Positions 1 to 64,000 of a stretch of DNA of 64,000 bases are shown one piece after another. Below the pieces are notes generated by a model. The model was not told the DNA's origin. It did not search any database and worked only from the letters and a program-made list of their open reading frames with translations. The position numbers and the translations under genes were made by a program. The stretch lies in NCBI RefSeq assembly GCF_001677475.2, contig NZ_CP015229.1; one strand, written 5' to 3'. Within the stretch, counting starts at the first letter, position 1. The number at the start of each line of letters is the position of its first letter. Origin of the DNA: Escherichia coli. Its GTDB lineage: Bacteria; Pseudomonadota; Gammaproteobacteria; Enterobacterales; Enterobacteriaceae.

Positions 1-2506
1 TTTCCCATGCGTGAGCACCGGTGGCATAAGGCTTCACCACACCGTCAATACAGGTAGCCAGCCACAGGGAAACAGATTCCTCAGCCAGACGTGTCGACAG
101 CTTTTCCGGAAGGTAATCGTTGATATTGGCGGCATAGCCAGGCTTGAAGTTCAGGACAAACTTTTTAGCCATTGCACGATCGCAGTAATATTTGCCCACT
201 TGCTCCTGCTCGCTGCGGGCAAATCCTTCCGGCATTACCACGTCCTCACCGTAGACTGATTCAATAAGAAGGCGGGCTGCGTGTGGCATTTGAATAGCGC
301 CTTGCTCACGCAGTACACGCTGCGTCAGCCAGATTCGTCCATGATCGGGATAGACATATGCACTGTTACGCATGGCACTGCCGAACCATTCGTCACCAGG
401 AGCGTCGTCCCAGACGGGGGCCAGAATCAGCAATTCAGGAGGGGAACGCTCGTCTTTTCCGTCACGCTTTAACTGACCATTAATATCGCGGATATGCCGC
501 TGTAATCGCCCCGCCCGTTGGATCAGCAAATCAACAGAGGCCAGGTCGGAGATCATTTCGTCCAGGTCAATATCCACACTTTGTTCAATTACTTGCGTAC
601 AAACAATGACTTGCGATAATCTCTGTAAACTACAACTTTTACCAAAGCGTGCCAACGTTTCCGTTTCAATTCGCTGGCGATCGCTAAAAGCAAAGCGGCT
701 ATGAAAAAGAGAAAGGCTGGAAGCAGGAATGACGCCGCGGGCAAGTAACTGACGATAAACTTTAATAGCATCATCGACAGAATTCCGGATCCAGGCGATG
801 CATTTCCCCTGACTTACCGCCGATTCGATACGCGCAATACACTCTTGTTCGCTATGAAGCCAACCCACGCTCACGCTACGCTCAACGTCTTTGCGCGTCG
901 CTACCCGGTGTGAATGCACATCGGATTTCGTAACGTGCGTCAGCCAGGGGTAATCATCCTTTTCCAGGAACGGAGCTTCTTGCTGGCCCTCTGTACCACG
1001 CGCAAAGGCAGCAACGAGTTTGTCGCGCTGCTGTTGAGATAACGTGGCAGAAAGCAAAATGACGCTGTTTCCGCCACGCGCCTGCAGCTCGATCAGCCCT
1101 TCAAGAATGCATGACATGTAAGCGTCACAGGCATGGATCTCATCAGCCAGCAGGATTTTGTTACTCAGTCCCAGAAGCCGCAGATTATTATGTTTGAACG
1201 GCATCACAGCCATCATCGCCTGATCCAGCGTGCCGACGCCAATTTCAGCCAGCAACGCCTTCTTGTTACTGTCAGCAAACCAGGCCGCACATCCCTGGCT
1301 GAAAGCTTGTTCATCCGGTTCTTCTGACCCGACTAAATCACCGGACCAGAGTGATTCATTAAAGCGGTCCATTAATGTGCGGGCACTGTGTGCCAGCACC
1401 AGGCTGGGGCGGGATTGTGGCGAATAGAAAGCAAGCCAGGTTTTGACCAGCCGATCGTACATGGCATTGGCCGTTGCCATTGTTGGCAGGCCAAAAAACA
1501 AACCCTGCGCTTTCCCCGCAGCCATCAACCTGTGCGCCAGGATAAGCGCCGCTTCTGTTTTACCTGCGCCGGTTACATCCTCCAGAATAAATAACTGTGG
1601 TCCCGGCTGGCTGATATCCAGATCCAGCACCTTTTGCTGTAGCGGTGTCGGATTCTCAATAAAAGGAAACAGCGTATTAATTCCGGTGAAAGGCGCGGTT
1701 TCTGCTTTTGGAGGAAAGACGGTTAAGGCGTTTTGAGCCTGAACTAAAGTTTTCTGCCAGTAATCTTCAATATCCATTGTCTGTGCGACGCGTGGAAAAA
1801 ATCGCGTTGACGATCCCGTCCAGTCTGCAAGTACGACGGTTGCAGAGATATACCAGGAAAGTTGTTTTATAAGTTCAACGCCCTCGTCATCATCCCAGAA
1901 TGTGGGGATCTCTATGAGCGGAAACAGTGCCTTGATTGCAAGGAGAAAATCTCGTGCGGCAGCTTTGTCTTCAGGCAGAAAGTTGTCCAGTTCATCCATA
2001 CGGTCAGGAGGCCGACCATGATGCCCGGTAGTTATGGGCATCCACATATCTATTACCCGTTTGAGCTTGCGCGGAGAGAGTGAAGATGCAGGAAGCAATT
2101 CTTCGCATTCACTTAAATAATGGTGCCACAACCAGTAACCCAGCGTTGAATGAGAGATTTTTTCGTAATTTTTTCTAGAGCTTTCCGGAACCTTGAGTTG
2201 CGGGTGCAGGTAAAGTTGCTGAAAAGAGCGGGCAAATTTTCCAGTATCGTGCCAGCACAATAGCCAGGCGAAAAATTGTGCTGCCTGCTCCGTATCAGCG
2301 AAACCTAGTTGACGAAAATAGTCAGCCAGCCCGAAGCAATTGCTTTTAACCATTAAATAGCCCATCGCGGCTACATCCAGCGAATGCCAGCAAAGAAGGT
2401 GATAGTCGTCGCCCCCGTCTTTCTCGCCGCGTCGGGTTTTTCCCCAGAAATCAAAAAAAGTCACAATATTTTTATCCTTCAGTAAACTTAAAGGATATTT
2501 ACGCAT
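1..2506 (-). CDS. cas3: Cas3 (HD nuclease + SF2 helicase), CRISPR-associated; C-terminus lies outside the window
   Basis: Minus-strand frame is open from the ATG at 2504-2506 to the window edge (about 835 codons, no stop seen; absent from the ORF track because its stop is off-window). Translation begins MRKYPLSLLKDKNIVTFFDFWGKT and contains HD-domain motifs (LLCWHSLDVAAMG, WHDTGKF), Walker A (EDVTGAGKTEAALILA) and a DExH box (LLADEIHACD). Start codon uncertain (in-frame GTG at 2462-2464 is an alternative). Confidence 0.8.
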   Translation of the reverse strand, partial: MRKYPLSLLKDKNIVTFFDFWGKTRRGEKDGGDDYHLLCWHSLDVAAMGYLMVKSNCFGLADYFRQLGFADTEQAAQFFAWLLCWHDTGKFARSFQQLYLHPQLKVPESSRKNYEKISHSTLGYWLWHHYLSECEELLPASSLSPRKLKRVIDMWMPITTGHHGRPPDRMDELDNFLPEDKAAARDFLLAIKALFPLIEIPTFWDDDEGVELIKQLSWYISATVVLADWTGSSTRFFPRVAQTMDIEDYWQKTLVQAQNALTVFPPKAETAPFTGINTLFPFIENPTPLQQKVLDLDISQPGPQLFILEDVTGAGKTEAALILAHRLMAAGKAQGLFFGLPTMATANAMYDRLVKTWLAFYSPQSRPSLVLAHSARTLMDRFNESLWSGDLVGSEEPDEQAFSQGCAAWFADSNKKALLAEIGVGTLDQAMMAVMPFKHNNLRLLGLSNKILLADEIHACDAYMSCILEGLIELQARGGNSVILLSATLSQQQRDKLVAAFARGTEGQQEAPFLEKDDYPWLTHVTKSDVHSHRVATRKDVERSVSVGWLHSEQECIARIESAVSQGKCIAWIRNSVDDAIKVYRQLLARGVIPASSLSLFHSRFAFSDRQRIETETLARFGKSCSLQRLSQVIVCTQVIEQSVDIDLDEMISDLASVDLLIQRAGRLQRHIRDINGQLKRDGKDERSPPELLILAPVWDDAPGDEWFGSAMRNSAYVYPDHGRIWLTQRVLREQGAIQMPHAARLLIESVYGEDVVMPEGFARSEQEQVGKYYCDRAMAKKFVLNFKPGYAANINDYLPEKLSTRLAEESVSLWLATCIDGVVKPYATGAHAWE

Positions 2507-2640
2507 ATATTAAAAATTATCTGTGATATATATCGTTCAATAAAATATTTACATTATGAATAATCAAATAATTTTCATCCGTAATATATATGAATAATAA
2601 ACATAGGCATAATATTCACATAAACAATATAAATTAAAAA
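2507..2640 (-). promoter_or_regulatory. AT-rich tract immediately upstream of cas3; probable cas3 promoter region
   Basis: About 130 bp of roughly 80% A+T directly 5' of the cas3 start; position fits a promoter. H-NS-type silencing of E. coli cas promoters is established knowledge; no -35/-10 assigned. Confidence 0.35.
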
Positions 2641-3117
2641 AGGGTGCAGGAGACCAAACCATCACAATTCAGTACGCGGGGTTTTATCCCCGCGTGGTGG
2701 CTACTTCTTCGATTCGTAAGCGAAAACTGCCTTAAACTCCATACCACGTTCTCTGATACTCAACTCACACAACGAGTCGCCTACCATCAGCGTGAATCAT
2801 CGTACTGTACAACACAGTACGATGATTGCCACAAGGGCATATTTTGTCAGCATGTCTTGCCTCCCTGCAAAGAAGAGACTAACATTCGAATTGTTTGGGT
2901 TCGAACGTAAGCCTCAGGTTGATAGAAATATCGCCTGGGGCTTTTGTCCATCTGGAACCTCGCGAATGCTTAACGCCAGACAGCCTCAAGCACCCGACGC
3001 CATTCTATACCTGATAATTCTTCCAGCGGCGTTCACGTTTAAAATCAGGAATGCTGCTCGCAAAATAAAAACGCCCCCATCATTTCTGACAGAGGCGTTT
3101 AATTTATCCGGCAATAT

Positions 3118-3852
3118 CTACCCTTCGTGTAACCCACATTCCCTTTTTAAGCCAAAGAAACGAGTTTCTTCTTCCGCCATGCCGGGTTCCCATTTACGGG
3201 TTGTATGGGTATCGCCCACCGATAAATATCCTTCGTCCCATAATGGGTGATATTTCAGGCCATGTTTTTGCAGATACTGATATATCGTTCGGTTATCCCA
3301 GTCGATAATCGGCAGCACTTTAAATACGCCACGCTGAATTGCCAGCACCGGTAAATTGGCGCGACTGCCGGATTGTTCGCGGCGCAGGCCAGCAAACCAC
3401 GTTTGCGCATTCAGTTCTTTCAGCGCCCGGTTCATCGGTTCGACTTTGTTGATGTCATTGTACTTTTCAATGCCTTCAACGCCCTGCTCCCATAGTTTTC
3501 CGTAACGTGCTTCCTGCCAGGCGGCGCTTTCGGTAGCGCGGTACACTTTCAGGTTGAGCTTGAGTTTGTCCGTTAACTCGTCAATAAAGCGGTAGGTTTC
3601 CGGGAACAAGTAACCCGTATCGGTGAGGATCACTGGAATATCCGGGCGAATCTGATTCACCAGATGCAGGCTCACCGCCGCCTGAATGCCGAAACTGGAA
3701 GAAAGTACATATTCACCGGGCAGATTATCCAGCGCCCAGGCAACGCGGCCTTCAGCGTCCAGTTTTTCCAGTTCGGCGTTAGTTTCTGCCAGCGCCAGAA
3801 TGCGATCTACCTTCGGCAGTTCGTTCAGGGCGTTTAGATCGAGTTTGGACAT
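3118..3852 (-). CDS. cysH: phosphoadenosine phosphosulfate (PAPS) reductase
   Basis: 244-aa frame [15 protein letters not shown]...KRECGLHEG; recognised as CysH. ORF-track entry 3118..4005 extends to an upstream in-frame start that I do not use. Confidence 0.93.
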
Positions 3853-3873
3853 AGATTCCTCACTGTTTGCCTT

Positions 3874-3906
3874 GCCTGATGCGACGCTCACGCGTCTTAT
3901 CAGGCC
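3874..3906. repeat. REP (repetitive extragenic palindrome) between cysH and cysI
   Basis: Imperfect palindrome GCCTGATGCGACGCTCACGCGTCTTATCAGGCC, the typical REP consensus. Confidence 0.7.
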
Positions 3907-3925
3907 TACAAGACCGGGCTGATGG

Positions 3926-5638
3926 TTAATCCCACAAATCGCGCGCCGGATCGAGCACCGGGCGAATGATGCCCGCACGCACCGTAAAGTCGCCGAAGCC
4001 TTCACCCGCTTCGCGCTCTTTCGCCCAGCGCCCTATCAGTTCATCAAGCGACGCCAGGATTTCCGGTTCGGTGATGTTTTCTTTATACATCCGTGGGATA
4101 CGTGTCCCAATGCGGTTGCCGCCAAGATGCAGGTTGTAGCGACCCGGCGCTTTACCCACCAGGCCCACTTCCGCCAGCATCGCGCGACCACAACCGTTCG
4201 GGCAGCCTGTTACACGCATCACGATATGCTCATCGCTGACACCATGTTTCGCCATTAAATTATCGATGTTGTCGATAAAAGACGGCAGGAAACGCTCCGC
4301 TTCCGCCATCGCCAGCGGGCAAGTCGGGAATGACACGCAGGCCATTGAGTTTTCACGCTGCGGCGTGACGGCATTCATTAACCCGCTCTCTTTAGCGATC
4401 TTCTCGATCTTTGCTTTCTCACTTTCCGGCACACCGGCGATGATCAGATTCTGGTTCGCCGTAATGCGGAAATCACCTTTGTGGATCTTCGCGATCTCCA
4501 GCAGGCCGGTTTTCAGCGGACGCCCAGGATAATCAAGGATGCGACCATTTTCGATAAACAGCGTCAGGTGCCAGTTATCATCAATGCCTTTAACCCAGCC
4601 AATACGATCGCCACGTCCGGTAAATTCATACGGGCGGATAGGTTCGAACTTGACCCCCGCACGACGTTCCACTTCCGCTTTAAACGTCTCAATACCCACG
4701 CGCTCCAGCGTGTATTTGGTTTTGGCATTTTTACGATCGGTTCGATTACCCCAGTCACGCTGAGTCGTCACGACGGCTTCCGCCACCGCCAGCGTATGCT
4801 CCAGCGGCAGATAGCCAAACTCGCTCGCGGTGCGGGCGTAGGTTTTTTTGTTACCGTGTTCGATGGAAAGCCCACCGCCCACCAGCAGGTTAAAGCCCAC
4901 CAGCTTGCCGTTTTCGGCGATCGCCACGAAGTTCATGTCGTTGGCGTGCAGATCGATATCGTTCTGCGGCGGGATCACTACCGTGGTTTTGAATTTACGC
5001 GGCAAATAAGTCTGACCGAGGATCGGTTCTTCATCGGTGGTGGCGACTTTTTCCTGATCGAGCCAGATCTCCGCATACGCGCGGGTACGCGGCAGCAGAT
5101 GTTCAGATATTTTCTTCGCCCATTCATAAGCTTCCGCGTGCAGCTGCGACTCGTAAGGGTTCGAGGTGCAGAGTACGTTACGGTTCATGTCGTTAGCAGT
5201 CGCCAGCGCATCAAGACCGACCGAGTGCAGCATCTGGTGCACCGGTTTGACGTTCTTTTTCAGAATGCCGTGGAACTGAAACGTCTGGCGGTTGGTCAGG
5301 CGAATGCTGCCATAGATGGTGTTTTCACCGGCAAATTTGTCTATCGCCTGCCACTGTTTGGTGGTGATCACGCCACCCGGCAGACGGCAGCGCAACAGCA
5401 TCGCGTGGCGCGGCGCCAGCTTCTGTTCAGCACGTTCGGCGCGGATGTCGCGGTCATCCTGCTGATACATGCCGTGGAAGCGGATCAGCAGGAAGTTGTC
5501 GCCCTTAAAGCCGCCGGTCAGACCGTCGTTTAAATCTTCCGCAATGGTGCCGCGCAGGTAGTTGCTTTCAAGCTTCATGCGCTCGGCGTCTGTCAGTTTT
5601 CCTTCGACCACTAAAGGCCCTGGATGTTTTTCGCTCAT
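3926..5638 (-). CDS. cysI: sulfite reductase (NADPH) hemoprotein beta subunit
   Basis: 570-aa ORF; recognised CysI sequence with the C-terminal Cys cluster (TGCPNGCGR). Confidence 0.95.
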
Positions 5639-7437
5639 TAGTAGACATCTCGCTGATAACGGCGCTCTACGCGCAGCTCACTTAAAAATTCATCCGCCGC
5701 TTCGGTGTCCATGCCACCAAATTCGGCAATCACTTCCAGAAGTGCCTGCTCAACGTCTTTCGCCATGCGATTAGCGTCGCCGCAGACATAAATGTGGGCA
5801 CCGTCATTGATCCAGCGCCACAGCTCCGCGCCCTGTTCGCGCAGTTTGTCTTGTACGTAAACTTTTTCTTTTTGATCGCGCGACCAGGCGAGATCGATAC
5901 GTGTCAGCACGCCCTCTTTGACGTAGCGCTGCCACTCCACCTGGTAGAGGAAATCTTCCGTAAAGTGCGGGTTGCCAAAGAACAGCCAGTTTTTACCCGG
6001 CGCTTCATCGGCAGCACGTTGCTGCATAAAGGCGCGGAACGGCGCGATGCCGGTGCCTGGGCCAATCATAATCACCGGGGTTTCCGGGTTAGCGGGCAGG
6101 CGGAAGTTATCGTTATGTTCGATAAAGACGCGGACTTCGCCCTCTTCTTCCACGCGGTCAGCGAGGAAGCTGGAGGCACCACCGGCACGGGCGCGGCCTT
6201 CCACGTCGTAACGCACCACACCAACGGTAACGTGCACTTCGTTCTCGACTTCCGCCTGCGAGGAGGCGATGGAATACAGGCGCGGGGTCAGCGGGCGCAG
6301 CAGATTAATCAGCGCTTCGGCATCCAGTTGCGCCGGAGAGAAACGCACCATGTCGACAATCGGCGTCGTCGCGGCGTAATGCTGTAACTTCGCTTTATCG
6401 CCCACCAGCGGCAGCAGCGTTTCGCTGCGCGTTAAGGTAGCGTAGTTCTCAACGATATTGGCGGTGTTGACGGTTAGTTCGAAGTGCCACTGTAGCGCTT
6501 CGTTCAGAGGCAACGTTTTGCCCTCGACGGTGACAGGTTCATCGCCTTTCAGCCACAGCAGTTCGACAAGTTCTTTCACCAGTGCCGGATCGTTTTGATA
6601 CCAGACGCCCAGCGCATCGCCCGGCTGATAACGCAGACCAGAGTCACCTAAGTCAATTTCGATATGGCGAACGTCTTTTTCAGAGTTACGCCCGGTAATT
6701 TTCTGGTTAACCGAAAGGCTGGCCACCAGCGGCGCGTCTTTGCTATACGGGCTGGTGTGGATTTCATTTACCGCGCCAGTAGCGACGGATTGCGAAGGTG
6801 CCGCGACAGGCGCACGCGATTTAAGCGCATCAACCACGCGGGCGCGCCACTCGCTGGCAGCAGCCTGGTATTCAACATCGGCATCGACACGGTCGAGCAG
6901 GCGTTCACCACCCAGTTCCGCCAGCTTGCTGTCAAAATCTTTCCCGGACTGGCAGAAAAATTCATAAGAGCTATCGCCGAGGCTAAACACGGCAAACGCG
7001 GTGTTTTCCAGCTTTGGCGCTTTTTTGGAGAACAGGAACTTATGCAGCGCGACGGCTTCTTCCGGCGGTTCCCCTTCCCCTTGCGTTGACGTCACCACGA
7101 TAAGCAGTTTTTCGCTGGCGATTTGTTTGAATTTATAGTCGCCCGCGTTCACCAGCTTAACGTTCAGTTTTGCCGCTAATAAATCATCGCGTAATGCTTC
7201 AGCAACCCGGCGCGCATTGCCGGTTTGCGAAGCGGAGATAATAGTTATACCCGGCATTTCTGCGGCGGGCGCTGGCGTCGCTGCAAGCGCAGCAGGCTGC
7301 TGGTTGAGCACGCCCCAGAAATAGCCAGAAACCCAGGCAAGCTGGGTGGGAGTTAAATCGGTCGTGGCCGCCTGAAGGCGTGCCAGTTGCTCCGGGTTCA
7401 ACGGAAGCAACGCGGAAGGTGGGACCTGTGTCGTCAT
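5638..7437 (-). CDS. cysJ: sulfite reductase (NADPH) flavoprotein alpha subunit
   Basis: 599-aa ORF with flavodoxin-like and FAD/NADPH-binding regions; its stop overlaps the cysI start by 1 nt, consistent with a cysJIH operon. Confidence 0.95.
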
Positions 7438-7752
7438 GCGTCGTTATGTTCCAGTAAGCAAAGCTGTTTCTGCGCCCTGTCAGCGCCCATAAAACAGAAG
7501 AGAAGGTAAGGTTAACGGGGTGAACGGTGTGGATTAAAGACGGGATAGCGATAACTAATAACCAAATCGACTAACCTGTTTTAGCAATAGTCTTTAACAA
7601 CAAAACAGATTAACCAACCCAATGAAAAACAAATGAATTTAGCCAATCATTAAGATAAATTAGCGATTTTGCGCAACAAAGTCGTTTTAGATAATGCGAA
7701 AAAACAGCCTTTCCGGTACTCTACGGCGGTTTTATCGTCCTGTAGAGAAATT

Positions 7753-8118
7753 ATGATGTCCACCACGTTATTTAAAGATTTCACCTTCGAAGCCGCTCAC
7801 CGCTTACCACACGTCCCGGAAGGACATAAATGTGGTCGCCTGCACGGGCATTCCTTTATGGTGCGACTGGAAATTACCGGGGAAGTCGATCCGCATACGG
7901 GCTGGATTATCGATTTCGCTGAACTGAAAGCGGCGTTTAAGCCAACTTATGAGCGCCTCGATCACCATTATCTCAATGATATTCCAGGCCTGGAAAACCC
8001 GACCAGCGAGGTTTTAGCAAAATGGATTTGGGATCAGGTTAAACCCGTTGTGCCGCTGTTAAGTGCGGTGATGGTAAAAGAAACCTGCACCGCAGGTTGT
8101 ATCTATCGCGGCGAATGA
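7753..8118 (+). CDS. queD: 6-carboxy-5,6,7,8-tetrahydropterin synthase (queuosine biosynthesis)
   Basis: 121-aa frame [33 protein letters not shown]...; ORF-track entry 7669..8118 is an N-terminal over-extension. Confidence 0.9.
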
Positions 8119-8195
8119 TAAGAGTGTGTCGGCGGTCAATTTCCCTTAAGTAACGCTATGTTAGGGTATTGTGTTCTGGATATCTGGGGCATGAC

Positions 8196-9467
8196 ATGGA
8201 AGACGACTGCGACATTATTATTATTGGTGCCGGTATTGCAGGCACCGCTTGCGCGTTACGCTGCGCGCGAGCGGGTTTATCCGTTTTGTTACTGGAACGC
8301 GCTGAAATCCCCGGCAGCAAAAATCTTTCCGGCGGGCGTTTATATACCCAGGCGCTCGCGGAACTCCTCCCACAATTTCATCTGACCGCGCCTCTTGAAC
8401 GACGCATCACTCACGAAAGCCTTTCCCTGTTAACGCCGGATGGCGCAACGACGTTTTCCAGCTTACAGCCCGGCGGTGAATCCTGGAGTGTATTACGTGC
8501 ACGTTTCGATCCGTGGCTGGTTGCCGAAGCCGAAAAAGAAGGTGTCGAATGCATCCCTGGTGCGACGGTGGATGCGCTGTATGAAGAAAACGGCAGGGTG
8601 TGTGGTGTCATTTGTGGTGACGATATTCTCCGCGCCCGTTATGTGGTGCTGGCAGAAGGTGCCAACAGCGTCCTGGCTGAACGTCACGGGTTAGTGACTC
8701 GTCCTGCTGGCGAAGCGATGGCGTTGGGGATCAAAGAAGTGCTGTCGCTGGAAACATCCGCTATTGAAGAACGTTTTCATCTGGAGAATAACGAAGGCGC
8801 AGCGTTGCTGTTCAGCGGCGGGATCTGTGATGACTTACCCGGCGGCGCATTTCTTTATACTAATCAACAAACGCTCTCGTTAGGGATTGTTTGCCCGCTC
8901 TCTTCCCTTACGCAAAGTCGTGTTCCGGCAAGCGAGCTGCTGGCTCGCTTTAAAACGCATCCGGCAGTGCGCCCGCTTATCAAAAACACGGAATCACTGG
9001 AGTATGGTGCGCATCTGGTGCCAGAAGGTGGCTTGCACAGTATGCCGGTGCAATACGCCGGTAACGGCTGGCTGCTGCTGGGCGATGCGTTGCGCAGTTG
9101 CGTCAATACCGGAATTTCCGTGCGCGGCATGGATATGGCGCTAACTGGCGCGCAGGCGGCGGCACAAACGCTGATAAGCGCCTGCCAGCATCGCGAGCCG
9201 CAAAATCTGTTTGCGCTTTATCATTACAACGTAGAGCGCAGCCTGCTGTGGGATGTTCTACAGCGCTATCAGCATGTTCCGGCGCTTTTGCAACGCCCTG
9301 GCTGGTATCGGGCGTGGCCTGCGCTAATGCAGGATATTTCCCGTGATTTATGGGATCAGGGTGATAAACCTGTTCCGCCGCTGCGCCAGTTGCTCTGGCG
9401 TCATTTACGTCGTCATGGCCTGTGGCATCTGGCGGGCGATGTTGTCAGGAGTATTCGATGTCTGTAG
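8196..9467 (+). CDS. ygcN: FixC-like electron-transfer-flavoprotein:quinone oxidoreductase (FAD-dependent)
   Basis: 423-aa frame from ATG 8196 (MEDDCDIIIIGAGIAGTACAL... with a GxGxxG FAD fold), GGGG Shine-Dalgarno 6-8 nt upstream; ORF-track start 8169 is a TTG extension. Confidence 0.88.
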   Translation: MEDDCDIIIIGAGIAGTACALRCARAGLSVLLLERAEIPGSKNLSGGRLYTQALAELLPQFHLTAPLERRITHESLSLLTPDGATTFSSLQPGGESWSVLRARFDPWLVAEAEKEGVECIPGATVDALYEENGRVCGVICGDDILRARYVVLAEGANSVLAERHGLVTRPAGEAMALGIKEVLSLETSAIEERFHLENNEGAALLFSGGICDDLPGGAFLYTNQQTLSLGIVCPLSSLTQSRVPASELLARFKTHPAVRPLIKNTESLEYGAHLVPEGGLHSMPVQYAGNGWLLLGDALRSCVNTGISVRGMDMALTGAQAAAQTLISACQHREPQNLFALYHYNVERSLLWDVLQRYQHVPALLQRPGWYRAWPALMQDISRDLWDQGDKPVPPLRQLLWRHLRRHGLWHLAGDVVRSIRCL

Positions 9468-9718
9468 CCCGTAATCTCTGGCGCGCTGCTGATGCGCCGC
9501 ACATTGTTCCGGCTGACTCCGTTGAGCGTCAGACGGTACAACGGTTGATTAACGCTTGTCCGGCTGGTCTTTTTTCGCTCACACCGGAAGGTGACTTACG
9601 CGTTGATTATCGCGGCTGCCTGGAGTGTGGCACCTGCCGTTTGCTGTGCGACGAATCAACACTACAACAGTGGCGCTATCCGCCTTCCGGATTCGGCATC
9701 ACCTACCGTTTTGGATAA
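9458..9718 (+). CDS. ygcO: FixX-like ferredoxin-like protein
   Basis: 86-aa frame MSVARNLWRA...CLECGTCRLLCDES; AGGAG 6 nt upstream of the ATG; overlaps the ygcN 3' end by 10 nt. Confidence 0.85.
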   Translation: MSVARNLWRAADAPHIVPADSVERQTVQRLINACPAGLFSLTPEGDLRVDYRGCLECGTCRLLCDESTLQQWRYPPSGFGITYRFG

Positions 9719-9734
9719 ATAATAAGGATAATTT

Positions 9735-10310
9735 ATGCCCCTCTTACACCTGCTCCGCCAGAATCCGGTGATTGCTGCCGTTAAAGATAATGCCAGCCTG
9801 CAACTGGCAATCGACTCTGAATGCCAGTTTATTTCCGTGTTGTACGGCAATATCTGCACCATTAGTCAAATCGTTAAAAAGATTAAAAATGCCGGAAAAT
9901 ATGCTTTTATTCATGTTGATTTGCTGGAAGGCGCGTCAAATAAAGAAGTGGTGATTCAGTTTTTGAAACTGGTGACTGAGGCGGATGGAATTATCAGCAC
10001 CAAAGCATCGATGCTAAAAGCGGCAAAAGCGGAAGGTTTTTTCTGTATTCATCGTCTGTTTATTGTTGATTCAATTTCGTTTCACAACATTGATAAGCAA
10101 GTTGCGCAATCGAATCCGGATTGTATTGAGATCCTGCCAGGCTGTATGCCCAAAGTGCTGGGCTGGGTGACGGAGAAAATCCGCCAACCGCTGATTGCCG
10201 GCGGGCTGGTGTGCGATGAAGAAGATGCGCGTAATGCGATTAACGCGGGTGTTGTGGCGCTTTCCACCACGAATACCGGGGTCTGGACGTTAGCGAAAAA
10301 ATTGCTTTGA
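9735..10310 (+). CDS. ygcP: GlpP-family putative transcription antiterminator
   Basis: 191-aa ORF; size and sequence fit the GlpP (glycerol-3-phosphate-responsive antiterminator) family as annotated for E. coli YgcP. Confidence 0.85.
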   Translation: MPLLHLLRQNPVIAAVKDNASLQLAIDSECQFISVLYGNICTISQIVKKIKNAGKYAFIHVDLLEGASNKEVVIQFLKLVTEADGIISTKASMLKAAKAEGFFCIHRLFIVDSISFHNIDKQVAQSNPDCIEILPGCMPKVLGWVTEKIRQPLIAGGLVCDEEDARNAINAGVVALSTTNTGVWTLAKKLL

Positions 10311-10344
10311 CGGGATACTCGTAACGAGTTGAATTTGTGTGATT

Positions 10345-10460
10345 TGTAGGCTGCACGCCACATCCGACATTCAGCGCCTGATACGACGCTTGACGCTTGA
10401 CGCGTCTTATCAGGCTTGCAAGTCCCCAGCCCAGAACCGTAGGCAGGATCATCCGGCAGC
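10345..10460. repeat. BIME / REP cluster between convergent ygcP and ygcQ
   Basis: REP-type palindromes, including GCCTGATACGACGCTTGACGCTTGACGCGTCTTATCAGGC (10376-10415) and flanking GC-rich REP-like arms. Confidence 0.65.
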
Positions 10461-10463
10461 ACG

Positions 10464-11324
10464 TTATTGGCAATCTGCGTGAATGGTTGTCACCAGTGCC
10501 TCCAGTACCGCTTTCCAGTCATCTACCACGCCAACATCTGCCTGTGAAAATACCGCTGCGCTGGCGTCATGATTAATCGCCACCACAAACTTGCTATTGC
10601 GTACGCCCGCCATTAACGCTGCTGCGCCGGAAGCGCCAACAACAATGCACACCTCAGGCGCCAGCAGATGTCCGGAAATACCAATCACTTTTTCAGCATC
10701 AACGCCACCGTTCATCACTCGCGCCCGACTGTAGCCCACTTCGGCTCCCAGCTTTTCTGCCAGCATAGCAATTTCCTGGTTATCTGCCTCTCCGCCCTGC
10801 CCCACCACCAGCACCTGTCTGGCCTCAGCTAATGGGTCGCGGGTAACATTTTTCAGGTTTTCTATGCTAACCAGCCAGTCGGGAAGCGCACCTGGGACAA
10901 TGTTCAGTTGCTGCATACCAGAGGGCAACGTGGCGTTTTTATCTGCTCCCGCCTGACGTGCCAGCGAAAGGCATAGCGGGCGTTTTTCTGTTTGCAGCGT
11001 CGCCGTTAGCGCATTTCCCCAGTGGGATTTGCGCACGCTTACGGTTGGAATATCTAACGAAGTCACCTGGCAGATGCTTGCACCATGTAAACGCCAGGCC
11101 AGCCGGGTCGACAGTTCATCGCCAAATGTTCCCGGCGGAAAGAGAACAACGTCCGCAGGCGTTCGCTGCCACTGTTCCACCAGCGCATCCAGCACCTGTT
11201 CCGCCACTACGGGCTGTGGTTCAATCTGCCAGTGCGCCAGCGTACAACCGCTGAAATCCTGCGCCGCCAGCCAGCTCGCTATTGCGGCATTCTCCTGATT
11301 TATTGTCACAATTGCGATATTCAT
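10464..11324 (-). CDS. ygcQ: electron transfer flavoprotein alpha-subunit-like (FixB-like)
   Basis: 286-aa frame from MNIAIVTINQ...; its ATG overlaps the ygcR stop (ATGA), suggesting translational coupling. Confidence 0.85.
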   Translation of the reverse strand: MNIAIVTINQENAAIASWLAAQDFSGCTLAHWQIEPQPVVAEQVLDALVEQWQRTPADVVLFPPGTFGDELSTRLAWRLHGASICQVTSLDIPTVSVRKSHWGNALTATLQTEKRPLCLSLARQAGADKNATLPSGMQQLNIVPGALPDWLVSIENLKNVTRDPLAEARQVLVVGQGGEADNQEIAMLAEKLGAEVGYSRARVMNGGVDAEKVIGISGHLLAPEVCIVVGASGAAALMAGVRNSKFVVAINHDASAAVFSQADVGVVDDWKAVLEALVTTIHADCQ

Positions 11325-12100
11325 GGCTGCATCCTTTGGCGTAAATAGTCCTGCCATAGCTTTTGCGCTTTTTCTGCTACCGTTTGCCCATCAATCAGCG
11401 TCGCTCCGCGTCGTTGCTCTGCTCTTGCCAGTTGCAGACACTGCATCGCTGGCATTTCGGCAGCAACAGTTTTACGGATAATTTCTGCTTTCCCCGCCGC
11501 CATTCGCTGACGCATTCCCGGTACTGGCAAGGCCACTTCACCGCACTGACGCACGGCAATCACCGCAGGCAAGCGAACCCGGCAACAGCGCAGCCCGTTT
11601 TCAGTACGCTGTTCGAGGGTGATAAACGGCGCGTCGAGAGTAAAACGCTCCACCTGGGTGAAGCAGGGCCAGCCCAGCATTTCCGCCAGCAAAAATGGCG
11701 TTTGCCCATTCTGCCCTTCGCTGCTTTGGCAGCCGGTAATTATCAGATCCAGCGGATTCTGACGCTGCCATTCGGCAATATGGCGAGCGACAAATTCCGG
11801 CGCAAAGCGCAGATCTGCCGCCGTCTCCAGCAATACAGCTTCCTCAAACCCAAGCGCCATGAGATAGCGCAGCCAGTGCAACGCCCGTTCATTCCCCATG
11901 CTCAACGCGGTTAAAGACATCGACGTACCGTTTTTTCTCTGCGCCAACAGCAGCGCGGCGGCAGCCTGTTCATCAGCACCGAGTAAACTTCGCAGAAACG
12001 AAACATCCGGTCCGCTATTACCCTGAGCCGCCGCCTGCCACTCTTTTTCCGCCAGCATTCCGGCATCCGGTTCGGCTTTAAACGCTAACAGAATGTTCAT
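11321..12100 (-). CDS. ygcR: electron transfer flavoprotein beta-subunit-like (FixA-like)
   Basis: 259-aa ORF with ETF-beta-like sequence. Confidence 0.88.
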   Translation of the reverse strand: MNILLAFKAEPDAGMLAEKEWQAAAQGNSGPDVSFLRSLLGADEQAAAALLLAQRKNGTSMSLTALSMGNERALHWLRYLMALGFEEAVLLETAADLRFAPEFVARHIAEWQRQNPLDLIITGCQSSEGQNGQTPFLLAEMLGWPCFTQVERFTLDAPFITLEQRTENGLRCCRVRLPAVIAVRQCGEVALPVPGMRQRMAAGKAEIIRKTVAAEMPAMQCLQLARAEQRRGATLIDGQTVAEKAQKLWQDYLRQRMQP

Positions 12101-13415
12101 TCGTACCTCCTACATTTCCCGCCGCCACCAGCGGGAGTGCTTTGGTTTCTGGTGCCCATAGCCAGGTCACGACAAAACCAACCAACAACACTGCCGCCAG
12201 GAGCAATAAGGTGACTTGCATTCCCCACTGCGCCAGCACCCACGGCAGCAGGCCAGTACTTACCGCCGCGCCCAACCGACTCATGGCGGTGGCAAAACCG
12301 ACGCCCAGCGAGCGAATGTCAGTAGGAAAACTTTCCGCAGGCAAAATGCCCACCAGATTACTGACTGCCGAAATGGTGGTGCTGAAGAGAACAAAAAGCA
12401 GCAGCGTTAATGAACTGCCGGAAGGCAAACAGGCCATCACGACCAGCGTTGCCGCCAGCAGCAAAAAACTTCCCAGCAAAAATTTGCGATGTGCCAGCAG
12501 GTGCGTCAGAACTAATCCCAGCAGCGCACCCACAATTAACAACGCATTAAGCATCAGGCTAGCGGTCAACGCATCTTCCAGACCAATAGTCTGGGCGATA
12601 GTTGGCAGCCAGGTATAAATCACAAACCATGGGATTACGAGGCAGACAAAGAAGACACTGTTAAACGCCGTGCGCCGCCAGTAGCGCGAAGAGAACAAGG
12701 TTTTGATGTGTTTATGGGTCGCCGTTGCCACTTCATCGCCCAGTAAAACATGGGGACCAAAATAGCGATGCACGATAGCGTGAGCTTCAGCAAAACGCCC
12801 CTGTCGCAGTAGCCAGCGTGGCGATTCTGGCGTTCCCCAGCGTAATAACGTAATCAATAACGCGGGCAGAGCTGCCGATGCCAGCAGCCAGCGCCAGGCC
12901 TCCGGGCTTTCGCTAATAAAGTGATGTCCGGCAATACTTGCCAGCACATAGCCTACGGTCCACACCACGCTGAACGCGCCCAGCAAAATACCGCGGTGGC
13001 GGCGCGGGGAAAATTCAGCCAGCAAGGTGTGACCGACTGAGTAATCGCCTCCCAGACCAATGCCAATCAAAATGCGCAGTCCAATAAGATGCTCTGGCGT
13101 GGTGGCAAAAAATTGTAAAAACGAAGCAAGCGTAATCAGCAAAAAGCTGAAGGTGAAGATTTTTTGTCGCCCAATATGGTCGGAGATCCAGCCCAGAACC
13201 AGGCTGCCAAGAAACAAACCAAGGAGTGCTGAGCCGCCAATCATTCCCGCCATAAACGGCGTCAGTTGCATGGCGGGCGTAAGCTGAATAATGGCGTAAC
13301 CAATGACGCCGAGGACATAACCGTCGGTCAGGTGTGCGCCGAAAGTGAGCGCAGCAATGCGGCAGTGAAAACGGTTAAGTGGTAAATCATCCATTCGCAC
13401 CGGTGAAGTGTTCAT
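12078..13415 (-). CDS. ygcS: MFS transporter (sugar-porter-like)
   Basis: 445-aa frame from MNTSPVRMDDLPL...; multiple hydrophobic helices; AAGGGG Shine-Dalgarno 6 nt upstream; 3' end overlaps ygcR by 23 nt. Confidence 0.85.
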   Translation of the reverse strand: MNTSPVRMDDLPLNRFHCRIAALTFGAHLTDGYVLGVIGYAIIQLTPAMQLTPFMAGMIGGSALLGLFLGSLVLGWISDHIGRQKIFTFSFLLITLASFLQFFATTPEHLIGLRILIGIGLGGDYSVGHTLLAEFSPRRHRGILLGAFSVVWTVGYVLASIAGHHFISESPEAWRWLLASAALPALLITLLRWGTPESPRWLLRQGRFAEAHAIVHRYFGPHVLLGDEVATATHKHIKTLFSSRYWRRTAFNSVFFVCLVIPWFVIYTWLPTIAQTIGLEDALTASLMLNALLIVGALLGLVLTHLLAHRKFLLGSFLLLAATLVVMACLPSGSSLTLLLFVLFSTTISAVSNLVGILPAESFPTDIRSLGVGFATAMSRLGAAVSTGLLPWVLAQWGMQVTLLLLAAVLLVGFVVTWLWAPETKALPLVAAGNVGGTNEHSVSV

Positions 13416-13508
13416 CTTTACCCCTTCATTGTCCGGTAATAAGAACGGCTTCTCGCCTGAGAAGCCGAAAAGGCAACGCTCCGTCATCGCGGAACGCTGC
13501 CTGACACA

Positions 13509-14963
13509 TTATTTTTCAATCGGATAGATAGTACCCGTATTCATAATGCCGTTAGGATCGAACTGCTTTTTCAGCCCTTCCAGCAACGCCCACGCGCTGC
13601 CGTGTTCCAGTTTGCTCCAGTGAACGCGATGTTTACCGATACCGTGGTGGTGCACCATCGAACCACCGAGGCGAATGGTTTCTTCGCAGATGATTTTGTT
13701 GAGCGGATTGTGGTACTTGTCGATTTCCTCTTCCGGCTTACAGTCAACGACGTTGTAGTCGTAGACGAAGTACATGTTGGTGCCGTTCTGGTAGCTATGA
13801 GAGGAGTGACCGCCCAGCATGGTGATGTCGTCGGCGTGCGGGAACTCGGTACGAATACGGTTAATAACGCTTTCGTAGATTTCGTGAATGCAGCTCCAGC
13901 AGCCGGACACTTCGGTGGTAAAGCCCATGTTGCCGGTTTTGAGGATCTGCACACGTTCAGCGGCCACTTTATCCGGCCCCCAGTTCAGGTGATTAAACCA
14001 GGTTTCGATCAGCTTGCTGTCCACTCGCTGGCATTGCGGGTAACGTGCCACGATTTCCGCAATCCCTTCGCCTGTCGCCTTCGCAATGCGAGGGTTACCT
14101 TCAGCCATAAAGATCAGCACACATTTACCATCGGCAAAATGGGTGAAGTGTTGGGTGCCATCTTCAGCGTCATACAAACGAGCGATCGACGGACGATACC
14201 CTTCCACCATGATTTCACGCAGGATGTTGAAGCCGGTTTTCATGTCTTCCAGGATATAGCCGTAGAAGAGGTTGTTTTCCGGGGTGAACTTAAAGATTTT
14301 CACAGTTACTTCAGTGATATAGCACAATGCACCTTCGTTGCCGATGATGATGTGACGAATGTCCGGGCCTGCCGCGCGGCGTGGTACGTTTTTAATGCGT
14401 GTTACGGTGCCATCAGCCAATACTGCTTCCAGACCAACGACCATATCTTCGATTGCGCCGTAGAGTGTGGAGAACTGCCCGATACTGCGGGTTGCTACCA
14501 GGCCGCCCATCTGCGCCAGCGGCTTTGACTGCGGAGAATGCCCCGTGGTGTAACCTTTTTCACGCAACGCGTTTTCCAGCACTTCCAGCGGAACACCGCA
14601 TTGCGCCGTGGCCTGCATATTCTCAATATCAATATTAATGATTTGATTCATGGCAGAGCCGTCGAGCACCACCGAGTTTTCCACAACGGTTTCCAGCCCA
14701 CCTTCGGTGGCGGAAGCACCGGTACGTGGCACACCGTTAATTTTGTGCGCATTCATAAAATTCAGCACACGGGATACTTGTTCTGTGGAACCGAGTTTTA
14801 CGACCGCTGCCGGAATCGGCAAAGTATAAATGCCATGAATATCCGGAAATTTACGAAAACGGTCAATACTGTTCTTCTTTAATACTGTTTCATCGGTAAT
14901 TATGCGATCTGCACCAACAATTTCCTTTAGCTGGTCGACAATCGCTGCGCGAGATAAAGACAT
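13509..14963 (-). CDS. ygcU: FAD-linked oxidase / dehydrogenase (alkyl-DHAP-synthase-like family)
   Basis: 484-aa ORF MSLSRAAIVDQLKEIVGADRI...; FAD-binding PCMH-type fold. Confidence 0.88.
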   Translation of the reverse strand: MSLSRAAIVDQLKEIVGADRIITDETVLKKNSIDRFRKFPDIHGIYTLPIPAAVVKLGSTEQVSRVLNFMNAHKINGVPRTGASATEGGLETVVENSVVLDGSAMNQIINIDIENMQATAQCGVPLEVLENALREKGYTTGHSPQSKPLAQMGGLVATRSIGQFSTLYGAIEDMVVGLEAVLADGTVTRIKNVPRRAAGPDIRHIIIGNEGALCYITEVTVKIFKFTPENNLFYGYILEDMKTGFNILREIMVEGYRPSIARLYDAEDGTQHFTHFADGKCVLIFMAEGNPRIAKATGEGIAEIVARYPQCQRVDSKLIETWFNHLNWGPDKVAAERVQILKTGNMGFTTEVSGCWSCIHEIYESVINRIRTEFPHADDITMLGGHSSHSYQNGTNMYFVYDYNVVDCKPEEEIDKYHNPLNKIICEETIRLGGSMVHHHGIGKHRVHWSKLEHGSAWALLEGLKKQFDPNGIMNTGTIYPIEK

Positions 14964-15032
14964 AGTAATTCCTTCCTGATAATAAAAATGGAATAATCAT
15001 TAATAAGAGAAAACAGAAACCACCGTTATGGA

Positions 15033-15818
15033 TTAGCGCACTAAATAACCACCATCGACCACTAATAAATGCCCGTTAACATAATTTGAAGCCGGACTTG
15101 CGAGGAATACGGCTGCGCCCATTAAATCCTGAGTATCGCCCCAACGGTTTGCTGGAATATGATCAAGAACGCGCTGATTGGTTTCTGGATTACTGCGTGT
15201 CGCCAGCGTAATATCTGTTGCATAATAGCCAGGGGCAATACCATTTACCTGAATATTATATTGACCTAGTTCATCACAATAAGCTTTGGTGAATCCGGCA
15301 AGAGCATGTTTAGTGGCAGAATATGCAGGTGACCATTGTCCACCTAAGTAAGAGAATAATGAACAGATATTAATGATTTTACCGCTTTTCTGCGGGATCA
15401 TAATTTTTGCAGCTTCATAGCTTAACTCGAATGCGGCGGTCAGGTTCACATCAATCATCGGGTCCCAGTCGGCACGACCGAAGTCCAGCACCTTATTCAG
15501 CTTACAAATACCGGCATTGTTAATCAGAATATCGACGGTACCGAAACGTTCGCAACAGGCGGCGATTATCTTCTGCGGCGCGCCTTCTGCGGTGATATCC
15601 ACCTGCATGAAGTCCACCTCAACACCCTGTTTTTCAATCATTTCCTTTGTTTCGCCGTTATCTTTAACGAAGCTTGGAATAAAGATATTTGCGCCTGCTT
15701 TGGCCAGCGCCATGGCAAATGCCTGGCCTAAACCGCTATTCCCGCCGGTAACAATTGCGGTTTTACCTTTCAGGGAGAAAAAATCCATTGAGAACGCATT
15801 GAGAGATTCGATTGACAT
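15033..15818 (-). CDS. ygcW: short-chain dehydrogenase/reductase (SDR) family oxidoreductase
   Basis: 261-aa frame MSIESLNAFSMDFFSLKGKTAIVTGGNSGLGQA (TGxxxGxG NAD(P) motif); GGAG 7 nt upstream of ATG 15816-15818. ORF-track extension to 15893 reads through the leader terminator and is rejected. Confidence 0.88.
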   Translation of the reverse strand: MSIESLNAFSMDFFSLKGKTAIVTGGNSGLGQAFAMALAKAGANIFIPSFVKDNGETKEMIEKQGVEVDFMQVDITAEGAPQKIIAACCERFGTVDILINNAGICKLNKVLDFGRADWDPMIDVNLTAAFELSYEAAKIMIPQKSGKIINICSLFSYLGGQWSPAYSATKHALAGFTKAYCDELGQYNIQVNGIAPGYYATDITLATRSNPETNQRVLDHIPANRWGDTQDLMGAAVFLASPASNYVNGHLLVVDGGYLVR

Positions 15819-15841
15819 AGTTAGCTCCAATTTCCGTAAGG

Positions 15842-15890
15842 CAAAAAAAAAGAAAGGTAACTTCCCCCGCGAGAGGGAAGTTACCTTTCT
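15842..15890 (-). terminator. Intrinsic (Rho-independent) terminator in the 5' leader of ygcW; candidate antitermination target
   Basis: Minus-strand RNA: 15-bp perfect inverted repeat (15852-15866 / 15875-15889, 8-nt spacer) followed by nine U (complement of the A-run 15843-15851), ending 24 nt upstream of the ygcW start codon. Confidence 0.7.
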
Positions 15891-16064
15891 CATTATCTCT
15901 GGTAACTGGAGATAATTTTTATCATAAGGGCATAATCGCTAATGTGATCGTAATCACAGTGTGATATTCGAATTGTCAAATAATTTTAAAAAGCAGAAGC
16001 GTGATTACTCTCACACAACACCACTGCTTTCCATGTTATTTCTTATTGCAATTACTAGAGACCT

Positions 16065-16112
16065 GAGAAAAGTAATCCACCTGAAAGGGCGGCTTACTTT
16101 TCTCTTTTTTTT
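16065..16112 (+). terminator. Intrinsic terminator in the 5' leader of yqcE; candidate antitermination target
   Basis: 11-bp perfect inverted repeat GAGAAAAGTAA (16065-16075) / TTACTTTTCTC (16094-16104) followed by eight T (16105-16112), ending 25 nt upstream of the yqcE ATG; sequence-related to the ygcW leader terminator. Confidence 0.7.
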
Positions 16113-16136
16113 GTCTATTACAAATGGGAATACGAT

Positions 16137-17414
16137 ATGCAACACAACTCATATCGCCGTTGGATAACCCTCGCGATAATTAGTTTTAGCGGCGGCGTTA
16201 GTTTCGACCTGGCTTATTTACGTTATATTTATCAAATTCCCATGGCGAAATTTATGGGATTCAGCAATACCGAGATAGGTTTAATAATGAGTACCTTTGG
16301 TATTGCGGCTATTATTCTTTATGCCCCCAGCGGCGTTATTGCCGATAAATTTTCACACCGCAAAATGATTACTTCCGCGATGATCATTACCGGATTACTG
16401 GGTCTGTTAATGGCAACATATCCACCGCTGTGGGTAATGCTCTGTATTCAGGTCGCCTTTGCGATAACGACGATTTTAATGCTGTGGTCGGTGTCGATTA
16501 AAGCCGCATCGTTGCTGGGCGATCATAGCGAGCAAGGGAAAATTATGGGCTGGATGGAAGGGCTGCGCGGCGTCGGTGTAATGTCGCTGGCGGTGTTTAC
16601 CATGTGGGTCTTTTCTCGCTTTGCACCGGATGACAGCGCCAGCCTGAAAACGGTCATTATTATCTATAGTGTGGTTTACATTCTGCTGGGCATTTTGTGT
16701 TGGTTTTTTGTTAGCGATAACAACAACCTGCGCAATACCAATAACGAAGAAAAACAGTCATTCCAGCTTAGCGACATCCTGGCCGTTTTGCGCATCAGCA
16801 CCACCTGGTATTGCAGCATGGTGATTTTTGGTGTCTTCACCATCTACGCCATTCTGAGTTACTCCACCAACTATCTGACCGAAATGTACGGCATGTCGCT
16901 GGTGGCGGCGAGCTACATGGGGATTGTGATCAACAAAATATTCCGCGCACTGTGCGGCCCACTTGGTGGCATTATCACCACCTACAGCAAAGTGAAATCC
17001 CCTACCCGCGTGATCCAAATCCTTTCCGTACTCGGCTTGCTGGCGTTAACTGCCCTGCTCGTCACGAACTCTAACCCGCAATCGGTCGCGATGGGGATTG
17101 GCCTGATTTTACTGCTGGGATTCACCTGTTACGCCTCACGCGGGCTGTACTGGGCCTGCCCTGGCGAAGCGAGAACACCGTCTTACATTATGGGCACCAC
17201 GGTAGGTATTTGTTCGGTGATTGGATTCCTGCCGGATGTCTTCGTTTACCCGATTATCGGCTACTGGCAAGACACCCTGCCCGCTGCAGAAGCCTACCGC
17301 AATATGTGGCTGATGGGCATGGCGGCGCTTGCCATGGTGATCGTCTTTACCTTTTTGCTGTTCCAAAAAATTCGTACTGCTGATAGCACCCCTGCTATGG
17401 CTAGCAGCAAGTAA
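16137..17414 (+). CDS. yqcE: MFS transporter
   Basis: 425-aa ORF with about 12 hydrophobic segments; GGGA Shine-Dalgarno upstream. Confidence 0.88.
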   Translation: MQHNSYRRWITLAIISFSGGVSFDLAYLRYIYQIPMAKFMGFSNTEIGLIMSTFGIAAIILYAPSGVIADKFSHRKMITSAMIITGLLGLLMATYPPLWVMLCIQVAFAITTILMLWSVSIKAASLLGDHSEQGKIMGWMEGLRGVGVMSLAVFTMWVFSRFAPDDSASLKTVIIIYSVVYILLGILCWFFVSDNNNLRNTNNEEKQSFQLSDILAVLRISTTWYCSMVIFGVFTIYAILSYSTNYLTEMYGMSLVAASYMGIVINKIFRALCGPLGGIITTYSKVKSPTRVIQILSVLGLLALTALLVTNSNPQSVAMGIGLILLLGFTCYASRGLYWACPGEARTPSYIMGTTVGICSVIGFLPDVFVYPIIGYWQDTLPAAEAYRNMWLMGMAALAMVIVFTFLLFQKIRTADSTPAMASSK

Positions 17415-17440
17415 GTCCAGAAAATTACAGGAGAAAAATC

Positions 17441-18919
17441 ATGTCGAAAAAATACATCATAGGGATTGATGGCGGAAGTCAGAGCACAAAAGTGGTGATG
17501 TATGATCTGGAAGGTAATGTGGTTTGCGAAGGCAAAGGCTTATTGCAGCCGATGCACACGCCAGATGCCGATACCGCAGAACATCCTGACGACGATTTAT
17601 GGGCATCATTATGTTTTGCCGGTCACGATTTGATGAGTCAGTTTGCCGGGAATAAAGAAGATATTGTCGGTATTGGTCTGGGATCCATCCGTTGCTGCCG
17701 TGCGTTATTGAAAGCCGATGGCACGCCAGCTGCGCCGTTGATTAGCTGGCAGGATGCACGCGTTACACGCCCTTACGAACATACGAATCCTGACGTGGCA
17801 TATGTCACCTCTTTTTCAGGTTATCTGACGCATCGCTTAACCGGCGAGTTTAAAGACAATATCGCCAACTATTTTGGTCAGTGGCCGGTGGATTATAAGA
17901 CCTGGGCATGGAGCGAAGATGCCGCGGTAATGGAAAAGTTTAATATCCCCCGCCAGATGCTTTTTGACGTGCAAATGCCGGGCACCGTTCTTGGGCATAT
18001 CACACCTCAAGCCGCGCTGGCGACGCATTTCCCGGCAGGACTGCCGGTTGTTTGTACCACCAGTGATAAACCGGTAGAAGCTCTGGGAGCTGGGTTACTG
18101 GATGATGAAACGGCGGTGATTTCTCTTGGCACCTACATCGCGCTGATGATGAACGGTAAAGCACTGCCGAAAGATCCAGTAGCGTACTGGCCGATTATGT
18201 CTTCTATTCCGCAAACATTGCTGTATGAAGGTTACGGTATCCGCAAAGGCATGTGGACAGTAAGCTGGCTGCGCGACATGTTAGGCGAGTCGTTAATTCA
18301 GGATGCCAAAGCACAGGATCTTTCACCGGAAGATTTGCTCAACAAAAAAGCTTCTTATGTGCCGCCTGGCTGTAATGGTCTGATGACGGTGCTGGACTGG
18401 CTGACCAATCCGTGGGAACCGTACAAACGCGGGATTATGATCGGCTTTGATTCCAGCATGGATTACGCATGGATATATCGTTCGATACTGGAAAGCGTGG
18501 CGCTGACGCTGAAGAACAATTACGACAATATGTGTAATGAAATGAATCACTTTGCAAAGCATGTGATCATTACTGGCGGCGGTTCGAACAGCGATCTGTT
18601 TATGCAGATTTTTGCCGACGTGTTCAACCTTCCGGCACGCCGTAACGCCATTAATGGTTGTGCAAGCCTGGGGGCAGCGATTAATACGGCGGTAGGTCTG
18701 GGGCTATACCCGGATTACGCAACGGCTGTCGACAAAATGGTTCGCGTGAAAGATATCTTTATGCCTGTTGAGAGCAACGCCAAACGCTACGACGCGATGA
18801 ATAAAGGCATTTTCAAAGACCTAACCAAACACACTGATGTGATCCTGAAAAAATCGTATGAAGTGATGCATGGTGAGCTGGGAAATGCGGATTCTATCCA
18901 GAGCTGGTCGAATGCGTGA
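17441..18919 (+). CDS. ygcE: FGGY-family carbohydrate kinase
   Basis: 492-aa ORF MSKKYIIGIDGGSQSTKVVMYD... (FGGY N-terminal motif). Confidence 0.9.
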   Translation: MSKKYIIGIDGGSQSTKVVMYDLEGNVVCEGKGLLQPMHTPDADTAEHPDDDLWASLCFAGHDLMSQFAGNKEDIVGIGLGSIRCCRALLKADGTPAAPLISWQDARVTRPYEHTNPDVAYVTSFSGYLTHRLTGEFKDNIANYFGQWPVDYKTWAWSEDAAVMEKFNIPRQMLFDVQMPGTVLGHITPQAALATHFPAGLPVVCTTSDKPVEALGAGLLDDETAVISLGTYIALMMNGKALPKDPVAYWPIMSSIPQTLLYEGYGIRKGMWTVSWLRDMLGESLIQDAKAQDLSPEDLLNKKASYVPPGCNGLMTVLDWLTNPWEPYKRGIMIGFDSSMDYAWIYRSILESVALTLKNNYDNMCNEMNHFAKHVIITGGGSNSDLFMQIFADVFNLPARRNAINGCASLGAAINTAVGLGLYPDYATAVDKMVRVKDIFMPVESNAKRYDAMNKGIFKDLTKHTDVILKKSYEVMHGELGNADSIQSWSNA

Positions 18920-18965
18920 ATGAGGTAGGCCGGGCGGAAAACTGCCCGGCCTGAACATACCTAAA

Positions 18966-19786
18966 TGGTTATCCCCGCTAACGCGGGGAACTCACTGAAA
19001 ACACCGGCGAGATCGTATTTTTTGCCGGTTTATCCCCGCTCGCGCGGGGAACTCTACCGGAAGGCAGGCACATTAGATCAGGTGATCGGTTTATCCCCGC
19101 TCGCGCGGGGAACTCCAGTGAGCGGAAGAAGAATGACTAACAGAGAGCGGTTTATCCCCGCTCGCGCGGGGAACTCCCCAGCCACAACAGCCACGCGTCG
19201 CGCTGTTCCGGTTTATCCCCGCTCGCGCGGGGAACTCGGAAACCGCCCCGGCGGTGGTTGGCTGTTTGCCGGTTTATCCCCGCTCGCGCGGGGAACTCTT
19301 TGCGCCGGAAATAGGAATCGTATTCGGTCTCGGTTTATCCCCGCTCGCGCGGGGAACTCTTATGCATCTCATCAAGCTTGTCGCCAAACGACGGTTTATC
19401 CCCGCTCGCGCGGGGAACTCTTAAATCGCGCTGGAAAAAAATGGTTTTTGCGCGGTTTATCCCCGCTCGCGCGGGGAACTCACACCCCGTTGCAATAAAT
19501 GGTCTGGGGGCTGCGGTTTATCCCCGCTCGCGCGGGGAACTCCAAACGCTTCTTCGTAGGCAGCACTGTAGGCCCGGTTTATCCCCGCTCGCGCGGGGAA
19601 CTCGGTGAAAAGATGAGTGCATACTGGTTTGTTTTCGGTTTATCCCCGCTCGCGCGGGGAACTCTCTTTTCCCGCTAATCACGACCAGATCCTGTCCGGT
19701 TTATCCCCGCTCGCGCGGGGAACTCGTAAAACCTCCTCGCGCCCACAATCGCAGCGGCGGTTTATCCCCGCTCGCGCGGGGAACTC
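18966..19786 (-). CRISPR. CRISPR array, 14 repeats (29 nt) and 13 spacers (32 nt each); orphan array between ygcE and queE
   Basis: Thirteen identical repeats CGGTTTATCCCCGCTCGCGCGGGGAACTC (plus-strand reading) at 19026, 19087, 19148, 19209, 19270, 19331, 19392, 19453, 19514, 19575, 19636, 19697 and 19758, plus one degenerate terminal repeat TGGTTATCCCCGCTAACGCGGGGAACTC at 18966-18993. AT-rich leader lies at the high-coordinate end, so the array is read on the minus strand. Confidence 0.97.
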
Positions 19787-19990
19787 TCTAAACATAACCT
19801 ATTATTAATTAATGATTTTTTAAGCCAGTCACAATCTACCAACTTTACAGGATCACACAAACAACACATCTATTATGTTAAAGAGCACTTAATCCATTGA
19901 TTGAAAAGGTAAATATTTAAAATAACTCTATACAAACTAAAATCTACCAAACTCCGACGTAATAATTTTCACCCCAGAGAAAAATTAACG
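19787..19990 (-). promoter_or_regulatory. CRISPR leader (AT-rich) containing the presumed array promoter
   Basis: About 200 bp of AT-rich sequence abutting the first perfect repeat, opposite the degenerate repeat; position and composition typical of a type I-E leader. Confidence 0.55.
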
Positions 19991-20125
19991 CCACAGAATT
20001 TGTAGAGAATGACAATGATTAGTCCGGAATGGGCAAAATGGATGAGTTTTCAGAGGCGACAAAAAATATAAATGAGTGGAAGTCTTTACAGGTTCCACCC
20101 ATTTATAACGTATATAAATGTGTAA

Positions 20126-20797
20126 TCAGGCAATATTTAAATATTTATGTGTTTGCATCGACAAACGCCAGTTACGCGCAATGCAAGTTTCAATGCACAA
20201 ACGTGTGGCATCATCCTTTTGGCTAATCGGCTGCAGTGCAATGACTCGCGGTTTATCATCGGTCAGCGTCGCAAGCAATTCATCCAGTGCTTCGATATCA
20301 CGTACGCGTCCAACTGGGTGTTTGATTTCGTTAGCTCGCTCCAGGGCTTGCGACAATACTTCATAACCACCACGCATATTTAGCTTTGGCGACACGGTGA
20401 CCCAGGTATTCGGCGTACAACGCACTTCATGAGTACCGCTGGTTTCTATCTGGCAACTGAAACCGTTCTTTTCGAGCAGGTCAGTTAGTGGCATCAAGTC
20501 ATGAATACAAGGTTCACCACCCGTAATCACCACGTGACGCGCGGTGTATCCCTGACGACCGATGACTGCGAGTAAGTCTTCACTGCTTGCTGCTCCCCAC
20601 TTATCACTCTCTTTCGTTTTACCTAGAATGCTGAAAAGGGAAACTTCCCGATCCTCAAGCTTTTCCCATGTGTGTTTGGTGTCGCACCAGGCACAGCCGA
20701 CCGGGCATCCCTGTAAACGAATAAAAATAGCGGGGACGCCGGTAAAGTAACCCTCACCTTGCAGGGTCTGGAACATCTCGTTAATCGGGTACTGCAT
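20126..20797 (-). CDS. queE: 7-carboxy-7-deazaguanine synthase (radical SAM)
   Basis: 223-aa ORF MQYPINEMFQTLQGEGYFTGVPAIFIRLQGCPVGCAWCDTK (CxxxCxxC-type radical-SAM cluster motif). Confidence 0.93.
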   Translation of the reverse strand: MQYPINEMFQTLQGEGYFTGVPAIFIRLQGCPVGCAWCDTKHTWEKLEDREVSLFSILGKTKESDKWGAASSEDLLAVIGRQGYTARHVVITGGEPCIHDLMPLTDLLEKNGFSCQIETSGTHEVRCTPNTWVTVSPKLNMRGGYEVLSQALERANEIKHPVGRVRDIEALDELLATLTDDKPRVIALQPISQKDDATRLCIETCIARNWRLSMQTHKYLNIA

Positions 20798-20969
20798 AGC
20801 ATTCTCTGTGAAGTGGATAATTGTTAATTATTGCAGATCCTGCCACAACAATCATGTCTTATTAACATTCTGTTACAGGCAGGTTTAAAGAAAAATGAGA
20901 AACAGATCGTTAATAATAAAAGGGAGTAACGTATTATGTCAGAAATAAATAAAGTAAAGGGATTTAATC

Positions 20970-21077
20970 ATGTCAAAAACATTCACCAAAATTATACTTA
21001 TTTTTTCTGTGTTCGTTTTTAATTATAACGAATCTCAAATTACCGATGCCGCCGTCAATTTATTTATCCAGCTTTAA
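20970..21077 (+). CDS. hypothetical small protein (35 aa) with hydrophobic N-terminal segment; speculative
   Basis: ATG 20970 preceded by AAGGGA 8 nt upstream; encodes [35 protein letters not shown]; ends 13 nt before ygcG. An overlapping alternative 28-aa frame starts at 20936 ([28 protein letters not shown]). No homology evidence. Confidence 0.25.
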
Positions 21078-21090
21078 TGGGAAATTTATA

Positions 21091-21945
21091 ATGCGCTATT
21101 TCATACTAATATTCACATTCGTGTGTTCCTTTGTTGCAGCCCAACCAACTATTGTCCCACAATTACAGCAACAAGTTACGGATCTTACGAGTAGCTTAAA
21201 CTCACAAGAAAAGAAAGAACTGACGCGGAAGTTAGAATCTATTTTCAATAATACCCAAGTGCAAATTGCTGTATTAATTGTTCCCACAACCAAAGACGAG
21301 ACAATTGAACAATATGCTACACGGGTTTTTGACAATTGGCGTTTAGGAGATGCCAAACGTAATGATGGGATACTGGTCATTGTTGCCTGGTCGGATCGTA
21401 CTGTCCGCATCCAGGTAGGTTATGGGCTGGAAGAAAAGGTAACCGATGCTCTGGCTGGAGATATCATCCGTAGCAACATGATACCCGCATTTAAACAACA
21501 AAAATTAGCTCAGGGATTAGAGCTAGCTATAAACGCTTTGAATAACCAACTCACTTCACAACACCAATATCCGGCTAATCCTTCAGAAAGTGAATCAGCG
21601 TCTTCCAGTGATCATTATTACTTTGCTATTTTTTGGGTATTTGCAGTGATGTTCTTCCCTTTCTGGTTTTTTCATCAAGGCAGTAGTTTTTGTCGCGCAT
21701 GTAAAAGTGGAGTCTGTATTTCAGCAATCTATCTTTTAGATTTATTCCTGTTCTCCGATAAAACTTTTTCCATTGCTGTATTTTCCTTCTTTTTTACTTT
21801 CACCATATTTATGGTCTTTACCTGTTTATGTGTACTTCAGAAAAAAGCATCTGGTAGAATTTATCATTCAGACAACAGCGGTTCCGGTGGCGGCTCAGAT
21901 AGCGGCGGATTTAGCGGCGGGGGCGGCGCATCTGGCCGCTGGTAA
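21091..21945 (+). CDS. ygcG: TPM-domain protein with signal peptide, C-terminal hydrophobic region and Gly/Ser-rich tail
   Basis: Frame from ATG 21091 ([20 protein letters not shown]..., signal-peptide-like); C-terminus ...[24 protein letters not shown]-track start 21046 lacks an RBS and would bury the signal peptide. Confidence 0.75.
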
Positions 21946-21952
21946 CTCAACC

Positions 21953-21985
21953 ATAAAAAATGCCAGCCCGGAGGCTGGCATTTTT
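21953..21985. terminator. Bidirectional intrinsic terminator between ygcG (+) and eno (-)
   Basis: Hairpin TGCCAGCC-CGGA-GGCTGGCA (21961-21980) flanked by an A-run (21955-21960) and a T-run (21981-21985). Confidence 0.7.
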
Positions 21986-22004
21986 AAATCAGATAAAGTC
22001 AGTC

Positions 22005-23318
<1,314 letters not shown>

Positions 23319-23390
23319 TCACTAGTTAAACTGAAACTCCAGACAAACAACGCGTACCCAGGGTACGCGTTGCCGTTCTAACTTTTTTAC

Positions 23391-25043
<1,653 letters not shown>

Positions 25044-25255
25044 TTAGGTTGAAAAGACGATGGAATAACCAGGACGGGAAAGCAGTATACCCGAACATGA
25101 CCTGTGCCACAAACTTTCATTATCCCTCCTCTTCGCCAGCGCACTATTGAAATCAGGAGTGAGAAAATAGCCCCTTTGGGGTAAATGTTTTTGACGCAAA
25201 TCAAGCGCTTGTCATTTAAAAAATGACACAAATCGCGCTTGACCACGTAATTCCC

Positions 25256-26047
25256 TTAGAGATCAATTTCCTGCCGTTTTACCTGTTGCCAGACTTCTTC
25301 CATTGTTTCGAGGTCAACACCTGTCATTTCCAGTCCACGCGCGGCAACAATACGCTCCACTTCGCGAAAACGACGCTCGAATTTTTCGTTCGCTTTTTGC
25401 AATGCGATTTCCGCTTTTGTCCCTAAATGACGAGCCAGATTGACCGTGGCAAACAGCAGGTCGCCCATTTCCTCCTCCAGTTTAGCCTGGTCGATAACAG
25501 CCTGCCGTGCCTCGTACATCACCTCGTCGATCTCTTCGTAGACTTTATCGACTACCGGACCAAGCGTCGTCCAGTCAAAACCAACGTTGGCGCAACGTTT
25601 CTGGATTTTTTGCGCACGCATTAAAGCCGGTAAACTACGAGGAATATCGTCCAGCGCCGAATGCTGCGCTTTCTGCGCGCGCTCTTCGGTTTTGATTTGC
25701 TCCCAACGGGCAAGCACTTCACTACTGTTTTCGGCAGAACTGTAAGCAAAAACATGCGGATGGCGACGTTCTAACTTATCGCTGATCGCGGCGCAAATAT
25801 CATTAAAGTCAAAGCGCCCTTCTTCCTGGGCCATTTGTGCGTAAAACACCACCTGGAACAGCAGATCGCCCAGTTCACCGCGAAGATCGTCAAAATCTTC
25901 ACGGGCGATGGCGTCCAGCACCTCGTAGGTTTCTTCAAGGGTGTAAGGCGCAATGGTGGCAAATGTCTGCTCTTTATCCCACGGGCAGCCGTTTTCCGGA
26001 TCGCGCAGGCGCTGCATAATAGTGAGCAAACGGTCGATTTGATTCAT
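25256..26047 (-). CDS. mazG: nucleoside triphosphate pyrophosphohydrolase MazG
   Basis: 263-aa ORF MNQIDRLLTIMQRLRDPENGCPWDKEQTF... Confidence 0.95.
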   Translation of the reverse strand: MNQIDRLLTIMQRLRDPENGCPWDKEQTFATIAPYTLEETYEVLDAIAREDFDDLRGELGDLLFQVVFYAQMAQEEGRFDFNDICAAISDKLERRHPHVFAYSSAENSSEVLARWEQIKTEERAQKAQHSALDDIPRSLPALMRAQKIQKRCANVGFDWTTLGPVVDKVYEEIDEVMYEARQAVIDQAKLEEEMGDLLFATVNLARHLGTKAEIALQKANEKFERRFREVERIVAARGLEMTGVDLETMEEVWQQVKRQEIDL

Positions 26048-26117
26048 TGAATTGTCCTGAAAATTGCGGGTCTGTCAGGTGGAAACCTGTGACCAGAATA
26101 GAAGTGAGTAAGTAACA

Positions 26118-26453
26118 CTACCCAATCAGCACGTTAATTTTGGCTTTAATGAGCTGTAATTCCTCTGGGGCAACCGTTCCTTTTTTCGTTGCTCCTCTTG
26201 CCCGCCAGGCGATACTTTTTACCTGATCAGCTAACGCTACGCCATCACGTTTCTGACCGGATAAAACAACTTCGAACGGATATCCTTTTGATTGCGTTGT
26301 ACAAGGAACACACAAACACATACCTGTTTTGTTGTTGTACATGAACGGACTCAGGACAACAGCCGGACGATGTCCGGCTTGCTCGCTACCTTTTGTCGGG
26401 TCAAAATCAACCCAAATCAGATCGCCCGTATCGGGTACGTATCGGCTTACCAT
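26118..26453 (-). CDS. mazF: MazF endoribonuclease toxin (type II toxin-antitoxin)
   Basis: 111-aa [67 protein letters not shown]...; start overlaps the mazE stop by 1 nt. Confidence 0.96.
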   Translation of the reverse strand: MVSRYVPDTGDLIWVDFDPTKGSEQAGHRPAVVLSPFMYNNKTGMCLCVPCTTQSKGYPFEVVLSGQKRDGVALADQVKSIAWRARGATKKGTVAPEELQLIKAKINVLIG

Positions 26454-26701
26454 TACCAGACTTCCTTATCTTTCGGCTCCCCCCAGTCGATATTCTCGTG
26501 GAGGTTTTCCGGCGTGATGTCGTTGACCAGTTCAGCAAGCGTAAATACGGGCTCTTTACGCACTGGCTCAATAATTAATTTGCCATCCACCAGGTCAATC
26601 TTCACTTCATCATCAATATTCAGATTGAGCGCCTGCATTAACGTAGCCGGGATCCGCACTGCAGGAGAATTTCCCCAACGCTTTACGCTACTGTGGATCA
26701 T
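26453..26701 (-). CDS. mazE: MazE antitoxin
   Basis: 82-aa [50 protein letters not shown]... Confidence 0.96.
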
Positions 26702-26719
26702 AACCCTTTCCTCAAACCG

Positions 26720-26770
26720 CTATCATATGTAGATACAGTATATATCAATCTACATTGTAGATACGAGCTA
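26720..26770 (-). promoter_or_regulatory. mazEF promoter/operator region with alternating palindrome
   Basis: TGTAGATAC at 26728-26736 and 26755-26763 with inverted ATCTACAT between them, directly upstream of mazE; matches the known mazEF autoregulatory palindrome (from memory). Confidence 0.5.
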
Positions 26771-26778
26771 ATTTCGGT

Positions 26779-29013
26779 CTAACTCCCGTGCAACCGACGC
26801 GCGTCGATAACATCCGGCACCTGGTTGAGTTTACCCAGCACGCGGCCCAGCACTTGCAGGTTGTAAATCTCAATGGTCATGTCGATGGTCGCCAGTTGCT
26901 GTTTGGTGTCGCTACGGCTGGCAACGCCAAGTACGTTCACCTTCTCGTTGGCGAGAATGGTCGTGATATCACGTAACAACCCACTACGATCATTAGCCAC
27001 CACGCGGACCACCAGCGAATACCCGGCGGAGTAGCTCTCGCCCCATACCGCATCAACAATGCGTTCCGGCGCATGGGAGCGCAGTTCCGCCAGTTGTTCG
27101 CAATCGGCGCGGTGTACTGAAATACCGCGTCCCTGGGTAATGAAGCCGACAATCTCATCTCCAGGAATCGGCTGGCAGCAGCGCGCGATGTGGTGCATCA
27201 GGTTACCGACACCTTCAACCACCACACGACCGTTATCTTTACTGCGGTTTTGCGGTGTGTAGCTTTTTTGCTGAAGCTGTTTCAGCGCGGCGGCGTCCTG
27301 CTCTTCGGCACTCGGCTTATTAAATTGCGATTGCAGGAAGTTCACCATCTGATTGAGACGGATATCCCCGCCACCAATCGCCGCCAGCAACTCGTCGACA
27401 TCATTGAAGTTGTAACGCGGCAGCAGATGTTTTTCTGCTTCTTTCAGGCTGATCCCCAGATGTTCCAGCTCGTCGTCAAGGATTTGCCGCCCAGCCAGAA
27501 TGTTTTTGTCACGGTCCTGTTTACGGAACCAGGCGTGAATTTTCGAACGCCCACGGCTGGTTGTGACGTAACCGAGGTTTGGGTTTAACCAGTCACGGCT
27601 GGGGTTCGGCTGTTTCTGGGTGATAATTTCAATCTGGTCGCCCATCTGCAGCTGGTAGGTGAACGGCACAATGCGCCCGCCAATTTTTGCCCCAATGCAG
27701 CGGTGTCCGACATCACTGTGGATGTGGTAAGCGAAGTCCAGCGGCGTTGATCCCGCAGGCAAATCAACGACGTCACCTTTCGGCGTAAAGACGTACACCC
27801 GGTCGTCAAAGACCTGGCTGCGTACTTCGTCGAGCATTTCGCCGGAATCAGCCATCTCTTCCTGCCACGCAATCAGTTTACGCAGCCAGGCAATTCGGTC
27901 TTCATGTCCCGAACGTGCGCCGCCAGCTGCCGCGCCTTCTTTATATTTCCAGTGCGCAGCAACACCCAACTCTGCATCTTCATGCATCTGTTTGGTGCGG
28001 ATTTGGATCTCTACGGTTTTGCCACCCGGCCCCAGAACCACGGTATGAATAGACTGATAACCGTTTGGTTTCGGGTTAGCGACGTAATCGTCAAACTCAT
28101 CCGGCAGGTGGCGATAGTGAGTGTGCACTATCCCCAGTGCGGCATAACAATCCTGTAAACGCTCGGCGACAATACGTACCGCACGCACATCAAACAGCTC
28201 ATCGAAGGCGAGGTTCTTTTTCTGCATTTTGCGCCAGATGCTGTAGATGTGTTTCGGTCGACCATACACTTCAGCTTTAACGCCTTCAGCTTTCATCTCA
28301 GCGCGCAGATGGCCGACAAACTCTTCGATATAGTGTTCGCGGTCGAGACGGCGTTCATGCAACAGTTTTGCGATGCGTTTGTATTCGGTCGGGTGGAGAT
28401 AACGGAAGCAGTAATCTTCCAGCTCCCATTTCAGTTGCCCAATCCCAAGACGGTTTGCCAACGGCGCGTAGATATTGGTGCACTCTTTTGCCGCCAGTAC
28501 GCGTTCATCTTCCGGCGCATCTTTTACTTCACGCAGATGAGCAATACGCTCCGCCAGTTTGATGACCACGCAGCGAAAATCATCGACCATCGCCAATAAC
28601 ATCCGGCGAACGTTATCGACCTGTTCGGAGGAAACAGAATCAGTGTGCGTCGCTTTCAGCTGGCGGATCGCCGCCATATCACGCACGCCGTGAATAAGGT
28701 TAACGACAGACTTACCGACGCTCTCACGCAGCACATCTTCGCTGACTACGTTGGCATCGGCCAGAGGGAACAGCAGCGCCGCCCGCAGCGTGTCAATGTC
28801 CATACTTAATGTCGAGAGGATCTCCACCATCTCAACACCACGCCACAATAACAGACTGGCATCCGGATGCCCCTGCGTCTGTTGCAGACAATACGCCCAG
28901 GTTTCGGCTAAGCACTCACACGACTTCTGGCTGGTAATACCCAGACTTGCGATCCATTTTTCCGGATCAAATTCACCAGCCTTATTGATATGTGCACTTC
29001 TTACCGCAACCAT
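26779..29013 (-). CDS. relA: GTP pyrophosphokinase ((p)ppGpp synthetase I)
   Basis: 744-aa ORF MVAVRSAHINKAGEFDPEKWIASLGITSQ... Confidence 0.97.
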   Translation of the reverse strand: MVAVRSAHINKAGEFDPEKWIASLGITSQKSCECLAETWAYCLQQTQGHPDASLLLWRGVEMVEILSTLSMDIDTLRAALLFPLADANVVSEDVLRESVGKSVVNLIHGVRDMAAIRQLKATHTDSVSSEQVDNVRRMLLAMVDDFRCVVIKLAERIAHLREVKDAPEDERVLAAKECTNIYAPLANRLGIGQLKWELEDYCFRYLHPTEYKRIAKLLHERRLDREHYIEEFVGHLRAEMKAEGVKAEVYGRPKHIYSIWRKMQKKNLAFDELFDVRAVRIVAERLQDCYAALGIVHTHYRHLPDEFDDYVANPKPNGYQSIHTVVLGPGGKTVEIQIRTKQMHEDAELGVAAHWKYKEGAAAGGARSGHEDRIAWLRKLIAWQEEMADSGEMLDEVRSQVFDDRVYVFTPKGDVVDLPAGSTPLDFAYHIHSDVGHRCIGAKIGGRIVPFTYQLQMGDQIEIITQKQPNPSRDWLNPNLGYVTTSRGRSKIHAWFRKQDRDKNILAGRQILDDELEHLGISLKEAEKHLLPRYNFNDVDELLAAIGGGDIRLNQMVNFLQSQFNKPSAEEQDAAALKQLQQKSYTPQNRSKDNGRVVVEGVGNLMHHIARCCQPIPGDEIVGFITQGRGISVHRADCEQLAELRSHAPERIVDAVWGESYSAGYSLVVRVVANDRSGLLRDITTILANEKVNVLGVASRSDTKQQLATIDMTIEIYNLQVLGRVLGKLNQVPDVIDARRLHGS

Positions 29014-29060
29014 CGTCCTCTCCTTTAGGGACCAGACCTGCCGAAATCGGCAAATCGCAA

Positions 29061-30362
29061 CTATTTAACGCGCGAGAAAAGTACCATCGATTCCAGATGT
29101 CCCGTGTGTGGGAACATATCCAGCATCGCCAGTCGCGCAATGGTAAATCCTGCTTTTAATAACGCTTCGCTATCCCGAGCCAGCGTTGCAGGGTTACAGG
29201 ATACATAAACTATACGAATAGGTTCCAGTTTTATAATTTGCTGCATAACACCTGCGGCACCTGCTCGCGCCGGGTCCAGCAACACTTTATCGAAGCCGTT
29301 TTTCGCCCACGGCTGCTTTGTGACATCTTCTTCAAGATTTTCGTGATAAAACGTCACATTCTGTAAGCCATTAAGACGCGCATTCTGCTGGCCTTTTTCC
29401 ACCAGCGCCGGAACACCTTCTACACCGACCACACTGGCAGCTTGTGTCGCCAATGGCAGTGTAAAGTTGCCCATTCCGCAGAACAGATCCAGTACGCGAT
29501 CTTCAGGTTGCACATCCAGCCATTCCAACGCACGCGCTACCATTTTTTGGTTCACACCCGCATTGACCTGAATAAAATCGCGCGGGCTAAAAGTTAAGCG
29601 CAACCCATTTGAGTCATACCAAGGCATCTCACCAGAGACGGTTTCGAGTATCTCACTATCGGGGGCGAGATACAGATCCAGGCCTTCAGAATGCGAAAAG
29701 CGTTCCAGTTTTTCGCGATCTGCCGAACTTAGCGGTGCGGTATGGCGCAAAATCATCAGCGTGCCGCTGGTTGCCTGTACCAGTTCAACATGACCAAGAT
29801 GGCGCATAGCTTGTAAGCTGCCCAGGCATGCCCTGACTTTGGGCAGCAATGCTTCAAGTTGGGGCACTAAAATGGGGCATTGTTTAACGTCGACAATGTC
29901 ACTGGAGCCCGCTTTGCGAAACCCCATCTGAAGTTGCTGTGTTTTCGGTAAGTAGTTCAGACTTAAACGCGCGCGACGGCGATAGCCCCAGGGAACATCG
30001 GCGATCACTTCAGAGACTTCGTGTTTCATTAATCGGGCGAGTGCCGCACTTTTGCTTCGCTGCTGTAAATCCACACTGGCGTGTTGTTGCTGACAGCCGC
30101 CGCATACGCCAAAATGAGGACAGCGTGGCGTTTCGCGTTCCGGGCTATCGCTTAACCGGCGTACGACTTTAGCGCGGGCATACTGTTTTTTATCTTCAGT
30201 AACAGTAACTTCCGCGTTTTCCTGCGGCAATAATCCGGGGATAAATAGCGTTTTGCCGTTATGTCGCGCCACGCCCTGACCAAAAGAGTCGAGGTCGTTG
30301 ACTGAAACGGTTATGATCTGACGCGTCGTCGTGCGTCGTTTTGCAGAGTAGAATTGCGCCAT
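29061..30362 (-). CDS. rlmD: 23S rRNA (uracil1939-C5)-methyltransferase
   Basis: 433-aa [46 protein letters not shown]...; Cys cluster [11 protein letters not shown]. Confidence 0.95.
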
Positions 30363-30418
30363 TGGCGAGACTTTCTCAATTTAACAGTGTGACCTTAATT
30401 GTCCCATAACGGAACTCC

Positions 30419-33175
30419 ATGACCAACTACAGCCTGCGCGCACGCATGATGATTCTGATCCTGGCACCGACCGTCCTTATTGGTTTATTGCTGAGTATCT
30501 TTTTCGTCGTGCATCGCTATAACGACTTGCAGCGTCAACTGGAAGATGCCGGTGCCAGCATTATTGAGCCGCTTGCAGTTTCTACTGAATATGGCATGAG
30601 CCTGCAAAATCGCGAATCTATCGGTCAGTTAATAAGCGTACTGCATCGTCGCCATTCCGATATTGTTCGCGCGATTTCGGTTTATGATGAAAATAACCGA
30701 CTCTTTGTCACCTCCAATTTTCATCTTGATCCTTCATCAATGCAGCTCGGCAGCAACGTGCCGTTTCCACGCCAGCTCACTGTCACTCGTGACGGCGATA
30801 TTATGATCCTCCGCACGCCGATTATTTCTGAGAGTTACTCCCCCGACGAATCGCCCAGTAGCGATGCCAAAAATAGTCAAAATATGTTGGGATATATTGC
30901 GCTTGAGCTGGATCTTAAATCGGTTCGCTTGCAGCAATATAAAGAGATCTTTATTTCCAGCGTGATGATGCTGTTTTGTATCGGTATTGCGCTTATTTTT
31001 GGCTGGCGCTTAATGCGCGATGTAACCGGTCCGATTCGCAACATGGTGAATACCGTCGACCGCATCCGTCGCGGGCAACTCGACAGCCGGGTGGAAGGAT
31101 TTATGCTCGGCGAGCTGGATATGCTGAAAAACGGTATCAACTCGATGGCAATGTCGCTGGCTGCTTATCACGAAGAGATGCAGCACAATATCGACCAGGC
31201 GACGTCCGATCTGCGTGAAACGCTGGAGCAGATGGAAATTCAGAACGTTGAGTTGGATCTGGCGAAAAAGCGCGCCCAGGAAGCGGCGCGTATTAAATCC
31301 GAGTTTTTGGCAAATATGTCACACGAGCTGCGTACACCACTGAATGGTGTTATTGGCTTTACCCGCCTGACGCTGAAAACAGAATTAACACCAACGCAGC
31401 GCGATCACCTGAATACGATTGAACGTTCGGCAAATAATTTGCTGGCAATTATTAATGATGTTCTCGACTTCTCGAAACTGGAAGCAGGTAAGCTGATTCT
31501 GGAAAGTATTCCATTCCCACTACGCAGCACGCTGGATGAAGTCGTTACCCTGCTGGCACATTCTTCTCACGATAAAGGGCTGGAACTGACGCTCAATATT
31601 AAGAGCGACGTGCCCGATAACGTAATTGGCGACCCACTGCGATTACAGCAAATCATCACTAACCTGGTAGGGAATGCAATTAAATTCACCGAGAATGGCA
31701 ACATTGATATTCTGGTAGAAAAACGTGCGCTGAGTAATACCAAAGTTCAGATTGAAGTGCAGATTCGGGATACCGGCATTGGTATTCCTGAACGCGATCA
31801 ATCGCGCTTATTCCAGGCCTTCCGACAGGCTGATGCCAGTATTTCCCGCCGTCATGGTGGCACCGGGCTGGGGCTGGTGATTACACAAAAACTGGTTAAT
31901 GAAATGGGCGGCGATATTTCGTTCCATAGCCAGCCGAATCGCGGTTCAACTTTCTGGTTCCACATTAATCTCGATCTGAATCCGAACATTATTATCGAAG
32001 GGCCATCCACCCAGTGCCTCGCCGGCAAGCGCCTGGCCTATGTCGAACCAAACTCCGCAGCAGCGCAATGCACGCTGGATATTTTAAGTGAAACGCCGCT
32101 GGAAGTGGTTTATAGCCCAACGTTCTCCGCGCTGCCTCCCGCGCATTACGACATGATGTTGTTAGGCATCGCGGTGACCTTCCGCGAGCCGCTAACAATG
32201 CAACATGAGCGATTAGCGAAAGCGGTATCGATGACCGATTTCCTGATGCTGGCACTTCCTTGCCATGCACAAGTCAATGCTGAAAAACTCAAGCAAGATG
32301 GTATCGGCGCGTGTCTGCTGAAACCATTAACACCTACGCGCCTGTTACCTGCCCTGACGGAATTTTGTCATCACAAACAAAACACGCTTTTGCCTGTAAC
32401 CGATGAAAGTAAGCTGGCAATGACAGTCATGGCGGTTGATGACAACCCCGCTAACCTGAAACTTATCGGCGCATTGCTGGAAGATATGGTGCAACATGTG
32501 GAACTTTGCGATAGCGGGCATCAGGCGGTTGAACGGGCGAAACAGATGCCGTTCGATTTGATCTTAATGGATATTCAAATGCCGGACATGGATGGCATCC
32601 GGGCCTGCGAGCTCATCCACCAGCTCCCCCATCAGCAACAAACGCCGGTTATCGCGGTAACGGCGCATGCAATGGCCGGGCAAAAAGAGAAGCTGCTTGG
32701 CGCAGGGATGAGCGATTATCTGGCGAAACCGATTGAAGAAGAGCGATTGCATAATTTGCTGTTGCGCTACAAGCCTGGCAGCGGCATTTCCTCTCGCGTC
32801 GTGACGCCTGAAGTCAACGAAATTGTGGTGAACCCGAATGCAACCCTCGACTGGCAACTGGCACTACGCCAGGCAGCAGGAAAAACCGATTTAGCGCGCG
32901 ATATGCTGCAAATGTTACTCGATTTCCTGCCTGAAGTTCGCAACAAAGTTGAGGAACAGCTGGTTGGAGAAAACCCGGAAGGCCTGGTTGATTTGATTCA
33001 TAAACTGCATGGCAGTTGCGGCTATAGCGGTGTGCCGCGTATGAAGAATCTCTGCCAGCTGATCGAACAACAGCTACGTAGCGGTACTAAAGAAGAAGAT
33101 TTGGAGCCGGAGCTGCTGGAACTGTTAGACGAGATGGATAATGTAGCGCGCGAAGCCAGCAAAATTCTCGGGTAA
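30419..33175 (+). CDS. barA: hybrid sensor histidine kinase BarA
   Basis: 918-aa ORF with HAMP, HisKA (HELRTPLNG), HATPase, receiver and HPt regions. Confidence 0.96.
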
Positions 33176-33250
33176 TGGACGTCTTGTCGAGTAGCAATCG
33201 GCTTTTTATGACGCTGGTTTCAGATTGGTGACAAAGTGCCTGTGTTTATG

Positions 33251-33285
33251 CCGGATGCGGCGTTAACGCCTTATCCGGCCTACAA
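33251..33285. repeat. REP element downstream of barA
   Basis: GCCGGATGCGGCGTTAACGCCTTATCCGGCCTACA palindrome. Confidence 0.7.
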
Positions 33286-33370
33286 AACCAATTAAATTCA
33301 ATGAATTAAAAAGTATGTTGGCCTGATACGTAGCGCAACAGGCAATTTTGCGTTTGGCATCAGTCTCAAA

Positions 33371-33400
33371 CCGGCTCCTGACAGAGCCGGTTTTGGTTTT
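33371..33400 (+). terminator. Intrinsic terminator hairpin between barA and gudD
   Basis: AACCGGCTC-CTGACAG-AGCCGGTT followed by TTTGGTTTTCTG. Confidence 0.5.
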
Positions 33401-33405
33401 CTGTC

Positions 33406-34746
33406 TTAACGCACCATGCACGGACGCTTGTTATCGAACGTCCAGCCAGGAATCAGATACTGCATTCCCATTGCATCGTCACGCGCGCCAAGCCCGTGTT
33501 TCTGATACAGCTCGTGGGCTTTCATCACCTGATCCATATCGATTTCTACGCCCAATCCTGGTTTTTGCGGCACCTGTACCAGCCCGCCTTTGATCTCAAA
33601 CGGTTCTTTGGTCAGACGCTGATTGCCTTCCTGCCAGATCCAGTGCGTATCAATAGCAGTAATTTTACCCGGTGCAGCAGCGGCTACATGGGTAAACATC
33701 GCCAGGGAAATATCGAAGTGGTTGTTAGAGTGTGAACCCCAGGTCAGGCCAAATTCATGGCACATTTGCGCCACACGTACCGAACCTTGCATCGTCCAGA
33801 AATGCGGATCCGCCAGCGGGATATCAACGGATTGTAACGAGAGCGTATGGCCCATCTGCCGCCAGTCGGTGGCGATCATATTGGTTGCGGTCGGCAGGCC
33901 AGTCGCGCGACGGAACTCAGCCATCACTTCACGCCCGGAGAAACCTTGCTCCGCACCACACGGATCTTCTGCATAAGCCAGCGAACCTTTCAGGTATTTA
34001 CCAATTTTAATCGCTTCGTTCAGCGACCAGGCACCGTTAGGATCGAGCGTAATACGCGCCTGTGGGAAGCGTTGCGCCAGTGCCACAATAGATTCTGCTT
34101 CTTCTTCCCCGGCCAGTACACCGCCCTTCAGTTTGAAATCGTTGAAGCCATATTTTTCATATGCTGCTTCCGCCAGGCGCACCACCGCATCCGGCGTCAT
34201 CGCTTCTTCGTGACGCAGGCGATACCAGTCACATTTATCATCCGGCTGGCTTTGATACGGCAGCGGTGTGGCTTTGCGATTACCGACGAAGAACAGATAA
34301 CCGAGCATTTCGACTTCGCTACGCTGTTGACCATCGCCCAGCAGCGATGCCACGTTAACCCCCAGATGCTGCCCCAGCAGATCCAGCATTGCCGCTTCTA
34401 TCCCGGTAACTACATGAATAGTGGTACGCAAATCAAATGTCTGCAAACCGCGCCCGCCGGCATCACGATCGGCAAATGTATTACGCACCAGCGTCAGAAC
34501 GTTTTTGTATTCACCTAGCGTTTTACCCACCACCAGCGGAATCGCATCTTCCAGCGTTTTACGGATTTTCTCGCCGCCGGGAATTTCCCCTACGCCGGTG
34601 TGACCGGAATTATCTTTGATAATCACAATATTACGCGTGAAGAACGGTGCGTGTGCACCACTCAGATTCATCAGCATACTGTCATGACCCGCCACCGGGA
34701 TGACCTGCATTTCAGTAACAACAGGCGTCGTAAATTGAGAACTCAT
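33406..34746 (-). CDS. gudD: glucarate dehydratase
   Basis: 446-aa frame [32 protein letters not shown]... (enolase superfamily); AAGGA Shine-Dalgarno 7 nt upstream; ORF-track start 34770 is an extension. Confidence 0.95.
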
Positions 34747-34766
34747 GTTTATGTCCTTATTCAGAA

Positions 34767-36107
34767 TCAATGACGGCCGAAAACGGGACGTTTACGGTCA
34801 AAGGTCCAGCCGGGGATCAGGTACTGCATCGGACCTGCGTCGTTACGCGCACCGCCAAGCAGACGTTTATAGGCTTCATGCGCCTTTTGTACCTGCTCCC
34901 AGTCCAGTTCCACGCCCAGACCGGGCGCATCAGGAACGGCAATTTTTCCGTTTTTAATCTCCAGCGGATTTTTGGTCAGGCGACAATCTCCCTCCTGCCA
35001 AATCCAGTGGGTATCGATAGCGGTAGGATTACCCGGTGCCGCCGCACCCACATGGGTAAACATCGCCAGAGAGATATCAAAGTGGTTATTGGAATGGCAG
35101 CCCCAGGTCAGCCCCCAGTCGTCGCAAAGCTGCGCTACGCGGACTGCACCGGAAAGCGTCCAGAAGTGCGGGTCGGCAAGTGGAATATCTACCGCATTGA
35201 GCATCACCGCATGGCCCATTTCGCGCCAGTTGGTGGCGATCATGTTAGTCGCGACGGGCAAGCCGGTCGCCCGTCGAAACTCCGCCATCACTTCACGTCC
35301 GGAGAAACCCTGTTCTGCGCCACATGGATCTTCGGCATAGGTGAGAACATCATTCAGCCCTTTGCACAGATAAATGGCTTCATCAAGCAGCCATGCACCG
35401 TTGGGATCAACGGTAATTCGCGCATCCGGGAAGAGTTTCTTCAATGCACGAACAGTGTCGATTTCTTGCTCGCCAGGTAACACTCCGCCCTTAAGTTTGA
35501 AATCTTTAAAGCCATAGCGATCCTGTGAGGCTTCCGCCAGACGTACAACGGCTTCGCTGTTCATCGCTTTCTGATGCCGCAATTGATACCACTCATGGTT
35601 GCCCGGCGTATTTTCCAGATAAGGAAGATCGGTTTTGGTCCGATCACCGATATAAAACAGATAACCGAGGACGGTAATAGCATCGCGTTGCTTGCCTGGC
35701 CCTAACAGTTCGCAGACCGGAACATTCAGCGCCTTACCTAGCAGGTCAAGCAAGGCGGCTTCCAGCGCCGCCACGGCATTAACGCGCAATTCAAAAGTCC
35801 AGGCACCTTTGCCGAAGGTATCAAAATCGGCTGCCTGATTACCTTTATGCACCTGCTGGACCACTTTATTCAGGCGCGCAACTTCCTGGCCCAGAACCAT
35901 CGGAATAGCATCGACAAGCGTCTGATAAATCACCTCTCCGCCTGGCGCTTCACCAATGCCGGAATGTCCGGCATTATCGGTGAGTACCACGATATTGCGG
36001 GTGAAATATGCGTCATGTGCACCACCAATATTAAGCAACATGCTATCGTGCCCGGCGACCGGAATGACTTTCATATCAGTAATAACAGGACTGGATTGTG
36101 TCGTCAT
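34767..36107 (-). CDS. gudX: glucarate dehydratase-related protein
   Basis: 446-aa [34 protein letters not shown]...; paralogue of gudD. Confidence 0.95.
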
Positions 36108-36108
36108 C

Positions 36109-37461
36109 TTATTGCCCCGCGACAGGTTTCAGCTCGATACGCTTGATATCGCCCACCAGCACCAGGTAGCTCAGTACCGCGATTAAGGCATGAACACCAA
36201 CATAAATCAGCGCCCCATTAAAGGAGCCAGTCGTGCCAACGATATAACCAATTGCGATTGGCGTGACGATGCCAGAAATGTTACCGAACATGTTGAACAG
36301 GCCACCGGAAAGACCGCTGATCTCTTTTGGCGCGGTATCTGCCATTACTGCCCAACCTAGCGCCCCGATGCCCTTACCGAAGAAGGCCAGCGCCATAAAG
36401 CCGATGATCATCCACTCAACATTGACGTAGTTGCAGAACACCATCACCATCGACAGCAACATGCCCATTACGATCGGTGTTTTACGCGCAATGTTCAGCG
36501 ATCCCGTGCGGCGCATCAGCCAGTCGGAAATAATCCCACCCAGCACACCGCCGATAAAACCGCAAACCGCCGGAACGGAAGCCACAAAGCCCGCTTTCAG
36601 AATCGACATCCCACGCGCCTGCACCAGATAAACCGGAAACCAGGTAATGAAAAAGTAAGTCAGGGCGTTGATACAGTACTGACCGATATAAACGCCGATC
36701 ATCATCCGTGACCCGAGCAGCTGTTTGATCTGCCCCCACTTCACGCTGAACGGCACTTTAACTTTGGTATTTTGCTGATCCATATTGATCAGCGCGCCAC
36801 CCGCGGCGATGTACTCCAACTCTTTCTGATTTACACCCGGATGTTGATTTGGCTCGTGGATGACTTTCAACCAGATAAAGCTGATGACAATGCCCAGACC
36901 GCCCATAAAGAAGAAGACGTGTGACCAGCCCACTTCATGCGTCAGCCAGCCCATAATCGGCGCGAAGATCACCGTTGCGAAGTATTGAGCGGAGTTAAAA
37001 ATCGACACCGCCGTTCCCCTTTCCTGCGCCGGAAACCAGGCCGCAACAATGCGACTGTTGCCGGGGAAAGATGGCGCTTCAGCAAGCCCGACCAGGAAGC
37101 GCAGCGTAAACAGGGCAACGATAATGCCGAATCCACTAAAGATATCGACGAAGCCTTGCAGCAAGGTAAACATCGACCAGATAAAGATCGACCAGAAGTA
37201 GACGCGTTTTGAACCAAAACGATCCAGCAACCAGCCACCTGGGATCTGCCCGATAACATAAGCCCATGAGAAGGCAGAGAACACATAGCCCATTCCCACG
37301 GGATCAAGGCCGATATCTTTGGCCATTTCCGAACCGGCAATAGAAAGCGTAGCGCGGTCGCCGTAGTTGAAGGATGTGACGATAAACAACATCACCACTA
37401 TCCAGTAACGAGCATTCGTGCGTTTTTCCACACTGCTCGCAGCCTGACTTAAAGAACTCAT
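36109..37461 (-). CDS. gudP: glucarate/galactarate MFS transporter
   Basis: 450-aa [46 protein letters not shown]... Confidence 0.95.
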
Positions 37462-37894
37462 TGTTGCACTCCTGAAAATTCGCGTTAGCCACGCTCACTC
37501 TGGACTGCGACATCGCCAGGAAATCAGAGGTGACGTAGGGTGTTTTTGCCGTTTTTATAGGTCGTTCGCCGAATACGGCGCGTGTTTATATCTGGCAATA
37601 GCAGTATAAAAAGCGCGCCATAGCGGCTCACCGTGCAACAACACAACATTAATGCGTTCAATGAGGCCCGATTTTGGCATTAGCCCTGGACGGTGGAATC
37701 CACTTCACGGAAATGAAAACAAGAACAAGAAAGGAAGGGTTAAAACGAAGAAATAAAGAAGAGTATGAAATGGATCGCTTGACTCCAGGCAAACGCCAGT
37801 AAAAATCCGCGCTATGAAGCAGTTTTTACTGGCATTTGCCTGAAAAGATTCGATTCAGCATCGCTAAAACGGCATTTACCGCTCGCTGAACGTA

Positions 37895-38344
37895 TCAGGA
37901 CAACAGCGTGCCCCAATGTTCGACCCACGGATTTGATTCCGTTTCCGGTTCCGGGTTCTCACTGGCGTCAATCAACAGCATTTCGCCAACCCGCTGAGCG
38001 CTCTGTTCCTGCAACAATGCATCGAACTGTTTGCCGCCATTGCAGAAATTCACATAACTACTGTCGCCGAGCGCAATCACGCCATAACGCAGATTCGGCT
38101 GGAAGCCCAGACTATCTTTGATTCCCTGAAAGAGCGGCACAATGCTATCAGGAAGGTCGCCCTGCCCGGTCGTGGACGTAACCACCAGAACATACTTATC
38201 CTGATAGGGCAGCCAGTCGCTTAATTCAGGATCTTCAAATACCGTTGCTTTGTGGCCCTGCGCGGTCAGAATTGCTTCCGCTTCTTCCGCCACTAACAGC
38301 GAATTTCCGTACATAGTGCCCACAAAAATACCAATTTCCGCCAT
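37895..38344 (-). CDS. yqcA: flavodoxin-like protein YqcA
   Basis: 149-aa [34 protein letters not shown]... Confidence 0.92.
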
Positions 38345-38361
38345 ACCGTTTTCTCCCTGGA

Positions 38362-39144
38362 TTAGGAACTTATCTCTCCATCCTGACCCGATGGCGCACT
38401 GAACTCAACCCTTTCATTTTCAGGAAGCAGACCCCGCCAGCCAAATTGTGATAACGCCTGCATCCAGGTGCCGTCCAGGCCCGCGTGAATAGTCAACGGC
38501 TCGCCAGTAAAAGGATGCGTCAATGACAACTGACTGGCATGCAGCATTAACCGCTGAAGGCCAAAATGTTCAGCACCGCTGCGATTCTGGCGTAAATCAC
38601 CATGTTTGCTGTCGCCAATAATCGGGTGGCGCAAATGGGCAAGATGGCGACGGAGCTGGTGCTTGCGTCCGGTTTTCGGCTCCAGTTCCACCAGGCCGTA
38701 GCGCGTGGTCGGATAACGTCCGGTCGCTACCGGCATTTCTACGGTCGCCAGACCGCGATAATGCGTCACTGCTGGCTGTGGGCCTTTATCTTCGCGGGCA
38801 AATTTATCAGCGATTTTGTCCAGTTCTTCCACCAGTGGATAATCCAGAACTGCTTCTTCCATCAACCAGCCGCGCACAATCGCATGGTAACGTTTCTGGA
38901 TTTGGTGCTGTTCAAACTGTTGTGCCAGCAGCCGTCCGGCCTCGCTGGATAATCCCATCAACAACACACCAGAAGTTGGTCGGTCCAGACGATGAGCAGT
39001 AAACACATGCTGGCCTATCTGGTCACGCACGGTTTGCATGACCACTACTTTCTCGTCGCGATCCAGCCAGCTGCGGTGAACCAGCCAGCCGGAGGGTTTA
39101 TTTACCGCAACCAGCCATTCATCCTGATAGAGTATTTCCAGCAT
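38362..39144 (-). CDS. truC: tRNA pseudouridine(65) synthase
   Basis: 260-aa [28 protein letters not shown]... (RluA-family motif). Confidence 0.94.
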
Positions 39145-39473
39145 TAGCTCGCATCATCCGCAAAAAGAGCATCCAGTTTTTCCAGCTCAGCCAGAATAAG
39201 CGCGCGTTGCGGGTGGTCCGTCGCCAGCGCCATTTCATAATAGGGAGCAACGGCAAAAGCGCCCGGTAACGGCTGGTTGTTTTCTAACAAATCGTGCATT
39301 CGCGGGATCAGCACCCACTGCAACCACTCCAGTGGTTCCATGGTGTCCATAAAGAACGGTTGGGTACTATTAAATTGATGCGGCTGGGGTTCATCGTTTC
39401 GCCAGTGCTGATGTTCACGCAGTAACGCTTCAAGCGCCTGCAACTGGAGACGAACGCGGTCATGAGTGGTCAT
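39144..39473 (-). CDS. yqcC: DUF446-family protein YqcC
   Basis: 109-aa ORF MTTHDRVRLQLQALEALLREHQHWR... Confidence 0.9.
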   Translation of the reverse strand: MTTHDRVRLQLQALEALLREHQHWRNDEPQPHQFNSTQPFFMDTMEPLEWLQWVLIPRMHDLLENNQPLPGAFAVAPYYEMALATDHPQRALILAELEKLDALFADDAS

Positions 39474-39518
39474 AAAGCAACCTCAATAAGAAAAACTGCC
39501 GCGAAGGATAGCAGGAAT

Positions 39519-39884
39519 AAAAAAAGGGAGCACTGTATTCACAGTGCTCCCGGTTCGTTTCGCAGCATTCCAGCTACTTTTGTTGCTCCCTGCTCATCCT
39601 TGACAACTTTTCCTCTGGCCTTGCGGCCAATCGTTCGTCCTGAACTATTGCTTCCTGCTCACACCACCCCGATGTGATACTTCATCCTGAAGTGTCCCTG
39701 GCCTTCCTGACCCACCGAATCATCCTGACCGGTTCTCATTCTCCATCCTGGAGGTGTCCTTTAACGCGTCCTGCGTCATCCTCTTCGCTTCGTCCAGAAG
39801 CCTTTCCCTGAAACACCATCCTGGTGTGTCCTTCAGAAGTGTCATCATCCTGATGTTCACTTCGTTGTCTGACTCCCTGTCGAC
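39519..39884 (-). ncRNA. csrB: CsrB regulatory sRNA (CsrA-sequestering)
   Basis: Minus-strand transcript begins GUCGACAGGGAGUCAGACAACGAAG (complement of 39860-39884), carries many GGA-containing CAGGAUG / AGGGA motifs (plus-strand CATCCTG / TCCCTG), and ends in a hairpin GGGAGCACTG...CAGTGCTCCC (39526-39551) plus U-run. Confidence 0.9.
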
Positions 39885-40094
39885 GAAGATAGAATCGTCT
39901 TTTTCGCGAAGTCTTACAAGGCGCTTACAGACAATGCCTTAAGGAAAATTTCATATGAAAGTTAAGAATTGACAAGCAATATATTGATTTTAAATGAGAA
40001 TAACGATTCTTATCTTTTTAAGTATTCGCTTATTTCCTGGCGATCTCCTACAGAGTCTGTAAGAGATCTCTCACAACCAGATGGGGTATTTGGA

Positions 40095-40640
40095 TTACAG
40101 AAGAGGCTTAAGTTGATTAAGGAATTCCGCAAGATTTGAGGCTAAATGCGCCCGTTTACGTGTTCCCAGCGTCTCTTTGCACACTTCACCGGAGAGATTA
40201 CACACCGAGATGACCTCTAACTCTTCTTCCAGTGTCGCGATAAATAGCGTGGGCGGCAGTTTTAGCCTTTTCTGAGTCACCAGATGACCAATCTGATTTT
40301 CCTGCACCCGACGGAAGTCGTCTTCACTCCAGGTTTGCAGCAATGTCAGTTTGATATCGCCAAACTGCGCATGCATATCCCCGGCAAACTGAGTCGTATA
40401 AAAGGTATGAATTGTGGGTTGTATCACAATATCAAAAGCGCGTTCAACCGCGTTTACATTTTGTTCCCCGGTAAACGGCTGGGGTTGCCAGTATACGGCG
40501 TCTTCGGTGGTTGAAATAATGCACGGTGAAGGAACGCCGTACAGTTCCTCACTCAACGGCCAGCTTTTATGCTCTTCATGCCACGCATCGCAGTAGCGTG
40601 CAGTAAAATCTGTCAGGGCTTGTGCGGTCAAATCGTCCAC
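40095..40640 (-). CDS. syd: SecY-interacting protein Syd
   Basis: 181-aa [31 protein letters not shown]... Confidence 0.93.
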
Positions 40641-40707
40641 TAATTTCTCTCTTCACTTAAACCAGATACACTTGTCGTTTAGTTTATCTGGTTTATGACG
40701 GTGAAAC

Positions 40708-41556
40708 ATGTCTTCTTATGCAAACCATCAGGCACTTGCGGGCCTGACTCTTGGAAAATCAACCGATTACCGGGATACCTATGACGCCAGCCTGCTACAA
40801 GGCGTTCCGCGTAGTCTGAATCGCGATCCGCTGGGTCTGAAAGCGGATAACCTGCCTTTTCACGGTACGGATATCTGGACGCTGTATGAACTTTCCTGGC
40901 TGAATGCGAAAGGTTTGCCGCAGGTCGCCGTCGGTCACGTTGAACTTGATTACACCAGCGCAAATCTGATTGAGTCGAAGAGTTTTAAGCTCTATCTCAA
41001 CAGTTTTAACCAGACGCGTTTCAATAAATGGGATGAGGTGCGCCAGACGCTGGAGCGCGACTTAAGCACTTGCGCCCAAGGTAAGGTTAGCGTGGCGTTA
41101 TATCGTCTTGATGAACTGGAAGGCCAACCGATAGGTCATTTCAATGGCACTTGCATTGATGACCAGGATATCACTATCGATAACTATGAATTCACTACTG
41201 ACTATCTGGAGAATGCCACCAGTGGCGAAAAAGTAGTAGAAGAGACGCTCGTCAGCCACCTGCTGAAATCAAATTGCCTGATCACCCATCAACCAGATTG
41301 GGGATCGATCCAAATTCAGTATCGTGGACGCCAAATTGACAGAGAAAAACTGCTGCGTTACCTGGTTTCTTTCCGTCATCACAACGAGTTCCACGAACAG
41401 TGCGTGGAACGCATCTTTAATGACCTGTTACGCTTCTGCCAGCCAGAGAAATTGAGCGTTTACGCACGTTATACCCGTCGTGGCGGTCTGGACATTAACC
41501 CGTGGCGCAGTAATAGCGATTTTGTCCCATCGACCACAAGACTGGTTCGGCAATAA
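40708..41556 (+). CDS. queF: NADPH-dependent 7-cyano-7-deazaguanine reductase
   Basis: 282-aa [38 protein letters not shown]... Confidence 0.95.
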
Positions 41557-41667
41557 ATTTTTTCTCAATTTTGCGTGCTGGATTCACGCAGAAGGTTGTG
41601 AAAGGTCATCAGGCAGGGCTATTGTAATCAAAGGGAATGACGATATTCGTCCCATAAGGAGTTTTTC

Positions 41668-43032
41668 TTGATTACACATATTAGCCCGCTTGGCTCCATG
41701 GATATGTTGTCGCAGCTGGAAGTGGATATGCTTAAACGCACCGCCAGCAGCGACCTCTATCAACTGTTTCGCAACTGTTCACTTGCCGTACTGAACTCCG
41801 GTAGTTTGACCGATAACAGCAAAGAATTGCTGTCTCGTTTTGAAAATTTCGATATTAACGTCCTGCGCCGTGAACGCGGCGTAAAGCTGGAACTGATTAA
41901 TCCCCCGGAAGAGGCTTTTGTCGATGGGCGAATTATTCGCGCTTTGCAGGCCAACTTGTTCGCGGTTCTGCGTGACATTCTCTTCGTTTACGGGCAAATC
42001 CATAACACCGTTCGTTTTCCCAATCTGAATCTCGACAACTCCGTCCACATCACTAACCTGGTCTTTTCCATCTTGCGTAACGCTCGCGCACTGCATGTCG
42101 GTGAAGCGCCAAATATGGTGGTCTGCTGGGGTGGTCACTCAATTAACGAAAACGAGTATTTGTATGCCCGTCGCGTCGGGAATCAGCTGGGCCTGCGTGA
42201 GCTGAATATCTGCACCGGCTGTGGTCCGGGAGCGATGGAAGCGCCGATGAAAGGTGCTGCGGTCGGACACGCGCAGCAGCGTTACAAAGACAGTCGTTTT
42301 ATTGGTATGACAGAGCCGTCGATTATCGCCGCTGAACCGCCTAACCCGCTGGTCAACGAATTGATCATCATGCCGGATATCGAAAAACGTCTGGAAGCGT
42401 TTGTGCGTATCGCTCACGGTATCATTATCTTCCCTGGCGGTGTGGGTACGGCAGAAGAGTTGCTGTATTTGCTGGGAATTTTAATGAACCCGGCCAACAA
42501 AGATCAGGTTTTACCATTGATCCTCACCGGCCCGAAAGAGAGCGCCGACTACTTCCGCGTACTGGACGAGTTTGTCGTGCATACGCTGGGTGAAAACGCG
42601 CGCCGCCATTACCGCATCATCATTGATGACGCCGCTGAAGTCGCTCGTCAGATGAAAAAATCGATGCCGCTGGTGAAAGAAAATCGCCGCGACACTGGTG
42701 ACGCTTACAGCTTTAACTGGTCAATGCGCATTGCGCCAGATTTGCAAATGCCGTTTGAGCCGTCTCACGAGAACATGGCTAATCTGAAGCTTTACCCGGA
42801 TCAACCTGTTGAAGTGCTGGCTGCCGATCTGCGCCGTGCGTTCTCCGGTATTGTGGCGGGTAACGTAAAAGAAGTCGGTATTCGCGCCATTGAAGAGTTT
42901 GGTCCTTACAAAATCAACGGCGATAAAGAGATTATGCGTCGTATGGACGACCTGCTACAGGGTTTTGTTGCCCAGCATCGTATGAAGTTGCCAGGCTCAG
43001 CCTACATCCCTTGCTACGAAATCTGCACGTAA
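41668..43032 (+). CDS. ppnN: pyrimidine/purine nucleotide 5'-monophosphate nucleosidase (LOG-family)
   Basis: 454-aa [39 protein letters not shown]... Confidence 0.93.
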
Positions 43033-43587
43033 TCTCCCTCCCCCGGTGACGTTTGTTGCCGGGTTTTCTCGTTTTTGGTCACATACCCATCAATTTATTT
43101 CATTTGTTATATGAATGTTTCTTACCACCATCACGCGATAAATATCATTACAGTTAATATGTCATACAATTTATGTTGTAACGCAAACGTTTTCCTATTT
43201 TCATAAACCACATTTTATCGCTATGAAAAAGAAATTATCGCCATGATTAACTAAAAGTATTGATTTTTTCAGTTCAACCTACATATATTGCGCGCCCCGG
43301 AAGAAGTCAGATGTCGTTTAATGGGCAAATATTGCCCTTAAATTCTCTTTTACTTTTGATTTACAGAGTAAAGCGTTGGGATAATCTATCTTCCAAGTAG
43401 ATTATTGTATTTGGGATCAAGATCACTGATAGATACATAACTTGTGTGTATCTTTCCGCCCTCAAATTATTACGGCGGTAAATGATTAAGCCATCGCCGA
43501 TAGACAGATTTCATTTTTACGGTCAGGCACCTTCCCGGGCTGAACTGGCTAAAAGCTGAATTATTTGCATTCCTCCAGGAGAAATAG

Positions 43588-44877
43588 ATGGAAACGACTC
43601 AAACCAGCACGATTGCGTCGAAAGACTCTCGTAGTGCCTGGCGCAAGACAGACACCATGTGGATGCTGGGCCTTTACGGCACGGCAATCGGCGCGGGCGT
43701 GCTGTTCCTGCCAATCAACGCCGGTGTTGGCGGTATGATCCCGCTGATCATCATGGCTATCCTTGCGTTCCCGATGACATTTTTTGCACACCGCGGCCTG
43801 ACTCGCTTCGTACTGTCTGGTAAAAACCCAGGCGAAGACATCACCGAGGTTGTAGAAGAACACTTTGGTATTGGCGCAGGTAAACTGATTACCCTGCTCT
43901 ACTTCTTCGCTATCTACCCGATCCTGCTGGTTTATAGCGTGGCAATCACCAATACAGTTGAAAGCTTCATGTCTCACCAGCTGGGTATGACACCACCGCC
44001 GCGTGCGATTCTGTCGCTGATCCTGATCGTGGGTATGATGACCATCGTTCGCTTCGGTGAGCAGATGATCGTTAAAGCGATGAGTATTCTGGTATTCCCG
44101 TTTGTTGGCGTACTGATGCTGCTGGCTCTGTACCTGATCCCGCAGTGGAACGGCGCAGCACTGGAAACGCTGTCTCTGGACACTGCATCGGCAACCGGAA
44201 ACGGTCTGTGGATGACCCTGTGGCTGGCAATTCCGGTAATGGTGTTCTCGTTCAACCACTCTCCGATCATCTCTTCTTTCGCTGTTGCGAAGCGTGAAGA
44301 GTACGGCGATATGGCAGAACAGAAATGCTCGAAGATCCTGGCATTCGCACACATCATGATGGTGCTGACCGTAATGTTCTTCGTCTTCAGCTGCGTACTG
44401 AGCCTGACTCCGGCAGACCTGGCTGCGGCTAAAGAGCAGAACATCTCGATTCTGTCTTACCTGGCTAACCACTTTAACGCACCGGTTATCGCGTGGATGG
44501 CTCCGATTATCGCGATTATCGCTATCACCAAATCCTTCCTCGGCCACTACCTGGGCGCACGTGAAGGCTTCAACGGTATGGTGATTAAATCTCTGCGTGG
44601 TAAAGGTAAGTCTATCGAAATCAACAAGCTGAACCGTATCACTGCGCTGTTCATGCTGGTAACGACCTGGATTGTTGCCACCCTGAACCCGAGCATCCTG
44701 GGTATGATTGAAACCTTGGGCGGCCCAATCATCGCGATGATCCTGTTCCTGATGCCGATGTACGCAATCCAGAAAGTACCGGCAATGCGTAAGTACAGCG
44801 GTCACATCAGCAACGTATTCGTTGTCGTGATGGGTCTGATTGCAATCTCCGCAATCTTCTACTCTCTGTTCAGCTAA
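43588..44877 (+). CDS. sdaC: serine:H+ symporter
   Basis: 429-aa [49 protein letters not shown]...; GGAG RBS upstream. Confidence 0.96.
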
Positions 44878-44934
44878 GTCCTTTCGCGCCGCTTTCGGGC
44901 GGCGCTTCCTCCGTTTTAACGCGATGTATTTCCT

Positions 44935-46302
44935 ATGATTAGCGTATTCGATATTTTCAAAATCGGCATTGGCCCTTCCAGTTCTCATACCGTTGGACCA
45001 ATGAAAGCGGGTAAACAATTTACCGACGATCTGATTGCCCGTAACCTGCTTAAAGACGTGACCCGCGTGGTGGTTGATGTGTACGGCTCGCTCTCTCTGA
45101 CCGGTAAAGGCCACCACACTGATATCGCCATAATTATGGGTCTGGCGGGTAACCTGCCGGATACCGTGGATATCGATTCCATCCCTGGTTTTATTCAGGA
45201 TGTGAATACTCATGGTCGCCTGATGCTGGCAAACGGTCAGCATGAAGTGGAGTTCCCGGTTGATCAGTGCATGAACTTCCATGCCGACAACCTTTCTCTG
45301 CATGAAAACGGTATGCGCATTACCGCGCTGGCGGGCGATAAAGTCGTTTACAGCCAGACTTATTACTCTATCGGCGGTGGCTTTATTGTTGATGAAGAAC
45401 ATTTTGGTCAGCAGGATAGCGCACCGGTTGAAGTTCCTTATCCGTACAGTTCAGCAGCCGATCTGCAAAAACATTGTCAGGAAACCGGGCTGTCACTCTC
45501 TGGCCTGATGATGAAAAACGAGCTGGCGCTGCACAGCAAAGAAGAGCTGGAACAGCACCTGTCGAACGTCTGGGAAGTCATGCGTGGCGGTATTGAGCGC
45601 GGTATTTCTACCGAAGGCGTGTTGCCTGGCAAACTGCGCGTTCCGCGCCGTGCTGCGGCACTACGCCGGATGCTGGTCAGCCAGGATAAAACCACCACTG
45701 ACCCGATGGCGGTAGTTGACTGGATCAACATGTTTGCACTGGCAGTGAACGAAGAGAACGCTGCTGGCGGTCGCGTGGTGACTGCGCCGACTAACGGTGC
45801 GTGCGGGATTATCCCGGCTGTGCTGGCGTACTACGATAAGTTTATCCGCGAAGTGAACGCTAACTCTCTAGCTCGTTACCTGCTGGTAGCCAGCGCCATT
45901 GGTTCTCTTTATAAGATGAACGCGTCAATTTCTGGTGCCGAAGTGGGTTGCCAGGGTGAAGTTGGTGTGGCGTGCTCTATGGCGGCAGCTGGTCTGGCAG
46001 AACTGTTAGGCGCAAGCCCGGCGCAGGTGTGCATCGCAGCGGAGATCGCCATGGAGCACAACCTCGGTCTGACGTGTGACCCGGTCGCGGGGCAGGTTCA
46101 AGTGCCATGCATCGAGCGTAACGCCATTGCGGCAGTGAAAGCGGTGAATGCTGCACGTATGGCGCTGCGCCGTACCAGCGAGCCGCGCGTCTGCCTCGAT
46201 AAAGTTATCGAAACCATGTACGAAACAGGTAAAGATATGAACGCCAAGTACCGCGAAACCTCTCGCGGCGGCCTGGCAATGAAGATCGTTGCCTGCGATT
46301 AA
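44935..46302 (+). CDS. sdaB: L-serine deaminase II
   Basis: 455-aa ORF MISVFDIFKIGIGPSSSHTVGPMKAGKQF... Confidence 0.96.
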   Translation: MISVFDIFKIGIGPSSSHTVGPMKAGKQFTDDLIARNLLKDVTRVVVDVYGSLSLTGKGHHTDIAIIMGLAGNLPDTVDIDSIPGFIQDVNTHGRLMLANGQHEVEFPVDQCMNFHADNLSLHENGMRITALAGDKVVYSQTYYSIGGGFIVDEEHFGQQDSAPVEVPYPYSSAADLQKHCQETGLSLSGLMMKNELALHSKEELEQHLSNVWEVMRGGIERGISTEGVLPGKLRVPRRAAALRRMLVSQDKTTTDPMAVVDWINMFALAVNEENAAGGRVVTAPTNGACGIIPAVLAYYDKFIREVNANSLARYLLVASAIGSLYKMNASISGAEVGCQGEVGVACSMAAAGLAELLGASPAQVCIAAEIAMEHNLGLTCDPVAGQVQVPCIERNAIAAVKAVNAARMALRRTSEPRVCLDKVIETMYETGKDMNAKYRETSRGGLAMKIVACD

Positions 46303-47169
<867 letters not shown>

Positions 47170-47175
47170 CGGCGT

Positions 47176-47205
47176 GCCGGATACGGCGCAAACGTCGTAT
47201 CCGGC
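47176..47205. repeat. REP element between xni and fucO
   Basis: GCCGGATACGGCGCAAACGTCGTATCCGGC palindrome. Confidence 0.7.
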
Positions 47206-47223
47206 ATTATCACATCAGCGCAT

Positions 47224-48372
47224 TTACCAGGCTGTATGGTAAAGCTCTACAATATCCTCAAGCGTTGCTTCACGCGGGTTGCCACCGGTACAAACATCAT
47301 CCAGTGCCGCCTGCGCCAGTGCCGGAATATCTTCCTTGCGTACACCAACATCACGCAAATGTGGCGGAATACCGACATCACGGTTGAGAGCAAACACCGC
47401 TTCAACAGCGGCATTACGCGCCTCTTCCAGGCTCATACCTTCCACTTTCACGCCCATAACGCGCGCGATATCGCGGTACTTCTCACCGGTAAAGTCAGCG
47501 TTATAGCGCATGACATGCGGTAGCAGGATGGCGTTTGCAACACCGTGTGGAGTGTTATAAAACGCGCCCAATGGATGCGCCATACCATGCACCAACCCTA
47601 ACCCAACATTCGAGAAGCCCATACCCGCAACATACTGCCCGAGCGCCATTTCTTCTCCGGCATCCTTATCACCAGCAACCGATCCTCGCAGCGCCCCAGC
47701 AATGATTTCAATCGCTTTAATGTGCAGCGCATCGGTTAGCGCCCACGCGCCACGGGTAATATACCCCTCAATAGCATGAGTGAGCGCATCGACACCCGTC
47801 GCGGCTTTCAGCGCTGGAGGCATACCATCCATCATGTCAGCGTCAATAAACGCCACCTGCGGGATATCATGCGGATCAACGCAAACAAACTTGCGCCGTT
47901 TCTCTTCGTCAGTGATCACGTAGTTAATGGTCACTTCTGCCGCAGTGCCTGCTGTGGTGGGGATTGCCAGAATCGGTACACTGGGTTTATTGGTCGGGGA
48001 AAGCCCTTCCAGGCTACGCACATCGGCAAACTCCGGGTTGTTGCTGATAATGCCAATCGCTTTACAAGTATCCTGTGGAGAACCACCACCAATAGCGATC
48101 AGGTAATCCGCGCCGCTATTCTGGAATACACCGAGCCCTTCTTTGACGACAGTAATTGTTGGGTTGGGCACTACGCCGTCGTAAATCGCCCATGCCAGCC
48201 CTTCAGCATCCATCTTATCGGTCACTTTCGCCACCACGCCGCATTGCACCAGCGTTTTATCGGTGACGATCAGCGCCTTCTGATAACCACGGCGTTTCAC
48301 CTCATCGGTTAAAGCCCCAACAGCACCCCGACCAAACCATGCCGTTTCGTTCAGAATCATTCTGTTAGCCAT
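47224..48372 (-). CDS. fucO: L-1,2-propanediol oxidoreductase (lactaldehyde reductase)
   Basis: 382-aa frame MANRMILNETAWFGRGAVGALTDEVKRRGYQKALIVTDK...; AGGAG 7 nt upstream of the second ATG. Confidence 0.95.
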   Translation of the reverse strand: MANRMILNETAWFGRGAVGALTDEVKRRGYQKALIVTDKTLVQCGVVAKVTDKMDAEGLAWAIYDGVVPNPTITVVKEGLGVFQNSGADYLIAIGGGSPQDTCKAIGIISNNPEFADVRSLEGLSPTNKPSVPILAIPTTAGTAAEVTINYVITDEEKRRKFVCVDPHDIPQVAFIDADMMDGMPPALKAATGVDALTHAIEGYITRGAWALTDALHIKAIEIIAGALRGSVAGDKDAGEEMALGQYVAGMGFSNVGLGLVHGMAHPLGAFYNTPHGVANAILLPHVMRYNADFTGEKYRDIARVMGVKVEGMSLEEARNAAVEAVFALNRDVGIPPHLRDVGVRKEDIPALAQAALDDVCTGGNPREATLEDIVELYHTAW

Positions 48373-48399
48373 CATCCTTCTCCTTGTTGCTTTACGAAA

Positions 48400-49047
48400 T
48401 TACTCTTCAATCCGTAACCCATAGGTTTTGAATTTCTCCAGCACTACGGCAATCTCTTCATCGCTCAGCACTGGCACCGGGTCCGTAATCGCCAGGGTCG
48501 TCAGGTAAAGTTGCGCCAGCACTTCAACTTCATGCGCCAGCCATAACGCTTTTTCCAGATTAACCTCACAAGCGATAAGCCCATGATGTTGTAACAAAGT
48601 TGCCTTACGATTTTTGAGAGCCAGCGCAACATGTTCAGAAAGTTCGCGTGTTCCAAAGGTCGCATAAGGCGCGCAAGGAATAGAATTACCGCCAGCCGCC
48701 GCAATCATGTAGTGAATAGCGGGGATCGGTCGGTTAAGAATGGAAACTGCCGTGCAATGAACGGCATGATTGTGAACAACCGCGTTGGCATCTGGTCTGC
48801 TTTGATAGGCCGCCATATGGAAACGCCACTCGCTTGAGGGGAGCTTTCCTTCCTCATGTTTACCGTTGCCATCAATAAAGACAATATGCGACTCCGTCAG
48901 TTTTTCATATGGAATGCCTGTAGGCGTAATCAGCATCCCATCCTGATAACGTACACTGACGTTACCCGCTGTCCCCTGGTTCAGTCCCAGGCGGGTCATT
49001 TCCAGGCAAGTGTCAATAATCTGACGAGCAAGTTTATTTCGTTCCAT
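48400..49047 (-). CDS. fucA: L-fuculose-phosphate aldolase
   Basis: 215-aa ORF MERNKLARQIIDTCLEMTRLGLNQGTAGNVSVRY... Confidence 0.96.
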   Translation of the reverse strand: MERNKLARQIIDTCLEMTRLGLNQGTAGNVSVRYQDGMLITPTGIPYEKLTESHIVFIDGNGKHEEGKLPSSEWRFHMAAYQSRPDANAVVHNHAVHCTAVSILNRPIPAIHYMIAAAGGNSIPCAPYATFGTRELSEHVALALKNRKATLLQHHGLIACEVNLEKALWLAHEVEVLAQLYLTTLAITDPVPVLSDEEIAVVLEKFKTYGLRIEE

Positions 49048-49593
49048 TAGCTACCTCTCTCTGATTCAAAACAGGGCAATAATGTTGTTCCTTTCACACT
49101 ATTGAATTAGCCGTTTAATTACCCACCATCTTCTTCCTGATTAACAAGAAAGAAATTTACAAGCTTATATTTTGTGACCTGGTTCAACTAATCACAGTAA
49201 ATAACTGCAAGTTCTCTTTTTATAACCCAATTAAAAATGACCGCTCTTAAAAATATTTATCAAAACGGTCATTTTTCTATTCACCCAAGCCAGGAATGCC
49301 CGTTTTCGGCATAAACAATTAATACGGTCATCGGGTTTGTGTTTTTTATGATTTATTTTCTGAAACGGGCATGAAATTTCGATTATTAAAGTGATGGTAG
49401 TCACATAAAGTCACCTCCCAGCTAATAAGTGTGACCGCCGTCATATTACAGAGCGTTTTTTATTTGAAAATGAATCCATGAGTTCATTTCTGACAGGCAA
49501 ATATTCACTGATATGAAGCCCGAACTCGCTGGTTTTGCACTTTTGAAAACATAACCGATTACGTGCTTAAGCTTCTGAACCTAAGAGGATGCT
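49048..49593. promoter_or_regulatory. Divergent fucAO / fucPIKUR control region
   Basis: 546-bp AT-rich intergenic region between divergent operons; contains inverted repeat AAAAATGACCG (49233-49243) / CGGTCATTTTT (49266-49276). Specific FucR/CRP sites not assigned. Confidence 0.55.
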
Positions 49594-50910
49594 ATGGGAA
49601 ACACATCAATACAAACGCAGAGTTACCGTGCGGTAGATAAAGATGCAGGGCAAAGCAGAAGTTACATTATTCCATTCGCGCTGCTGTGCTCACTGTTTTT
49701 TCTTTGGGCGGTAGCCAATAACCTTAACGACATTTTATTACCTCAATTCCAGCAGGCTTTTACGCTGACAAATTTCCAGGCTGGCCTGATCCAATCGGCC
49801 TTTTACTTTGGTTATTTCATTATCCCAATCCCTGCCGGGATATTGATGAAAAAACTCAGTTATAAAGCAGGGATTATTACCGGATTATTTTTATATGCCT
49901 TGGGCGCTGCATTATTCTGGCCCGCTGCAGAAATAATGAACTACACCTTATTTTTAGTTGGCCTATTTATTATTGCAGCCGGATTAGGTTGTCTGGAAAC
50001 TGCCGCAAACCCTTTTGTTACGGTATTAGGGCCGGAAAGCAGTGGTCACTTCCGCTTAAATCTTGCGCAAACATTTAACTCGTTTGGCGCAATTATCGCG
50101 GTTGTCTTTGGACAAAGTCTTATTTTGTCTAACGTGCCACATCAATCGCAAGACGTTCTCGATAAAATGTCTCCAGAGCAATTGAGTGCGTATAAACACA
50201 GCCTGGTATTATCGGTACAGACACCTTATATGATCATCGTGGCTATCGTGTTACTGGTCGCCCTGCTGATCATGCTGACGAAATTCCCAGCATTGCAGAG
50301 TGATAATCACAGTGACGCCAAACAAGGATCGTTCTCCGCATCGCTTTCTCGCCTGGCGCGTATTCGTCACTGGCGCTGGGCGGTATTAGCGCAATTCTGC
50401 TATGTCGGCGCACAAACGGCCTGCTGGAGCTATTTGATTCGCTACGCTGTAGAAGAAATTCCAGGTATGACTGCAGGCTTTGCCGCTAACTATTTAACCG
50501 GAACCATGGTGTGCTTCTTTATTGGTCGTTTCACCGGTACCTGGCTCATCAGTCGCTTCGCACCACACAAAGTCCTGGCCGCCTACGCATTAATCGCTAT
50601 GGCACTGTGCCTGATCTCAGCCTTCGCTGGCGGTCATGTGGGCTTAATAGCCCTGACTTTATGCAGCGCCTTTATGTCGATTCAGTACCCAACAATCTTC
50701 TCGCTGGGCATTAAGAATCTCGGCCAGGACACCAAATACGGTTCGTCCTTCATCGTTATGACCATCATTGGCGGCGGTATTGTCACTCCGGTCATGGGTT
50801 TTGTCAGTGACGCGGCGGGCAACATCCCCACTGCTGAACTGATCCCCGCACTCTGCTTCGCGGTCATCTTTATCTTTGCCCGTTTCCGTTCTCAAACGGC
50901 AACTAACTGA
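49594..50910 (+). CDS. fucP: L-fucose:H+ symporter
   Basis: 438-aa ORF MGNTSIQTQSYRAVDKDAGQSRSYIIPFALLCSLFFLWAVANNLNDILLPQFQQAF... Confidence 0.96.
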   Translation: MGNTSIQTQSYRAVDKDAGQSRSYIIPFALLCSLFFLWAVANNLNDILLPQFQQAFTLTNFQAGLIQSAFYFGYFIIPIPAGILMKKLSYKAGIITGLFLYALGAALFWPAAEIMNYTLFLVGLFIIAAGLGCLETAANPFVTVLGPESSGHFRLNLAQTFNSFGAIIAVVFGQSLILSNVPHQSQDVLDKMSPEQLSAYKHSLVLSVQTPYMIIVAIVLLVALLIMLTKFPALQSDNHSDAKQGSFSASLSRLARIRHWRWAVLAQFCYVGAQTACWSYLIRYAVEEIPGMTAGFAANYLTGTMVCFFIGRFTGTWLISRFAPHKVLAAYALIAMALCLISAFAGGHVGLIALTLCSAFMSIQYPTIFSLGIKNLGQDTKYGSSFIVMTIIGGGIVTPVMGFVSDAAGNIPTAELIPALCFAVIFIFARFRSQTATN

Positions 50911-50942
50911 ACATATTTTCCGAATAAAGTGAGGAATCTGTA

Positions 50943-52718
50943 ATGAAAAAAATCAGCTTACCGAAAATTGGTATCCGCCCGGTTATTGACGGTCGTCGCA
51001 TGGGTGTTCGTGAGTCGCTTGAAGAACAAACAATGAATATGGCGAAAGCTACGGCCGCACTGCTGACCGAGAAACTGCGCCATGCCTGCGGAGCTGCCGT
51101 CGAGTGTGTCATTTCCGATACCTGTATCGCGGGTATGGCTGAAGCCGCTGCTTGCGAAGAAAAATTCAGCAGTCAGAATGTAGGCCTCACCATTACGGTA
51201 ACCCCTTGCTGGTGCTATGGCAGTGAAACCATCGACATGGATCCAACCCGCCCGAAAGCCATTTGGGGCTTTAACGGCACTGAACGCCCCGGTGCTGTTT
51301 ACCTGGCAGCGGCTCTGGCAGCTCACAGCCAGAAAGGCATCCCGGCATTCTCCATTTACGGTCATGACGTTCAGGATGCCGATGACACATCGATTCCTGC
51401 CGATGTTGAAGAAAAACTGCTGCGCTTTGCCCGCGCCGGTTTGGCCGTCGCCAGCATGAAAGGTAAAAGCTATCTGTCGCTGGGCGGCGTTTCGATGGGT
51501 ATCGCCGGTTCCATTGTTGATCACAACTTCTTTGAATCCTGGCTGGGAATGAAAGTCCAGGCGGTGGATATGACCGAACTGCGTCGCCGTATCGATCAGA
51601 AGATTTACGACGAAGCCGAACTGGAAATGGCGCTGGCCTGGGCTGATAAAAACTTCCGCTATGGCGAAGATGAAAATAACAAACAGTATCAACGCAATGC
51701 CGAGCAAAGCCGCGCAGTTCTGCGAGAAAGTTTACTGATGGCGATGTGTATCCGCGACATGATGCAAGGCAACAGCAAACTGGCCGATATTGGTCGCGTG
51801 GAAGAATCACTTGGCTACAACGCCATCGCTGCGGGCTTCCAGGGACAACGTCACTGGACCGATCAATATCCCAATGGCGACACCGCCGAAGCGATCCTTA
51901 ACAGTTCATTTGACTGGAATGGCGTGCGTGAACCCTTCGTCGTGGCGACCGAAAACGACAGTCTTAACGGCGTGGCAATGCTAATGGGCCACCAGCTCAC
52001 CGGTACCGCTCAGGTATTTGCCGATGTGCGTACCTACTGGTCACCAGAAGCAATTGAACGTGTAACGGGGCATAAACTGGATGGACTGGCAGAACACGGC
52101 ATCATCCATTTGATCAACTCCGGTTCTGCTGCGTTGGACGGTTCCTGTAAACAACGCGACAGCGAAGGTAACCCGACGATGAAGCCACACTGGGAAATCT
52201 CTCAGCAAGAGGCTGACGCTTGCCTCGCCGCTACCGAATGGTGCCCGGCGATCCACGAATACTTCCGTGGCGGCGGTTACTCTTCTCGCTTCCTTACCGA
52301 AGGCGGCGTCCCGTTCACTATGACTCGTGTCAACATCATCAAAGGCCTGGGACCGGTACTGCAAATCGCGGAAGGCTGGAGTGTTGAGTTACCGAAGGAT
52401 GTGCATGACATCCTCAACAAACGCACCAACTCAACCTGGCCAACCACCTGGTTTGCACCACGTCTCACCGGTAAAGGGCCGTTTACGGATGTGTACTCGG
52501 TAATGGCGAACTGGGGCGCTAACCACGGGGTTCTGACCATCGGCCACGTTGGCGCAGACTTTATCACTCTCGCCTCCATGCTGCGTATCCCGGTATGTAT
52601 GCACAACGTTGAAGAGACCAAAGTGTATCGTCCTTCTGCCTGGGCCGCGCACGGCATGGATATTGAAGGCCAGGATTATCGCGCTTGCCAGAACTACGGC
52701 CCGTTGTACAAGCGTTAA
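50943..52718 (+). CDS. fucI: L-fucose isomerase
   Basis: 591-aa [39 protein letters not shown]... Confidence 0.97.
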
Positions 52719-52826
52719 TACATTACTCCCTGATGTGATGCCCGGTCGCTCCGGCTATCGGGCCTGAACAAGCAAGAGTGGTTAGCCGGATAAGCAATGT
52801 TATCCGGCTATATTGCAGGAGCGATT

Positions 52827-54245
52827 ATGAAACAAGAAGTTATCCTGGTACTCGACTGTGGCGCGACCAATGTCAGGGCCATCGCGGTTAATCGGCAGGG
52901 AAAAATTGTTGCCCGCGCCTCAACGCCTAATGCCAGCGATATCGCGATGGAAAACAACACCTGGCACCAGTGGTCTTTAGACGCCATTTTGCAACGCTTT
53001 GCTGATTGCTGTCGGCAAATCAATAGTGAACTGACTGATTGCCACATCCGCGGTATCGCCGTCACCACCTTTGGTGTGGATGGCGCTCTGGTAGATAAGC
53101 AAGGCAATCTGCTCTATCCGATCATTAGCTGGAAATGTCCGCGAACAGCAGCGGTAATGGACAATATTGAACGGTTGATCTCCGCACAGCAGTTGCAGAC
53201 TATTTCTGGTGTCGGAGCCTTTAGTTTCAATACGTTATATAAATTGGTGTGGTTGAAAGAAAATTATCCACAACTGCTGGAACGCGCGCACGCCTGGCTC
53301 TTTATTTCGTCGCTGATTAACCACCGTTTAACCGGCGAATTCACTACTGATATCACGATGGCCGGAACCAGCCAGATGCTGGATATCCAGCAACGCGATT
53401 TCAGTCCGCAAATTTTACACGCCACCGGTATTCCACGCCGACTCTTCCCTCGTCTGGTGGAAGCGGGTGAACAGATTGGTACGTTACAGAACAGCGCCGC
53501 AGCAATGCTCGGCTTACCCGTTGGCATACCGGTGATTTCCGCAGGTCACGATACCCAGTTCGCCCTTTTTGGCGCTGGTGCCGAACAAAATGAACCCGTG
53601 CTCTCTTCCGGTACATGGGAAATTTTAATGGTCCGTAGCGCCCAGGTTGATACTTCGCTGTTAAGTCAGTACGCCGGTTCTACCTGCGAGCTGGATAGCC
53701 AGGCAGGGTTGTATAACCCAGGTATGCAATGGCTGGCATCCGGCGTGCTGGAATGGGTGAGAAAACTGTTCTGGACGGCTGAAACTCCCTGGCAAATATT
53801 GATTGAAGAAGCTCGCCTGATCGCGCCTGGCGCAGATGGAGTGAAAATGCAGTGTGATTTATTGTCGTGCCAGAACGCTGGCTGGCAAGGAGTGACGCTT
53901 AATACCACGCGGGGGCATTTCTATCGCGCGGCGCTGGAAGGGTTAACCACGCAATTACAGCGCAATCTACAGATGCTGGAAAAAATCGGGCACTTTAAAG
54001 CCTCTGAATTATTGTTAGTCGGCGGAGGAAGTCGCAACACATTGTGGAATCAGATTAAAGCCAATATGCTTGATATTCCGGTAAAAGTTCTCGACGATGC
54101 CGAAACGACCGTCGCAGGAGCTGCGCTGTTCGGTTGGTATGGCGTAGGGGAATTTAACAGCCCGGAAGAAGCCCGCGCGCAGATTCATTATCAGTACCGT
54201 TATTTCTACCCGCAAACTGAACCTGAATTTATAGAGGAAGTGTGA
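52827..54245 (+). CDS. fucK: L-fuculokinase (FGGY family)
   Basis: Frame shared with ORF-track entry 52797..54245; I place the start at ATG 52827 ([17 protein letters not shown]...) because AGGAG sits 5 nt upstream, whereas ATG 52797 has no RBS and lies in the loop of a 10-bp palindrome. The 52797 start remains possible. Confidence 0.9.
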
Positions 54246-54246
54246 A

Positions 54247-54660
54247 ATGCTGAAAACAATTTCGCCGTTAATTTCTCCCGAACTATTGAAAGTGCTGGCA
54301 GAGATGGGGCATGGAGATGAAATTATTTTTTCCGATGCTCACTTTCCCGCCCATTCGATGGGACCGCAGGTGATCCGCGCTGATGGCCTGTTGGTGAGCG
54401 ACTTGCTCCAGGCGATTATCCCGTTATTTGAGCTGGACAGTTATGCACCACCGCTGGTGATGATGGCGGCGGTAGAAGGTGACACTCTCGATCCTGAAGT
54501 AGAACGACGTTATCGTAATGCGCTTTCACTACAAGCCCCCTGTCCTGACATCATCCGCATCAATCGTTTTGCGTTTTATGAACGGGCGCAAAAAGCCTTT
54601 GCGATCGTTATCACAGGCGAACGAGCGAAGTACGGGAATATTCTTTTAAAAAAGGGGTAA
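54247..54660 (+). CDS. fucU: L-fucose mutarotase
   Basis: 137-aa [45 protein letters not shown]... ending ...ILLKKG. Confidence 0.9.
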
Positions 54661-54725
54661 CACCGTAATCTCATACCGGTACGCCCGCATGACGCGGGCG
54701 GTTATCGAATGATGGGGTGAAAAAT

Positions 54726-55457
54726 ATGAAAGCGGCACGCCAGCAAGCGATAGTCGACCTGCTGCTGAACCATACCAGCCTGACCACGGAAGCTCTCTCT
54801 GAACAGCTAAAGGTCAGTAAAGAAACCATTCGTCGCGATCTCAATGAATTACAGACGCAGGGTAAAATTCTGCGCAATCATGGGCGCGCTAAATATATCC
54901 ACCGTCAAAATCAAGACAGTGGCGATCCCTTTCACATCCGGCTGAAAAGCCATTATGCGCATAAAGCAGATATCGCGCGCGAGGCGCTCGCGTGGATTGA
55001 AGAAGGGATGGTAATAGCCTTAGACGCAAGTTCAACCTGCTGGTATCTGGCACGCCAGTTGCCTGACATCAACATCCAGGTCTTCACCAATAGCCATCCG
55101 ATTTGCCATGAACTCGGTAAACGCGAACGCATTCAACTGATCAGTTCCGGCGGCACACTTGAGCGCAAATATGGTTGTTACGTCAATCCCTCTCTGATTT
55201 CCCAGCTTAAATCGCTGGAAATCGATCTGTTTATTTTTTCTTGTGAAGGGATCGATAGCAGCGGCGCACTGTGGGACTCCAATGCGATCAACGCTGATTA
55301 CAAATCAATGCTATTAAAACGTGCCGCGCAATCGTTGTTATTGATTGATAAAAGTAAATTTAATCGTTCAGGGGAAGCCCGCATCGGGCATCTGGATGAG
55401 GTCACGCACATTATTTCTGATGAGCGCCAGGTTGCGGCTTCTTTGGTAACAGCCTGA
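54726..55457 (+). CDS. fucR: DeoR-family transcriptional activator of the fuc regulon
   Basis: 243-aa frame MKAARQQAIVDLLLNHTSLTTEALSEQLKVSKETIRRDLNEL...; ORF-track start 54717 is a GTG extension. Confidence 0.94.
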   Translation: MKAARQQAIVDLLLNHTSLTTEALSEQLKVSKETIRRDLNELQTQGKILRNHGRAKYIHRQNQDSGDPFHIRLKSHYAHKADIAREALAWIEEGMVIALDASSTCWYLARQLPDINIQVFTNSHPICHELGKRERIQLISSGGTLERKYGCYVNPSLISQLKSLEIDLFIFSCEGIDSSGALWDSNAINADYKSMLLKRAAQSLLLIDKSKFNRSGEARIGHLDEVTHIISDERQVAASLVTA

Positions 55458-55500
55458 CGGAAAGGATAGCAGGCCGGAGACGACGCCCCGGCCTTGCCTG

Positions 55501-56601
55501 TTATCGCTCGTCGCGACGACCACCCACAGCAGCCCAGATACGGCGGACGTGCACCGTCACTTCTTCGCGATCGTGATACAACTGCCGCGCCTGAATCTGA
55601 GCATTTATGCCATGTTCATCAAGCTGTGCCTGAATATACGCCAGATTGTGTGACACTTCTTCATAGCGTTTTTTCATCGGCAGTTTGAGGTTGAAAATGG
55701 TTTCACGGCACCAGCCATTAACCAGCCACTGCGCCATCAATGCCGCAACTTTCGCCGGTTTTTCAACCATATCGCATACCATCCAGGAGATATTGCTGCG
55801 TGTCGGACGGAATTTGAAACCGTCTTCCCGCAGCCACGTCACCTGCCCGGTATCCATCAGACTTTGCGCCATCGGGCCGTTGTCGACGGAATAAACCCAC
55901 ATGTTGCGCTTTACCAGTTGGTAGGTCCAGCCGCCTGGGCAAGCGCCCAAATCCACCGCCCACATCCCGTTCGCCAGGCGTTCATCCCACTCATCCACAG
56001 GAATAAACACATGAAATGCCTCTTCCAGTTTGAGCGTGGAACGACTCGGCGCATCTGCCGGAAATTTCAGGCGCGGAATGCCCATATAGAACGGCGAATT
56101 ATTGTTGCTGTATGAGTAACCGGTATAGCAGCAACCTGGGGCAATAAAGAATACATGCACAACCGGACGCTTCGGCGTTTCATAGTTCGCCAGCACCCCG
56201 GCATCGCGCAAGGCAGCGCGTAGCGGCACGGTGAATTTACGGCAGAATTTCAGCAACTCTTTGCTTTCGTTGGTATCGGCAACTTCAACACGCAGTTCAC
56301 CGCCCTTCTCTACTACACCCTGTAACATGCCGACAATGGGGGTAATACGATCTTCTGGCGGCAAATGCTGCAGGAGTTCCCCCACCACAAACCACTGGCG
56401 GGCAAAAATTAATGAACTGAACGGCAGCTCACGGATTAACTTATCGCCATCATCAGGTTGATAACATTCATAAATGACATAACCCGCATTCTCTTTCACG
56501 CGGGCAAAACCGAAAATTTCCCGCTGGCCGGCTTTATCGGTAATTTCTGCGGCGCACTCTTTTTCAAAGCCCGGACGGCACAGCAATACAACCTTATTCA
56601 T
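55501..56601 (-). CDS. rlmM: 23S rRNA 2'-O-ribose C2498 methyltransferase
   Basis: 366-aa [45 protein letters not shown]... Confidence 0.94.
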
Positions 56602-56989
56602 GACTTACGCCCTTGCGCTTTAAACGGATAGCACCAACTAACATTAACGCCCAGCCCGCAAGGAAGCTCACGCCGCCAACCGGAGTGACAAACGCCCACA
56701 AACGCAGATGGGACAGTGCCAGGCAATAAAGGCTGCCGCTGAACAGCACCGTGCCTAACGCGAGGAAAACGCTACTCCAGTAAAACCAGATACTGATGCG
56801 ACGCTGCATTGCCACCGCCAGACCTAAGATCGCCAGCGTATGAAACGCCTGGTATTCGAGACCGGTCTGGATCCAGCCCATCTCAACGGCCCCCATGGTT
56901 TTACTTAACACATGCGCGCCAAAAGCGCCCAGTGCCACAAAAATGAAGCCGCTAATGGCGGCGAAAATCAGCATAAAACGGCTGGTCAT
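56594..56989 (-). CDS. ygdD: DUF423 inner-membrane protein
   Basis: 131-aa hydrophobic [31 protein letters not shown]...; overlaps the rlmM start by 8 nt. Confidence 0.9.
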
Positions 56990-57007
56990 GGTCGTACCCT
57001 ACGTAAA

Positions 57008-57925
57008 TTATTGTTCATAACGAAAGCGGAATTTTTCTTGTTCAGCAGCGGCTTTCGCCAGGATCCATTGACGAAAGGCGGCTATTTTACCCAGTTCTGC
57101 CTGGCTGTCATGACAAACCAGATAAAAAGCGTTTTTACTGACCAGAACATCATTAAACGGGCAAACAAGACGTCCGGCCTCGATTTCAGATTGCGCCATC
57201 ACGTTATTTGCCAGCGCCACTCCCTGCCCGTGGATAGCCGCTTGCAGCACCATGGCGCTATGGCTAAAAATTGGCCCTTGCTGAACGTTGATATGATTTA
57301 ACCCCAATTGGCGAGTATATGTCTGCCAGTCACGGCGTGACGCATCATGTAATAACGTATGTTTAGCCAGATCTTCCGGGGTCTTCAAGGGTTTTTCGCC
57401 AGTCAGCAGTAGCGGCGAACACACCGGCAATAAATATTCGGCGTACAGTTTTTCCACCCGTAGCCCCGGCCAGTTGCCCCGACCATAAAATATCGCCACA
57501 TCAACATCATCCGCCAGCTTATCTTCCTGACGATCAACCGCCTGGATTCGAACGTCAATTCCCGGATAAGCTGAATTAAAGCTGGAAAGTCGCGGAACCA
57601 ACCAATGAATGGCGAAACTGGGGAGTAAACTGACCGTCAACGCCCCCTTGGCGCTACGGGCCTGGAGTTTACGCGTCGCTTCGGTTAATTGCGAAAATAT
57701 CTCTTTGATATCGAGGAAATAGCTTTGACCTTCCTCGGTCAGCAGGAGTGAACGATTACGGCGGCGGAACAGTTTTAGCCCCAGAAAATCCTCAAGAGAC
57801 TTGATTTGATGACTTACTGCGGCCTGGGTCACAAAAAGCTCTTCTGCTGCGCGAGTGAAACTTAAATGGCGTGCTGCGGCATCAAAAACTCGTAAGGCAT
57901 TTAGCGGTGGTAATCGTTTAGACAT
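57008..57925 (-). CDS. gcvA: LysR-type regulator of the glycine cleavage system
   Basis: 305-aa ORF MSKRLPPLNALRVFDAAARHLSFTRAAEELFVTQAAVSHQIKSLEDFLGLKLF... Confidence 0.96.
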   Translation of the reverse strand: MSKRLPPLNALRVFDAAARHLSFTRAAEELFVTQAAVSHQIKSLEDFLGLKLFRRRNRSLLLTEEGQSYFLDIKEIFSQLTEATRKLQARSAKGALTVSLLPSFAIHWLVPRLSSFNSAYPGIDVRIQAVDRQEDKLADDVDVAIFYGRGNWPGLRVEKLYAEYLLPVCSPLLLTGEKPLKTPEDLAKHTLLHDASRRDWQTYTRQLGLNHINVQQGPIFSHSAMVLQAAIHGQGVALANNVMAQSEIEAGRLVCPFNDVLVSKNAFYLVCHDSQAELGKIAAFRQWILAKAAAEQEKFRFRYEQ

Positions 57926-58053
57926 GGCTTTTAAACTTTGATGTTAAATGAATTTAACAATTAGATCACACTGTGTAACCTATTAGTTTTTTTAATCTGA
58001 GCCATTATAAATTGTCCGTTGAGCTTCTACCAGCAAATACCTATAGTGGCGGC

Positions 58054-58259
58054 ACTTCCTGAGCCGGAACGAAAAGTTTTATCGGAATGCGTGTTCTGGT
58101 GAACTTTTGGCTTACGGTTGTGATGTTGTGTTGTTGTGTTTGCAATTGGTCTGCGATTCAGACCATGGTAGCAAAGCTACCTTTTTTCACTTCCTGTACA
58201 TTTACCCTGTCTGTCCATAGTGATTAATGTAGCACCGCCTAATTGCGGTGCTTTTTTTT
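58054..58259 (+). ncRNA. gcvB: GcvB regulatory sRNA
   Basis: Begins ACTTCCTGAGCCGGAACGAAAAGTTTTATCGG 7 nt after a TATAGT -10 (58042-58047), contains the G/U-rich region GTTGTGATGTTGTGTTGTTGTGTTTGC, ends with hairpin CACCGC-CTAATT-GCGGTG plus T8; divergent from gcvA as in E. coli. Confidence 0.92.
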
Positions 58260-58275
58260 ACCTTGCGATCGCGAA

Positions 58276-58503
58276 TTACTGATCCAGTTCGACCATCTCT
58301 TTCACGTCGGTACGGTTGATCTGCTGTTTGTTGCCATTAGCGTCTTTATACGAAATCATACCGGTATCGTTATCAGTCTGTGGTTTGCCGTCAGAGACGA
58401 TGGTACGTCCGTCATTGGTGTGCATCACATAGTTCGAACCGGAACAGGCGCTCAGGGCAAAAGTCAGCATACAGGCAGAAATAATTGCGGCAGTCTTTTT
58501 CAT
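58276..58503 (-). CDS. ygdI: DUF903 lipoprotein
   Basis: 75-aa frame [22 protein letters not shown]... (lipobox LSAC); AGGAG 6 nt upstream of the second ATG. Confidence 0.9.
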
Positions 58504-58694
58504 CATCTTCTCCTTAAAGCGATTAATAAATCTTAATAGTATTGATTAACAGGCTAAAATTAACGCCTAACACTATTCAGCATATGTTACTGACGCGGCT
58601 TCGCCAGGATATCCAGATAATTCTGATGGTTAGCACCCTCCTTGTATCAAAGTGAATTTTGCGTCACGATCGGTGCATCAAGCCGAGGAGTACC

Positions 58695-59900
58695 ATGAAC
58701 GTTTTTAATCCCGCGCAGTTTCGCGCCCAGTTTCCCGCGCTACAGGATGCGGGCGTCTATCTCGACAGCGCCGCGACCGCGCTTAAACCTGAAGCCGTGG
58801 TTGAAGCCACCCGACAGTTTTATAGCCTGAGCGCCGGAAACGTCCATCGCAGCCAGTTTGCCGAAGCCCAACGCCTGACCGCGCGTTATGAAGCTGCGCG
58901 GGAAAAAGTGGCACAATTACTGAATGCATCAGATGACAAAAATATCGTCTGGACGCGCGGCACCACTGAATCCATCAACATGGTGGCACAATGCTATGCG
59001 CGTCCGCGTCTGCAACCGGGCGATGAGATTATTGTCAGCGTGGCAGAACACCACGCCAACCTCGTCCCCTGGCTGATGGTCGCCCAACAAACCGGAGCCA
59101 AAGTGGTGAAGTTGCCGCTTAATGCGCAGCGTCTGCCAGATGTCGATTTGTTACCAGAGCTGATTACTCCCCGTAGCCGGATTCTGGCGTTGGGCCAGAT
59201 GTCGAACGTCACTGGCGGCTGCCCGGATCTGGCGCGAGCGATTACCTTTGCCCATTCAGCCGGGATGGTGGTGATGGTTGATGGTGCTCAGGGGGCAGTG
59301 CATTTCCCCGCGGATGTTCAGCAACTGGATATTGATTTCTATGCTTTTTCAGGTCACAAACTGTATGGCCCGACAGGGATAGGCGTGCTGTATGGCAAAT
59401 CAGAACTGCTGGAAGCGATGTCGCCCTGGCTGGGCGGCGGCAAAATGGTTCACGAAGTGAGTTTTGACGGCTTCACTACTCAATCTGCGCCGTGGAAACT
59501 GGAAGCTGGAACGCCAAATGTCGCTGGTGTCATAGGATTAAGCGCGGCGCTGGAATGGCTGGCAGATTACGATATCAACCAGGCCGAAAGCTGGAGCCGT
59601 AGCTTAGCAACGCTGGCGGAAGATGCGCTGGCGAAACGTCCCGGCTTTCGTTCATTCCGCTGCCAGGATTCCAGCCTGCTGGCCTTTGATTTTGCTGGCG
59701 TTCATCACAGCGATATGGTGACGCTGCTGGCGGAGTACGGTATTGCCCTGCGGGCCGGGCAGCATTGCGCTCAGCCGCTACTGGCAGAATTAGGCGTAAC
59801 CGGCACACTGCGCGCCTCTTTTGCGCCATATAATACAAAGAGTGATGTGGATGCGCTGGTGAATGCCGTTGACCGCGCGCTGGAATTATTGGTGGATTAA
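58695..59900 (+). CDS. csdA: cysteine desulfurase (sulfur-transfer) CsdA
   Basis: 401-aa frame [35 protein letters not shown]... (PLP-dependent class V); ORF-track start 58659 is an extension. Confidence 0.95.
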
Positions 59901-60343
59901 TGACGAACCCGCAATTCGCCGGACATCCGTTCGGCACAACCGTAACCGCAGAAACGTTACGCAATACCTTCGCACCGTTGACGCAATGGGAAGATAAATA
60001 TCGCCAGTTGATCATGCTGGGGAAACAGCTTCCGGCTTTGCCAGACGAGTTAAAAGCGCAGGCTAAAGAGATTGCCGGATGCGAAAACCGCGTCTGGCTG
60101 GGATATACCGTGGCTGAAAACGGTAAAATGCACTTCTTTGGCGACAGCGAAGGGCGCATTGTGCGCGGCCTGCTGGCGGTGTTGTTGACTGCCGTTGAGG
60201 GGAAAACCGCCACCGAGTTGCAGGCACAGTCACCGCTGGCATTGTTTGATGAGCTGGGATTACGTGCGCAACTTAGCGCCTCACGCAGCCAGGGGTTGAA
60301 TGCGTTAAGCGAGGCGATTATCGCTGCGGCGAAGCAGGTTTAA
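59900..60343 (+). CDS. csdE: sulfur acceptor protein CsdE
   Basis: 147-aa [46 protein letters not shown]...; start overlaps the csdA stop (TAATG). Confidence 0.95.
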
Positions 60344-60355
60344 GCACAGAACCGG

Positions 60356-60385
60356 GTCGGATAAGACGTTTGCGTCGCATCCGAC
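60356..60385. repeat. REP element between csdE and tcdA
   Basis: GTCGGATAAGACGTTTGCGTCGCATCCGAC palindrome. Confidence 0.65.
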
Positions 60386-60393
60386 CTGATTGT

Positions 60394-61200
60394 TTACCCC
60401 TGACGCGCCGCTTTCGCCATCATCTTCTTCAGCGCATGAGAAACCGCAACAAAACCAAAGGTGGCGGTCACCATCGTCGCGGCACCAAAGCCAGATGCAC
60501 AATCCATCCGCTTTGGCCCTTCTGCCGTGGCTTTCATCGCACACACCGTACCGTCTGACTGCGGATACACCAATGCTTCGGTAGAGAACACGCAATCCAC
60601 ACCGAGCTTACCTTTACTGTTTTTCACTACGCCAAAATCGCTTTTCAGGCGCTCGCGCAACTTCGCCGCCAACGGGTCCTGAATCGTTTTCGCCAGATCG
60701 GTAACCTGAATCTGCGTCGGGTCAATCTGCCCACCAGCGCCACCAGTCGTGACCAGCGGGATTTTATTGCGCCGACAATAAGCAATCAGCGCCGCTTTGG
60801 GCCGTACACTATCAATAGCATCAATCACGTACGAATAACCGGCATTCATATATTGCGCTACGTTATCCGGCGTCACGAAGTCATCCACCACCGTTACACG
60901 GCACTCCGGGTTAATCTGGCGAATACGCTCCGCCATTACTTCCGCTTTTGCCAGCCCGACGTTATCGCGCAGAGCGTGAATTTGCCGATTGGTATTGGTG
61001 ACGCACACATCATCCATATCGATAAGCGTGATTGCGCCAATCCCCGTGCGCGCTAGCGCTTCCGCCGCCCAGGAACCGACACCGCCAATACCCACCACAC
61101 AAATATGCGCGTCAGCAAACAGTTGCAATGCTTTTTCACCATACAGACGCGCTGTGCCACCAAAACGCTGACGCCATGCATCACTAATTACCACAGACAT
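60394..61200 (-). CDS. tcdA: tRNA threonylcarbamoyladenosine dehydratase (E1-like)
   Basis: 268-aa ORF MSVVISDAWRQRFGGTARLYGEKALQLFADAHICVVGIGGVGSWAAEALAR... (ThiF/MoeB-type GxGxxG). Confidence 0.94.
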   Translation of the reverse strand: MSVVISDAWRQRFGGTARLYGEKALQLFADAHICVVGIGGVGSWAAEALARTGIGAITLIDMDDVCVTNTNRQIHALRDNVGLAKAEVMAERIRQINPECRVTVVDDFVTPDNVAQYMNAGYSYVIDAIDSVRPKAALIAYCRRNKIPLVTTGGAGGQIDPTQIQVTDLAKTIQDPLAAKLRERLKSDFGVVKNSKGKLGVDCVFSTEALVYPQSDGTVCAMKATAEGPKRMDCASGFGAATMVTATFGFVAVSHALKKMMAKAARQG

Positions 61201-61223
61201 AGCACCTCAGAATTAAAAAGGGC

Positions 61224-61403
61224 GAGGTTATCCCTCACCCTAAACGCATAAATGCCTGATGCGCTACGCTTATCAGGCCTACATAACTCCTGCAATATTT
61301 TGGATTTGCATGAGTTGTAGGCCGGATAAGGCGTTCACGCCGCATCCGGCATGAACCACGCGCACTTAGTCAATAATCAGGATGAGAGGTTATCCCTCAC
61401 CCT
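61224..61403. repeat. BIME (two REP palindromes) flanked by perfect 18-bp direct repeats
   Basis: Direct repeats GAGGTTATCCCTCACCCT at 61224-61241 and 61386-61403; between them REP GCCTGATGCGCTACGCTTATCAGGCCTACA (61254-61283) and REP TAGGCCGGATAAGGCGTTCACGCCGCATCCGGC (61318-61350). Confidence 0.75.
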
Positions 61404-61438
61404 GTCGTATCCGTCAAAACGGTATACAGAATATCACA

Positions 61439-62536
61439 TCAGCCGCTAAAGACGTTACCTGCGCCCGGGGCGGTTTTCAGCACCCAGACACGTCCATAGT
61501 GGTTGTACCAACCTGCGCGGTGTCCGGCTTCCGGCCCGATCCCTTGATAGATATCGAAGTGTTGGCCTTTGATTGCGCCACCGACATCCAGCGCCACCAT
61601 CAGACGCAATTCGTACTGACCGTTAAATTTGCCGTTATTATCCAGCAGCGGCACTTCTGCCAGCAAGGTAGTACCTGGCGGAATAATTGAACGATCAGAG
61701 GCAACAGAAGCACGGCCAACCAGCGGCACCGCACTTGCCCCTTTCACCGGTGCAAAAGATTGCGGTTTAAAGAAGACGAAAGACGGGTTCTGTTCAAGCA
61801 GCTCGCGAACCTCGGCTTCACTGTGTGTTTCGCCCCAGTGACGAATCGCCTGCATCGACATATCTTCTTTTTTCACTTCGCCACGGTCGATCAGCACCTT
61901 ACCAATGCTGCGATAGGCATGACCGTTTTTCCCTGCATAGCTGAAAAAGTTAAGCGGACTGCCATCACCAAAGTCGATATACCCGCTACCCTGCACATCC
62001 ATAATGAAGTTATCCATCAGGGAGTTACTGTAAGCGAGAATATATTTATCACTCAGCGCTCCTGCGTAGATCTCCGCACGAGACGGCAGACGACCACGTT
62101 TTTGCGGCATACGGTAAATCGGATACTGGAACTCGCCCTGGCGGGTATGGCGTGCCTGAATTACCGGCGTGTAATAGCCTGTAAACTGCACGTTACCATA
62201 GTTGTCGGCACCTTCCATCTGCCAGGCATCAATGCCGAACTGGCGCATATTGCGGGTATCACCGCCTGCGCGCAGCCACTCTTGCACCGCGTTATAAACA
62301 TTACTCTGGTTGCCATACAGACGCGGTGACGAATTACGGATATGGTTAATTTGCTCGGCAAAATCACCGGCGTTAATCGGCGCGCCAACGGCATCTGGCT
62401 GGTTCACCAGAGAGAAAGGCTGGGTAAATTTCCCGTCTTTATATTGCTGTCCGCGATCGGTTGGTTTGGAAGAGCAGGCGGCAAGCATTGCCACAACCGT
62501 GCCCATAAGAAGGTACTTTACCCAACGTCCTTTCAT
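61439..62536 (-). CDS. mltA: membrane-bound lytic murein transglycosylase A
   Basis: 365-aa frame MKGRWVKYLLMGTVVAMLAACSSKPTDRG... (lipobox LAAC); ORF-track extension to 62818 reads antisense through the tRNA genes and is rejected. Confidence 0.95.
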   Translation of the reverse strand: MKGRWVKYLLMGTVVAMLAACSSKPTDRGQQYKDGKFTQPFSLVNQPDAVGAPINAGDFAEQINHIRNSSPRLYGNQSNVYNAVQEWLRAGGDTRNMRQFGIDAWQMEGADNYGNVQFTGYYTPVIQARHTRQGEFQYPIYRMPQKRGRLPSRAEIYAGALSDKYILAYSNSLMDNFIMDVQGSGYIDFGDGSPLNFFSYAGKNGHAYRSIGKVLIDRGEVKKEDMSMQAIRHWGETHSEAEVRELLEQNPSFVFFKPQSFAPVKGASAVPLVGRASVASDRSIIPPGTTLLAEVPLLDNNGKFNGQYELRLMVALDVGGAIKGQHFDIYQGIGPEAGHRAGWYNHYGRVWVLKTAPGAGNVFSG

Positions 62537-62689
62537 TGTTCTCTTCTTCAGGTTAAAAAATAAGGCGCAACGAAGATAACAAACCGCCGCGTTTAATGAA
62601 ATGAGCAGCCTCTCCCTGACGCAAATTTTGCACAAAAAATAGGCTTTAGTGATTTGTTTTTGTTCAAAATCATGCCAAATCCGTGATCG

Positions 62690-62740
62690 GGGTAAAAAAA
62701 AGGTTGCATGAAAACGCGAGCGGAGTATAGTGCGCATCCA
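62690..62740 (+). promoter_or_regulatory. Promoter of the tRNA-fMet (metZWV) operon
   Basis: TTGCAT (62704-62709), 16-nt spacer, TATAGT (62726-62731), GC-rich discriminator, upstream A-tract; mature tRNA 5' end at 62745. Confidence 0.6.
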
Positions 62741-62744
62741 CGGA

Positions 62745-62821
<77 letters not shown>

Positions 62822-62854
62822 ATTAAAATTTGATGAAGTAAAGCAGTACGGTGA

Positions 62855-62931
<77 letters not shown>

Positions 62932-62965
62932 ATCAAAATTTGATGAAGTAAAAGCAGTACGGTGA

Positions 62966-63042
<77 letters not shown>

Positions 63043-63050
63043 ATTATTGA

Positions 63051-63073
63051 ACACCCTGACGGGTGTTTTTTTG
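63051..63073 (+). terminator. Intrinsic terminator of the tRNA-fMet operon
   Basis: ACACCC-TGAC-GGGTGT followed by T7. Confidence 0.85.
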
Positions 63074-63088
63074 TTTCTGCTCTCCCAT

Positions 63089-63116
63089 AAAAAAGGCGCC
63101 ATTCAGCGCCTTTTTA
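63089..63116. terminator. Bidirectional terminator hairpin between metV and amiC
   Basis: A6-GGCGC-CATTCA-GCGCC-T5, immediately 3' of the amiC stop at 63117. Confidence 0.7.
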
Positions 63117-64000
63117 TCATCCCCTTCTCGCCAGCGTCGCCCCATCGGCAAAATACGCTTTAATCCCCGCAAGAATAGACTCCGCAACTTCCTGCTGGAA
63201 AGTCGCCGTTTTCAGTTTACGCTCTTCCTCAACGTTACTGATAAACGCCGTTTCGACCAGAATGGAGGGAATATCTGGTGCCTTTAGTACGGCAAACCCG
63301 GCCTGTTCAACCTGATTTTTATGCAGCTTGTTGATTTTACCGAGCTTATTCAGCACCGCTTTACCAAACTTAAGGCTGTCGGCAATGGTCAGCGACTGCA
63401 CCATATCGAACATGGTGTGGTCGACATAGCGGTCACCGCTTTTGCTCACGCCACCAATCAAGTCCGAGGCGTTCTGGGTCTGTGCCAGATATTTTGCCGC
63501 AGTACTGGTTGCGCCTTTGGTTGAGAGCGCAAACACTGAGGAACCGCTCGGCTGGCGACTGGTAAAGGCGTCTGCATGGATAGAGACAAACAGGTCGGCA
63601 CGCTGTTTCTGGGCTTTTGCTACGCGCACTTGCAACGGAATGAAGATGTCTTCATTGCGCGTCATGTACACCTTCATATTGCCCTCTTTCTCGATCAGAG
63701 AGCGCAAACGGCGAGCTATTTGCAATACCACGTCTTTTTCGCGCGTTTTGTATTTCCCCACCGCACCGGAGTCTTCGCCGCCGTGGCCAGGGTCAAGCAT
63801 AATAACAATCGGACGATCGCGCCCTGCTTTACCCGGTTGTGGACCACTTTGTGCTGGCGGCACCTGCTTTTCGAGGTCGCCTTTGTTGTAATCCTCCAGC
63901 AGCGCCAGCAGCGGGTCCTGCATATCCTGTGCATTGGCCGGATAGAGGTCCATCACCAGACGCTCTTTAAACCCGGCGACCGGCGCAAGGGCAAACAGCT
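63117..64000 (-). CDS. amiC: N-acetylmuramoyl-L-alanine amidase AmiC (C-terminal part; N-terminus outside window)
   Basis: Frame open from the window edge to stop at 63117; encodes the Amidase_3 catalytic region ...[19 protein letters not shown]...FVSIHADAF... ending ...[16 protein letters not shown]. Confidence 0.93.

What the first reader, a model, noticed from the sequence alone, without database searches (positions are those of the whole stretch)
1..2506. cas3 allele whose N-terminus differs from the K-12 Cas3 as I recall it
The partial cas3 at the window edge begins MRKYPLSLLKDKNIVTFFDFWGKTRRGEKDGGDDYHLLCWHSLDVAAMGYL. My recollection of K-12 Cas3 is MEPFKYICHYWGKSS..., so this would be the divergent E. 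coli type I-E cas allele family rather than the K-12 one, while the flanking cysJIH region is conserved. This implies the rest of the cas operon lies just outside the window and that the array at 18966-19786 may be served by it. The comparison is from memory and needs alignment.
Basis: inference. Interest (0 to 1): 0.4.

Follow-up and report, generated by a model that had tools for sequence, protein, structure and literature searches.

The report
Common non-K-12 E. coli cas3 variant
The window edge holds the first 835 codons of an intact type I-E Cas3 nuclease-helicase gene of the "cas-E1" variant, which is well described, more common in E. coli than the K-12 variant, and therefore ordinary.

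Summary
Window 1-2506 (minus strand) is an uninterrupted 835-codon start of a Cas3 gene with an HD nuclease domain and an SF2 helicase core.

This is the published cas-E1 (cas-EO, O157:H7-type) variant of Almendros et al. 2014 and Díez-Villaseñor et al. 2013. The published E1-specific PCR primer matches window 2406-2425 exactly, and the E2 primer has no match. A hok/sok locus lies between cas3 and cysH, as described for strains without the K-12 variant. E1-type cas3 is in 2,777 of 5,426 complete E. coli genomes; K-12-type cas3 is in 1,177. K-12 is therefore the minority.

A public contig that is 100% identical to window 1-15638 continues past the window edge. It carries the full 899-aa cas3, then cse1, cse2, cas7, cas5 and cas6e, and the start of cas1, all intact. 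A near-identical relative adds full-length cas1, cas2 and the cas-adjacent array.

The array at 18965-19786 is the CRISPR-II (ygcE-queE) array. Its type I-E repeat matches the cas-adjacent repeat at 27 of 29 bases, and two spacers match temperate phages with the correct PAM. It can plausibly be served by this operon.

Already known; low interest.

The parts
1..2506 (-). cas3, cas-E1 variant: codons 1-835 of 899. The last 64 codons lie beyond window position 1.
   Evidence: Open frame. 98% identical to annotated E. coli N3 Cas3. The full 899-aa ORF is seen in the identical contig L003:13133-15832. Best PADLOC model is Cas3e, 955 bits.
1796..2446 (-). HD nuclease domain of Cas3 (aa 21-237)
   Evidence: PF18019 and TIGR01596. 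The H..LDVAA, HD(T)GK, GHHG and ADW.GS motifs are conserved against K-12 Cas3 and PDB 4q2c.
479..1591 (-). SF2 helicase core of Cas3 (aa 306-676)
   Evidence: TIGR01587 cas3_core. The TGAGKTE (Walker A), DEIH (motif II), SAT (motif III) and QRAGRLQRH (motif VI) motifs align to K-12 Cas3 and 4q2c.
2406..2425 (+). Exact binding site of the published variant-specific PCR primer cas3E1-R
   Evidence: 0 mismatches. Primer sequence from PMC3903273 Methods. The E2 primer has no match within 3 mismatches.
2507..2700 (.). AT-rich cas3 upstream region, the presumed cas3 promoter region. The promoter itself was not located.
   Evidence: The intergenic region 2507-3117 has 40% GC against 51% for the window. 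The consensus promoter scan found nothing significant here. The promoter role is inferred.
2701..2853 (-). hok (Hok/Gef toxin) ORF, here a pseudogene with an in-frame TGA at codon 19
   Evidence: Annotated as Hok/Gef in N3 at the equivalent position. Translation shows the stop. The alignment shows CTGG in N3 against CGAT here.
2838..2995 (-). hok/sok regulatory RNA region
   Evidence: Rfam RF01794 sok, 113 bits against a gathering score of 59.
3053..3073 (-). Binding site of the published primer cysH-F in the conserved intergenic region next to cysH
   Evidence: Exact match.
3118..3852 (-). cysH, the conserved flank
   Evidence: Equivalent to N3 cysH at L001:15118-15852. ORF.
18965..19786 (-). 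CRISPR-II (CRISPR2.3) array: 13 full repeats plus 1 degenerate terminal repeat, with 13 spacers of 32 nt. The repeat in crRNA sense is GAGTTCCCCGCGCGAGCGGGGATAAACCG.
   Evidence: It lies between ygcE (17441-18919) and queE (20126-20797), as in K-12.
19787..19990 (-). Leader of the CRISPR-II array (leader 2.3)
   Evidence: AT-rich. Nearly identical to the K-12-type leader 2.3 over the first ~165 nt next to the array.

Best explanation
Window 1-2506 (minus strand) encodes the first 835 of 899 residues of Cas3 from the cas-E1 (cas-EO, O157:H7-type) variant of the E. coli type I-E CRISPR-Cas system. It sits at the usual chromosomal site, iap - CRISPR2.1 - cas2 cas1 cas6e cas5 cas7 cse2 cse1 cas3 - hok/sok - cysHIJ.

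The mechanism below comes from established knowledge of type I-E systems and is not shown here. Cas6e cuts repeat hairpins to make crRNAs. Cascade (Cse1, Cse2, Cas7, Cas5, Cas6e) finds protospacers flanked by an AAG or ATG PAM and forms an R-loop. Cse1 then recruits Cas3. The Cas3 HD domain nicks the displaced strand, and its SF2 helicase moves 3'->5' using ATP while degrading the DNA. Cas1-Cas2 add spacers at the leader-proximal repeat of both the cas-adjacent array and the distant CRISPR-II array at 18965-19786.

Shown here: gene identity, intact frames, conserved catalytic motifs, a complete operon in the same contig and its near-identical relative, compatible repeats and a conserved leader, and phage-matching spacers with a correctly oriented PAM.

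Inferred: the enzyme activities, the expression state (probably H-NS-silenced, as in K-12, given AT-rich upstream regions), and that this operon built the present CRISPR-II array.
For: - **Cas3 domains:** HD and helicase domains pass curated cut-offs. Catalytic motifs are conserved against K-12 Cas3 and solved Cas3 structures 4q2c and 4qqw, E 4.5e-79 and 6.4e-62.
- **Divergence from K-12:** 28% identity to K-12-type Cas3, against 98% to annotated E. coli N3 Cas3.
- **Primers:** the E1 primer matches exactly, the E2 primer is absent, and the cysH-F primer is present.
- **hok/sok:** present between cas3 and cysH, as published for strains without E2.
- **Frequency:** E1-type cas3 is in 2,777 of 5,426 complete genomes, always chromosomal. 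K-12-type is in 1,177.
- **Operon:** contig L003 is 100% identical to window 1-15638 and carries intact cas3, cse1, cse2, cas7, cas5 and cas6e, and the start of cas1. L004 (1 mismatch in 11,548 bases) carries full-length cas1, cas2, leader-A and 11 full plus 1 degenerate CRISPR-A repeats, then iap.
- **Subtype:** all eight proteins best-match type I-E models Cas3e, Cas8e, Cas11e, Cas7e, Cas5e, Cas6e, Cas1e and Cas2e.
- **CRISPR-II array:** the repeat is 27/29 identical to the cas-adjacent repeat and forms the same 7-bp hairpin at -15.1 kcal/mol. Leader 2.3 is conserved with K-12.
- **Spacers:** two spacers match temperate phages at 31/32 and 30/32 bases, with CTT (= AAG PAM) on the leader side.
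Against: - Nothing contradicts the identification.
- The last 64 codons of cas3 and the rest of the operon are not in the window. They were read from an identical contig (L003) and a near-identical one (L004).
- cas-gene GC is 51.2% here, against the published E1 mean of 53.5% (PMC3903273).
- The NCBIfam full-length equivalog NF007248 scores 419.9 bits, below its 569 cut-off.
- The CRISPR-II repeat is the T type with a rare loop change, whereas the array linked to E1 is the A type. Service of that array by E1 proteins is plausible but not proven.
- No expression or activity data exist for this strain.
Confidence: 0.95

Rival explanations
1. The cas3 here is a decaying remnant of a disrupted, non-functional cas locus, as occurs in many E. 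coli and Shigella through IS insertions and deletions. Under this reading the CRISPR-II array is an orphan.
For: - Some complete genomes carry IS421 inside this cas3 or have truncated loci (H5, H6, H14, H15).
- The neighbouring hok toxin gene is a pseudogene in this lineage.
- E. coli type I-E systems are generally silent in the laboratory (PMC3903273).
Against: - The window holds 835 codons without a stop, and the identical contig holds 899.
- All catalytic motifs are kept.
- The six downstream genes in L003, and cas1 and cas2 in L004, have intact frames of normal length.
- All 13 full repeats of the CRISPR-II array share one derived variant, which implies turnover by acquisition.
Confidence: 0.04
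2. The gene is a recent, strain-specific horizontal import of a foreign Cas3 (another subtype or another genus) that replaced the resident E. coli allele in this strain only.
For: - It is only 28% identical to K-12 Cas3.
- The cys-ygc flank is mosaic and is at best 96.9% identical to any complete genome.
Against: - The same allele family occupies the same locus in 51% of complete E. coli genomes.
- GC is 50%, like the genome's 51%.
- The I-F, I-G and other Cas3 models score far lower than Cas3e.
- The literature identifies K-12's variant, with 45.6% GC, as the later replacement.
Confidence: 0.01

Closest known systems
E. coli cas-E1 (cas-EO, O157:H7-type) type I-E CRISPR-Cas variant (Almendros et al. 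2014, mBio, PMC3903273; Díez-Villaseñor et al. 2013, RNA Biol, PMC3737337)
   Same: - Same locus and gene order.
- Exact match of the E1-specific cas3 primer.
- hok/sok lies between cas3 and cysH.
- Leader-A and CRISPR-A repeats (…GGGGAACAC) sit next to cas2 in the near-identical relative.
- The cas operon is 95.5% identical in DNA to an O157:H7 strain and 98% to strains N3 and GF43.
   Different: - This allele is a sub-variant. Most E1 genomes (2,302 of 2,777) are only 90-95% identical in cas3 DNA, and no complete genome exceeds 98.0% over the full length.
- cas GC is 51.2%, against the published mean of 53.5%.
- hok carries a premature stop.
E. coli K-12 cas-E2 (cas-EK) type I-E system, the laboratory model (YgcB/Cas3, CasABCDE)
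   Same: - Same subtype, chromosomal site, gene order and domain architecture.
- Same catalytic motifs and nearly the same 29-bp repeat.
- Cas1 is 85% and Cas2 86% identical.
- The CRISPR-II leader is shared.
   Different: - Interference proteins are very divergent: Cas3 28%, Cse1 21%, Cse2 undetectable by BLASTP, Cas7 30%, Cas5 35%, Cas6e 27%.
- GC is 45.6% against 51.2%.
- The CRISPR2.1 leader differs.
- There is no hok gene. Homology to the window resumes only at 2851.
- The published spacer-acquisition motif is CTT only for K-12, against CWT for E1.
Solved type I-E Cas3 structures: Thermobaculum terrenum (PDB 4q2c) and Thermobifida fusca (4qqw, 6c66)
   Same: A full-length alignment covers the HD and helicase domains (E 4.5e-79 and 6.4e-62) with conserved motifs.
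   Different: These are distant orthologues from other phyla. No solved structure of either E. coli variant appeared among the six hits.

Membership tests
Type I-E CRISPR-Cas (Cas3e) | N-terminal HD nuclease domain fused to an SF2 (DExH) helicase | tested here: met
   PF18019 at aa 21-237. TIGR01596 scores 88 bits (cut-off 43) and TIGR01587 scores 220.6 bits (cut-off 102). PADLOC Cas3e scores 955 bits.
Type I-E CRISPR-Cas (Cas3e) | Conserved catalytic motifs: HD, Walker A GKT, DExH, SAT and the motif VI arginines | tested here: met
   WHDTGKF, TGAGKTE, ADEIHACD, LLSATL and QRAGRLQRH align with the K-12 and 4q2c motifs.
Type I-E CRISPR-Cas (Cas3e) | Signature genes cse1 (cas8e) and cse2 (cas11e) with cas7e, cas5e, cas6e, cas1e and cas2e in one operon | tested here: met
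   The operon lies outside the window. It was read from L003 (100% identical to window 1-15638) and L004 (1 mismatch in 11,548 bases). Every protein best-matches its type I-E model and every frame is intact.
Type I-E CRISPR-Cas (Cas3e) | 29-bp palindromic type-2 repeat with ~32-nt spacers (61-bp period) | tested here: met
   Window array at 18965-19786 and the cas-adjacent array in L004. Hairpin fold.
Type I-E CRISPR-Cas (Cas3e) | Protospacers flanked by an AAG/ATG PAM (CTT/CAT on the other strand), with the PAM end toward the leader | tested here: met
   Both spacers with phage matches have CTT on the leader side. The sample is only two.
Type I-E CRISPR-Cas (Cas3e) | Cascade-dependent nuclease/helicase activity and interference | not testable with these tools
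   Requires biochemistry or in vivo assays.
NCBIfam NF007248 (PRK09694) Cas3 equivalog | Whole-protein score at or above the curated cut-off of 569 bits | tested here: not met
   The 835-aa fragment scores 419.9 bits. The full-length protein was not re-scored. The subfamily models TIGR01587 and TIGR01596 pass.
E. coli cas-E1 variant (Almendros 2014) | In-silico PCR positive with cas3E1-R plus cysH-F and negative with cas3E2-R | tested here: met
   Exact matches at 2406-2425 (+) and 3053-3073 (-). The E2 primer has no match within 3 mismatches.
E. coli cas-E1 variant (Almendros 2014) | hok/sok locus present between cas3 and cysH (absent in E2 strains) | tested here: met
   Rfam sok at 2838-2995 and the hok ORF at 2701-2853. 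The hok ORF has a premature stop.
E. coli cas-E1 variant (Almendros 2014) | Leader L1 (leader-A) and CRISPR-A repeats next to cas2 | tested here: met
   The L004 leader is identical to the leader of E1 strain N3 and clearly different from K-12's. The repeat is GTGTTCC… (= …GGGGAACAC). This was tested on the near-identical relative, not on the window itself.
E. coli cas-E1 variant (Almendros 2014) | cas-gene GC about 53.5% (E2 about 45.6%) | tested here: inconclusive
   51.2% here. The K-12-type operon measured the same way gives 45.6%, matching the paper. The value is closer to E1 but below its mean.
E. coli K-12 cas-E2 variant | Near-identity to K-12 Cas3 and presence of the E2 primer site | tested here: not met
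   28% protein identity, no megablast DNA match to the left of window 2851, and the E2 primer is absent.

The most novel reading that the evidence does not exclude
The CRISPR-II array of this lineage (18965-19786) consists entirely of a rare repeat variant. Its hairpin loop is GCGA instead of GCCA, and the exact variant occurs in only 40 of 5,426 complete genomes. It differs at two positions from the lineage's own cas-adjacent repeat.

New repeats are copied from the leader-proximal one. A uniform derived repeat with 13 unique spacers, two of them matching temperate phages with the correct PAM, would therefore mean the whole array was rebuilt by natural spacer acquisition after the mutation arose. 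A second, unrelated strain (MEI003) has 17 copies of the same variant and shares no spacers.

That would be evidence that the E1 system adapts in the wild at the distant array. Whether E. coli CRISPR is active in nature is still debated.
Probability: 0.3. Interest if true: 0.3.

Novelty: already known. Interest (0 to 1): 0.1.

Why it matters
It matters little beyond correct annotation. The two very different type I-E cas gene sets of E. coli, E1 and E2, were described in 2013-2014, with diagnostic primers, linked leaders and repeats, and a replacement model.

The practical lesson is that K-12 is the atypical reference, so a "divergent" Cas3 in a wild E. coli is expected. About half of complete genomes carry this variant. 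Results from the K-12 system, such as PAM choice during acquisition, do not automatically apply to it.

For this window, the check establishes that the strain most likely has a complete and potentially functional type I-E system. The system would have two arrays, one of which lies inside the window.

Tried and rejected
- **Different Cas3 subtype:** rejected. The I-F model gives only a local E of 2.5e-4, the I-G model scores 96 bits against a cut-off of 400, and PADLOC ranks Cas3e far above Cas3b, Cas3c and Cas3g.
- **Pseudogene or IS-disrupted locus:** rejected. All frames are intact in the identical and near-identical contigs.
- **Divergent species or cryptic clade as the source of the window:** not established. 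The 3-25 kb stretch is at best 96.9% identical to any complete E. coli genome. The 40-62 kb stretch reaches 98.5%. A 1-kb sliding comparison shows a mosaic of 95-99.6%. This looks like a locally diverse, recombining region, and does not point to a separate species.
- **cas3 promoter:** the consensus promoter scan of 2400-3130 found one weak site, against 2.1 expected by chance. No cas3 promoter could be assigned.
- **Plasmid protospacers:** the plasmid search with the array returned mostly repeat-only hits to other CRISPR arrays. It added no protospacer beyond the phage-like one already seen.
Full report
**Observation**

The frame runs off the window's left edge. The start codon at 2506 is the one RefSeq annotates for the 899-aa cas3 of E. 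coli N3, whose locus aligns base for base with the window.

The fragment carries a Cas3 HD domain (PF18019, aa 21-237) and a Cas3 helicase core. TIGR01587 scores 220.6 bits against a cut-off of 102. TIGR01596 scores 88 bits against a cut-off of 43. The full-length equivalog NF007248 scores 419.9 bits, below its 569 cut-off.

**Comparison with K-12**

I fetched a K-12-type laboratory strain (OV2; locus L002). BLASTP of the window fragment against it gives 28% identity over 816 aligned residues (E 2e-77). The difference covers the whole protein and is not confined to the N-terminus.

The catalytic motifs are all kept: HLL..H.LDVAA, HD.GKF, TGHHG, TG.GKTE, DE.HA.D, LLSATL and QR.GRL.RH. They also align with solved type I-E Cas3 structures 4q2c (E 4.5e-79) and 4qqw/6c66.

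At the DNA level, K-12-type sequence is not alignable with the window to the left of position 2851. From there on it is about 97% identical through cysH, cysI and cysJ.

**What it is**

This is the published cas-E1 variant. Almendros et al. 2014 (PMC3903273) describe two sharply different sets of type I-E cas genes in E. coli. E1 is the major set, shared with Salmonella and E. albertii, and is probably the primary one. E2 is a minor group that includes K-12 and has 45.6% GC. Díez-Villaseñor et al. 2013 (PMC3737337) call the same variants cas-EO (O157:H7) and cas-EK (K-12).

- **Diagnostic PCR, reproduced in silico.** Primer cas3E1-R matches window 2406-2425 exactly. Primer cysH-F matches 3053-3073 exactly. 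Primer cas3E2-R has no match even with 3 mismatches.
- **hok/sok locus.** The paper states that a hok/sok locus is present in all strains except those with E2. The window has it, with Rfam sok at 2838-2995 and a hok ORF at 2701-2853.
- **GC content.** The cas genes of this lineage have 51.2% GC. The K-12-type operon measured the same way gives 45.6%, which matches the paper's E2 value.

**Frequency**

Among 5,426 complete E. coli genomes, 2,777 have megablast-detectable E1-type cas3, always on the chromosome. Of these, 2,466 cover at least 80% of the query. K-12-type cas3 is found in 1,177 genomes. The "divergent" allele is therefore the common one.

E1 itself is heterogeneous. Most copies are 90-95% identical to this allele. 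The best full-length match is 98.0% (strain N3), followed by 97.7% (strain GF43).

**The rest of the operon**

An exact-protein look-up with the window's CysI found NCBI contig AASZRA010000002.1 (assembly GCA_012665465.1; locus L003). It is 100% identical to window 1-15638 with no gaps, and it extends 6,075 bases beyond window position 1.

- **L003** carries the full cas3 (899 aa), cse1 (520 aa), cse2 (178 aa), cas7 (351 aa), cas5 (248 aa), cas6e (216 aa) and the start of cas1. All complete genes have intact frames.
- **L004** (GCA_043014985.2) differs from L003 by 1 base in 11,548. It continues with cas1 (307 aa), cas2 (97 aa), a leader identical to that of E1 strain N3, 11 full repeats plus a degenerate one of GTGTTCCCCGCGCCAGCGGGGATAAACCG (the published CRISPR-A type), and then iap.

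All eight proteins best-match the type I-E models Cas3e, Cas8e, Cas11e, Cas7e, Cas5e, Cas6e, Cas1e and Cas2e.

**E1 against E2, protein by protein**

| Protein | Identity E1 vs E2 |
|---|---|
| Cas3 | 28% |
| Cse1 | 21% |
| Cse2 | no significant BLASTP match |
| Cas7 | 30% |
| Cas5 | 35% |
| Cas6e | 27% |
| Cas1 | 85% |
| Cas2 | 86% |

The divergence is concentrated in the interference genes. The adaptation module is much more similar. That fits with both variants using almost the same repeat and both being able to feed the shared CRISPR-II array.

**The array at 18965-19786**

The array lies between ygcE (17441-18919) and queE (20126-20797). This is the CRISPR-II (CRISPR2.3) locus, as in K-12. 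It has 13 identical 29-bp repeats plus a degenerate terminal one, with 13 spacers of 32 nt.

The AT-rich leader lies to the right and is nearly identical to K-12's leader 2.3. The array is therefore read on the minus strand.

In crRNA sense the repeat is GAGTTCCCCGCGCGAGCGGGGATAAACCG. It differs from the lineage's cas-adjacent repeat at two positions:

- Position 2 is A instead of T, which is the published T/A repeat polymorphism.
- The third loop base changes the loop from GCCA to GCGA.

The 7-bp stem and its predicted stability of -15.1 kcal/mol are unchanged.

Two spacers have phage matches:

- Spacer 19116-19147 matches phiV10, HK629 and O157 typing phages at 31 of 32 bases.
- Spacer 19360-19391 matches the Salmonella P22-like phages SE1 and ST160 at 30 of 32 bases.

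In both cases the phage sequence continues with CTT on the leader side. This is the AAG PAM in the orientation expected for type I-E. CTT is used by both variants, whereas CAT would have been specific to E1. The PAM therefore confirms acquisition by a type I-E system but cannot say which variant did it.

The literature notes that CRISPR-II leaders are alike in E1, E2 and cas-less strains, and that resident systems insert into both arrays.

**Side observations**

- **Rare repeat variant.** The exact GCGA-loop repeat occurs in only 40 of 5,426 complete genomes. Strain MEI003 also carries E1-type cas3 and hok. It has 17 copies of the variant at the same locus, shares no spacer with the window, and has flanks only about 96% identical.
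- **hok pseudogene.** The hok ORF has an in-frame TGA at codon 19. The same stop is in relative L006, and L005 has a TGA at codon 18. hok is intact in N3.
- **Uneven divergence.** The cys-ygc stretch is unusually diverse and mosaic compared with the right half of the window.

**Verdict**

The phenomenon is already known in detail. The gene is an ordinary member of the majority E. coli type I-E variant, most likely part of a complete system. Interest is low.

Noticed in passing
window 2701-2853 (-): The chromosomal hok (Hok/Gef toxin) ORF between cas3 and cysH has an in-frame TGA at codon 19 (…CCTVR*). Relative L006 shares it, L005 has a TGA at codon 18, and strain N3 has the intact 50-aa gene (CTGG there, CGAT here). 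The adjacent sok/hok-leader RNA region (Rfam RF01794, 2838-2995) is still recognisable. The toxin is probably inactivated in this lineage.
   Followed up: partly
window 2851: Homology to K-12-type genomes resumes exactly at 2851, inside the hok/sok locus. K-12 therefore keeps only the sok-side stub and lacks hok. Genomes without type I-E cas genes (e.g. E2348/69) match from 2635, so they keep hok.
   Followed up: partly
window 18965-19786: All 13 full repeats of the CRISPR-II array carry a rare loop variant (CGGTTTATCCCCGCTCGCGCGGGGAACTC on the + strand; loop GCGA in crRNA sense). The exact variant is in only 40 of 5,426 complete E. coli genomes. Strain MEI003 has 17 copies at the same locus with no shared spacers and flanks about 96% identical.
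   Followed up: partly
window 19116-19147 and 19360-19391: Two spacers match temperate phages: phiV10, HK629 and O157 typing phages at 31/32, and Salmonella P22-like phages SE1 and ST160 at 30/32. Both protospacers are followed by CTT (AAG PAM) on the leader side.
   Followed up: yes
L003:13133-20816 and L004:10648-11861, against L002: Between the E1 and E2 variants, the interference proteins are 21-35% identical and Cse2 is not detectable by BLASTP. Cas1 and Cas2 are 85-86% identical with nearly equal GC. The two operons differ mainly in the interference module.
   Followed up: partly
window 3000-25000 compared with 40000-62000: The cysHIJ-ygc-CRISPR-II stretch is at best 96.9% identical to any of 5,426 complete E. 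coli genomes. 1-kb blocks range from 95% to 99.6% against different strains. The fuc-sda stretch reaches 98.5%. This suggests a locally mosaic, recombining region next to the cas locus.
   Followed up: partly
window 26118-26701 (-): mazF (111 aa) and mazE (82 aa) lie between mazG and relA. The segment at about 26088-26779 is absent from strain MEI003, where mazG and relA are adjacent.
   Followed up: partly
window 39516-39875 (-), 58054-58259 (+), 61275-61317 (-), 62745-63039 (+): Ordinary RNA genes: CsrB, GcvB, the ES036 sRNA, and three identical tandem tRNA genes with a 110-bp period.
   Followed up: no
window 1-2506: RefSeq names this same E1 gene inconsistently, as either "CRISPR-associated helicase Cas3'" or "helicase/endonuclease Cas3". 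The likely cause is that the full-length NCBIfam equivalog NF007248 scores below its cut-off for this variant (419.9 bits against 569 for the fragment).
   Followed up: no

What the first reader, a model, noticed from the sequence alone, without database searches (positions are those of the whole stretch)
8196..18919. ygc cluster as an uncharacterised kinase / FAD-oxidase / ETF catabolic module resembling a glp-type regulon
Ten contiguous genes combine an FGGY kinase (ygcE), an FAD-linked oxidase (ygcU), an SDR oxidoreductase (ygcW), two MFS transporters (ygcS, yqcE), a FixABCX-like electron-transfer set (ygcR = ETF beta, ygcQ = ETF alpha, ygcN = ETF:quinone oxidoreductase, ygcO = ferredoxin-like) and a GlpP-like antiterminator (ygcP). 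Tight junctions are seen in sequence: ygcR/ygcQ ATGA overlap, ygcS/ygcR 23-nt overlap, ygcN/ygcO 10-nt overlap. A 9-bp perfect hairpin (13446-13467) sits in the ygcU-ygcS gap and may be an internal attenuator. Inference: uptake of an unknown polyol or sugar, phosphorylation by YgcE, oxidation by YgcU/YgcW with electrons passed through ETF to the quinone pool, regulated by antitermination, analogous to Gram-positive GlpP-GlpF-GlpK-GlpD logic. The substrate is unknown.
Basis: partly seen in the sequence, partly recalled or inferred. Interest (0 to 1): 0.65.

Follow-up and report, generated by a model that had tools for sequence, protein, structure and literature searches.

The report
E. coli ygc cluster with antiterminator leaders
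The ten-gene E. coli ygc cluster is real and still has no known substrate, and I found that two of its operons start with a strongly conserved RNA "stop/go" leader that travels with the GlpP-like protein YgcP across three bacterial phyla, which makes its regulation and unusual enzyme chemistry directly testable.

Summary
Window 8196-18919 carries intact ygcN-O-P, ygcW-U-S-R-Q and yqcE-ygcE, with the stated 10-, 23- and 4-nt overlaps and the 9-bp hairpin at 13446-13467.

- **Antitermination:** The ygcW leader (15843-15915, minus strand) and the yqcE leader (16042-16112, plus strand) each carry the same ~70-nt element. A 6-bp helix (RUUACY/RGUAAY) with a conserved AGAG...GAGAAA loop overlaps the 5' arm of a strong terminator followed by a U-run.
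- **Distribution:** a covariance model finds only these two copies in 64 kb, and 114 copies in 83 related loci (Enterobacterales, Photobacterium, Bacillota, Saccharopolyspora). The helix covaries, the element co-occurs with YgcP, and Rfam has no match.
- **Catabolite control:** a CRP palindrome sits ~35 nt upstream of each leader in 44/44 enterobacterial loci.
- **YgcU:** it is not GlpD- or GlcD-like. It keeps the catalytic Arg, Tyr and HHH loop of alkyl-DHAP synthase.
- **Core and accessories:** the conserved core is YgcW+YgcU+YgcE+YgcP. ETF is optional and FixCX is found only in Enterobacterales.
- **Other phyla:** the same leader controls BCCT and OpuA-type betaine transporters and an MttB methyltransferase.

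The substrate is still unknown. I infer a glycerol-like "glyceryl-X" compound.

The parts
8196..9467 (+). ygcN, a FixC-like FAD-dependent oxidoreductase (putative ETF:quinone oxidoreductase)
   Evidence: ORF; RefSeq annotation; NCBIfam PRK10015 at 377 bits and FixC at 362 bits, both below cut-off. Found only in Enterobacterales loci.
9458..9718 (+). ygcO, a FixX-like ferredoxin; overlaps ygcN by 10 nt
   Evidence: NCBIfam FixX at 84 bits.
9735..10310 (+). ygcP, a GlpP-family (PF04309) protein and the proposed antiterminator acting on the two leaders
   Evidence: PDB 3kts at E=3.6e-28 and 1vkf at E=3e-15; PF04309 in homologs. It is 55-62% identical to orthologs in Bacillota and Photobacterium. 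It co-occurs with the leader element: 57/1/4/17.
10464..11324 (-). ygcQ, ETF alpha/FixB-like subunit
   Evidence: Evolves fast: 58% identity in Klebsiella spallanzanii versus 94-97% for the core genes.
11321..12100 (-). ygcR, ETF beta/FixA-like subunit; ATGA overlap with ygcQ
12078..13415 (-). ygcS, MFS transporter; conserved start at 13415, 23-nt overlap with ygcR
   Evidence: The start was chosen by conservation of the ATG and of SD GAAGGGG across Enterobacterales.
13446..13467 (-).
   Evidence: Conserved with compensatory changes and followed by T6-7 in many relatives. No match to leader model R1.
13471..13500 (-). Hairpin A, a 13-bp stem found only in Escherichia; the PGAP ATG for ygcS (13485-13487) lies in its loop
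13509..14963 (-). ygcU, a VAO-family flavoprotein with the alkyl-DHAP-synthase catalytic signature (R262, Y398, H438-H440)
   Evidence: PDB profile search: AGPS 4bby at E=2.8e-56, with residues aligned; invariant columns. It is 65-76% identical across phyla.
15033..15818 (-). ygcW, a KduD/gluconate-5-dehydrogenase-like SDR and first gene of the ygcW-U-S-R-Q operon
   Evidence: NCBIfam KduD at 350 bits, below the 369 cut-off; PDB 4z9y at E=2e-58. It is 65-82% identical across phyla.
15843..15915 (-). ygcW leader element. P1 pairs 15906-15901 (GUUACC) with 15885-15880 (GGUAAC). The terminator stem is 15891-15850 and the U-run is 15851-15843. It ends 25 nt before the ATG at 15818.
   Evidence: dG -42 kcal/mol, z = -6.7. 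Model R1 scores 70.2 bits, E=3e-12. Covariation.
15943..15958 (.). CRP-consensus palindrome TGTGATCGTAATCACA (10/10), serving the ygcW promoter (-10-like TATGAT at 15926-15921)
   Evidence: The position relative to the leader is conserved in 44/44 Enterobacterales loci. Predicted earlier by PhyloScan.
16000..16015 (.). Second CRP-like palindrome CGTGATTACTCTCACA (9/10), serving the yqcE promoter
16042..16112 (+). yqcE leader element. P1 pairs 16051-16056 (AUUACU) with 16071-16076 (AGUAAU). The terminator stem is 16065-16104 and the U-run is 16105-16112. It ends 24 nt before the ATG at 16137.
   Evidence: Model R1 scores 70.9 bits, E=2e-12.
16137..17414 (+). yqcE, MFS transporter, co-transcribed with ygcE
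   Evidence: The yqcE>ygcE pair follows the leader in 44 loci.
17441..18919 (+). ygcE, FGGY-family kinase with an intact N-terminal GIDGGSQSTK phosphate-binding motif
   Evidence: best PDB match LsrK, E=6.5e-30, then glycerol kinases.

Best explanation
The ygc cluster is a catabolite-controlled, inducer-dependent pathway for an unidentified compound that carries a glycerol-like end (CH2OH-CHOH-CH2-X). It is switched on by protein-mediated transcription antitermination.

**Regulation**
1. Two divergent promoters, each with a CRP site about 41 nt upstream of the likely start, transcribe ygcW-U-S-R-Q and yqcE-ygcE.
2. Each transcript begins with the same ~70-nt leader. By default a strong intrinsic terminator forms and transcription stops before the first gene.
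3. When YgcP (GlpP family) has bound the phosphorylated intermediate made by YgcE, it binds the AGAG...GAGAAA loop. This stabilises the weak 6-bp helix P1, whose 3' strand is part of the terminator's 5' arm. The terminator then cannot form and the operon is read.
4. This is the B. subtilis GlpP/glycerol-3-phosphate logic with a different RNA sequence and probably a different ligand.

**Pathway (inferred)**
1. YqcE and/or YgcS import the compound.
2. YgcE phosphorylates the primary hydroxyl.
3. YgcW oxidises the neighbouring secondary hydroxyl, giving a C1-substituted dihydroxyacetone phosphate.
4. YgcU uses the alkyl-DHAP-synthase machinery (enolisation by Tyr, covalent flavin N5 adduct, loss of the C1 substituent) to release X. 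The product is either DHAP (redox-neutral) or an oxidised triose phosphate plus reduced FAD.
5. In E. coli, YgcR/Q and YgcN/O would then carry those electrons to quinone.

**Shown versus inferred.** Shown here: the genes, the leader element, its covariation, its co-occurrence with YgcP, the CRP sites and the AGPS catalytic residues. Inferred: the ligand, RNA binding by YgcP, the order of enzymatic steps, the nature of X and the direction of electron flow.
For: **Leader element**
- Terminators lie directly upstream of ygcW and yqcE.
- The same element lies upstream of orthologs in about 60 loci.
- P1 helix in a 48-sequence alignment: 91% of cells paired, 4 of 6 pairs with compensatory double changes, and 0/500 shuffles reach the observed values. 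Slid controls give 19-63% paired.
- The two E. coli leaders themselves differ by compensatory changes: GUUACC/GGUAAC versus AUUACU/AGUAAU.
- Terminator: 13 pairs, 7 with compensatory changes.
- Model R1 finds only two true hits in the 64-kb window (E about 1e-12) and 114 hits in 83 loci.
- The hits lie upstream of ygcW operons (56), yqcE-ygcE (44), BCCT genes (5), ygcU (4), an OpuA-type ABC operon and an MttB gene.
- P1 alone is weak (-1.4 to -7 kcal/mol) against -20 to -31 kcal/mol for the terminator, so it needs a stabilising factor.

**Link to YgcP and to the known GlpP system**
- Co-occurrence with YgcP is 57/1/4/17; outside Enterobacterales it is 16/1/1/16, Fisher p=2.5e-7.
- The B. subtilis glpD 5'UTR has the same architecture: GGUC...UGAGAUGAGGAGA...GACC overlapping the terminator arm (sequence from PMC9604022 Table S4). 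That paper describes a GlpP site plus an inherent terminator in all three glp leaders.

**CRP.** CRP sites are positionally conserved in 44/44 loci.

**Enzymes**
- In YgcU, AGPS Arg419, Tyr578 and His615-617 align with invariant R262, Y398 and H438-440.
- The nearest solved relatives of YgcE phosphorylate a terminal CH2OH next to a CHOH (LsrK, glycerol kinases).
- YgcW is nearest to KduD and gluconate 5-dehydrogenase.
- The core YgcW+YgcU+YgcE+YgcP is conserved across phyla.
- Neighbours in some loci include glycerol dehydrogenase and an aldo-keto reductase whose best NCBIfam matches include L-glyceraldehyde-3-phosphate reductase.
Against: - There is no experimental evidence for any step.
- YgcP has never been shown to bind RNA, and its ligand is unknown.
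- The ygc leader differs in sequence from the one experimentally studied GlpP target.
- ygcNOP has no leader element, so how YgcP itself is expressed is unknown.
- P1 is only 6 bp. Much of its covariation separates two paralogous leader lineages, so the number of independent events is smaller than the cell counts suggest.
- YgcU lacks the roughly 160-180 N-terminal residues of AGPS that help form the fatty-alcohol tunnel, so its substrate must differ. A plain dehydrogenase role cannot be excluded.
- ETF genes are absent from about a third of clusters. In anaerobes they sit next to an LctD-like oxidase, so the YgcU-to-ETF link is weak.
- The betaine-transporter association is seen outside Enterobacterales and may not apply to E. 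coli, which uses MFS carriers.
Confidence: 0.55

Rival explanations
1. YgcU is an ordinary D-2-hydroxyacid (lactate, glycolate or 2-hydroxyglutarate-type) dehydrogenase that passes electrons to YgcR/Q and then to YgcN/O and quinone, as in LctBCD or D2HGDH-ETF systems. On this view the kinase and SDR feed a sugar-acid route, and the resemblance to AGPS is only phylogenetic.
For: YgcU belongs to the same VAO/GlcD superfamily: GlcD TIGR00387 at 143 bits, glycolate oxidase 9qgz at E=1e-36 and LctD at E=3e-26. ETF genes are adjacent in about two thirds of clusters.
Against: Only the FAD-binding half aligns to GlcD, LctD, LDHD and D2HGDH. The C-terminal catalytic half aligns only to AGPS, and it carries the AGPS-specific HHHG(I/V)GK loop, Tyr and Arg. 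Where a true LctD-like oxidase exists, it is a separate gene placed after the ETF pair. Many clusters have no ETF genes at all.
Confidence: 0.2
2. The module works reductively, like E. coli cai/fix. YgcN/O and YgcR/Q would deliver electrons to YgcU, which reductively removes a leaving group (for example a trimethylammonium group) from the substituted ketone phosphate. The compound would then serve as an anaerobic electron sink rather than a carbon source.
For: YgcRQNO is a paralogous FixABCX set. From established knowledge, E. coli FixABCX supplies electrons for crotonobetaine reduction in the carnitine pathway, which uses the BCCT carrier CaiT. Homologous clusters in anaerobes carry BCCT or OpuA transporters and MttB-family genes under the same leader. 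ETF is present mainly in facultative or strict anaerobes and absent from aerobic halophiles.
Against: CRP control suggests carbon catabolism. FixC/X are absent outside Enterobacterales. I have no direct evidence on direction. AGPS chemistry as known is redox-neutral.
Confidence: 0.12
3. The leader is a small riboswitch or a factor-independent attenuator, and YgcP is an enzyme (a phosphate-binding TIM-barrel-like protein) rather than the RNA-binding regulator.
For: YgcP is unusually conserved for a regulator, at 55-62% identity between E. coli and Bacillota. The PF04309 structures 1vkf and 3kts are structural-genomics entries with no demonstrated RNA binding.
Against: The element and YgcP co-occur almost perfectly. 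The sensing part, a 14-19-nt loop closed by 6 bp, is very small for an aptamer. The homolog GlpP is an experimentally established antiterminator acting on leaders of the same architecture. High conservation of YgcP parallels the high sequence conservation of the RNA loop.
Confidence: 0.08

Closest known systems
Bacillus subtilis GlpP with the glpD, glpFK and glpTQ leader terminators (glycerol-3-phosphate-dependent antitermination)
   Same: Both have a PF04309 protein. Both have a leader in which an intrinsic terminator lies immediately downstream of the promoter, and an upstream segment pairs with the terminator's 5' arm across a GAGA-rich loop. In both, the transporter-plus-FGGY-kinase operon and the downstream oxidation operon are controlled separately, and catabolite control is added on top (CcpA there, CRP here).
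   Different: The RNA sequence differs: RUUACY-AGAG-N-GAGAAA-RGUAAY here versus GGUC-CUGAGAUGAGGAGA-GACC in glpD. YgcP orthologs form their own highly conserved subfamily. The hosts include Proteobacteria and Actinomycetota. The controlled enzymes are an SDR plus an AGPS-like flavoprotein rather than GlpD. The ligand is unknown, and nothing has been tested experimentally.
Alkyl-dihydroxyacetonephosphate synthase (AGPS/ADPS; PDB 4bby, 2uuu)
   Same: Same VAO-type fold family. It is the best PDB match over both halves of YgcU. The catalytic Arg419, Tyr578 and His615-617 loop are conserved as R262, Y398 and H438-440.
   Different: YgcU lacks the N-terminal ~160-180 residues of AGPS. It sits in a CRP-controlled catabolic operon with a kinase, an SDR and transporters, and is often next to ETF genes. 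There is no sign of ether-lipid synthesis genes.
E. coli caiTABCDE/fixABCX and ydiQRST (FixABCX-type electron-transfer sets)
   Same: YgcR/Q/N/O are paralogs of FixA/B/C/X. Clusters related to ygc in other phyla use BCCT carriers, as the cai system uses CaiT.
   Different: The partner enzyme is a VAO-family flavoprotein, not an acyl-CoA dehydrogenase. There are no CoA-transferase or ligase genes. FixC/X are dispensable in most homologous clusters.
Acetobacterium woodii LctBCD (lactate dehydrogenase with ETF)
   Same: In anaerobic homologs the gene order is ETF beta, ETF alpha, then an LctD-like oxidase. In some loci a second ETF pair follows, whose alpha subunit (in Photobacterium) shows a faint ferredoxin-domain Pfam hit.
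   Different: E. coli has no LctD-like gene. YgcU is a different, AGPS-like branch of the family.
LsrK and GlpK (FGGY kinases)
   Same: They are the best solved relatives of YgcE. The N-terminal phosphate-binding motif is intact.
   Different: YgcE scores below every curated equivalog cut-off. Its N-terminal ~120 residues are divergent.

Membership tests
GlpP-type antitermination system | Regulator belongs to PF04309 (G3P_antiterm) | tested here: met
   PDB 3kts at E=3.6e-28 over residues 11-184; PF04309 is precomputed for all listed homologs and for cluster neighbours.
GlpP-type antitermination system | Target operons begin with a leader holding an intrinsic terminator just downstream of the promoter | tested here: met
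   ygcW leader 15891-15850 followed by a U-run; yqcE leader 16065-16104 followed by U8. The same holds in about 60 loci.
GlpP-type antitermination system | An alternative upstream pairing overlaps the terminator 5' arm (the antiterminator) | tested here: met
   P1 is 6 bp, 91% paired, with 4/6 pairs showing compensatory changes and 0/500 shuffles reaching the observed values. An analogous GGUC/GACC pairing can be read in the B. subtilis glpD UTR.
GlpP-type antitermination system | Same RNA recognition sequence as the B. subtilis glp leaders | tested here: not met
   The glpD UTR shares the architecture and GAGA-rich loop but not the RUUACY...GAGAAARGUAAY consensus. I judged this by eye, because the model could not be run on the published sequence.
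GlpP-type antitermination system | The protein binds leader RNA and prevents termination in response to glycerol-3-phosphate | not testable with these tools
   This needs RNA-binding and in vitro transcription assays. Here there is only co-occurrence of YgcP and the element.
Alkyl-DHAP synthase (AGPS) family | VAO/PCMH-type FAD_binding_4 plus FAD-oxidase_C architecture | tested here: met
   PF01565 and PF02913 occur in all homologs. AGPS is the top PDB match, E=2.8e-56.
Alkyl-DHAP synthase (AGPS) family | Catalytic Arg419, Tyr578 and the His615-His617 loop | tested here: met
   The alignment, with the R419H and Y578F mutant chains marking the positions, places them on YgcU R262, Y398 and H438-H440. 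All are invariant in 12 diverse orthologs.
Alkyl-DHAP synthase (AGPS) family | N-terminal domain contributing to the fatty-alcohol tunnel | tested here: not met
   YgcU is 484 aa. Its alignment starts at AGPS residue ~183 (guinea pig) or ~137 (Dictyostelium). The role of the N-terminal region is from my recollection of the AGPS structure papers.
Alkyl-DHAP synthase (AGPS) family | Exchange of an acyl group for an alkyl group on DHAP through a flavin adduct | not testable with these tools
   This needs enzymology.
GlcD / D-lactate dehydrogenase / D2HGDH-type 2-hydroxyacid dehydrogenases | The C-terminal substrate domain is alignable to these enzymes | tested here: not met
   Matches to 9qgz, 7qh2_C, 8jdc and 6lpn cover only YgcU residues ~7-265, the FAD domain. 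By contrast, the separate LctD-like paralog in anaerobes aligns to them over its full length.
FixABCX-type electron-transfer set | All four components (ETF beta, ETF alpha, FixC-like oxidoreductase, FixX-like ferredoxin) are present | tested here: met
   NCBIfam hits for YgcR, YgcQ, YgcN and YgcO, all below curated cut-offs; RefSeq product names.
FixABCX-type electron-transfer set | The set is conserved together with its partner dehydrogenase | tested here: inconclusive
   FixC/X accompany YgcU only in Enterobacterales. ETF is absent from seven Enterobacterales loci (Erwinia, Pantoea, Izhakiella, Serratia proteamaculans and others) and from Halobacillus, Virgibacillus and Saccharopolyspora loci.
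Rfam RNA families | The leader matches a curated covariance model | tested here: not met
   No hit comes near a gathering score in the window or in Halobacillus.

The most novel reading that the evidence does not exclude
The cluster may encode a previously undescribed catabolic route. In this reading a bacterial homolog of the ether-lipid enzyme alkyl-DHAP synthase runs degradatively. It would strip a substituent (an ether-linked betaine head group, a phosphodiester, a quaternary ammonium group or similar) from a C1-substituted dihydroxyacetone phosphate made by a dedicated kinase and dehydrogenase. The whole regulon would be governed by a new, undescribed class of GlpP-family protein/leader-RNA switch shared by Proteobacteria, Bacillota and Actinomycetota.
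Probability: 0.3. Interest if true: 0.85.

Novelty: new variant of a known kind. Interest (0 to 1): 0.68.

Why it matters
- **An unassigned core cluster.** The ygc genes are carried by nearly every E. coli genome, yet none has a function. The cluster recurs with 65-80% protein identity across three or more phyla.
- **A clean experimental handle.** The conserved leader element gives two short RNAs, one candidate protein and compensatory mutations to test. The inducer could be found by screening for read-through.
- **Reach of GlpP-type control.** If YgcP is the factor, GlpP-type antitermination extends beyond Gram-positive glycerol genes into Enterobacterales, with a distinct RNA code. It is also a compact, portable terminator/antiterminator pair for synthetic biology, like the B. 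subtilis one.
- **New flavoenzyme chemistry.** The AGPS-type active site in a catabolic operon points to chemistry not yet described in bacteria.
- **A narrower substrate search.** The link to betaine transporters and MttB methyltransferases in marine and anaerobic bacteria narrows the search for the substrate.

Tried and rejected
1. **Published function.** Eight full-text searches used gene names, the Pfam name, AGPS plus catabolism, and BCCT plus FGGY. I found no substrate assignment. The hits were genomic SELEX lists, a D-serine transcriptome mention, a computational CRP prediction and a YcgO/YgcO typo.
2. **Curated equivalogs.** No ygc protein reaches any NCBIfam cut-off.
3. **Rfam.** Nothing matched the leaders or the ygcU-ygcS spacer.
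Rejected. It lacks the conserved loop and P1, and model R1 does not hit it.
5. **The extra hairpin in the E. coli ygcW leader** (15916-15892, UUAUCUC.../...GAGAUAA). It is not conserved in relatives, so I did not count it as part of the element.
6. **A leader upstream of ygcN.** None was found.
7. **Identifying the substrate from neighbours.** Genes seen include betaine transporters, MttB with a corrinoid protein and a methyl-THF methyltransferase, PanB-like and proline-racemase-like genes, glycerol dehydrogenase, an aldo-keto reductase and an aldehyde dehydrogenase. They are suggestive, but they do not converge on one compound.
8. **Structure prediction of YgcU.** Not run. The available alignment is shallow (all orthologs above 65% identical), and the sequence alignment to AGPS already covers the catalytic residues.
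9. **Running the model on the B. subtilis glpD UTR.** Not possible, because the model searches only session sequences. I compared them by eye.

Full report
**1. What is in the window**

Window 8196-18919 is the E. coli ygc region. Megablast finds it in 5417 of 5426 complete E. coli genomes. In 5060 of them one match covers at least 80% of the region, and the best full-length matches are 98.1% identical. RefSeq annotation of one of these and the ORF list agree on ten genes in three transcription units:
- ygcN-ygcO-ygcP on the plus strand
- ygcW-ygcU-ygcS-ygcR-ygcQ on the minus strand
- yqcE-ygcE on the plus strand

The flanks are queD on one side and a CRISPR array followed by queE on the other. 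All ten ORFs are intact and have Shine-Dalgarno sequences.

**2. Family assignments**

- YgcN is FixC-like and YgcO is FixX-like.
- YgcR is ETF beta and YgcQ is ETF alpha.
- YgcS and YqcE are MFS carriers.
- YgcW is a KduD-like SDR.
- YgcE is an FGGY kinase.
- YgcU carries FAD_binding_4 plus FAD-oxidase_C.
- YgcP is PF04309/GlpP-like.

This rests. None reaches a curated NCBIfam cut-off, so no characterised equivalog exists in that library as of June 2026. Eight full-text literature searches found no substrate assignment. A March 2026 paper still treats YgcU as a generic FAD-binding oxidoreductase.

**3.

The hairpin at 13446-13467 is real. It is one of two adjacent stem-loops in the ygcU-ygcS spacer, which folds with z = -5.8. 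RefSeq starts ygcS at 13487, which lies inside the loop of the first stem-loop. Across about 35 Enterobacterales loci that extension is absent, while the ATG at 13415 with its GAAGGGG Shine-Dalgarno is conserved.

In many species it is followed by T6-7. No room is left for a promoter before ygcS. Relatives that lack ETF genes have an operon that ends after ygcU. I therefore read this hairpin as a conserved leaky terminator or 3' stabiliser at the old end of a ygcW-ygcU operon, with ygcS-R-Q appended behind it. It has none of the features of the element described next.

**4. The leader element**

A terminator scan flagged a 19-bp stem plus U-run on the minus strand at 15891-15850, inside the ygcW 5' leader. 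Reading the opposite strand showed a sister structure before yqcE. Both share GAGAAARGUAA...UUACYUUUCUY followed by U8.

I extracted the upstream regions of ygcW and yqcE orthologs from 83 loci fetched through YgcU. The same element appears in Enterobacterales, Photobacterium, Halobacillus, Thalassobacillus, Virgibacillus, Geosporobacter, Dethiosulfatibacter, Sporomusa, uncultured Bacillota and Saccharopolyspora.

Its consensus has four parts, in order:
- a 5' strand RUUACY
- a loop AGAG-N4-7-GAGAAA
- a 3' strand RGUAAY that is also part of the terminator's 5' arm
- the rest of the terminator and a U-run

The evidence for the structure is as follows:
- The 6-bp helix (P1) covaries: GUUACC/GGUAAC, AUUACU/AGUAAU, GUUGCC/GGCGAC and GUCGCC/GGCGAC. 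The first two are the two E. coli copies themselves.
- On a 48-sequence alignment 91% of cells pair, 4 of 6 pairs show double changes, and no shuffle of 500 reaches the observed values. Slid controls give 19-63% paired.
- The terminator has 13 consensus pairs, 7 with compensatory changes.
- A covariance model finds exactly two true hits in the 64-kb window: 15843-15915 (-) and 16042-16112 (+), at about 70 bits and E about 1e-12.
- The model finds 114 hits in the 83 loci.
- Rfam 15 has nothing comparable.

**5. What the element controls, and its partner**

| Gene or operon downstream of the element | Hits |
|---|---|
| ygcW operons | 56 |
| yqcE-ygcE | 44 |
| BCCT transporter genes | 5 |
| Internal site before ygcU (Clostridia) | 4 |
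| OpuA-type ABC operon | 1 |
| MttB-family methyltransferase operon | 1 |

One further hit precedes an ORF that is probably the Saccharopolyspora flava ygcW, and two have no assignable downstream gene.

Presence of the element tracks presence of a YgcP ortholog. The table is 57/1/4/17 over all loci and 16/1/1/16 outside Enterobacterales, with Fisher p=2.5e-7 (not corrected for phylogeny). Three of the five discordant loci are short contigs, and in a fourth (Serratia microhaemolytica) a ygcP homolog lies on another contig.

P1 alone is weak, at -1.4 to -7 kcal/mol, against -20 to -31 kcal/mol for the terminator. This is what is expected if a protein must hold P1.

The experimentally studied B. 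subtilis glpD 5'UTR, taken from PMC9604022 Table S4, has the same architecture. A short upstream strand (GGUC) can pair with GACC at the start of the terminator arm, across a GAGA-rich loop. That paper states that all three GlpP-controlled leaders hold a GlpP site and an inherent terminator. The sequences differ, however.

YgcP orthologs are 55-62% identical between E. coli and Bacillota, and they match the Listeria GlpP-like structure only at E=4e-28. They therefore look like a distinct subfamily with its own RNA code.

**6. Catabolite control**

The 318-bp divergent region holds two CRP-consensus palindromes, at 15943-15958 (10/10) and 16000-16015 (9/10). In all 44 enterobacterial divergent regions there are two such sites, each centred 33-36 nt upstream of the start of its own leader hit. 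This fits class II CRP promoters. The sites were predicted computationally in 2007.

**7. The enzymes**

*YgcU.* It is 65-76% identical from E. coli to Sporomusa, Halobacillus, Desulfobacula and Saccharopolyspora. A profile of 12 orthologs matches alkyl-DHAP synthase best (E=2.8e-56). AGPS is the only solved family that aligns to the C-terminal half. Using the R419H and Y578F mutant chains as markers, AGPS Arg419, Tyr578 and His615-617 fall on YgcU R262, Y398 and H438-440, all invariant. GlcD, LctD, LDHD and D2HGDH align only over the FAD domain. YgcU lacks the AGPS N-terminal region.

*YgcE and YgcW.* The nearest solved relatives of YgcE, LsrK and glycerol kinases, phosphorylate a terminal CH2OH next to a CHOH. 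The nearest relatives of YgcW oxidise a secondary alcohol next to such a terminus.

*Proposed route (inference).* Kinase plus SDR would convert CH2OH-CHOH-CH2-X into X-CH2-CO-CH2-OP, an analogue of the acyl- or alkyl-DHAP that AGPS handles. YgcU would then remove X through a flavin adduct. This would be either redox-neutral, giving DHAP, or would leave FAD reduced.

**8. ETF and FixCX**

- The conserved core is YgcW+YgcU+YgcE+YgcP.
- ETF genes accompany it in about two thirds of loci.
- FixC/X occur only in Enterobacterales.
- ETF is absent from seven Enterobacterales loci (Erwinia, Pantoea, Izhakiella, Serratia proteamaculans and others) and from Halobacillus, Virgibacillus and Saccharopolyspora.
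- In anaerobes the order is YgcU, ETF beta, ETF alpha, then an oxidase whose best PDB hit is LctD. This is the lctBCD arrangement, so the ETF there may serve that enzyme instead.
- In Enterobacterales the ETF and FixCX proteins diverge much faster than the core. In Klebsiella spallanzanii they are 58-77% identical, against 94-97% for YgcW, YgcU and YgcP.

The direction of electron flow is open. The cai/fix precedent, known from the literature on carnitine respiration, would allow a reductive role.

**9. Substrate**

Outside Enterobacterales the regulon includes betaine-type importers and, in some loci, an MttB-family methyltransferase with a corrinoid protein and a methyl-THF methyltransferase. 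Many of these hosts are marine or halophilic. Other neighbours include glycerol dehydrogenase, an aldo-keto reductase whose best NCBIfam matches include L-glyceraldehyde-3-phosphate reductase, and aldehyde dehydrogenase.

This points to a zwitterionic or quaternary-ammonium compound with a glycerol-type end. Examples would be a deacylated betaine-lipid or phospholipid head group. I could not narrow it further, and E. coli uses MFS carriers, so the compound may differ there.

**10. Verdict**

The oxidase is AGPS-like, and ETF is an accessory. I rate the finding a new variant of a known kind: GlpP-type antitermination with a new, undescribed leader class, controlling an uncharacterised pathway. 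There is a fair chance that the enzymology is new.

Noticed in passing
window 18965-19786: A CRISPR array begins 46 nt after the ygcE stop codon. It has 14 copies of a 29-nt repeat (CGGTTTATCCCCGCTCGCGCGGGGAACTC) at 61-nt spacing. The 177-aa ORF at 18965-19498 in the mechanical ORF list is an artefact of the array.
   Followed up: partly
window 15943-15958 and 16000-16015: Two CRP-consensus palindromes lie in the ygcW/yqcE divergent region. In 44/44 Enterobacterales loci each is centred 33-36 nt upstream of the start of its leader element. This suggests class II CRP promoters. A 2007 computational paper (PMC1794230) had already ranked yqcE/ygcW among the top predicted CRP targets.
   Followed up: yes
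window 13416-13487: The RefSeq/PGAP start of ygcS (ATG 13485-13487, giving 469 aa) lies in the loop of a 13-bp hairpin and is not conserved outside Escherichia. The conserved start is 13415 (445 aa). The public annotation of this gene start is probably wrong in many E. coli records.
   Followed up: yes
L008-L049 (Enterobacterales loci) compared with window 8196-12100: The ETF and FixCX proteins (YgcR, YgcQ, YgcN, YgcO) diverge far faster than the core enzymes and YgcP within Enterobacterales. In Klebsiella spallanzanii they are 58-77% identical, against 94-97% for YgcW, YgcU and YgcP. I have no explanation: it could be relaxed constraint or a change of partner.
   Followed up: no
L002, L004, L051-L055, L063-L065, L069: In anaerobic homologs the YgcU gene is followed by ETF beta, ETF alpha and an LctD-like oxidase, which is the lctBCD order. 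In some loci a second ETF pair follows; the alpha subunit of the Photobacterium one shows a faint ferredoxin-domain Pfam hit. E. coli has lost, or never had, the LctD-like gene.
   Followed up: partly
L063:9844-9911, L064:9822-9912, L069:8709-8797: Some Clostridia carry an extra copy of the leader element inside the operon, between ygcE and ygcU. Antitermination would therefore be needed twice along one transcript.
   Followed up: no
L071 and L072 (uncultured Bacillota): In L072 an operon directly preceded by the leader element encodes an MttB-family methyltransferase, a PanB-like protein, an OpuA-type ABC transporter and a proline-racemase/hydroxyproline-epimerase-like protein. L071 carries the same genes. 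This is an unusual combination whose link to the kinase/SDR/YgcU core is unclear.
   Followed up: partly
L005 (Planctomycetota MAG contig) and L028 (Chryseobacterium sp. contig): These contigs carry ygc genes 99% and 88% identical to the E. coli proteins, and L028 has enterobacterial gene order. They are probably contaminating enterobacterial contigs in those assemblies.
   Followed up: no
window 10327-10416: The convergent ygcP/ygcQ gap holds an inverted repeat that looks like a REP element. It has a weak, sub-threshold match to Rfam naRNA4 (25.5 bits against a gathering score of 59.5).
   Followed up: no
window 8196-18919 against E. coli genomes: All but one of the 5417 matching complete E. 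coli genomes are below 99% identical to this window (the best full-length matches are 98.1%). The source strain therefore carries a somewhat unusual allele of the region.
   Followed up: no

What the first reader, a model, noticed from the sequence alone, without database searches (positions are those of the whole stretch)
15842..16112. Two sequence-related intrinsic terminators in the leaders of the divergent ygcW and yqcE operons, next to a GlpP-family antiterminator gene
Seen in sequence: on the minus strand, a 15-bp perfect inverted repeat (15852-15866 / 15875-15889) followed directly by nine U ends 24 nt before the ygcW start codon. On the plus strand, an 11-bp perfect inverted repeat (16065-16075 / 16094-16104) followed by eight T ends 25 nt before the yqcE start. 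In RNA sense the two leaders are related: AGAGA-UAA-UGAGAAAGGUAA...UUACCUUUC-U9 versus AGAGA-CC-UGAGAAAAGUAA...UUACUUUUCUC-U8. A terminator between promoter and start codon, present in related form on both divergent operons, is the hallmark of antitermination control. The same cluster encodes YgcP, a GlpP-family protein (the Bacillus subtilis glycerol-3-phosphate-dependent antiterminator family). Inference: YgcP, possibly with a phosphorylated product of the FGGY kinase YgcE, gates read-through into ygcW-ygcU-ygcS-ygcR-ygcQ and yqcE-ygcE. I am not aware of this having been described.
Basis: partly seen in the sequence, partly recalled or inferred. Interest (0 to 1): 0.75.

Follow-up and report, generated by a model that had tools for sequence, protein, structure and literature searches.

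The report
Paired antiterminator-controlled leaders of ygc operons
Two back-to-back, uncharacterised sugar-type operons of E. coli each start with a short RNA leader that stops transcription by default, and that a neighbouring GlpP-like protein (YgcP) most likely switches to read-through; this switch is known from Bacillus glycerol genes but has not been described in E. coli.

Summary
Strong hairpin-plus-U-run terminators sit 24 nt upstream of the ygcW and yqcE start codons, and the two leaders are related.

A 6-7 bp helix closes a 14-15 nt loop holding two GAGA boxes. The 3' strand of that helix and the second box form the 5' arm of the terminator, which is the classic antiterminator/terminator overlap.

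A covariance model built without any Enterobacteriaceae sequence finds exactly these two sites in the 64 kb window. The same leader precedes the same gene cassette (short-chain dehydrogenase (SDR), FAD oxidase, FGGY kinase, transporter, YgcP-type protein) in all 57 genome loci that reach the promoter region; in one of them only a degenerate remnant is left. These span Enterobacterales and Firmicutes, and two further loci (Vibrio, Fodinisporobacter) carry it as well. The helix covaries.

Published Term-seq data record abundant, Rho-independent 3' ends at both hairpins. Published CRP binding data fit class II promoters on both sides.

The experimentally proven GlpP target, the B. subtilis glpD leader, has the same layout.

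Verdict: a new member of the GlpP-type antitermination class. The inducer is unknown and nothing has been tested biochemically. Confidence 0.75, interest 0.6.

The parts
15842..15910 (-). ygcW leader attenuator (whole element, about 67 nt of RNA from the inferred start near 15909 to the U-run)
   Evidence: Covariance-model hits of 78.7 bits (R1) and 69.4 bits (independent model R2). Sequence.
15879..15907 (-). ygcW antiterminator hairpin: 5' arm AGUUACC (15907-15901), loop AGAGAUAAUGAGAAA with two GAGA boxes (15900-15886), 3' arm GGUAACU (15885-15879)
   Evidence: It is the minimum-energy fold of the nascent RNA, -6.7 kcal/mol. The helix is 93-94% paired with 3 compensatory pairs across 61-76 leaders. 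Three-way covariation with the terminator 3' arm.
15843..15891 (-). ygcW leader intrinsic terminator: 19-pair stem 15891-15850 plus U9 (15851-15843). Its 5' arm contains the second GAGA box and the antiterminator 3' arm.
   Evidence: Term-seq 3' end at K-12 2900311 = window 15856, 40,640 reads, not Rho-dependent, terminator score 15.8.
16047..16112 (+). yqcE leader attenuator (whole element, about 64 nt)
   Evidence: Covariance-model hits of 74.4 bits (R1) and 54.2 bits (R2).
16051..16076 (+). yqcE antiterminator hairpin: 5' arm AUUACU (16051-16056), loop AGAGACCUGAGAAA (16057-16070), 3' arm AGUAAU (16071-16076)
   Evidence: It is the fold of the nascent RNA. The G-C to A-U compensatory change relative to the ygcW type appears in alignment columns 5/34-35.
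16065..16112 (+). yqcE leader intrinsic terminator (stem 16065-16104, U8 16105-16112)
   Evidence: Term-seq 3' end at K-12 2900556 = window 16101, 1,557 reads, terminator score 11.4.
15943..15958 (.). CRP site TGTGATCGTAATCACA, centred 41.5 bp upstream of the inferred ygcW start (about 15909)
   Evidence: Sequence. CRP ChIP in ETEC. In vitro Kd about 1.7 nM. PhyloScan prediction.
16000..16015 (.). Second CRP-like site CGTGATTACTCTCACA, centred 41.5 bp upstream of the inferred yqcE start (about 16049)
   Evidence: Sequence. Equivalent sites are present in other genera. yqcE-ygcE was inferred to be Crp-activated. Binding to this site itself has not been shown.
15916..15924 (-). Inferred extended -10 element (TGaTAAAAA) of the ygcW promoter
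   Evidence: TGnTA is conserved 16-18 nt upstream of the 5' arm in all enterobacterial leaders (upstream context). Inference; no start-site data were available.
16034..16042 (+). Inferred extended -10 element (TGtTATTTC) of the yqcE promoter
   Evidence: Same conservation argument. Inference.
9735..10310 (+). ygcP, the GlpP-family (PF04309) putative RNA-binding antiterminator
   Evidence: Pfam E 7e-63. RefSeq name 'putative anti-terminator regulatory protein'. PDB relatives 3KTS and 1VKF.
10464..15818 (-). Presumed regulated operon ygcW-ygcU-ygcS-ygcR-ygcQ
   Evidence: Gene order and tight spacing. Operon extent is inferred.
16137..18919 (+). Presumed regulated operon yqcE-ygcE
   Evidence: Listed as the unit yqcE-ygcE.

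Best explanation
**What it is.** Each of the two divergent CRP-dependent promoters makes a leader of about 65 nt that is a protein-dependent transcription attenuator.

**How it works.**
- The first RNA to emerge folds into a weak hairpin: a 6-7 bp helix closing a 14-15 nt loop. The loop displays two GAGA boxes whose starts lie 7-8 nt apart.
- With nothing bound, the much stronger terminator hairpin takes over. It reuses the second GAGA box and the 3' strand of the weak helix as its own 5' arm. RNA polymerase then stops at the U-run, 24 nt before the start codon. The operons are therefore off even when CRP is active.
- When YgcP is loaded with its effector, it binds the GAGA boxes and helix. 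This holds the terminator's 5' arm captive, so polymerase reads through into ygcW-ygcU-ygcS-ygcR-ygcQ and yqcE-ygcE.
- The effector is most likely the phosphorylated product of the FGGY kinase YgcE, by analogy with GlpK, glycerol-3-phosphate and GlpP.

**Shown versus inferred.**
- Shown here or in published data: the structures, their mutual exclusivity, conservation and covariation, genomic linkage to YgcP-type genes, 3' ends at the hairpins in vivo, and CRP binding.
- Inferred: that YgcP binds this RNA, the identity of the effector, the transcription start sites, and the operon extents.
For: **Structure.**
- Terminators: -31.6 and -22.3 kcal/mol, z -6.5 and -4.4.
- The nascent-RNA minimum-energy fold is the antiterminator hairpin in both leaders.

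**Significance.** Independent model R2 finds only these two sites in 64 kb.

**Conservation.**
- All 57 genome loci that hold the ygcW/yqcE/ygcU 5' region carry the leader. They span Escherichia, Citrobacter, Klebsiella, Serratia, Rahnella, Pantoea, Erwinia, Budvicia, Listeria, Thalassobacillus and Bacillus. One of the 57 is a degenerate remnant.
- Vibrio hannami and Fodinisporobacter carry it as well.

**Covariation.**
- The antiterminator helix is 93-94% paired, against 16-54% when the partner columns are slid.
- Three of its pairs show compensatory changes.
- The shared base is tracked by both partners: U-A-U in 52 leaders and C-G-C in 17.

**In vivo data.**
- Term-seq 3' ends at both hairpins, not Rho-dependent, terminator scores 15.8 and 11.4.
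- CRP binding and Crp activation.

**Link to GlpP.**
- YgcP is a full-length PF04309 protein.
- The proven GlpP target, the B. subtilis glpD 5' UTR, reads GGUC[CUGAGAUGAGGAGA]GACC, with GACC starting the terminator arm.
- The Priestia megaterium glpD leader has the same layout. Its glpFK leader carries the two boxes and a leader terminator, but I could not resolve a closing helix there.
- The leader beside the Faecalibacterium GlpP homologue has the same layout, and the one beside the Lachnoclostridium homologue a similar one with a shorter closing helix.
Against: - There is no direct evidence that YgcP binds RNA or that read-through depends on it.
- YgcP shares only 28-34% identity with Bacillales glycerol-type GlpP. 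The ygc-type RNA model scores glycerol-type leaders weakly, 17-26 bits.
- In E. coli, ygcP lies in a separate operon (ygcNOP) that has no such leader.
- The Term-seq 3' ends map 4-5 nt inside the 3' arm of each stem (window 15856 and 16101), not in the U-run. They could be trimmed or processed ends rather than the termination points themselves.
- The compensatory changes amount to only about four independent events among related sequences.
- I could not test whether the motif ever occurs without a PF04309 gene. The genome scan was protein-anchored, and the metagenome pattern scan was uninformative.
Confidence: 0.75

Rival explanations
1. The hairpins are real leader terminators, but another factor controls them, or none does. 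They could be constitutive dampers or insulators of two strong CRP promoters. Alternatively they could be relieved by a different RNA-binding protein or a general factor such as a Csp-type chaperone. On this reading YgcP has another role.
For: There are no binding data for YgcP. In E. coli, ygcP is transcribed separately from the leaders. Abundant terminated RNA in LB shows that termination is the default state, but says nothing about what relieves it.
Against: A conserved, covarying alternative helix with invariant GAG boxes is not expected of a passive terminator. The element travels with a YgcP-type gene across phyla and across gene-order rearrangements. It has the layout of the proven GlpP target.
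Confidence: 0.12
2. The leaders are riboswitch-like. The GAGA loop and helix bind a small metabolite directly and need no protein.
For: The antiterminator/terminator overlap is also the riboswitch layout. The loop sequence is highly conserved.
Against: The conserved unpaired region is only 14-18 nt in a single hairpin, which is too little for a known aptamer fold. There is no Rfam match above threshold. The B. subtilis relative needs GlpP: a glpP deletion abolishes induction (PMC9604022).
Confidence: 0.04
3. The main products are the short terminated RNAs themselves. They act in trans as small regulatory RNAs, and control of the downstream genes is secondary.
For: The ygcW leader 3' end is abundant, 40,640 Term-seq reads in LB. 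It ends in a hairpin plus U-run like many sRNAs.
Against: The mapped 3' ends lack the U-tail (coordinates). The conserved parts are the alternative helix and the GAGA boxes, not a free seed region. The element is always positioned directly before the cassette genes.
Confidence: 0.05
4. The 3' ends come from processing or decay of full-length mRNAs. The hairpins would then be 5' stabilisers rather than terminators.
For: The Term-seq ends lie inside the stems rather than in the U-run. In B. subtilis, GlpP is also said to affect glpD mRNA stability (title of Glatz et al. 1996, cited).
Against: Canonical terminators with U8-U9 runs and very stable stems. High terminator scores and no Rho dependence in the published table. 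The U-run is conserved in every orthologue.
Confidence: 0.04

Closest known systems
GlpP-dependent antitermination of the Bacillus subtilis glp regulon (glpD, glpFK, glpTQ leaders)
   Same: - The protein family is the same: PF04309.
- A terminator lies in the 5' leader, and the default state is termination.
- In the glpD leaders read here, a short helix closes a purine loop with two GAGA-type boxes 7-8 nt apart, and the second box plus the 3' strand start the terminator's 5' arm. Compare B. subtilis glpD GGUC[CUGAGAUGAGGAGA]GACC and P. megaterium glpD UUGGUU[GGAGAAUCGGAGA]GACCA with E. coli GUUACC[AGAGAUAAUGAGAAA]GGUAAC. The P. megaterium glpFK leader carries the boxes GGAGAAUAGGAGA, but I did not resolve a closing helix there.
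- There is a parallel kinase/dehydrogenase logic: GlpK and GlpD against YgcE and YgcU.
   Different: - The protein is a separate orthologous group: 51-65% identity within the ygc type against 26-34% to Bacillales GlpP. Listeria grandensis carries both paralogues.
- The regulated genes are not glycerol genes. They form an uncharacterised cassette of SDR, FAD oxidase with or without ETF, FGGY kinase and transporters.
- The box consensus differs: NGAGA-N2-3-NGAGAAA against GGAGA-N3-GGAGA. The ygc RNA model scores glp leaders only 17-26 bits.
- There are two divergent leaders under CRP.
- The host is a proteobacterium.
- The effector is unknown.
BglG/SacY/LicT antiterminators with RAT elements (E. 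coli bgl operon; from general knowledge)
   Same: It works the same way. A protein stabilises a weak RNA hairpin that overlaps the 5' half of a leader terminator in a catabolic operon, and the operon also needs CRP.
   Different: The protein fold is unrelated. YgcP has no CAT or PRD domains; Pfam finds only G3P_antiterm. The RNA target is a loop with tandem GAGA boxes rather than the roughly 30-nt RAT imperfect palindrome. No PTS component is encoded in the cluster.
TRAP and HutP, proteins that read spaced NAG triplet repeats (HutP abstract; TRAP from general knowledge)
   Same: Recognition of short, purine-rich (G/U)AG-type repeats at regular spacing in a leader that controls a terminator.
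   Different: TRAP promotes termination and needs 9-11 repeats. HutP reads two sets of UAG repeats and destabilises the terminator. Here there are only two boxes, presented in a hairpin loop, and the protein family is different.

Membership tests
GlpP-type (PF04309) leader antitermination | A PF04309 protein encoded with the regulated genes | tested here: met
   YgcP matches Pfam G3P_antiterm at 7e-63 over the full length. A homologue is present in every locus that has the leaders, by construction of the search, and in L067 and L068.
GlpP-type (PF04309) leader antitermination | An intrinsic terminator between promoter and start codon that is used in vivo | tested here: met
   Hairpins plus U8/U9. 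Published Term-seq 3' ends at both, not Rho-dependent. The ends map just inside the stems, so the exact stop point is not established.
GlpP-type (PF04309) leader antitermination | A leader element upstream of and overlapping the terminator that resembles the validated GlpP target | tested here: met
   The glpD 5' UTR that confers GlpP- and glycerol-dependent control has the same helix, two GAGA boxes and overlap. So do the P. megaterium glpD leader and the Faecalibacterium leader. The P. megaterium glpFK leader has the two boxes and the Lachnoclostridium leader a similar layout. The similarity is in layout and box sequence; the covariance-model score is weak.
GlpP-type (PF04309) leader antitermination | The protein binds the leader RNA, and binding depends on a phosphorylated effector | not testable with these tools
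   Needs EMSA or in vitro transcription with purified YgcP.
GlpP-type (PF04309) leader antitermination | Regulon of glycerol and glycerol-3-phosphate genes | tested here: not met
   The regulated genes are SDR, GlcD-like FAD oxidase, ETF, FGGY kinase and MFS transporters. None reaches an NCBIfam equivalog cut-off. This speaks against 'glycerol regulon', not against the mechanism.
BglG/SacY-RAT antitermination | A CAT RNA-binding domain plus PRD domains in the regulator | tested here: not met
   The Pfam scan of YgcP finds only G3P_antiterm. No such gene was seen among the cluster ORFs.
Riboswitch (any described class) | Match to a curated aptamer model | tested here: not met
   No Rfam 15 family comes near its gathering score over 8000-22000 or in the intergenic region.
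Ribosome-mediated (leader peptide) attenuation | A conserved short ORF in the leader | tested here: not met
   The AUG at 15893 (in AAUGAGAAA) is in frame with ygcW in E. coli, giving the 286-aa mechanical ORF. It has no Shine-Dalgarno sequence. It is replaced by CUG, AAG, ACG or GAG in the yqcE leader and in many orthologues.

The most novel reading that the evidence does not exclude
YgcP defines a second, non-glycerol branch of the GlpP family. That branch has moved between Firmicutes and Proteobacteria as a complete unit: regulator, cis-acting RNA switch and a catabolic cassette for a still unknown substrate. The whole PF04309 family would read a simple RNA code, two NGAGA boxes 7-8 nt apart in a hairpin loop that overlaps a terminator. 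Box context would keep paralogues apart, as in Listeria grandensis, which has both. The effector would be the phosphorylated product of the YgcE kinase. E. coli K-12 would then have a second, mechanistically distinct protein-RNA antitermination switch beside BglG.
Probability: 0.45. Interest if true: 0.75.

Novelty: new member of a known kind. Interest (0 to 1): 0.6.

Why it matters
**A testable regulatory model for unknown genes.** About ten E. coli K-12 genes of unknown function (ygcN to ygcW, yqcE, ygcE) would gain a concrete model: CRP gives permission and YgcP antitermination gives specificity.

**A route to the substrate.** It explains why these genes are silent in the laboratory although their promoters fire. 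Deleting the terminators or overproducing YgcP should turn the pathway on, which would help identify the substrate.

**Insight into the protein family.** The cross-phylum alignment supplies a candidate RNA recognition motif for the PF04309 family. No consensus for that RNA target turned up in Rfam or in the papers I could read.

**A possible tool.** It is a compact (about 65 nt) portable terminator/antiterminator pair that works in a Gram-negative host. The B. subtilis pair is already used as an expression tool (PMC9604022).

Tried and rejected
- **Rfam.** Scans of 8000-22000, of the intergenic region, and of a Priestia glp locus found nothing near the gathering scores.
- **Short motif in the window.** The short motif alone is not above chance. 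I dropped it in favour of covariance models.
- **Metagenome pattern scan.** 79 of the 80 loci returned were chance matches without a terminator, and only one E. coli-like contig was real. It therefore gave no test of whether the motif occurs without YgcP.
- **Transcription start sites.** The dRNA-seq paper (PMC4288677) is not held. The start sites are inferred from conserved TGnTA elements only.
- **B. subtilis glpFK and glpTQ leader sequences.** The supplement figure is an image and the second paper has no supplement held as text. I used a Priestia megaterium glpP-glpFK-glpD locus instead.
- **Function of the cassette.** NCBIfam gives only sub-threshold hits to KduD, GlcD and xylulokinase. 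No paper on ygcP, ygcN, ygcO, ygcQ or ygcR function was found. The 'ygcO' in PMC13104625 is a misprint of ycgO.
- **Leader peptide idea.** Rejected, because the AUG is not conserved.
- **E. coli-specific hairpin at 15892-15916 as an anti-antiterminator.** Rejected. It is not conserved even among Escherichia loci, and its 5' arm lies upstream of the inferred start.
- **Extra copies in E. coli.** BLAST of the ygcW leader finds a median of 2 places per genome, all chromosomal. That is consistent with this locus only. BLAST would miss diverged copies.

Full report
**1. The observation.** The window is E. coli. Its 318-bp ygcW-yqcE spacer is 100% identical to strain 7/2 and 95-100% identical in 5,046 of 5,426 complete genomes, and RefSeq annotates no feature there.
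- The gene order is queD, ygcN, ygcO, ygcP (9735-10310, +), then ygcQ, ygcR, ygcS, ygcU, ygcW (15818-15033, -), then yqcE (16137-17414, +) and ygcE, followed by a CRISPR array and queE.
- Both hairpins fold far better than shuffled sequence: -31.6 and -22.3 kcal/mol, z -6.5 and -4.4.
- The ygcW hairpin is the top terminator-like site in 14 kb.
- The short shared motif on its own is not above chance.

**2.
- Upstream of each terminator lies a 6-7 nt stretch that can pair with the start of the terminator's 5' arm. For ygcW it reads AGUUACC[AGAGAUAAUGAGAAA]GGUAACU, and for yqcE AUUACU[AGAGACCUGAGAAA]AGUAAU.
- This hairpin is the minimum-energy fold of the RNA made before the terminator's 3' arm appears. 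The hairpin itself is worth -6.7 and about -1.4 kcal/mol, against -32 and -22 for the terminators.
- The two folds exclude each other. The second GAGA box and the 3' strand of the weak helix are the bottom 12-13 pairs of the terminator, next to the U-run.
- The default state should therefore be termination. A factor that holds the boxes or helix would prevent it.

**3. Promoters.**
- A perfect CRP site, TGTGATCGTAATCACA (15943-15958), and a second near-consensus site, CGTGATTACTCTCACA (16000-16015), lie 57 bp apart.
- A TGnTA (extended -10) element is conserved 16-18 nt upstream of each 5' arm in all enterobacterial leaders.
- This puts the inferred starts near 15909(-) and 16049(+), each exactly 41.5 bp from 'its' CRP site, which is the class II geometry. 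The starts are inference; I could not obtain start-site data.
- CRP binding at the first site is published, by ChIP in ETEC and in vitro with Kd about 1.7 nM. yqcE-ygcE was classed as Crp-activated. RNA polymerase holoenzyme binds the spacer in genomic SELEX.

**4. In vivo RNA ends.** The Term-seq table of Adams et al. 2021 (PMC7815308, supplementary file 3, LB at OD 0.4) lists two relevant 3' ends.
- The first is at 2900311(-), 38 nt upstream of ygcW: 40,640 reads, not in a Rho region, intrinsic-terminator score 15.8.
- The second is at 2900556(+), 36 nt upstream of yqcE: 1,557 reads, score 11.4.
- Both have an empty 'regulatory element' column.
- They map to window 15856 and 16101, 4-5 nt inside the 3' arm, just before the weak A-U base of the stem and the U-run.
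- I read them as terminated leaders trimmed by 3' exonucleases. The exact stop point is not established.
Such RNAs exist, and the ygcW one is abundant.

**5. Conservation and linkage.**
- A genome scan anchored on YgcP returned 65 loci.
- In all 57 loci whose DNA reaches the 5' region of ygcW, yqcE or ygcU, the leader is present. There are usually two divergent copies.
- The hosts are Escherichia, Citrobacter, Klebsiella, Raoultella, Enterobacter, Yokenella, Lelliottia-like strains, Buttiauxella, Serratia, Rahnella, Ewingella, Pantoea, Erwinia, Izhakiella, Budvicia, Limnobaculum, Enterobacillus, five Listeria sensu lato species, Thalassobacillus and a Bacillus.
- Vibrio hannami and Fodinisporobacter (Alicyclobacillaceae) also have the cassette with two leaders each.
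- The core gene set travels together despite rearrangements: SDR YgcW, FAD oxidase YgcU, FGGY kinase YgcE, a transporter, and a YgcP-type protein.
- In Listeria the set forms one operon, ygcU-ygcP-yqcE-ygcW-ygcE, behind a single leader, GUUGCU[AGAGAAUUGAGAUA]AGCGAC plus terminator.
- A model built without any Enterobacteriaceae sequence finds exactly the two window sites and nothing else in 64 kb.
- Among more than 1.2 Mb of fetched loci, all strong hits are in these leader positions.

**6. Covariation.**
- I used two alignments: 61 distinct leaders (A1) and 76 leaders collected by the model without any requirement on the upstream helix (A2).
- The antiterminator helix is 93-94% paired, against 16-54% when the partner columns are slid.
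- Three of its 7 pairs change on both sides: G-C/A-U, A-U/G-C and U-A/C-G.
- The shared base at the helix end is tracked by both of its partners: U-A-U in 52 leaders and C-G-C in 17. At the outer pair the G-C/A-U change is matched only by the antiterminator partner.
- These amount to roughly four independent events among related sequences. The support is real but modest. The first candidate set was filtered on pairing, which is why I repeated the count on A2.
- In the loop, GAG...GAGA(A/U)A is invariant. The box starts are 8 nt apart in 62 of 74 leaders and 7 nt apart in most of the rest.

**7. The link to GlpP.**
- YgcP is a full-length PF04309 protein. Its PDB relatives are the GlpP-like proteins 3KTS and 1VKF.
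- The B. subtilis glpD 5' UTR is sufficient to confer GlpP- and glycerol-dependent control on foreign promoters (PMC9604022). It reads ...GGUC[CUGAGAUGAGGAGA]GACCACAGC...GCUGUUGUGGUCUC-U5.
- That is the same layout: a short helix, two GAGA-type boxes 8 nt apart, and the second box plus the 3' strand opening the terminator.
- In the Priestia megaterium glpP-glpF-glpK-glpD locus, the glpD leader UUGGUU[GGAGAAUCGGAGA]GACCA has this layout. The glpFK leader carries the boxes GGAGAAUAGGAGA and its own terminator, but I could not resolve a closing helix there.
- The leader next to the Faecalibacterium GlpP homologue has the layout as well, and the one next to the Lachnoclostridium homologue a similar one with a shorter helix.
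- The ygc-type proteins form their own group: 51-65% identity to each other against 26-34% to Bacillales GlpP.
- Listeria grandensis carries both paralogues, which share 28% identity. The two systems must therefore be kept apart.
- Consistently, the ygc RNA model scores glycerol-type leaders only 17-26 bits.

**8. Mechanism proposed.**
- CRP-dependent class II promoters fire whenever cAMP is high.
- The leader terminates by default.
- YgcP, loaded with a pathway intermediate, binds the two GAGA boxes presented by the nascent hairpin. This blocks formation of the lower terminator stem and allows read-through into both operons.
- By analogy with GlpK, glycerol-3-phosphate, GlpP and GlpD, the effector is probably the product of the FGGY kinase YgcE, and YgcU (with ETF YgcQR and YgcNO) its dehydrogenase. 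This last step is pure inference. No cassette enzyme reaches a curated family cut-off.

**9. Rivals.** I considered four.
- A passive or differently controlled terminator.
- A protein-free riboswitch.
- A trans-acting sRNA.
- Processing rather than termination.

Each is disfavoured by the conserved covarying alternative helix, the cross-phylum linkage to a PF04309 gene, the resemblance to the proven GlpP target, and the canonical terminators. None is excluded without experiments.

**10. Known or new.**
- The kind is known from B. subtilis: GlpP antitermination at a leader terminator.
- YgcP is already annotated 'putative anti-terminator'.
- The two 3' ends already sit uninterpreted in a published table.
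- I found no paper in the searchable library that describes the leaders, the alternative structure, the tandem-GAGA motif, or regulation of the ygc genes. Rfam 15 has no family for either the ygc or the glp leaders.
- I therefore file it as a new member of a known kind, with a different regulon, a different host phylum and an unknown effector.

**Limits.** The library does not hold most subscription-journal papers, including the original GlpP papers of the 1990s. A published GlpP box consensus could therefore have escaped me.

Noticed in passing
window 19147-19605: CRISPR array between ygcE and queE, with repeat CGGTTTATCCCCGCTCGCGCGGGGAAC and a 61-nt period. The mechanical 177-aa ORF at 18965-19498 runs across it and is surely not a gene.
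   Followed up: partly
window 15892-15916: An 11-bp inverted repeat, ATTATCTCTGG TAA CCAGAGATAAT. In RNA sense it would enclose the antiterminator 5' arm and pair with the first GAGA box. It is not conserved, even among Escherichia loci, and its 5' arm lies upstream of the inferred transcription start. It is probably fortuitous.
   Followed up: partly
window 15893 (minus strand): The AUG inside the loop (AAUGAGAAA) is in frame with ygcW. This produces the 286-aa mechanical ORF 15033-15893, against the annotated 261 aa. There is no Shine-Dalgarno sequence, and the AUG is not conserved in other leaders.
   Followed up: yes
L032 13850-13990 (Limnobaculum eriocheiris): The ygcW-yqcE spacer is only about 130 bp. 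It holds a single palindromic terminator flanked by A9 and T9. Both promoters and both antiterminator halves are gone, apparently through deletion between the two near-identical terminators. The cassette there is probably silent.
   Followed up: partly
L033 16257-16651; L041 16312-16665; L054 16217-16597: In Limnobaculum allomyrinae, Budvicia and Enterobacillus, the two divergent leaders of one genome share an identical or nearly identical terminator, loop included. The terminators differ between genomes. This suggests gene conversion between the inverted copies.
   Followed up: no
L056 and L191 (Listeria grandensis): The same species carries a ygc-type antiterminator inside the cassette and a glycerol-type GlpP next to mutL. 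The two proteins share 28% identity. It is a natural case for studying target discrimination between paralogues.
   Followed up: partly
L068 12773-16053; L067 8715-10286: In Fodinisporobacter the cassette uses an OpuA-type ABC transporter (OpuAC binding protein) instead of MFS permeases. In Vibrio hannami a BCCT transporter follows ygcP. This may hint at the nature of the substrate.
   Followed up: no
window 13446-13467 (minus strand): A GC-rich 9-bp hairpin, CGGCTTCTC-AGGC-GAGAAGCCG, between ygcU and ygcS with only a weak T-rich tail. It could be an internal attenuator or a processing or stabilising element within the operon.
   Followed up: no
window 15819-16136 across E. coli genomes: About 7% of complete E. 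coli genomes (360 of 5,426) lack the spacer, and some keep only a 47-nt fragment. Truncated YgcP proteins are recorded for Shigella. The cassette appears to be decaying in some lineages.
   Followed up: no
window 16000-16015: The second CRP-like site, CGTGATTACTCTCACA, mirrors the first at 57 bp. It does not appear in the CRP site lists I read, which give only the first site.
   Followed up: partly

What the first reader, a model, noticed from the sequence alone, without database searches (positions are those of the whole stretch)
18921..18952. GC-rich hairpin between the ygcE stop and the distal end of the CRISPR array
Seen in sequence: AGGCCGGGC-GGAAAACT-GCCCGGCCT (9-bp stem) lies 14 nt before the degenerate terminal repeat. 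It may insulate convergent transcription of ygcE (+) and the pre-crRNA (-), or mark the 3' end of the array transcript.
Basis: seen in the sequence. Interest (0 to 1): 0.2.

Follow-up and report, generated by a model that had tools for sequence, protein, structure and literature searches.

The report
Ancestral gene-end hairpin beside CRISPR array
The GC-rich hairpin is real, but it is the ordinary stem-loop that follows the ygcE gene in many enteric bacteria; it is older than the CRISPR array now beside it, and it lacks the U-tract of a classical terminator.

Summary
The hairpin exists as described: AGGCCGGGC-GGAAAACT-GCCCGGCCT at 18927-18952. It starts 7 nt after the ygcE stop and ends 12 nt before the degenerate terminal repeat of a 14-repeat type I-E CRISPR-II array transcribed on the minus strand.

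It is much more stable than shuffled sequence on both strands (z about -5). It is single-copy in the window and in 4,534 of 5,426 complete E. coli genomes.

It is not a CRISPR feature. In Citrobacter, Klebsiella, Enterobacter, Raoultella, Cedecea, Mixta and others, ygcE converges directly on queE with 35-53 nt between the stops. The alignable hairpin (GCCGGG..CCCGGC core) fills that gap. Eight of 11 pairs show compensatory change, and 89% of cells pair against 30-47% in slid controls. In Escherichia the array and leader sit between this hairpin and queE.

Neither strand has a U-tract, so it is not a canonical intrinsic terminator. It best fits the known U-less 3' stem-loops of convergent junctions, which act as pause or collision sites and exonuclease barriers.

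Published K-12 3'-end maps show no end at it on either strand, but ygcE may simply be too weakly expressed there to show one. Within Escherichia the outer stem is decaying.

This is an ordinary new member of a known kind, of low interest.

The parts
17441..18919 (+). ygcE (FGGY-family carbohydrate kinase) CDS, stop TGA at 18917-18919
   Evidence: ORF list; Pfam FGGY_N and FGGY_C; RefSeq annotation of the matching E. coli regions
18920..18926 (+). 7-nt spacer (ATGAGGT) between the stop codon and the stem
   Evidence: Read from the sequence. In orthologous loci the hairpin starts 0-15 nt after the stop, or later where REP elements fill the gap.
18927..18952 (.). The hairpin: arms 18927-18935 and 18944-18952, loop 18936-18943. 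It is 11 bp with an AAAA loop as plus-strand RNA and 9 bp with an 8-nt loop as minus-strand RNA.
   Evidence: covariation across 24 Enterobacteriaceae sequences; single copy per genome
18953..18964 (.). 12-nt trailer (GAACATACCTAA) between the hairpin and the terminal repeat. It is not T-rich, so the plus strand has no U-tract.
   Evidence: It is conserved next to the terminal repeat across Escherichia, including E. whittamii, which has a single repeat.
18965..18993 (-). Degenerate terminal (leader-distal) CRISPR repeat
   Evidence: First member of repeat family D1; same sequence context in K-12 CRISPR2.2
18965..19786 (-). Type I-E CRISPR-II array of the fused 'CRISPR2.2-3' form: 14 repeats, 13 spacers, 61-nt period
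   Evidence: RefSeq CRISPR annotations on matching genomes; nomenclature from PMC3903273
19787..20125 (-). AT-rich CRISPR-II leader and queE 3' region, containing a boxA-like GCTCTTTAACAT at 19875-19886 on the minus strand
   Evidence: A functional boxA lies upstream of the queE-adjacent Salmonella CRISPR-II array (PMC7665894).
20126..20797 (-). queE (ygcF), the ancestral convergent partner of ygcE
18847..18926 (-). C-rich, G-poor stretch (27 C, 10 G in 80 nt) immediately downstream of the hairpin on the minus strand, antisense to the ygcE 3' end. Its composition is rut-like.
   Evidence: top 0.3% of 80-nt windows on that strand. The excess rests on a few synonymous differences from other genera, so it is weak evidence.

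Best explanation
The hairpin is the 3'-end stem-loop of the ygcE transcription unit. It is inherited from the ancestral arrangement in which ygcE and queE converge with only about 35-53 nt between their stop codons and this hairpin between them. In Escherichia the CRISPR-II array, its leader and a new queE terminator came to lie between the hairpin and queE. This left the hairpin at the trailer end of the array and removed the T-richer sequence that follows it in many other genera. Without a U-tract it cannot act as a classical intrinsic terminator. Its most likely present action (inferred, not shown) has two parts. First, it is a strong RNA hairpin that pauses RNA polymerase arriving from either side and fixes where convergent polymerases meet. 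Second, it blocks 3'-to-5' exonucleases, which sets and stabilises the 3' end of ygcE mRNA. On the other strand it would do the same for any array read-through transcript, with Rho acting on the C-rich untranslated antisense RNA just beyond it. Shown: its existence, its stability on both strands, its single-copy status, its positional and structural conservation with compensatory changes, and its origin before the array. Inferred: pausing, the collision role, the exonuclease barrier and Rho involvement.
For: The hairpin is much more stable than shuffled sequence on both strands. It lies 7 nt after the ygcE stop. In 13 checked species from other genera, queE is convergent and 35-53 nt from the ygcE stop, and a 9-12 bp GC-rich hairpin of -15 to -25 kcal/mol occupies the gap. 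An unforced MAFFT alignment of 24 sequences gives 89.4% paired cells against 30-47% when partners are slid. Eight of 11 pairs have compensatory changes. The covariation score is 0.349 against 0.179 in shuffles (0 of 500 reach it). RNAalifold recovers the same helix. An E. coli-labelled genome without the array (SCPM-O-B-8794) keeps the hairpin through two fully compensated pair changes. E. coli strains in which the region after ygcE is replaced carry a different hairpin at the same place. In several other genera the hairpin is followed by T-rich tails on the ygcE strand, and two species have textbook A-tract/hairpin/T-tract bidirectional terminators. Known classes match this anatomy. [quoted passage not shown] REP hairpins act as combined terminators and stabilisers. 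The minus strand has a C>G stretch right after the hairpin.
Against: No 3' end is reported at the K-12 hairpin (NC_000913.3 2903382-2903407) on either strand, in three growth conditions of Term-seq or in the TRS re-analyses. No Rho-termination region is listed there either. Within Escherichia the outer stem carries uncompensated mismatches. The O157:H7-type variant occurs in 759 of about 4,530 genomes. O157:H16, B1.H1.1, E69, E. albertii and MOD1-EC7003 also have mismatches. E. whittamii has a 4-nt deletion, and one strain has IS3 inserted in the loop. This suggests relaxed constraint. The plus strand has no C>G region downstream. In K-12 a plus-strand 3' end lies inside the array at 2904041, so some plus-strand transcription exists beyond the hairpin; its origin is unknown.
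Confidence: 0.6

Rival explanations
1. Non-functional relic. The hairpin is what remains of the ancestral ygcE/queE terminator. It lost its tail and its job when the array was inserted, and it persists in Escherichia only because too little time has passed for it to decay.
For: The T-rich tail seen in other genera has been lost. Uncompensated stem mismatches are frequent in E. coli (17% O157:H7-type). There are two mismatches in MOD1-EC7003 (-9 kcal/mol), a 4-nt deletion in E. whittamii and an IS3 insertion in one strain. K-12 shows no mapped 3' end.
Against: A core of 6-8 G/C-rich pairs survives in every Escherichia lineage sampled. Two pairs changed in a compensated way in SCPM-O-B-8794. Strains that lost this hairpin have another one at the same position. 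57% of the E. coli genomes that carry it have the intact K-12 form.
Confidence: 0.2
2. Dedicated pre-crRNA terminator. The hairpin exists to end the CRISPR-II array transcript and protect its 3' end.
For: It lies 12 nt past the last repeat on the transcribed strand. It forms a -20 kcal/mol hairpin on the minus strand. It is followed by a C-rich, G-poor stretch. The leader has a boxA-like element, which would make array transcription Rho-resistant and so in need of a defined stop. G-to-A variants in O157:H7, O157:H16 and E. albertii break the plus-strand stem but give G.U pairs on the minus strand.
Against: The alignable hairpin is present in genera with no array at this locus and in an E. coli-labelled genome lacking the array. 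The minus strand has no U-tract (ACCUCAUUCA). The CRISPR-I/iap junction has no equivalent separate hairpin. In K-12, minus-strand 3' ends fall within the array, not at the hairpin. The G.U versus A.C strand-asymmetry tally shows no strand preference (about 4 versus 5-7 events).
Confidence: 0.1
3. A REP-type (repetitive extragenic palindromic) element or a derivative of one.
For: It shares the GCCGG...CCGGC clamp with the canonical REPs in the window (33250-33279, 61321-61350). In this window it is preceded by GTAG. Several other genera have true REP/BIME units in the same intergenic gap, and the simple hairpins of other genera resemble their own REP arms (GCCGGGTGG, GCCGGATGG). REPs play the same 3'UTR role.
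Against: It is single-copy in the window at up to 3 mismatches. It occurs once per genome in E. coli (median 1, maximum 2). It is 26 nt and a perfect palindrome, rather than the roughly 35-nt imperfect REP. GTAG is absent in K-12 (GAAG).
Confidence: 0.07
4. A canonical Rho-independent (intrinsic) terminator of ygcE or of the array.
For: It has a strong GC-rich stem with a short loop immediately after a stop codon.
Against: The tails are GAACATACCT (plus strand) and ACCTCATTCA (minus strand). The terminator scan, which requires at least 5 T in 8 nt, does not call it on either strand. No Term-seq 3' end is seen in K-12.
Confidence: 0.03

Closest known systems
[quoted passage not shown]
   Same: An energetically stable stem-loop just after a gene, not followed by a U-rich tract. 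On the minus strand a C-rich, G-poor stretch follows directly, where rut sites were localised in that study.
   Different: No steady-state 3' end or bicyclomycin-sensitive region has been reported at this site in K-12. The plus strand lacks a C>G region downstream.
Bidirectional terminators between convergent genes (Ju et al. 2019, as described in Wang et al., bioRxiv 10.1101/2022.10.23.513370)
   Same: It lies between convergent transcription units, encodes a hairpin on both strands, does not look like an intrinsic terminator, and sits ancestrally in a 35-53 nt gap between two convergent stop codons.
   Different: In this window the convergent partner is a normally silenced CRISPR array rather than a protein gene. 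No overlapping 3' ends from the two strands have been observed. I could not consult the Ju et al. list.
REP elements as 3'UTR terminator/stabilisers (Harris et al., bioRxiv 10.64898/2026.03.23.713779)
   Same: A GC-rich extragenic palindrome with a GCCGG/CCGGC clamp, located in a 3'UTR and between convergent genes.
   Different: It is single-copy, shorter, perfectly palindromic, and has no conserved GTAG head.
Canonical intrinsic terminators
   Same: A GC-rich stem of 9-11 bp with a short loop directly after a stop codon. Orthologues in two species (L016, L019) are textbook bidirectional intrinsic terminators.
   Different: There is no U-tract on either strand in Escherichia.

Membership tests
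Canonical intrinsic (Rho-independent) terminator | Stable GC-rich stem-loop | tested here: met
   -23.2 kcal/mol (plus) and -20.7 kcal/mol (minus), z about -5
Canonical intrinsic (Rho-independent) terminator | U-rich tract immediately 3' of the stem | tested here: not met
   Tails are GAACATACCT (plus) and ACCTCATTCA (minus). The terminator scan does not call it.
Canonical intrinsic (Rho-independent) terminator | Transcript 3' ends at the site in vivo | tested here: inconclusive
   No 3' end at K-12 2903382-2903407 in the Term-seq or TRS tables. ygcE expression in those conditions was not checked, and the K-12 locus architecture differs from this window.
U-less protective stem-loop of Rho-dependent transcripts | Stable stem-loop not followed by U-rich sequence, at a gene end | tested here: met
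   class defined in PMC6061677
U-less protective stem-loop of Rho-dependent transcripts | rut-like C-rich, G-poor RNA immediately downstream | tested here: inconclusive
   Minus strand: 27 C and 10 G in 80 nt, top 0.3% of windows. Plus strand: C/G ratio about 1.1. The minus-strand bias rests on a few synonymous sites.
U-less protective stem-loop of Rho-dependent transcripts | Bicyclomycin-sensitive read-through; 3' end trimmed by PNPase or RNase II to the stem base | not testable with these tools
   No Rho region is listed near the site in PMC7815308 supplementary file 2. This needs an experiment in an expressing strain.
Bidirectional terminator of convergent genes | Located between convergent transcription units, with a hairpin encoded on both strands | tested here: met
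   ygcE (+) against the array (-) here; ygcE against queE in other genera
Bidirectional terminator of convergent genes | Overlapping 3' ends of both convergent transcripts at the element | tested here: inconclusive
   None reported in the K-12 datasets. The SEnd-seq paper is not held.
REP / BIME element | Dispersed multi-copy family | tested here: not met
   One copy in the window at up to 3 mismatches. One per genome in 4,534 E. coli genomes.
REP / BIME element | Imperfect palindrome of about 35 nt with a conserved GTAG head and a GCCGGAT-type arm | tested here: not met
   It is a 26-nt perfect palindrome. GTAG is present here but is GAAG in K-12. The arm is GCCGGGCGG, against GCCGGATG/GCCGGATA in the window's REPs.
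CRISPR repeat (degenerate extra copy) | Similarity to the 29-nt repeat and the 61-nt register | tested here: not met
   It is not included in repeat family D1. The register ends at 18965.
Any Rfam RNA family | Score at or above the gathering threshold | tested here: not met
   No hit at the gathering threshold. The best sub-threshold hit is anti-hemB at 20.5 bits against a threshold of 49.5.

The most novel reading that the evidence does not exclude
The ancestral ygcE/queE convergent-gene hairpin has been co-opted as the functional boundary of the CRISPR-II array. Array transcription is made Rho-resistant by the leader boxA-like element, so the hairpin would be the place where array polymerases and ygcE polymerases pause and collide. 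That would set the pre-crRNA 3' end. It would also stop ygcE read-through from producing RNA antisense to the crRNAs, and stop array read-through from silencing ygcE.
Probability: 0.15. Interest if true: 0.35.

Novelty: new member of a known kind. Interest (0 to 1): 0.12.

Why it matters
It matters little beyond correct annotation. The result shows that the conserved flank at the trailer end of the E. coli CRISPR-II locus is not part of the CRISPR system. It is the old 3' hairpin of ygcE, which fixes where the array lies relative to the ancestral ygcE-queE junction. It also adds a well-supported example, with cross-genus covariation, of a U-less stem-loop at a convergent junction. If the boundary function were demonstrated, it would give a simple natural case of how an untranslated, antiterminated array transcript is kept from interfering with a neighbouring convergent gene.

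Tried and rejected
- **Rfam:** searches at the gathering and E-value thresholds found nothing meaningful over the hairpin.
- **Terminator and promoter scan:** it does not call the hairpin as a terminator. A minus-strand promoter-like match at 18920-18891 is within chance expectation (6 found, 5.3 expected).
- **Minus-strand ORF:** the 45-aa ORF at 18821-18958 that overlaps the hairpin has no Pfam match and is treated as spurious.
- **Literature:** the first search for 'ygcE' was swamped by journal DOIs. The SEnd-seq paper (PMC6814526) is not held. The supplements of Dar and Sorek are not held.
- **REP annotation in K-12:** the RefSeq NC_000913.3 copy lists no REP features even where REP-like sequences exist. 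The lack of a REP annotation at the hairpin therefore says nothing.
- **Strand-asymmetry test:** I counted G.U pairs (which work only on the plus strand) against A.C pairs (which become G.U on the minus strand). This gave about 4 versus 5-7 events and does not identify the selected strand.
- **Minus-strand C-rich stretch:** I considered whether it was selected in Escherichia. It stems from a handful of synonymous T/C differences, so I rate it weak.
- **Resemblance to a repeat 3' end:** the stem plus GAACAT loosely resembles GGGGAACAT. I noted this but did not pursue it, because the Citrobacter orthologue lacks it.

Full report
**1. Observation**

The window reads ...GCG TGA ATGAGGT AGGCCGGGC GGAAAACT GCCCGGCCT GAACATACCTAA ATGGTTATCCCCGCTAACGCGGGGAACTC....

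- The perfect 9-bp inverted repeat occupies 18927-18952.
- The ygcE stop codon is at 18917-18919. The ORF is 17441-18919, has FGGY_N and FGGY_C domains, and aligns to genes annotated ygcE in more than 5,300 complete E. coli genomes.
- From 18965 to 19786 there are 14 repeats of 29 nt at a 61-nt period. The AT-rich leader is on the right, so the pre-crRNA is made from the minus strand, and the degenerate copy at 18965-18993 is the leader-distal repeat.
Two small corrections apply. The stated start 18921 includes 6 unpaired bases. The gap to the terminal repeat is 12 nt in the repeat register, not 14.
- As RNA it is very stable on both strands. The plus strand forms 11 bp around an AAAA loop (-23.2 kcal/mol, z -5.06). 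The minus strand forms 9 bp with an 8-nt loop (-20.7 kcal/mol, z -4.67). No shuffle reaches either value.
- Perfect stems of this size are enriched in the window (13 against 1.8 +/- 1.4 in simulations). This is the most GC-rich of them.

**2. It is not a repeated element or a known RNA family**

- It occurs once in the window even with 3 mismatches allowed.
- It occurs once per genome in 4,534 of 5,426 complete E. coli genomes, always on the chromosome next to ygcE.
- No Rfam family reaches its threshold over it.
- It shares the GCCGG...CCGGC clamp with the canonical REPs elsewhere in the window (33250-33279, 61321-61350). However, it is shorter, perfectly palindromic and single-copy, and the GTAG preceding it here is GAAG in K-12.

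**3. Locus context in Escherichia**

- K-12 has the same stem with loop GGGAAACT, followed by the decayed CRISPR2.2 repeats, about 0.5 kb of AT-rich DNA, CRISPR2.3, the leader and queE.
- The window has the fused 'CRISPR2.2-3' form described by Almendros et al. (PMC3903273).
- E. whittamii has the hairpin (with a 4-nt deletion), one repeat, and then the leader.
- In E. coli strains such as E22, homology to the window stops exactly at the first base of the stem. A different hairpin (TGCCGGG...TCCCGGCA) follows the ygcE stop, ahead of an inserted sugar-kinase and porin cluster.

**4. The decisive comparison**

A scan of species-representative genomes with the YgcE protein returned orthologous loci from about 30 Enterobacterales species.

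- In every non-Escherichia genome checked, queE is convergent with ygcE and its stop lies only 35-53 nt from the ygcE stop. QueE identity is 80-96%. This holds for Citrobacter, Klebsiella, Raoultella, Enterobacter, Entomohabitans, Mixta, a Pluralibacter MAG and two unclassified Enterobacteriaceae.
- That gap is filled by one GC-rich hairpin of 9-12 bp and -15 to -25 kcal/mol, or in some species by REP/BIME units.
- The sequences align without any structural guidance. The alignment shows a shared GCCGG[G/A]...[C/T]CCGGC core and variable inner pairs.
- On that alignment, 89.4% of cells form standard pairs, against 30-47% when partners are slid by 1-3 columns. Eight of 11 pairs show changes on both sides. 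The covariation score is 0.349 against 0.179 +/- 0.019 in shuffles, with 0 of 500 reaching it.
- RNAalifold predicts the same helix on its own.
- The Citrobacter sp. Cu233 hairpin (GCCGGGCGGAAAATGTCCACCCGGC) shares 13 consecutive bases with the window's.
- An E. coli-labelled representative without the array (SCPM-O-B-8794, 138 nt between the stops) has AGAGCGGGCGG-GAAA-CCGCCCGCTCT. That is two fully compensated pair changes plus G.U to G-C.

I conclude that the hairpin is the ancestral stem-loop of the ygcE/queE convergent junction. In Escherichia the CRISPR-II array and leader lie between it and queE. It belongs to ygcE, not to the array. In agreement, the other I-E array of K-12 (CRISPR-I, convergent with iap) has no separate hairpin. 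There the degenerate terminal repeat begins about 25 nt after the iap stop.

**5. What kind of element it is**

- The tails are GAACATACCT on the plus strand and ACCTCATTCA on the minus strand. The terminator scan does not call the site. It therefore fails a defining feature of intrinsic terminators.
- In several other genera the orthologous hairpin has a moderately T-rich tail on the ygcE strand (TTTGCTCA, TTTCCCTT, TCTTTT). Two species have textbook A-tract/stem/T-tract bidirectional terminators.
- The Escherichia form thus looks like a terminator that lost its tail to the sequence now occupied by the array trailer.
- The anatomy that remains is a stable U-less stem-loop between convergent units. 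It matches two described E. coli classes:
  - bidirectional terminators of convergent genes, which 'do not resemble intrinsic terminators' nor depend on Rho, and whose hairpin acts as a pause that positions polymerase collisions (bioRxiv 10.1101/2022.10.23.513370).
- REPs have recently been assigned the same dual role of terminator and stabiliser.
- On the minus strand, the 80 nt after the hairpin (antisense to the ygcE 3' end) hold 27 C and 10 G. This is in the top 0.3% of windows and is rut-like. The excess over other genera comes from only a few synonymous sites.
- The plus strand has no such bias.

**6. Direct evidence on 3' ends**

The K-12 hairpin is at NC_000913.3 2903382-2903407.

- The curated Term-seq table of Adams et al. 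(LB at OD 0.4 and 2.0, and M63 glucose) has no 3' end on either strand between 2900556 and 2904041, and lists no Rho-termination region there (PMC7815308).
- The TRS tables list minus-strand ends at 2904072, 2904196, 2904255 and 2904318, at repeat edges inside CRISPR2.3. They place the queE primary end at 2904682. Nothing is listed at the hairpin (PMC10687069).
It is a weak negative for two reasons. I did not check ygcE expression in those conditions. The K-12 array is also separated from the hairpin by about 650 nt, unlike in this window.

**7. Constraint within Escherichia**

- The intact K-12-type 36-mer is found in 2,568 genomes.
- The O157:H7 type, with an A.C mismatch at the third pair, is found in 759 genomes.
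- Other lineages carry single uncompensated changes. E. albertii and MOD1-EC7003 carry two each. E. whittamii has a deletion. Strain PSS-15 has IS3 inserted in the loop with a 3-bp AAC duplication.
- A core of 6-8 GC-rich pairs always remains.
- Several G-to-A changes break the plus-strand RNA stem but give G.U on the minus strand. The conserved G.U pair works only on the plus strand.
- Counted over the whole alignment, the tally is about 4 versus 5-7 events. It does not show which strand's RNA is under selection.

**8. Verdict**

A boundary role between convergent transcription units fits the element's ancestry and known biology. It is not an array-specific terminator, not a canonical terminator, and has no mapped 3' end so far.
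- The best explanation is an inherited ygcE 3' stem-loop acting as a pause or collision site and exonuclease barrier, on either strand (confidence about 0.6).
- The main rival is a decaying relic with no present function (about 0.2).
- It is an ordinary new instance of a known kind, of low interest.

Noticed in passing
window 19875-19886 (minus strand): A boxA-like sequence, GCTCTTTAACAT (one mismatch to GCTCTTTAACAA), lies in the CRISPR-II leader region between queE and the first repeat. By count alone it is not significant (0.42 expected per window). However, it sits where Stringer et al. showed a functional boxA upstream of the queE-adjacent Salmonella CRISPR-II array.
   Followed up: partly
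window 18965-19786: The array is the fused 'CRISPR2.2-3' form, with 14 repeats and 13 spacers running from the 2.3-type leader to the 2.2-type terminal repeat. K-12 instead has two arrays 0.5 kb apart. All full repeats carry CTCGCG in the loop region where K-12 has CTGGCG.
   Followed up: partly
L089 (E. coli PSS-15, NZ_AP027709.1) 1930-3205: An IS3 copy is inserted exactly in the hairpin loop with a 3-bp AAC target duplication, splitting the two arms by about 1.26 kb. In that strain ygcE is an N-terminally truncated pseudogene.
   Followed up: yes
L002 (E. coli E22) 3021-3200: In a subset of E. coli, homology to the window ends at the first base of the stem. A different hairpin (TGCCGGG-11 nt-TCCCGGCA) follows the ygcE stop, ahead of an aminoimidazole riboside kinase gene and a carbohydrate porin gene.
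   Followed up: partly
window 18847-18926 (minus strand): The 80 nt immediately downstream of the hairpin on the minus strand hold 27 C and 10 G, in the top 0.3% of windows on that strand. This is a rut-like composition antisense to the ygcE 3' end. It is more pronounced in Escherichia than in other genera, through a few synonymous changes.
   Followed up: partly
K-12 NC_000913.3 2904041-2904326 (CRISPR2.3; corresponds to L001 3687-3972): Published 3'-end maps show minus-strand ends at the edges of CRISPR repeats. They also show one plus-strand end (2904041) just past the terminal repeat of CRISPR2.3. This implies exonuclease or pausing stops at repeat hairpins, and some transcription antisense to the array in wild-type K-12.
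   Followed up: no
L092 (K-12 iap/CRISPR-I junction) 1317-1375: At CRISPR-I there is no separate hairpin between the convergent iap stop and the array. The degenerate terminal repeat GGAGTTCTACCGCAGAGGCGGGGGAACTCC begins about 25 nt after the iap stop and can itself form an extended hairpin.
   Followed up: partly
L004 (Escherichia whittamii) 4477-4600: This species has a CRISPR-II locus reduced to a single repeat with no spacer, directly followed by the leader. The ygcE hairpin there carries a 4-nt deletion, leaving about 6 bp.
   Followed up: no
window 2838-2995, 39516-39875, 58054-58259, 61275-61317, 62745-63042: Rfam and ARAGORN identify a sok antitoxin RNA, CsrB, GcvB, the ES036 sRNA and three tandem tRNA-Met(CAT) genes. 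Together with the BLAST matches, this is consistent with an E. coli-like chromosome segment running from the cys/CRISPR region to the tandem tRNA-Met genes (metZWV in K-12, from memory).
   Followed up: no
window 33250-33279, 61321-61350, 47176-47205, 52785-52808: These are canonical REP and REP-like palindromes with the GCCGGAT...ATCCGGC clamp. The pattern GCCGGR...YCCGGC occurs 11 times against 0.63 expected by chance.
   Followed up: no
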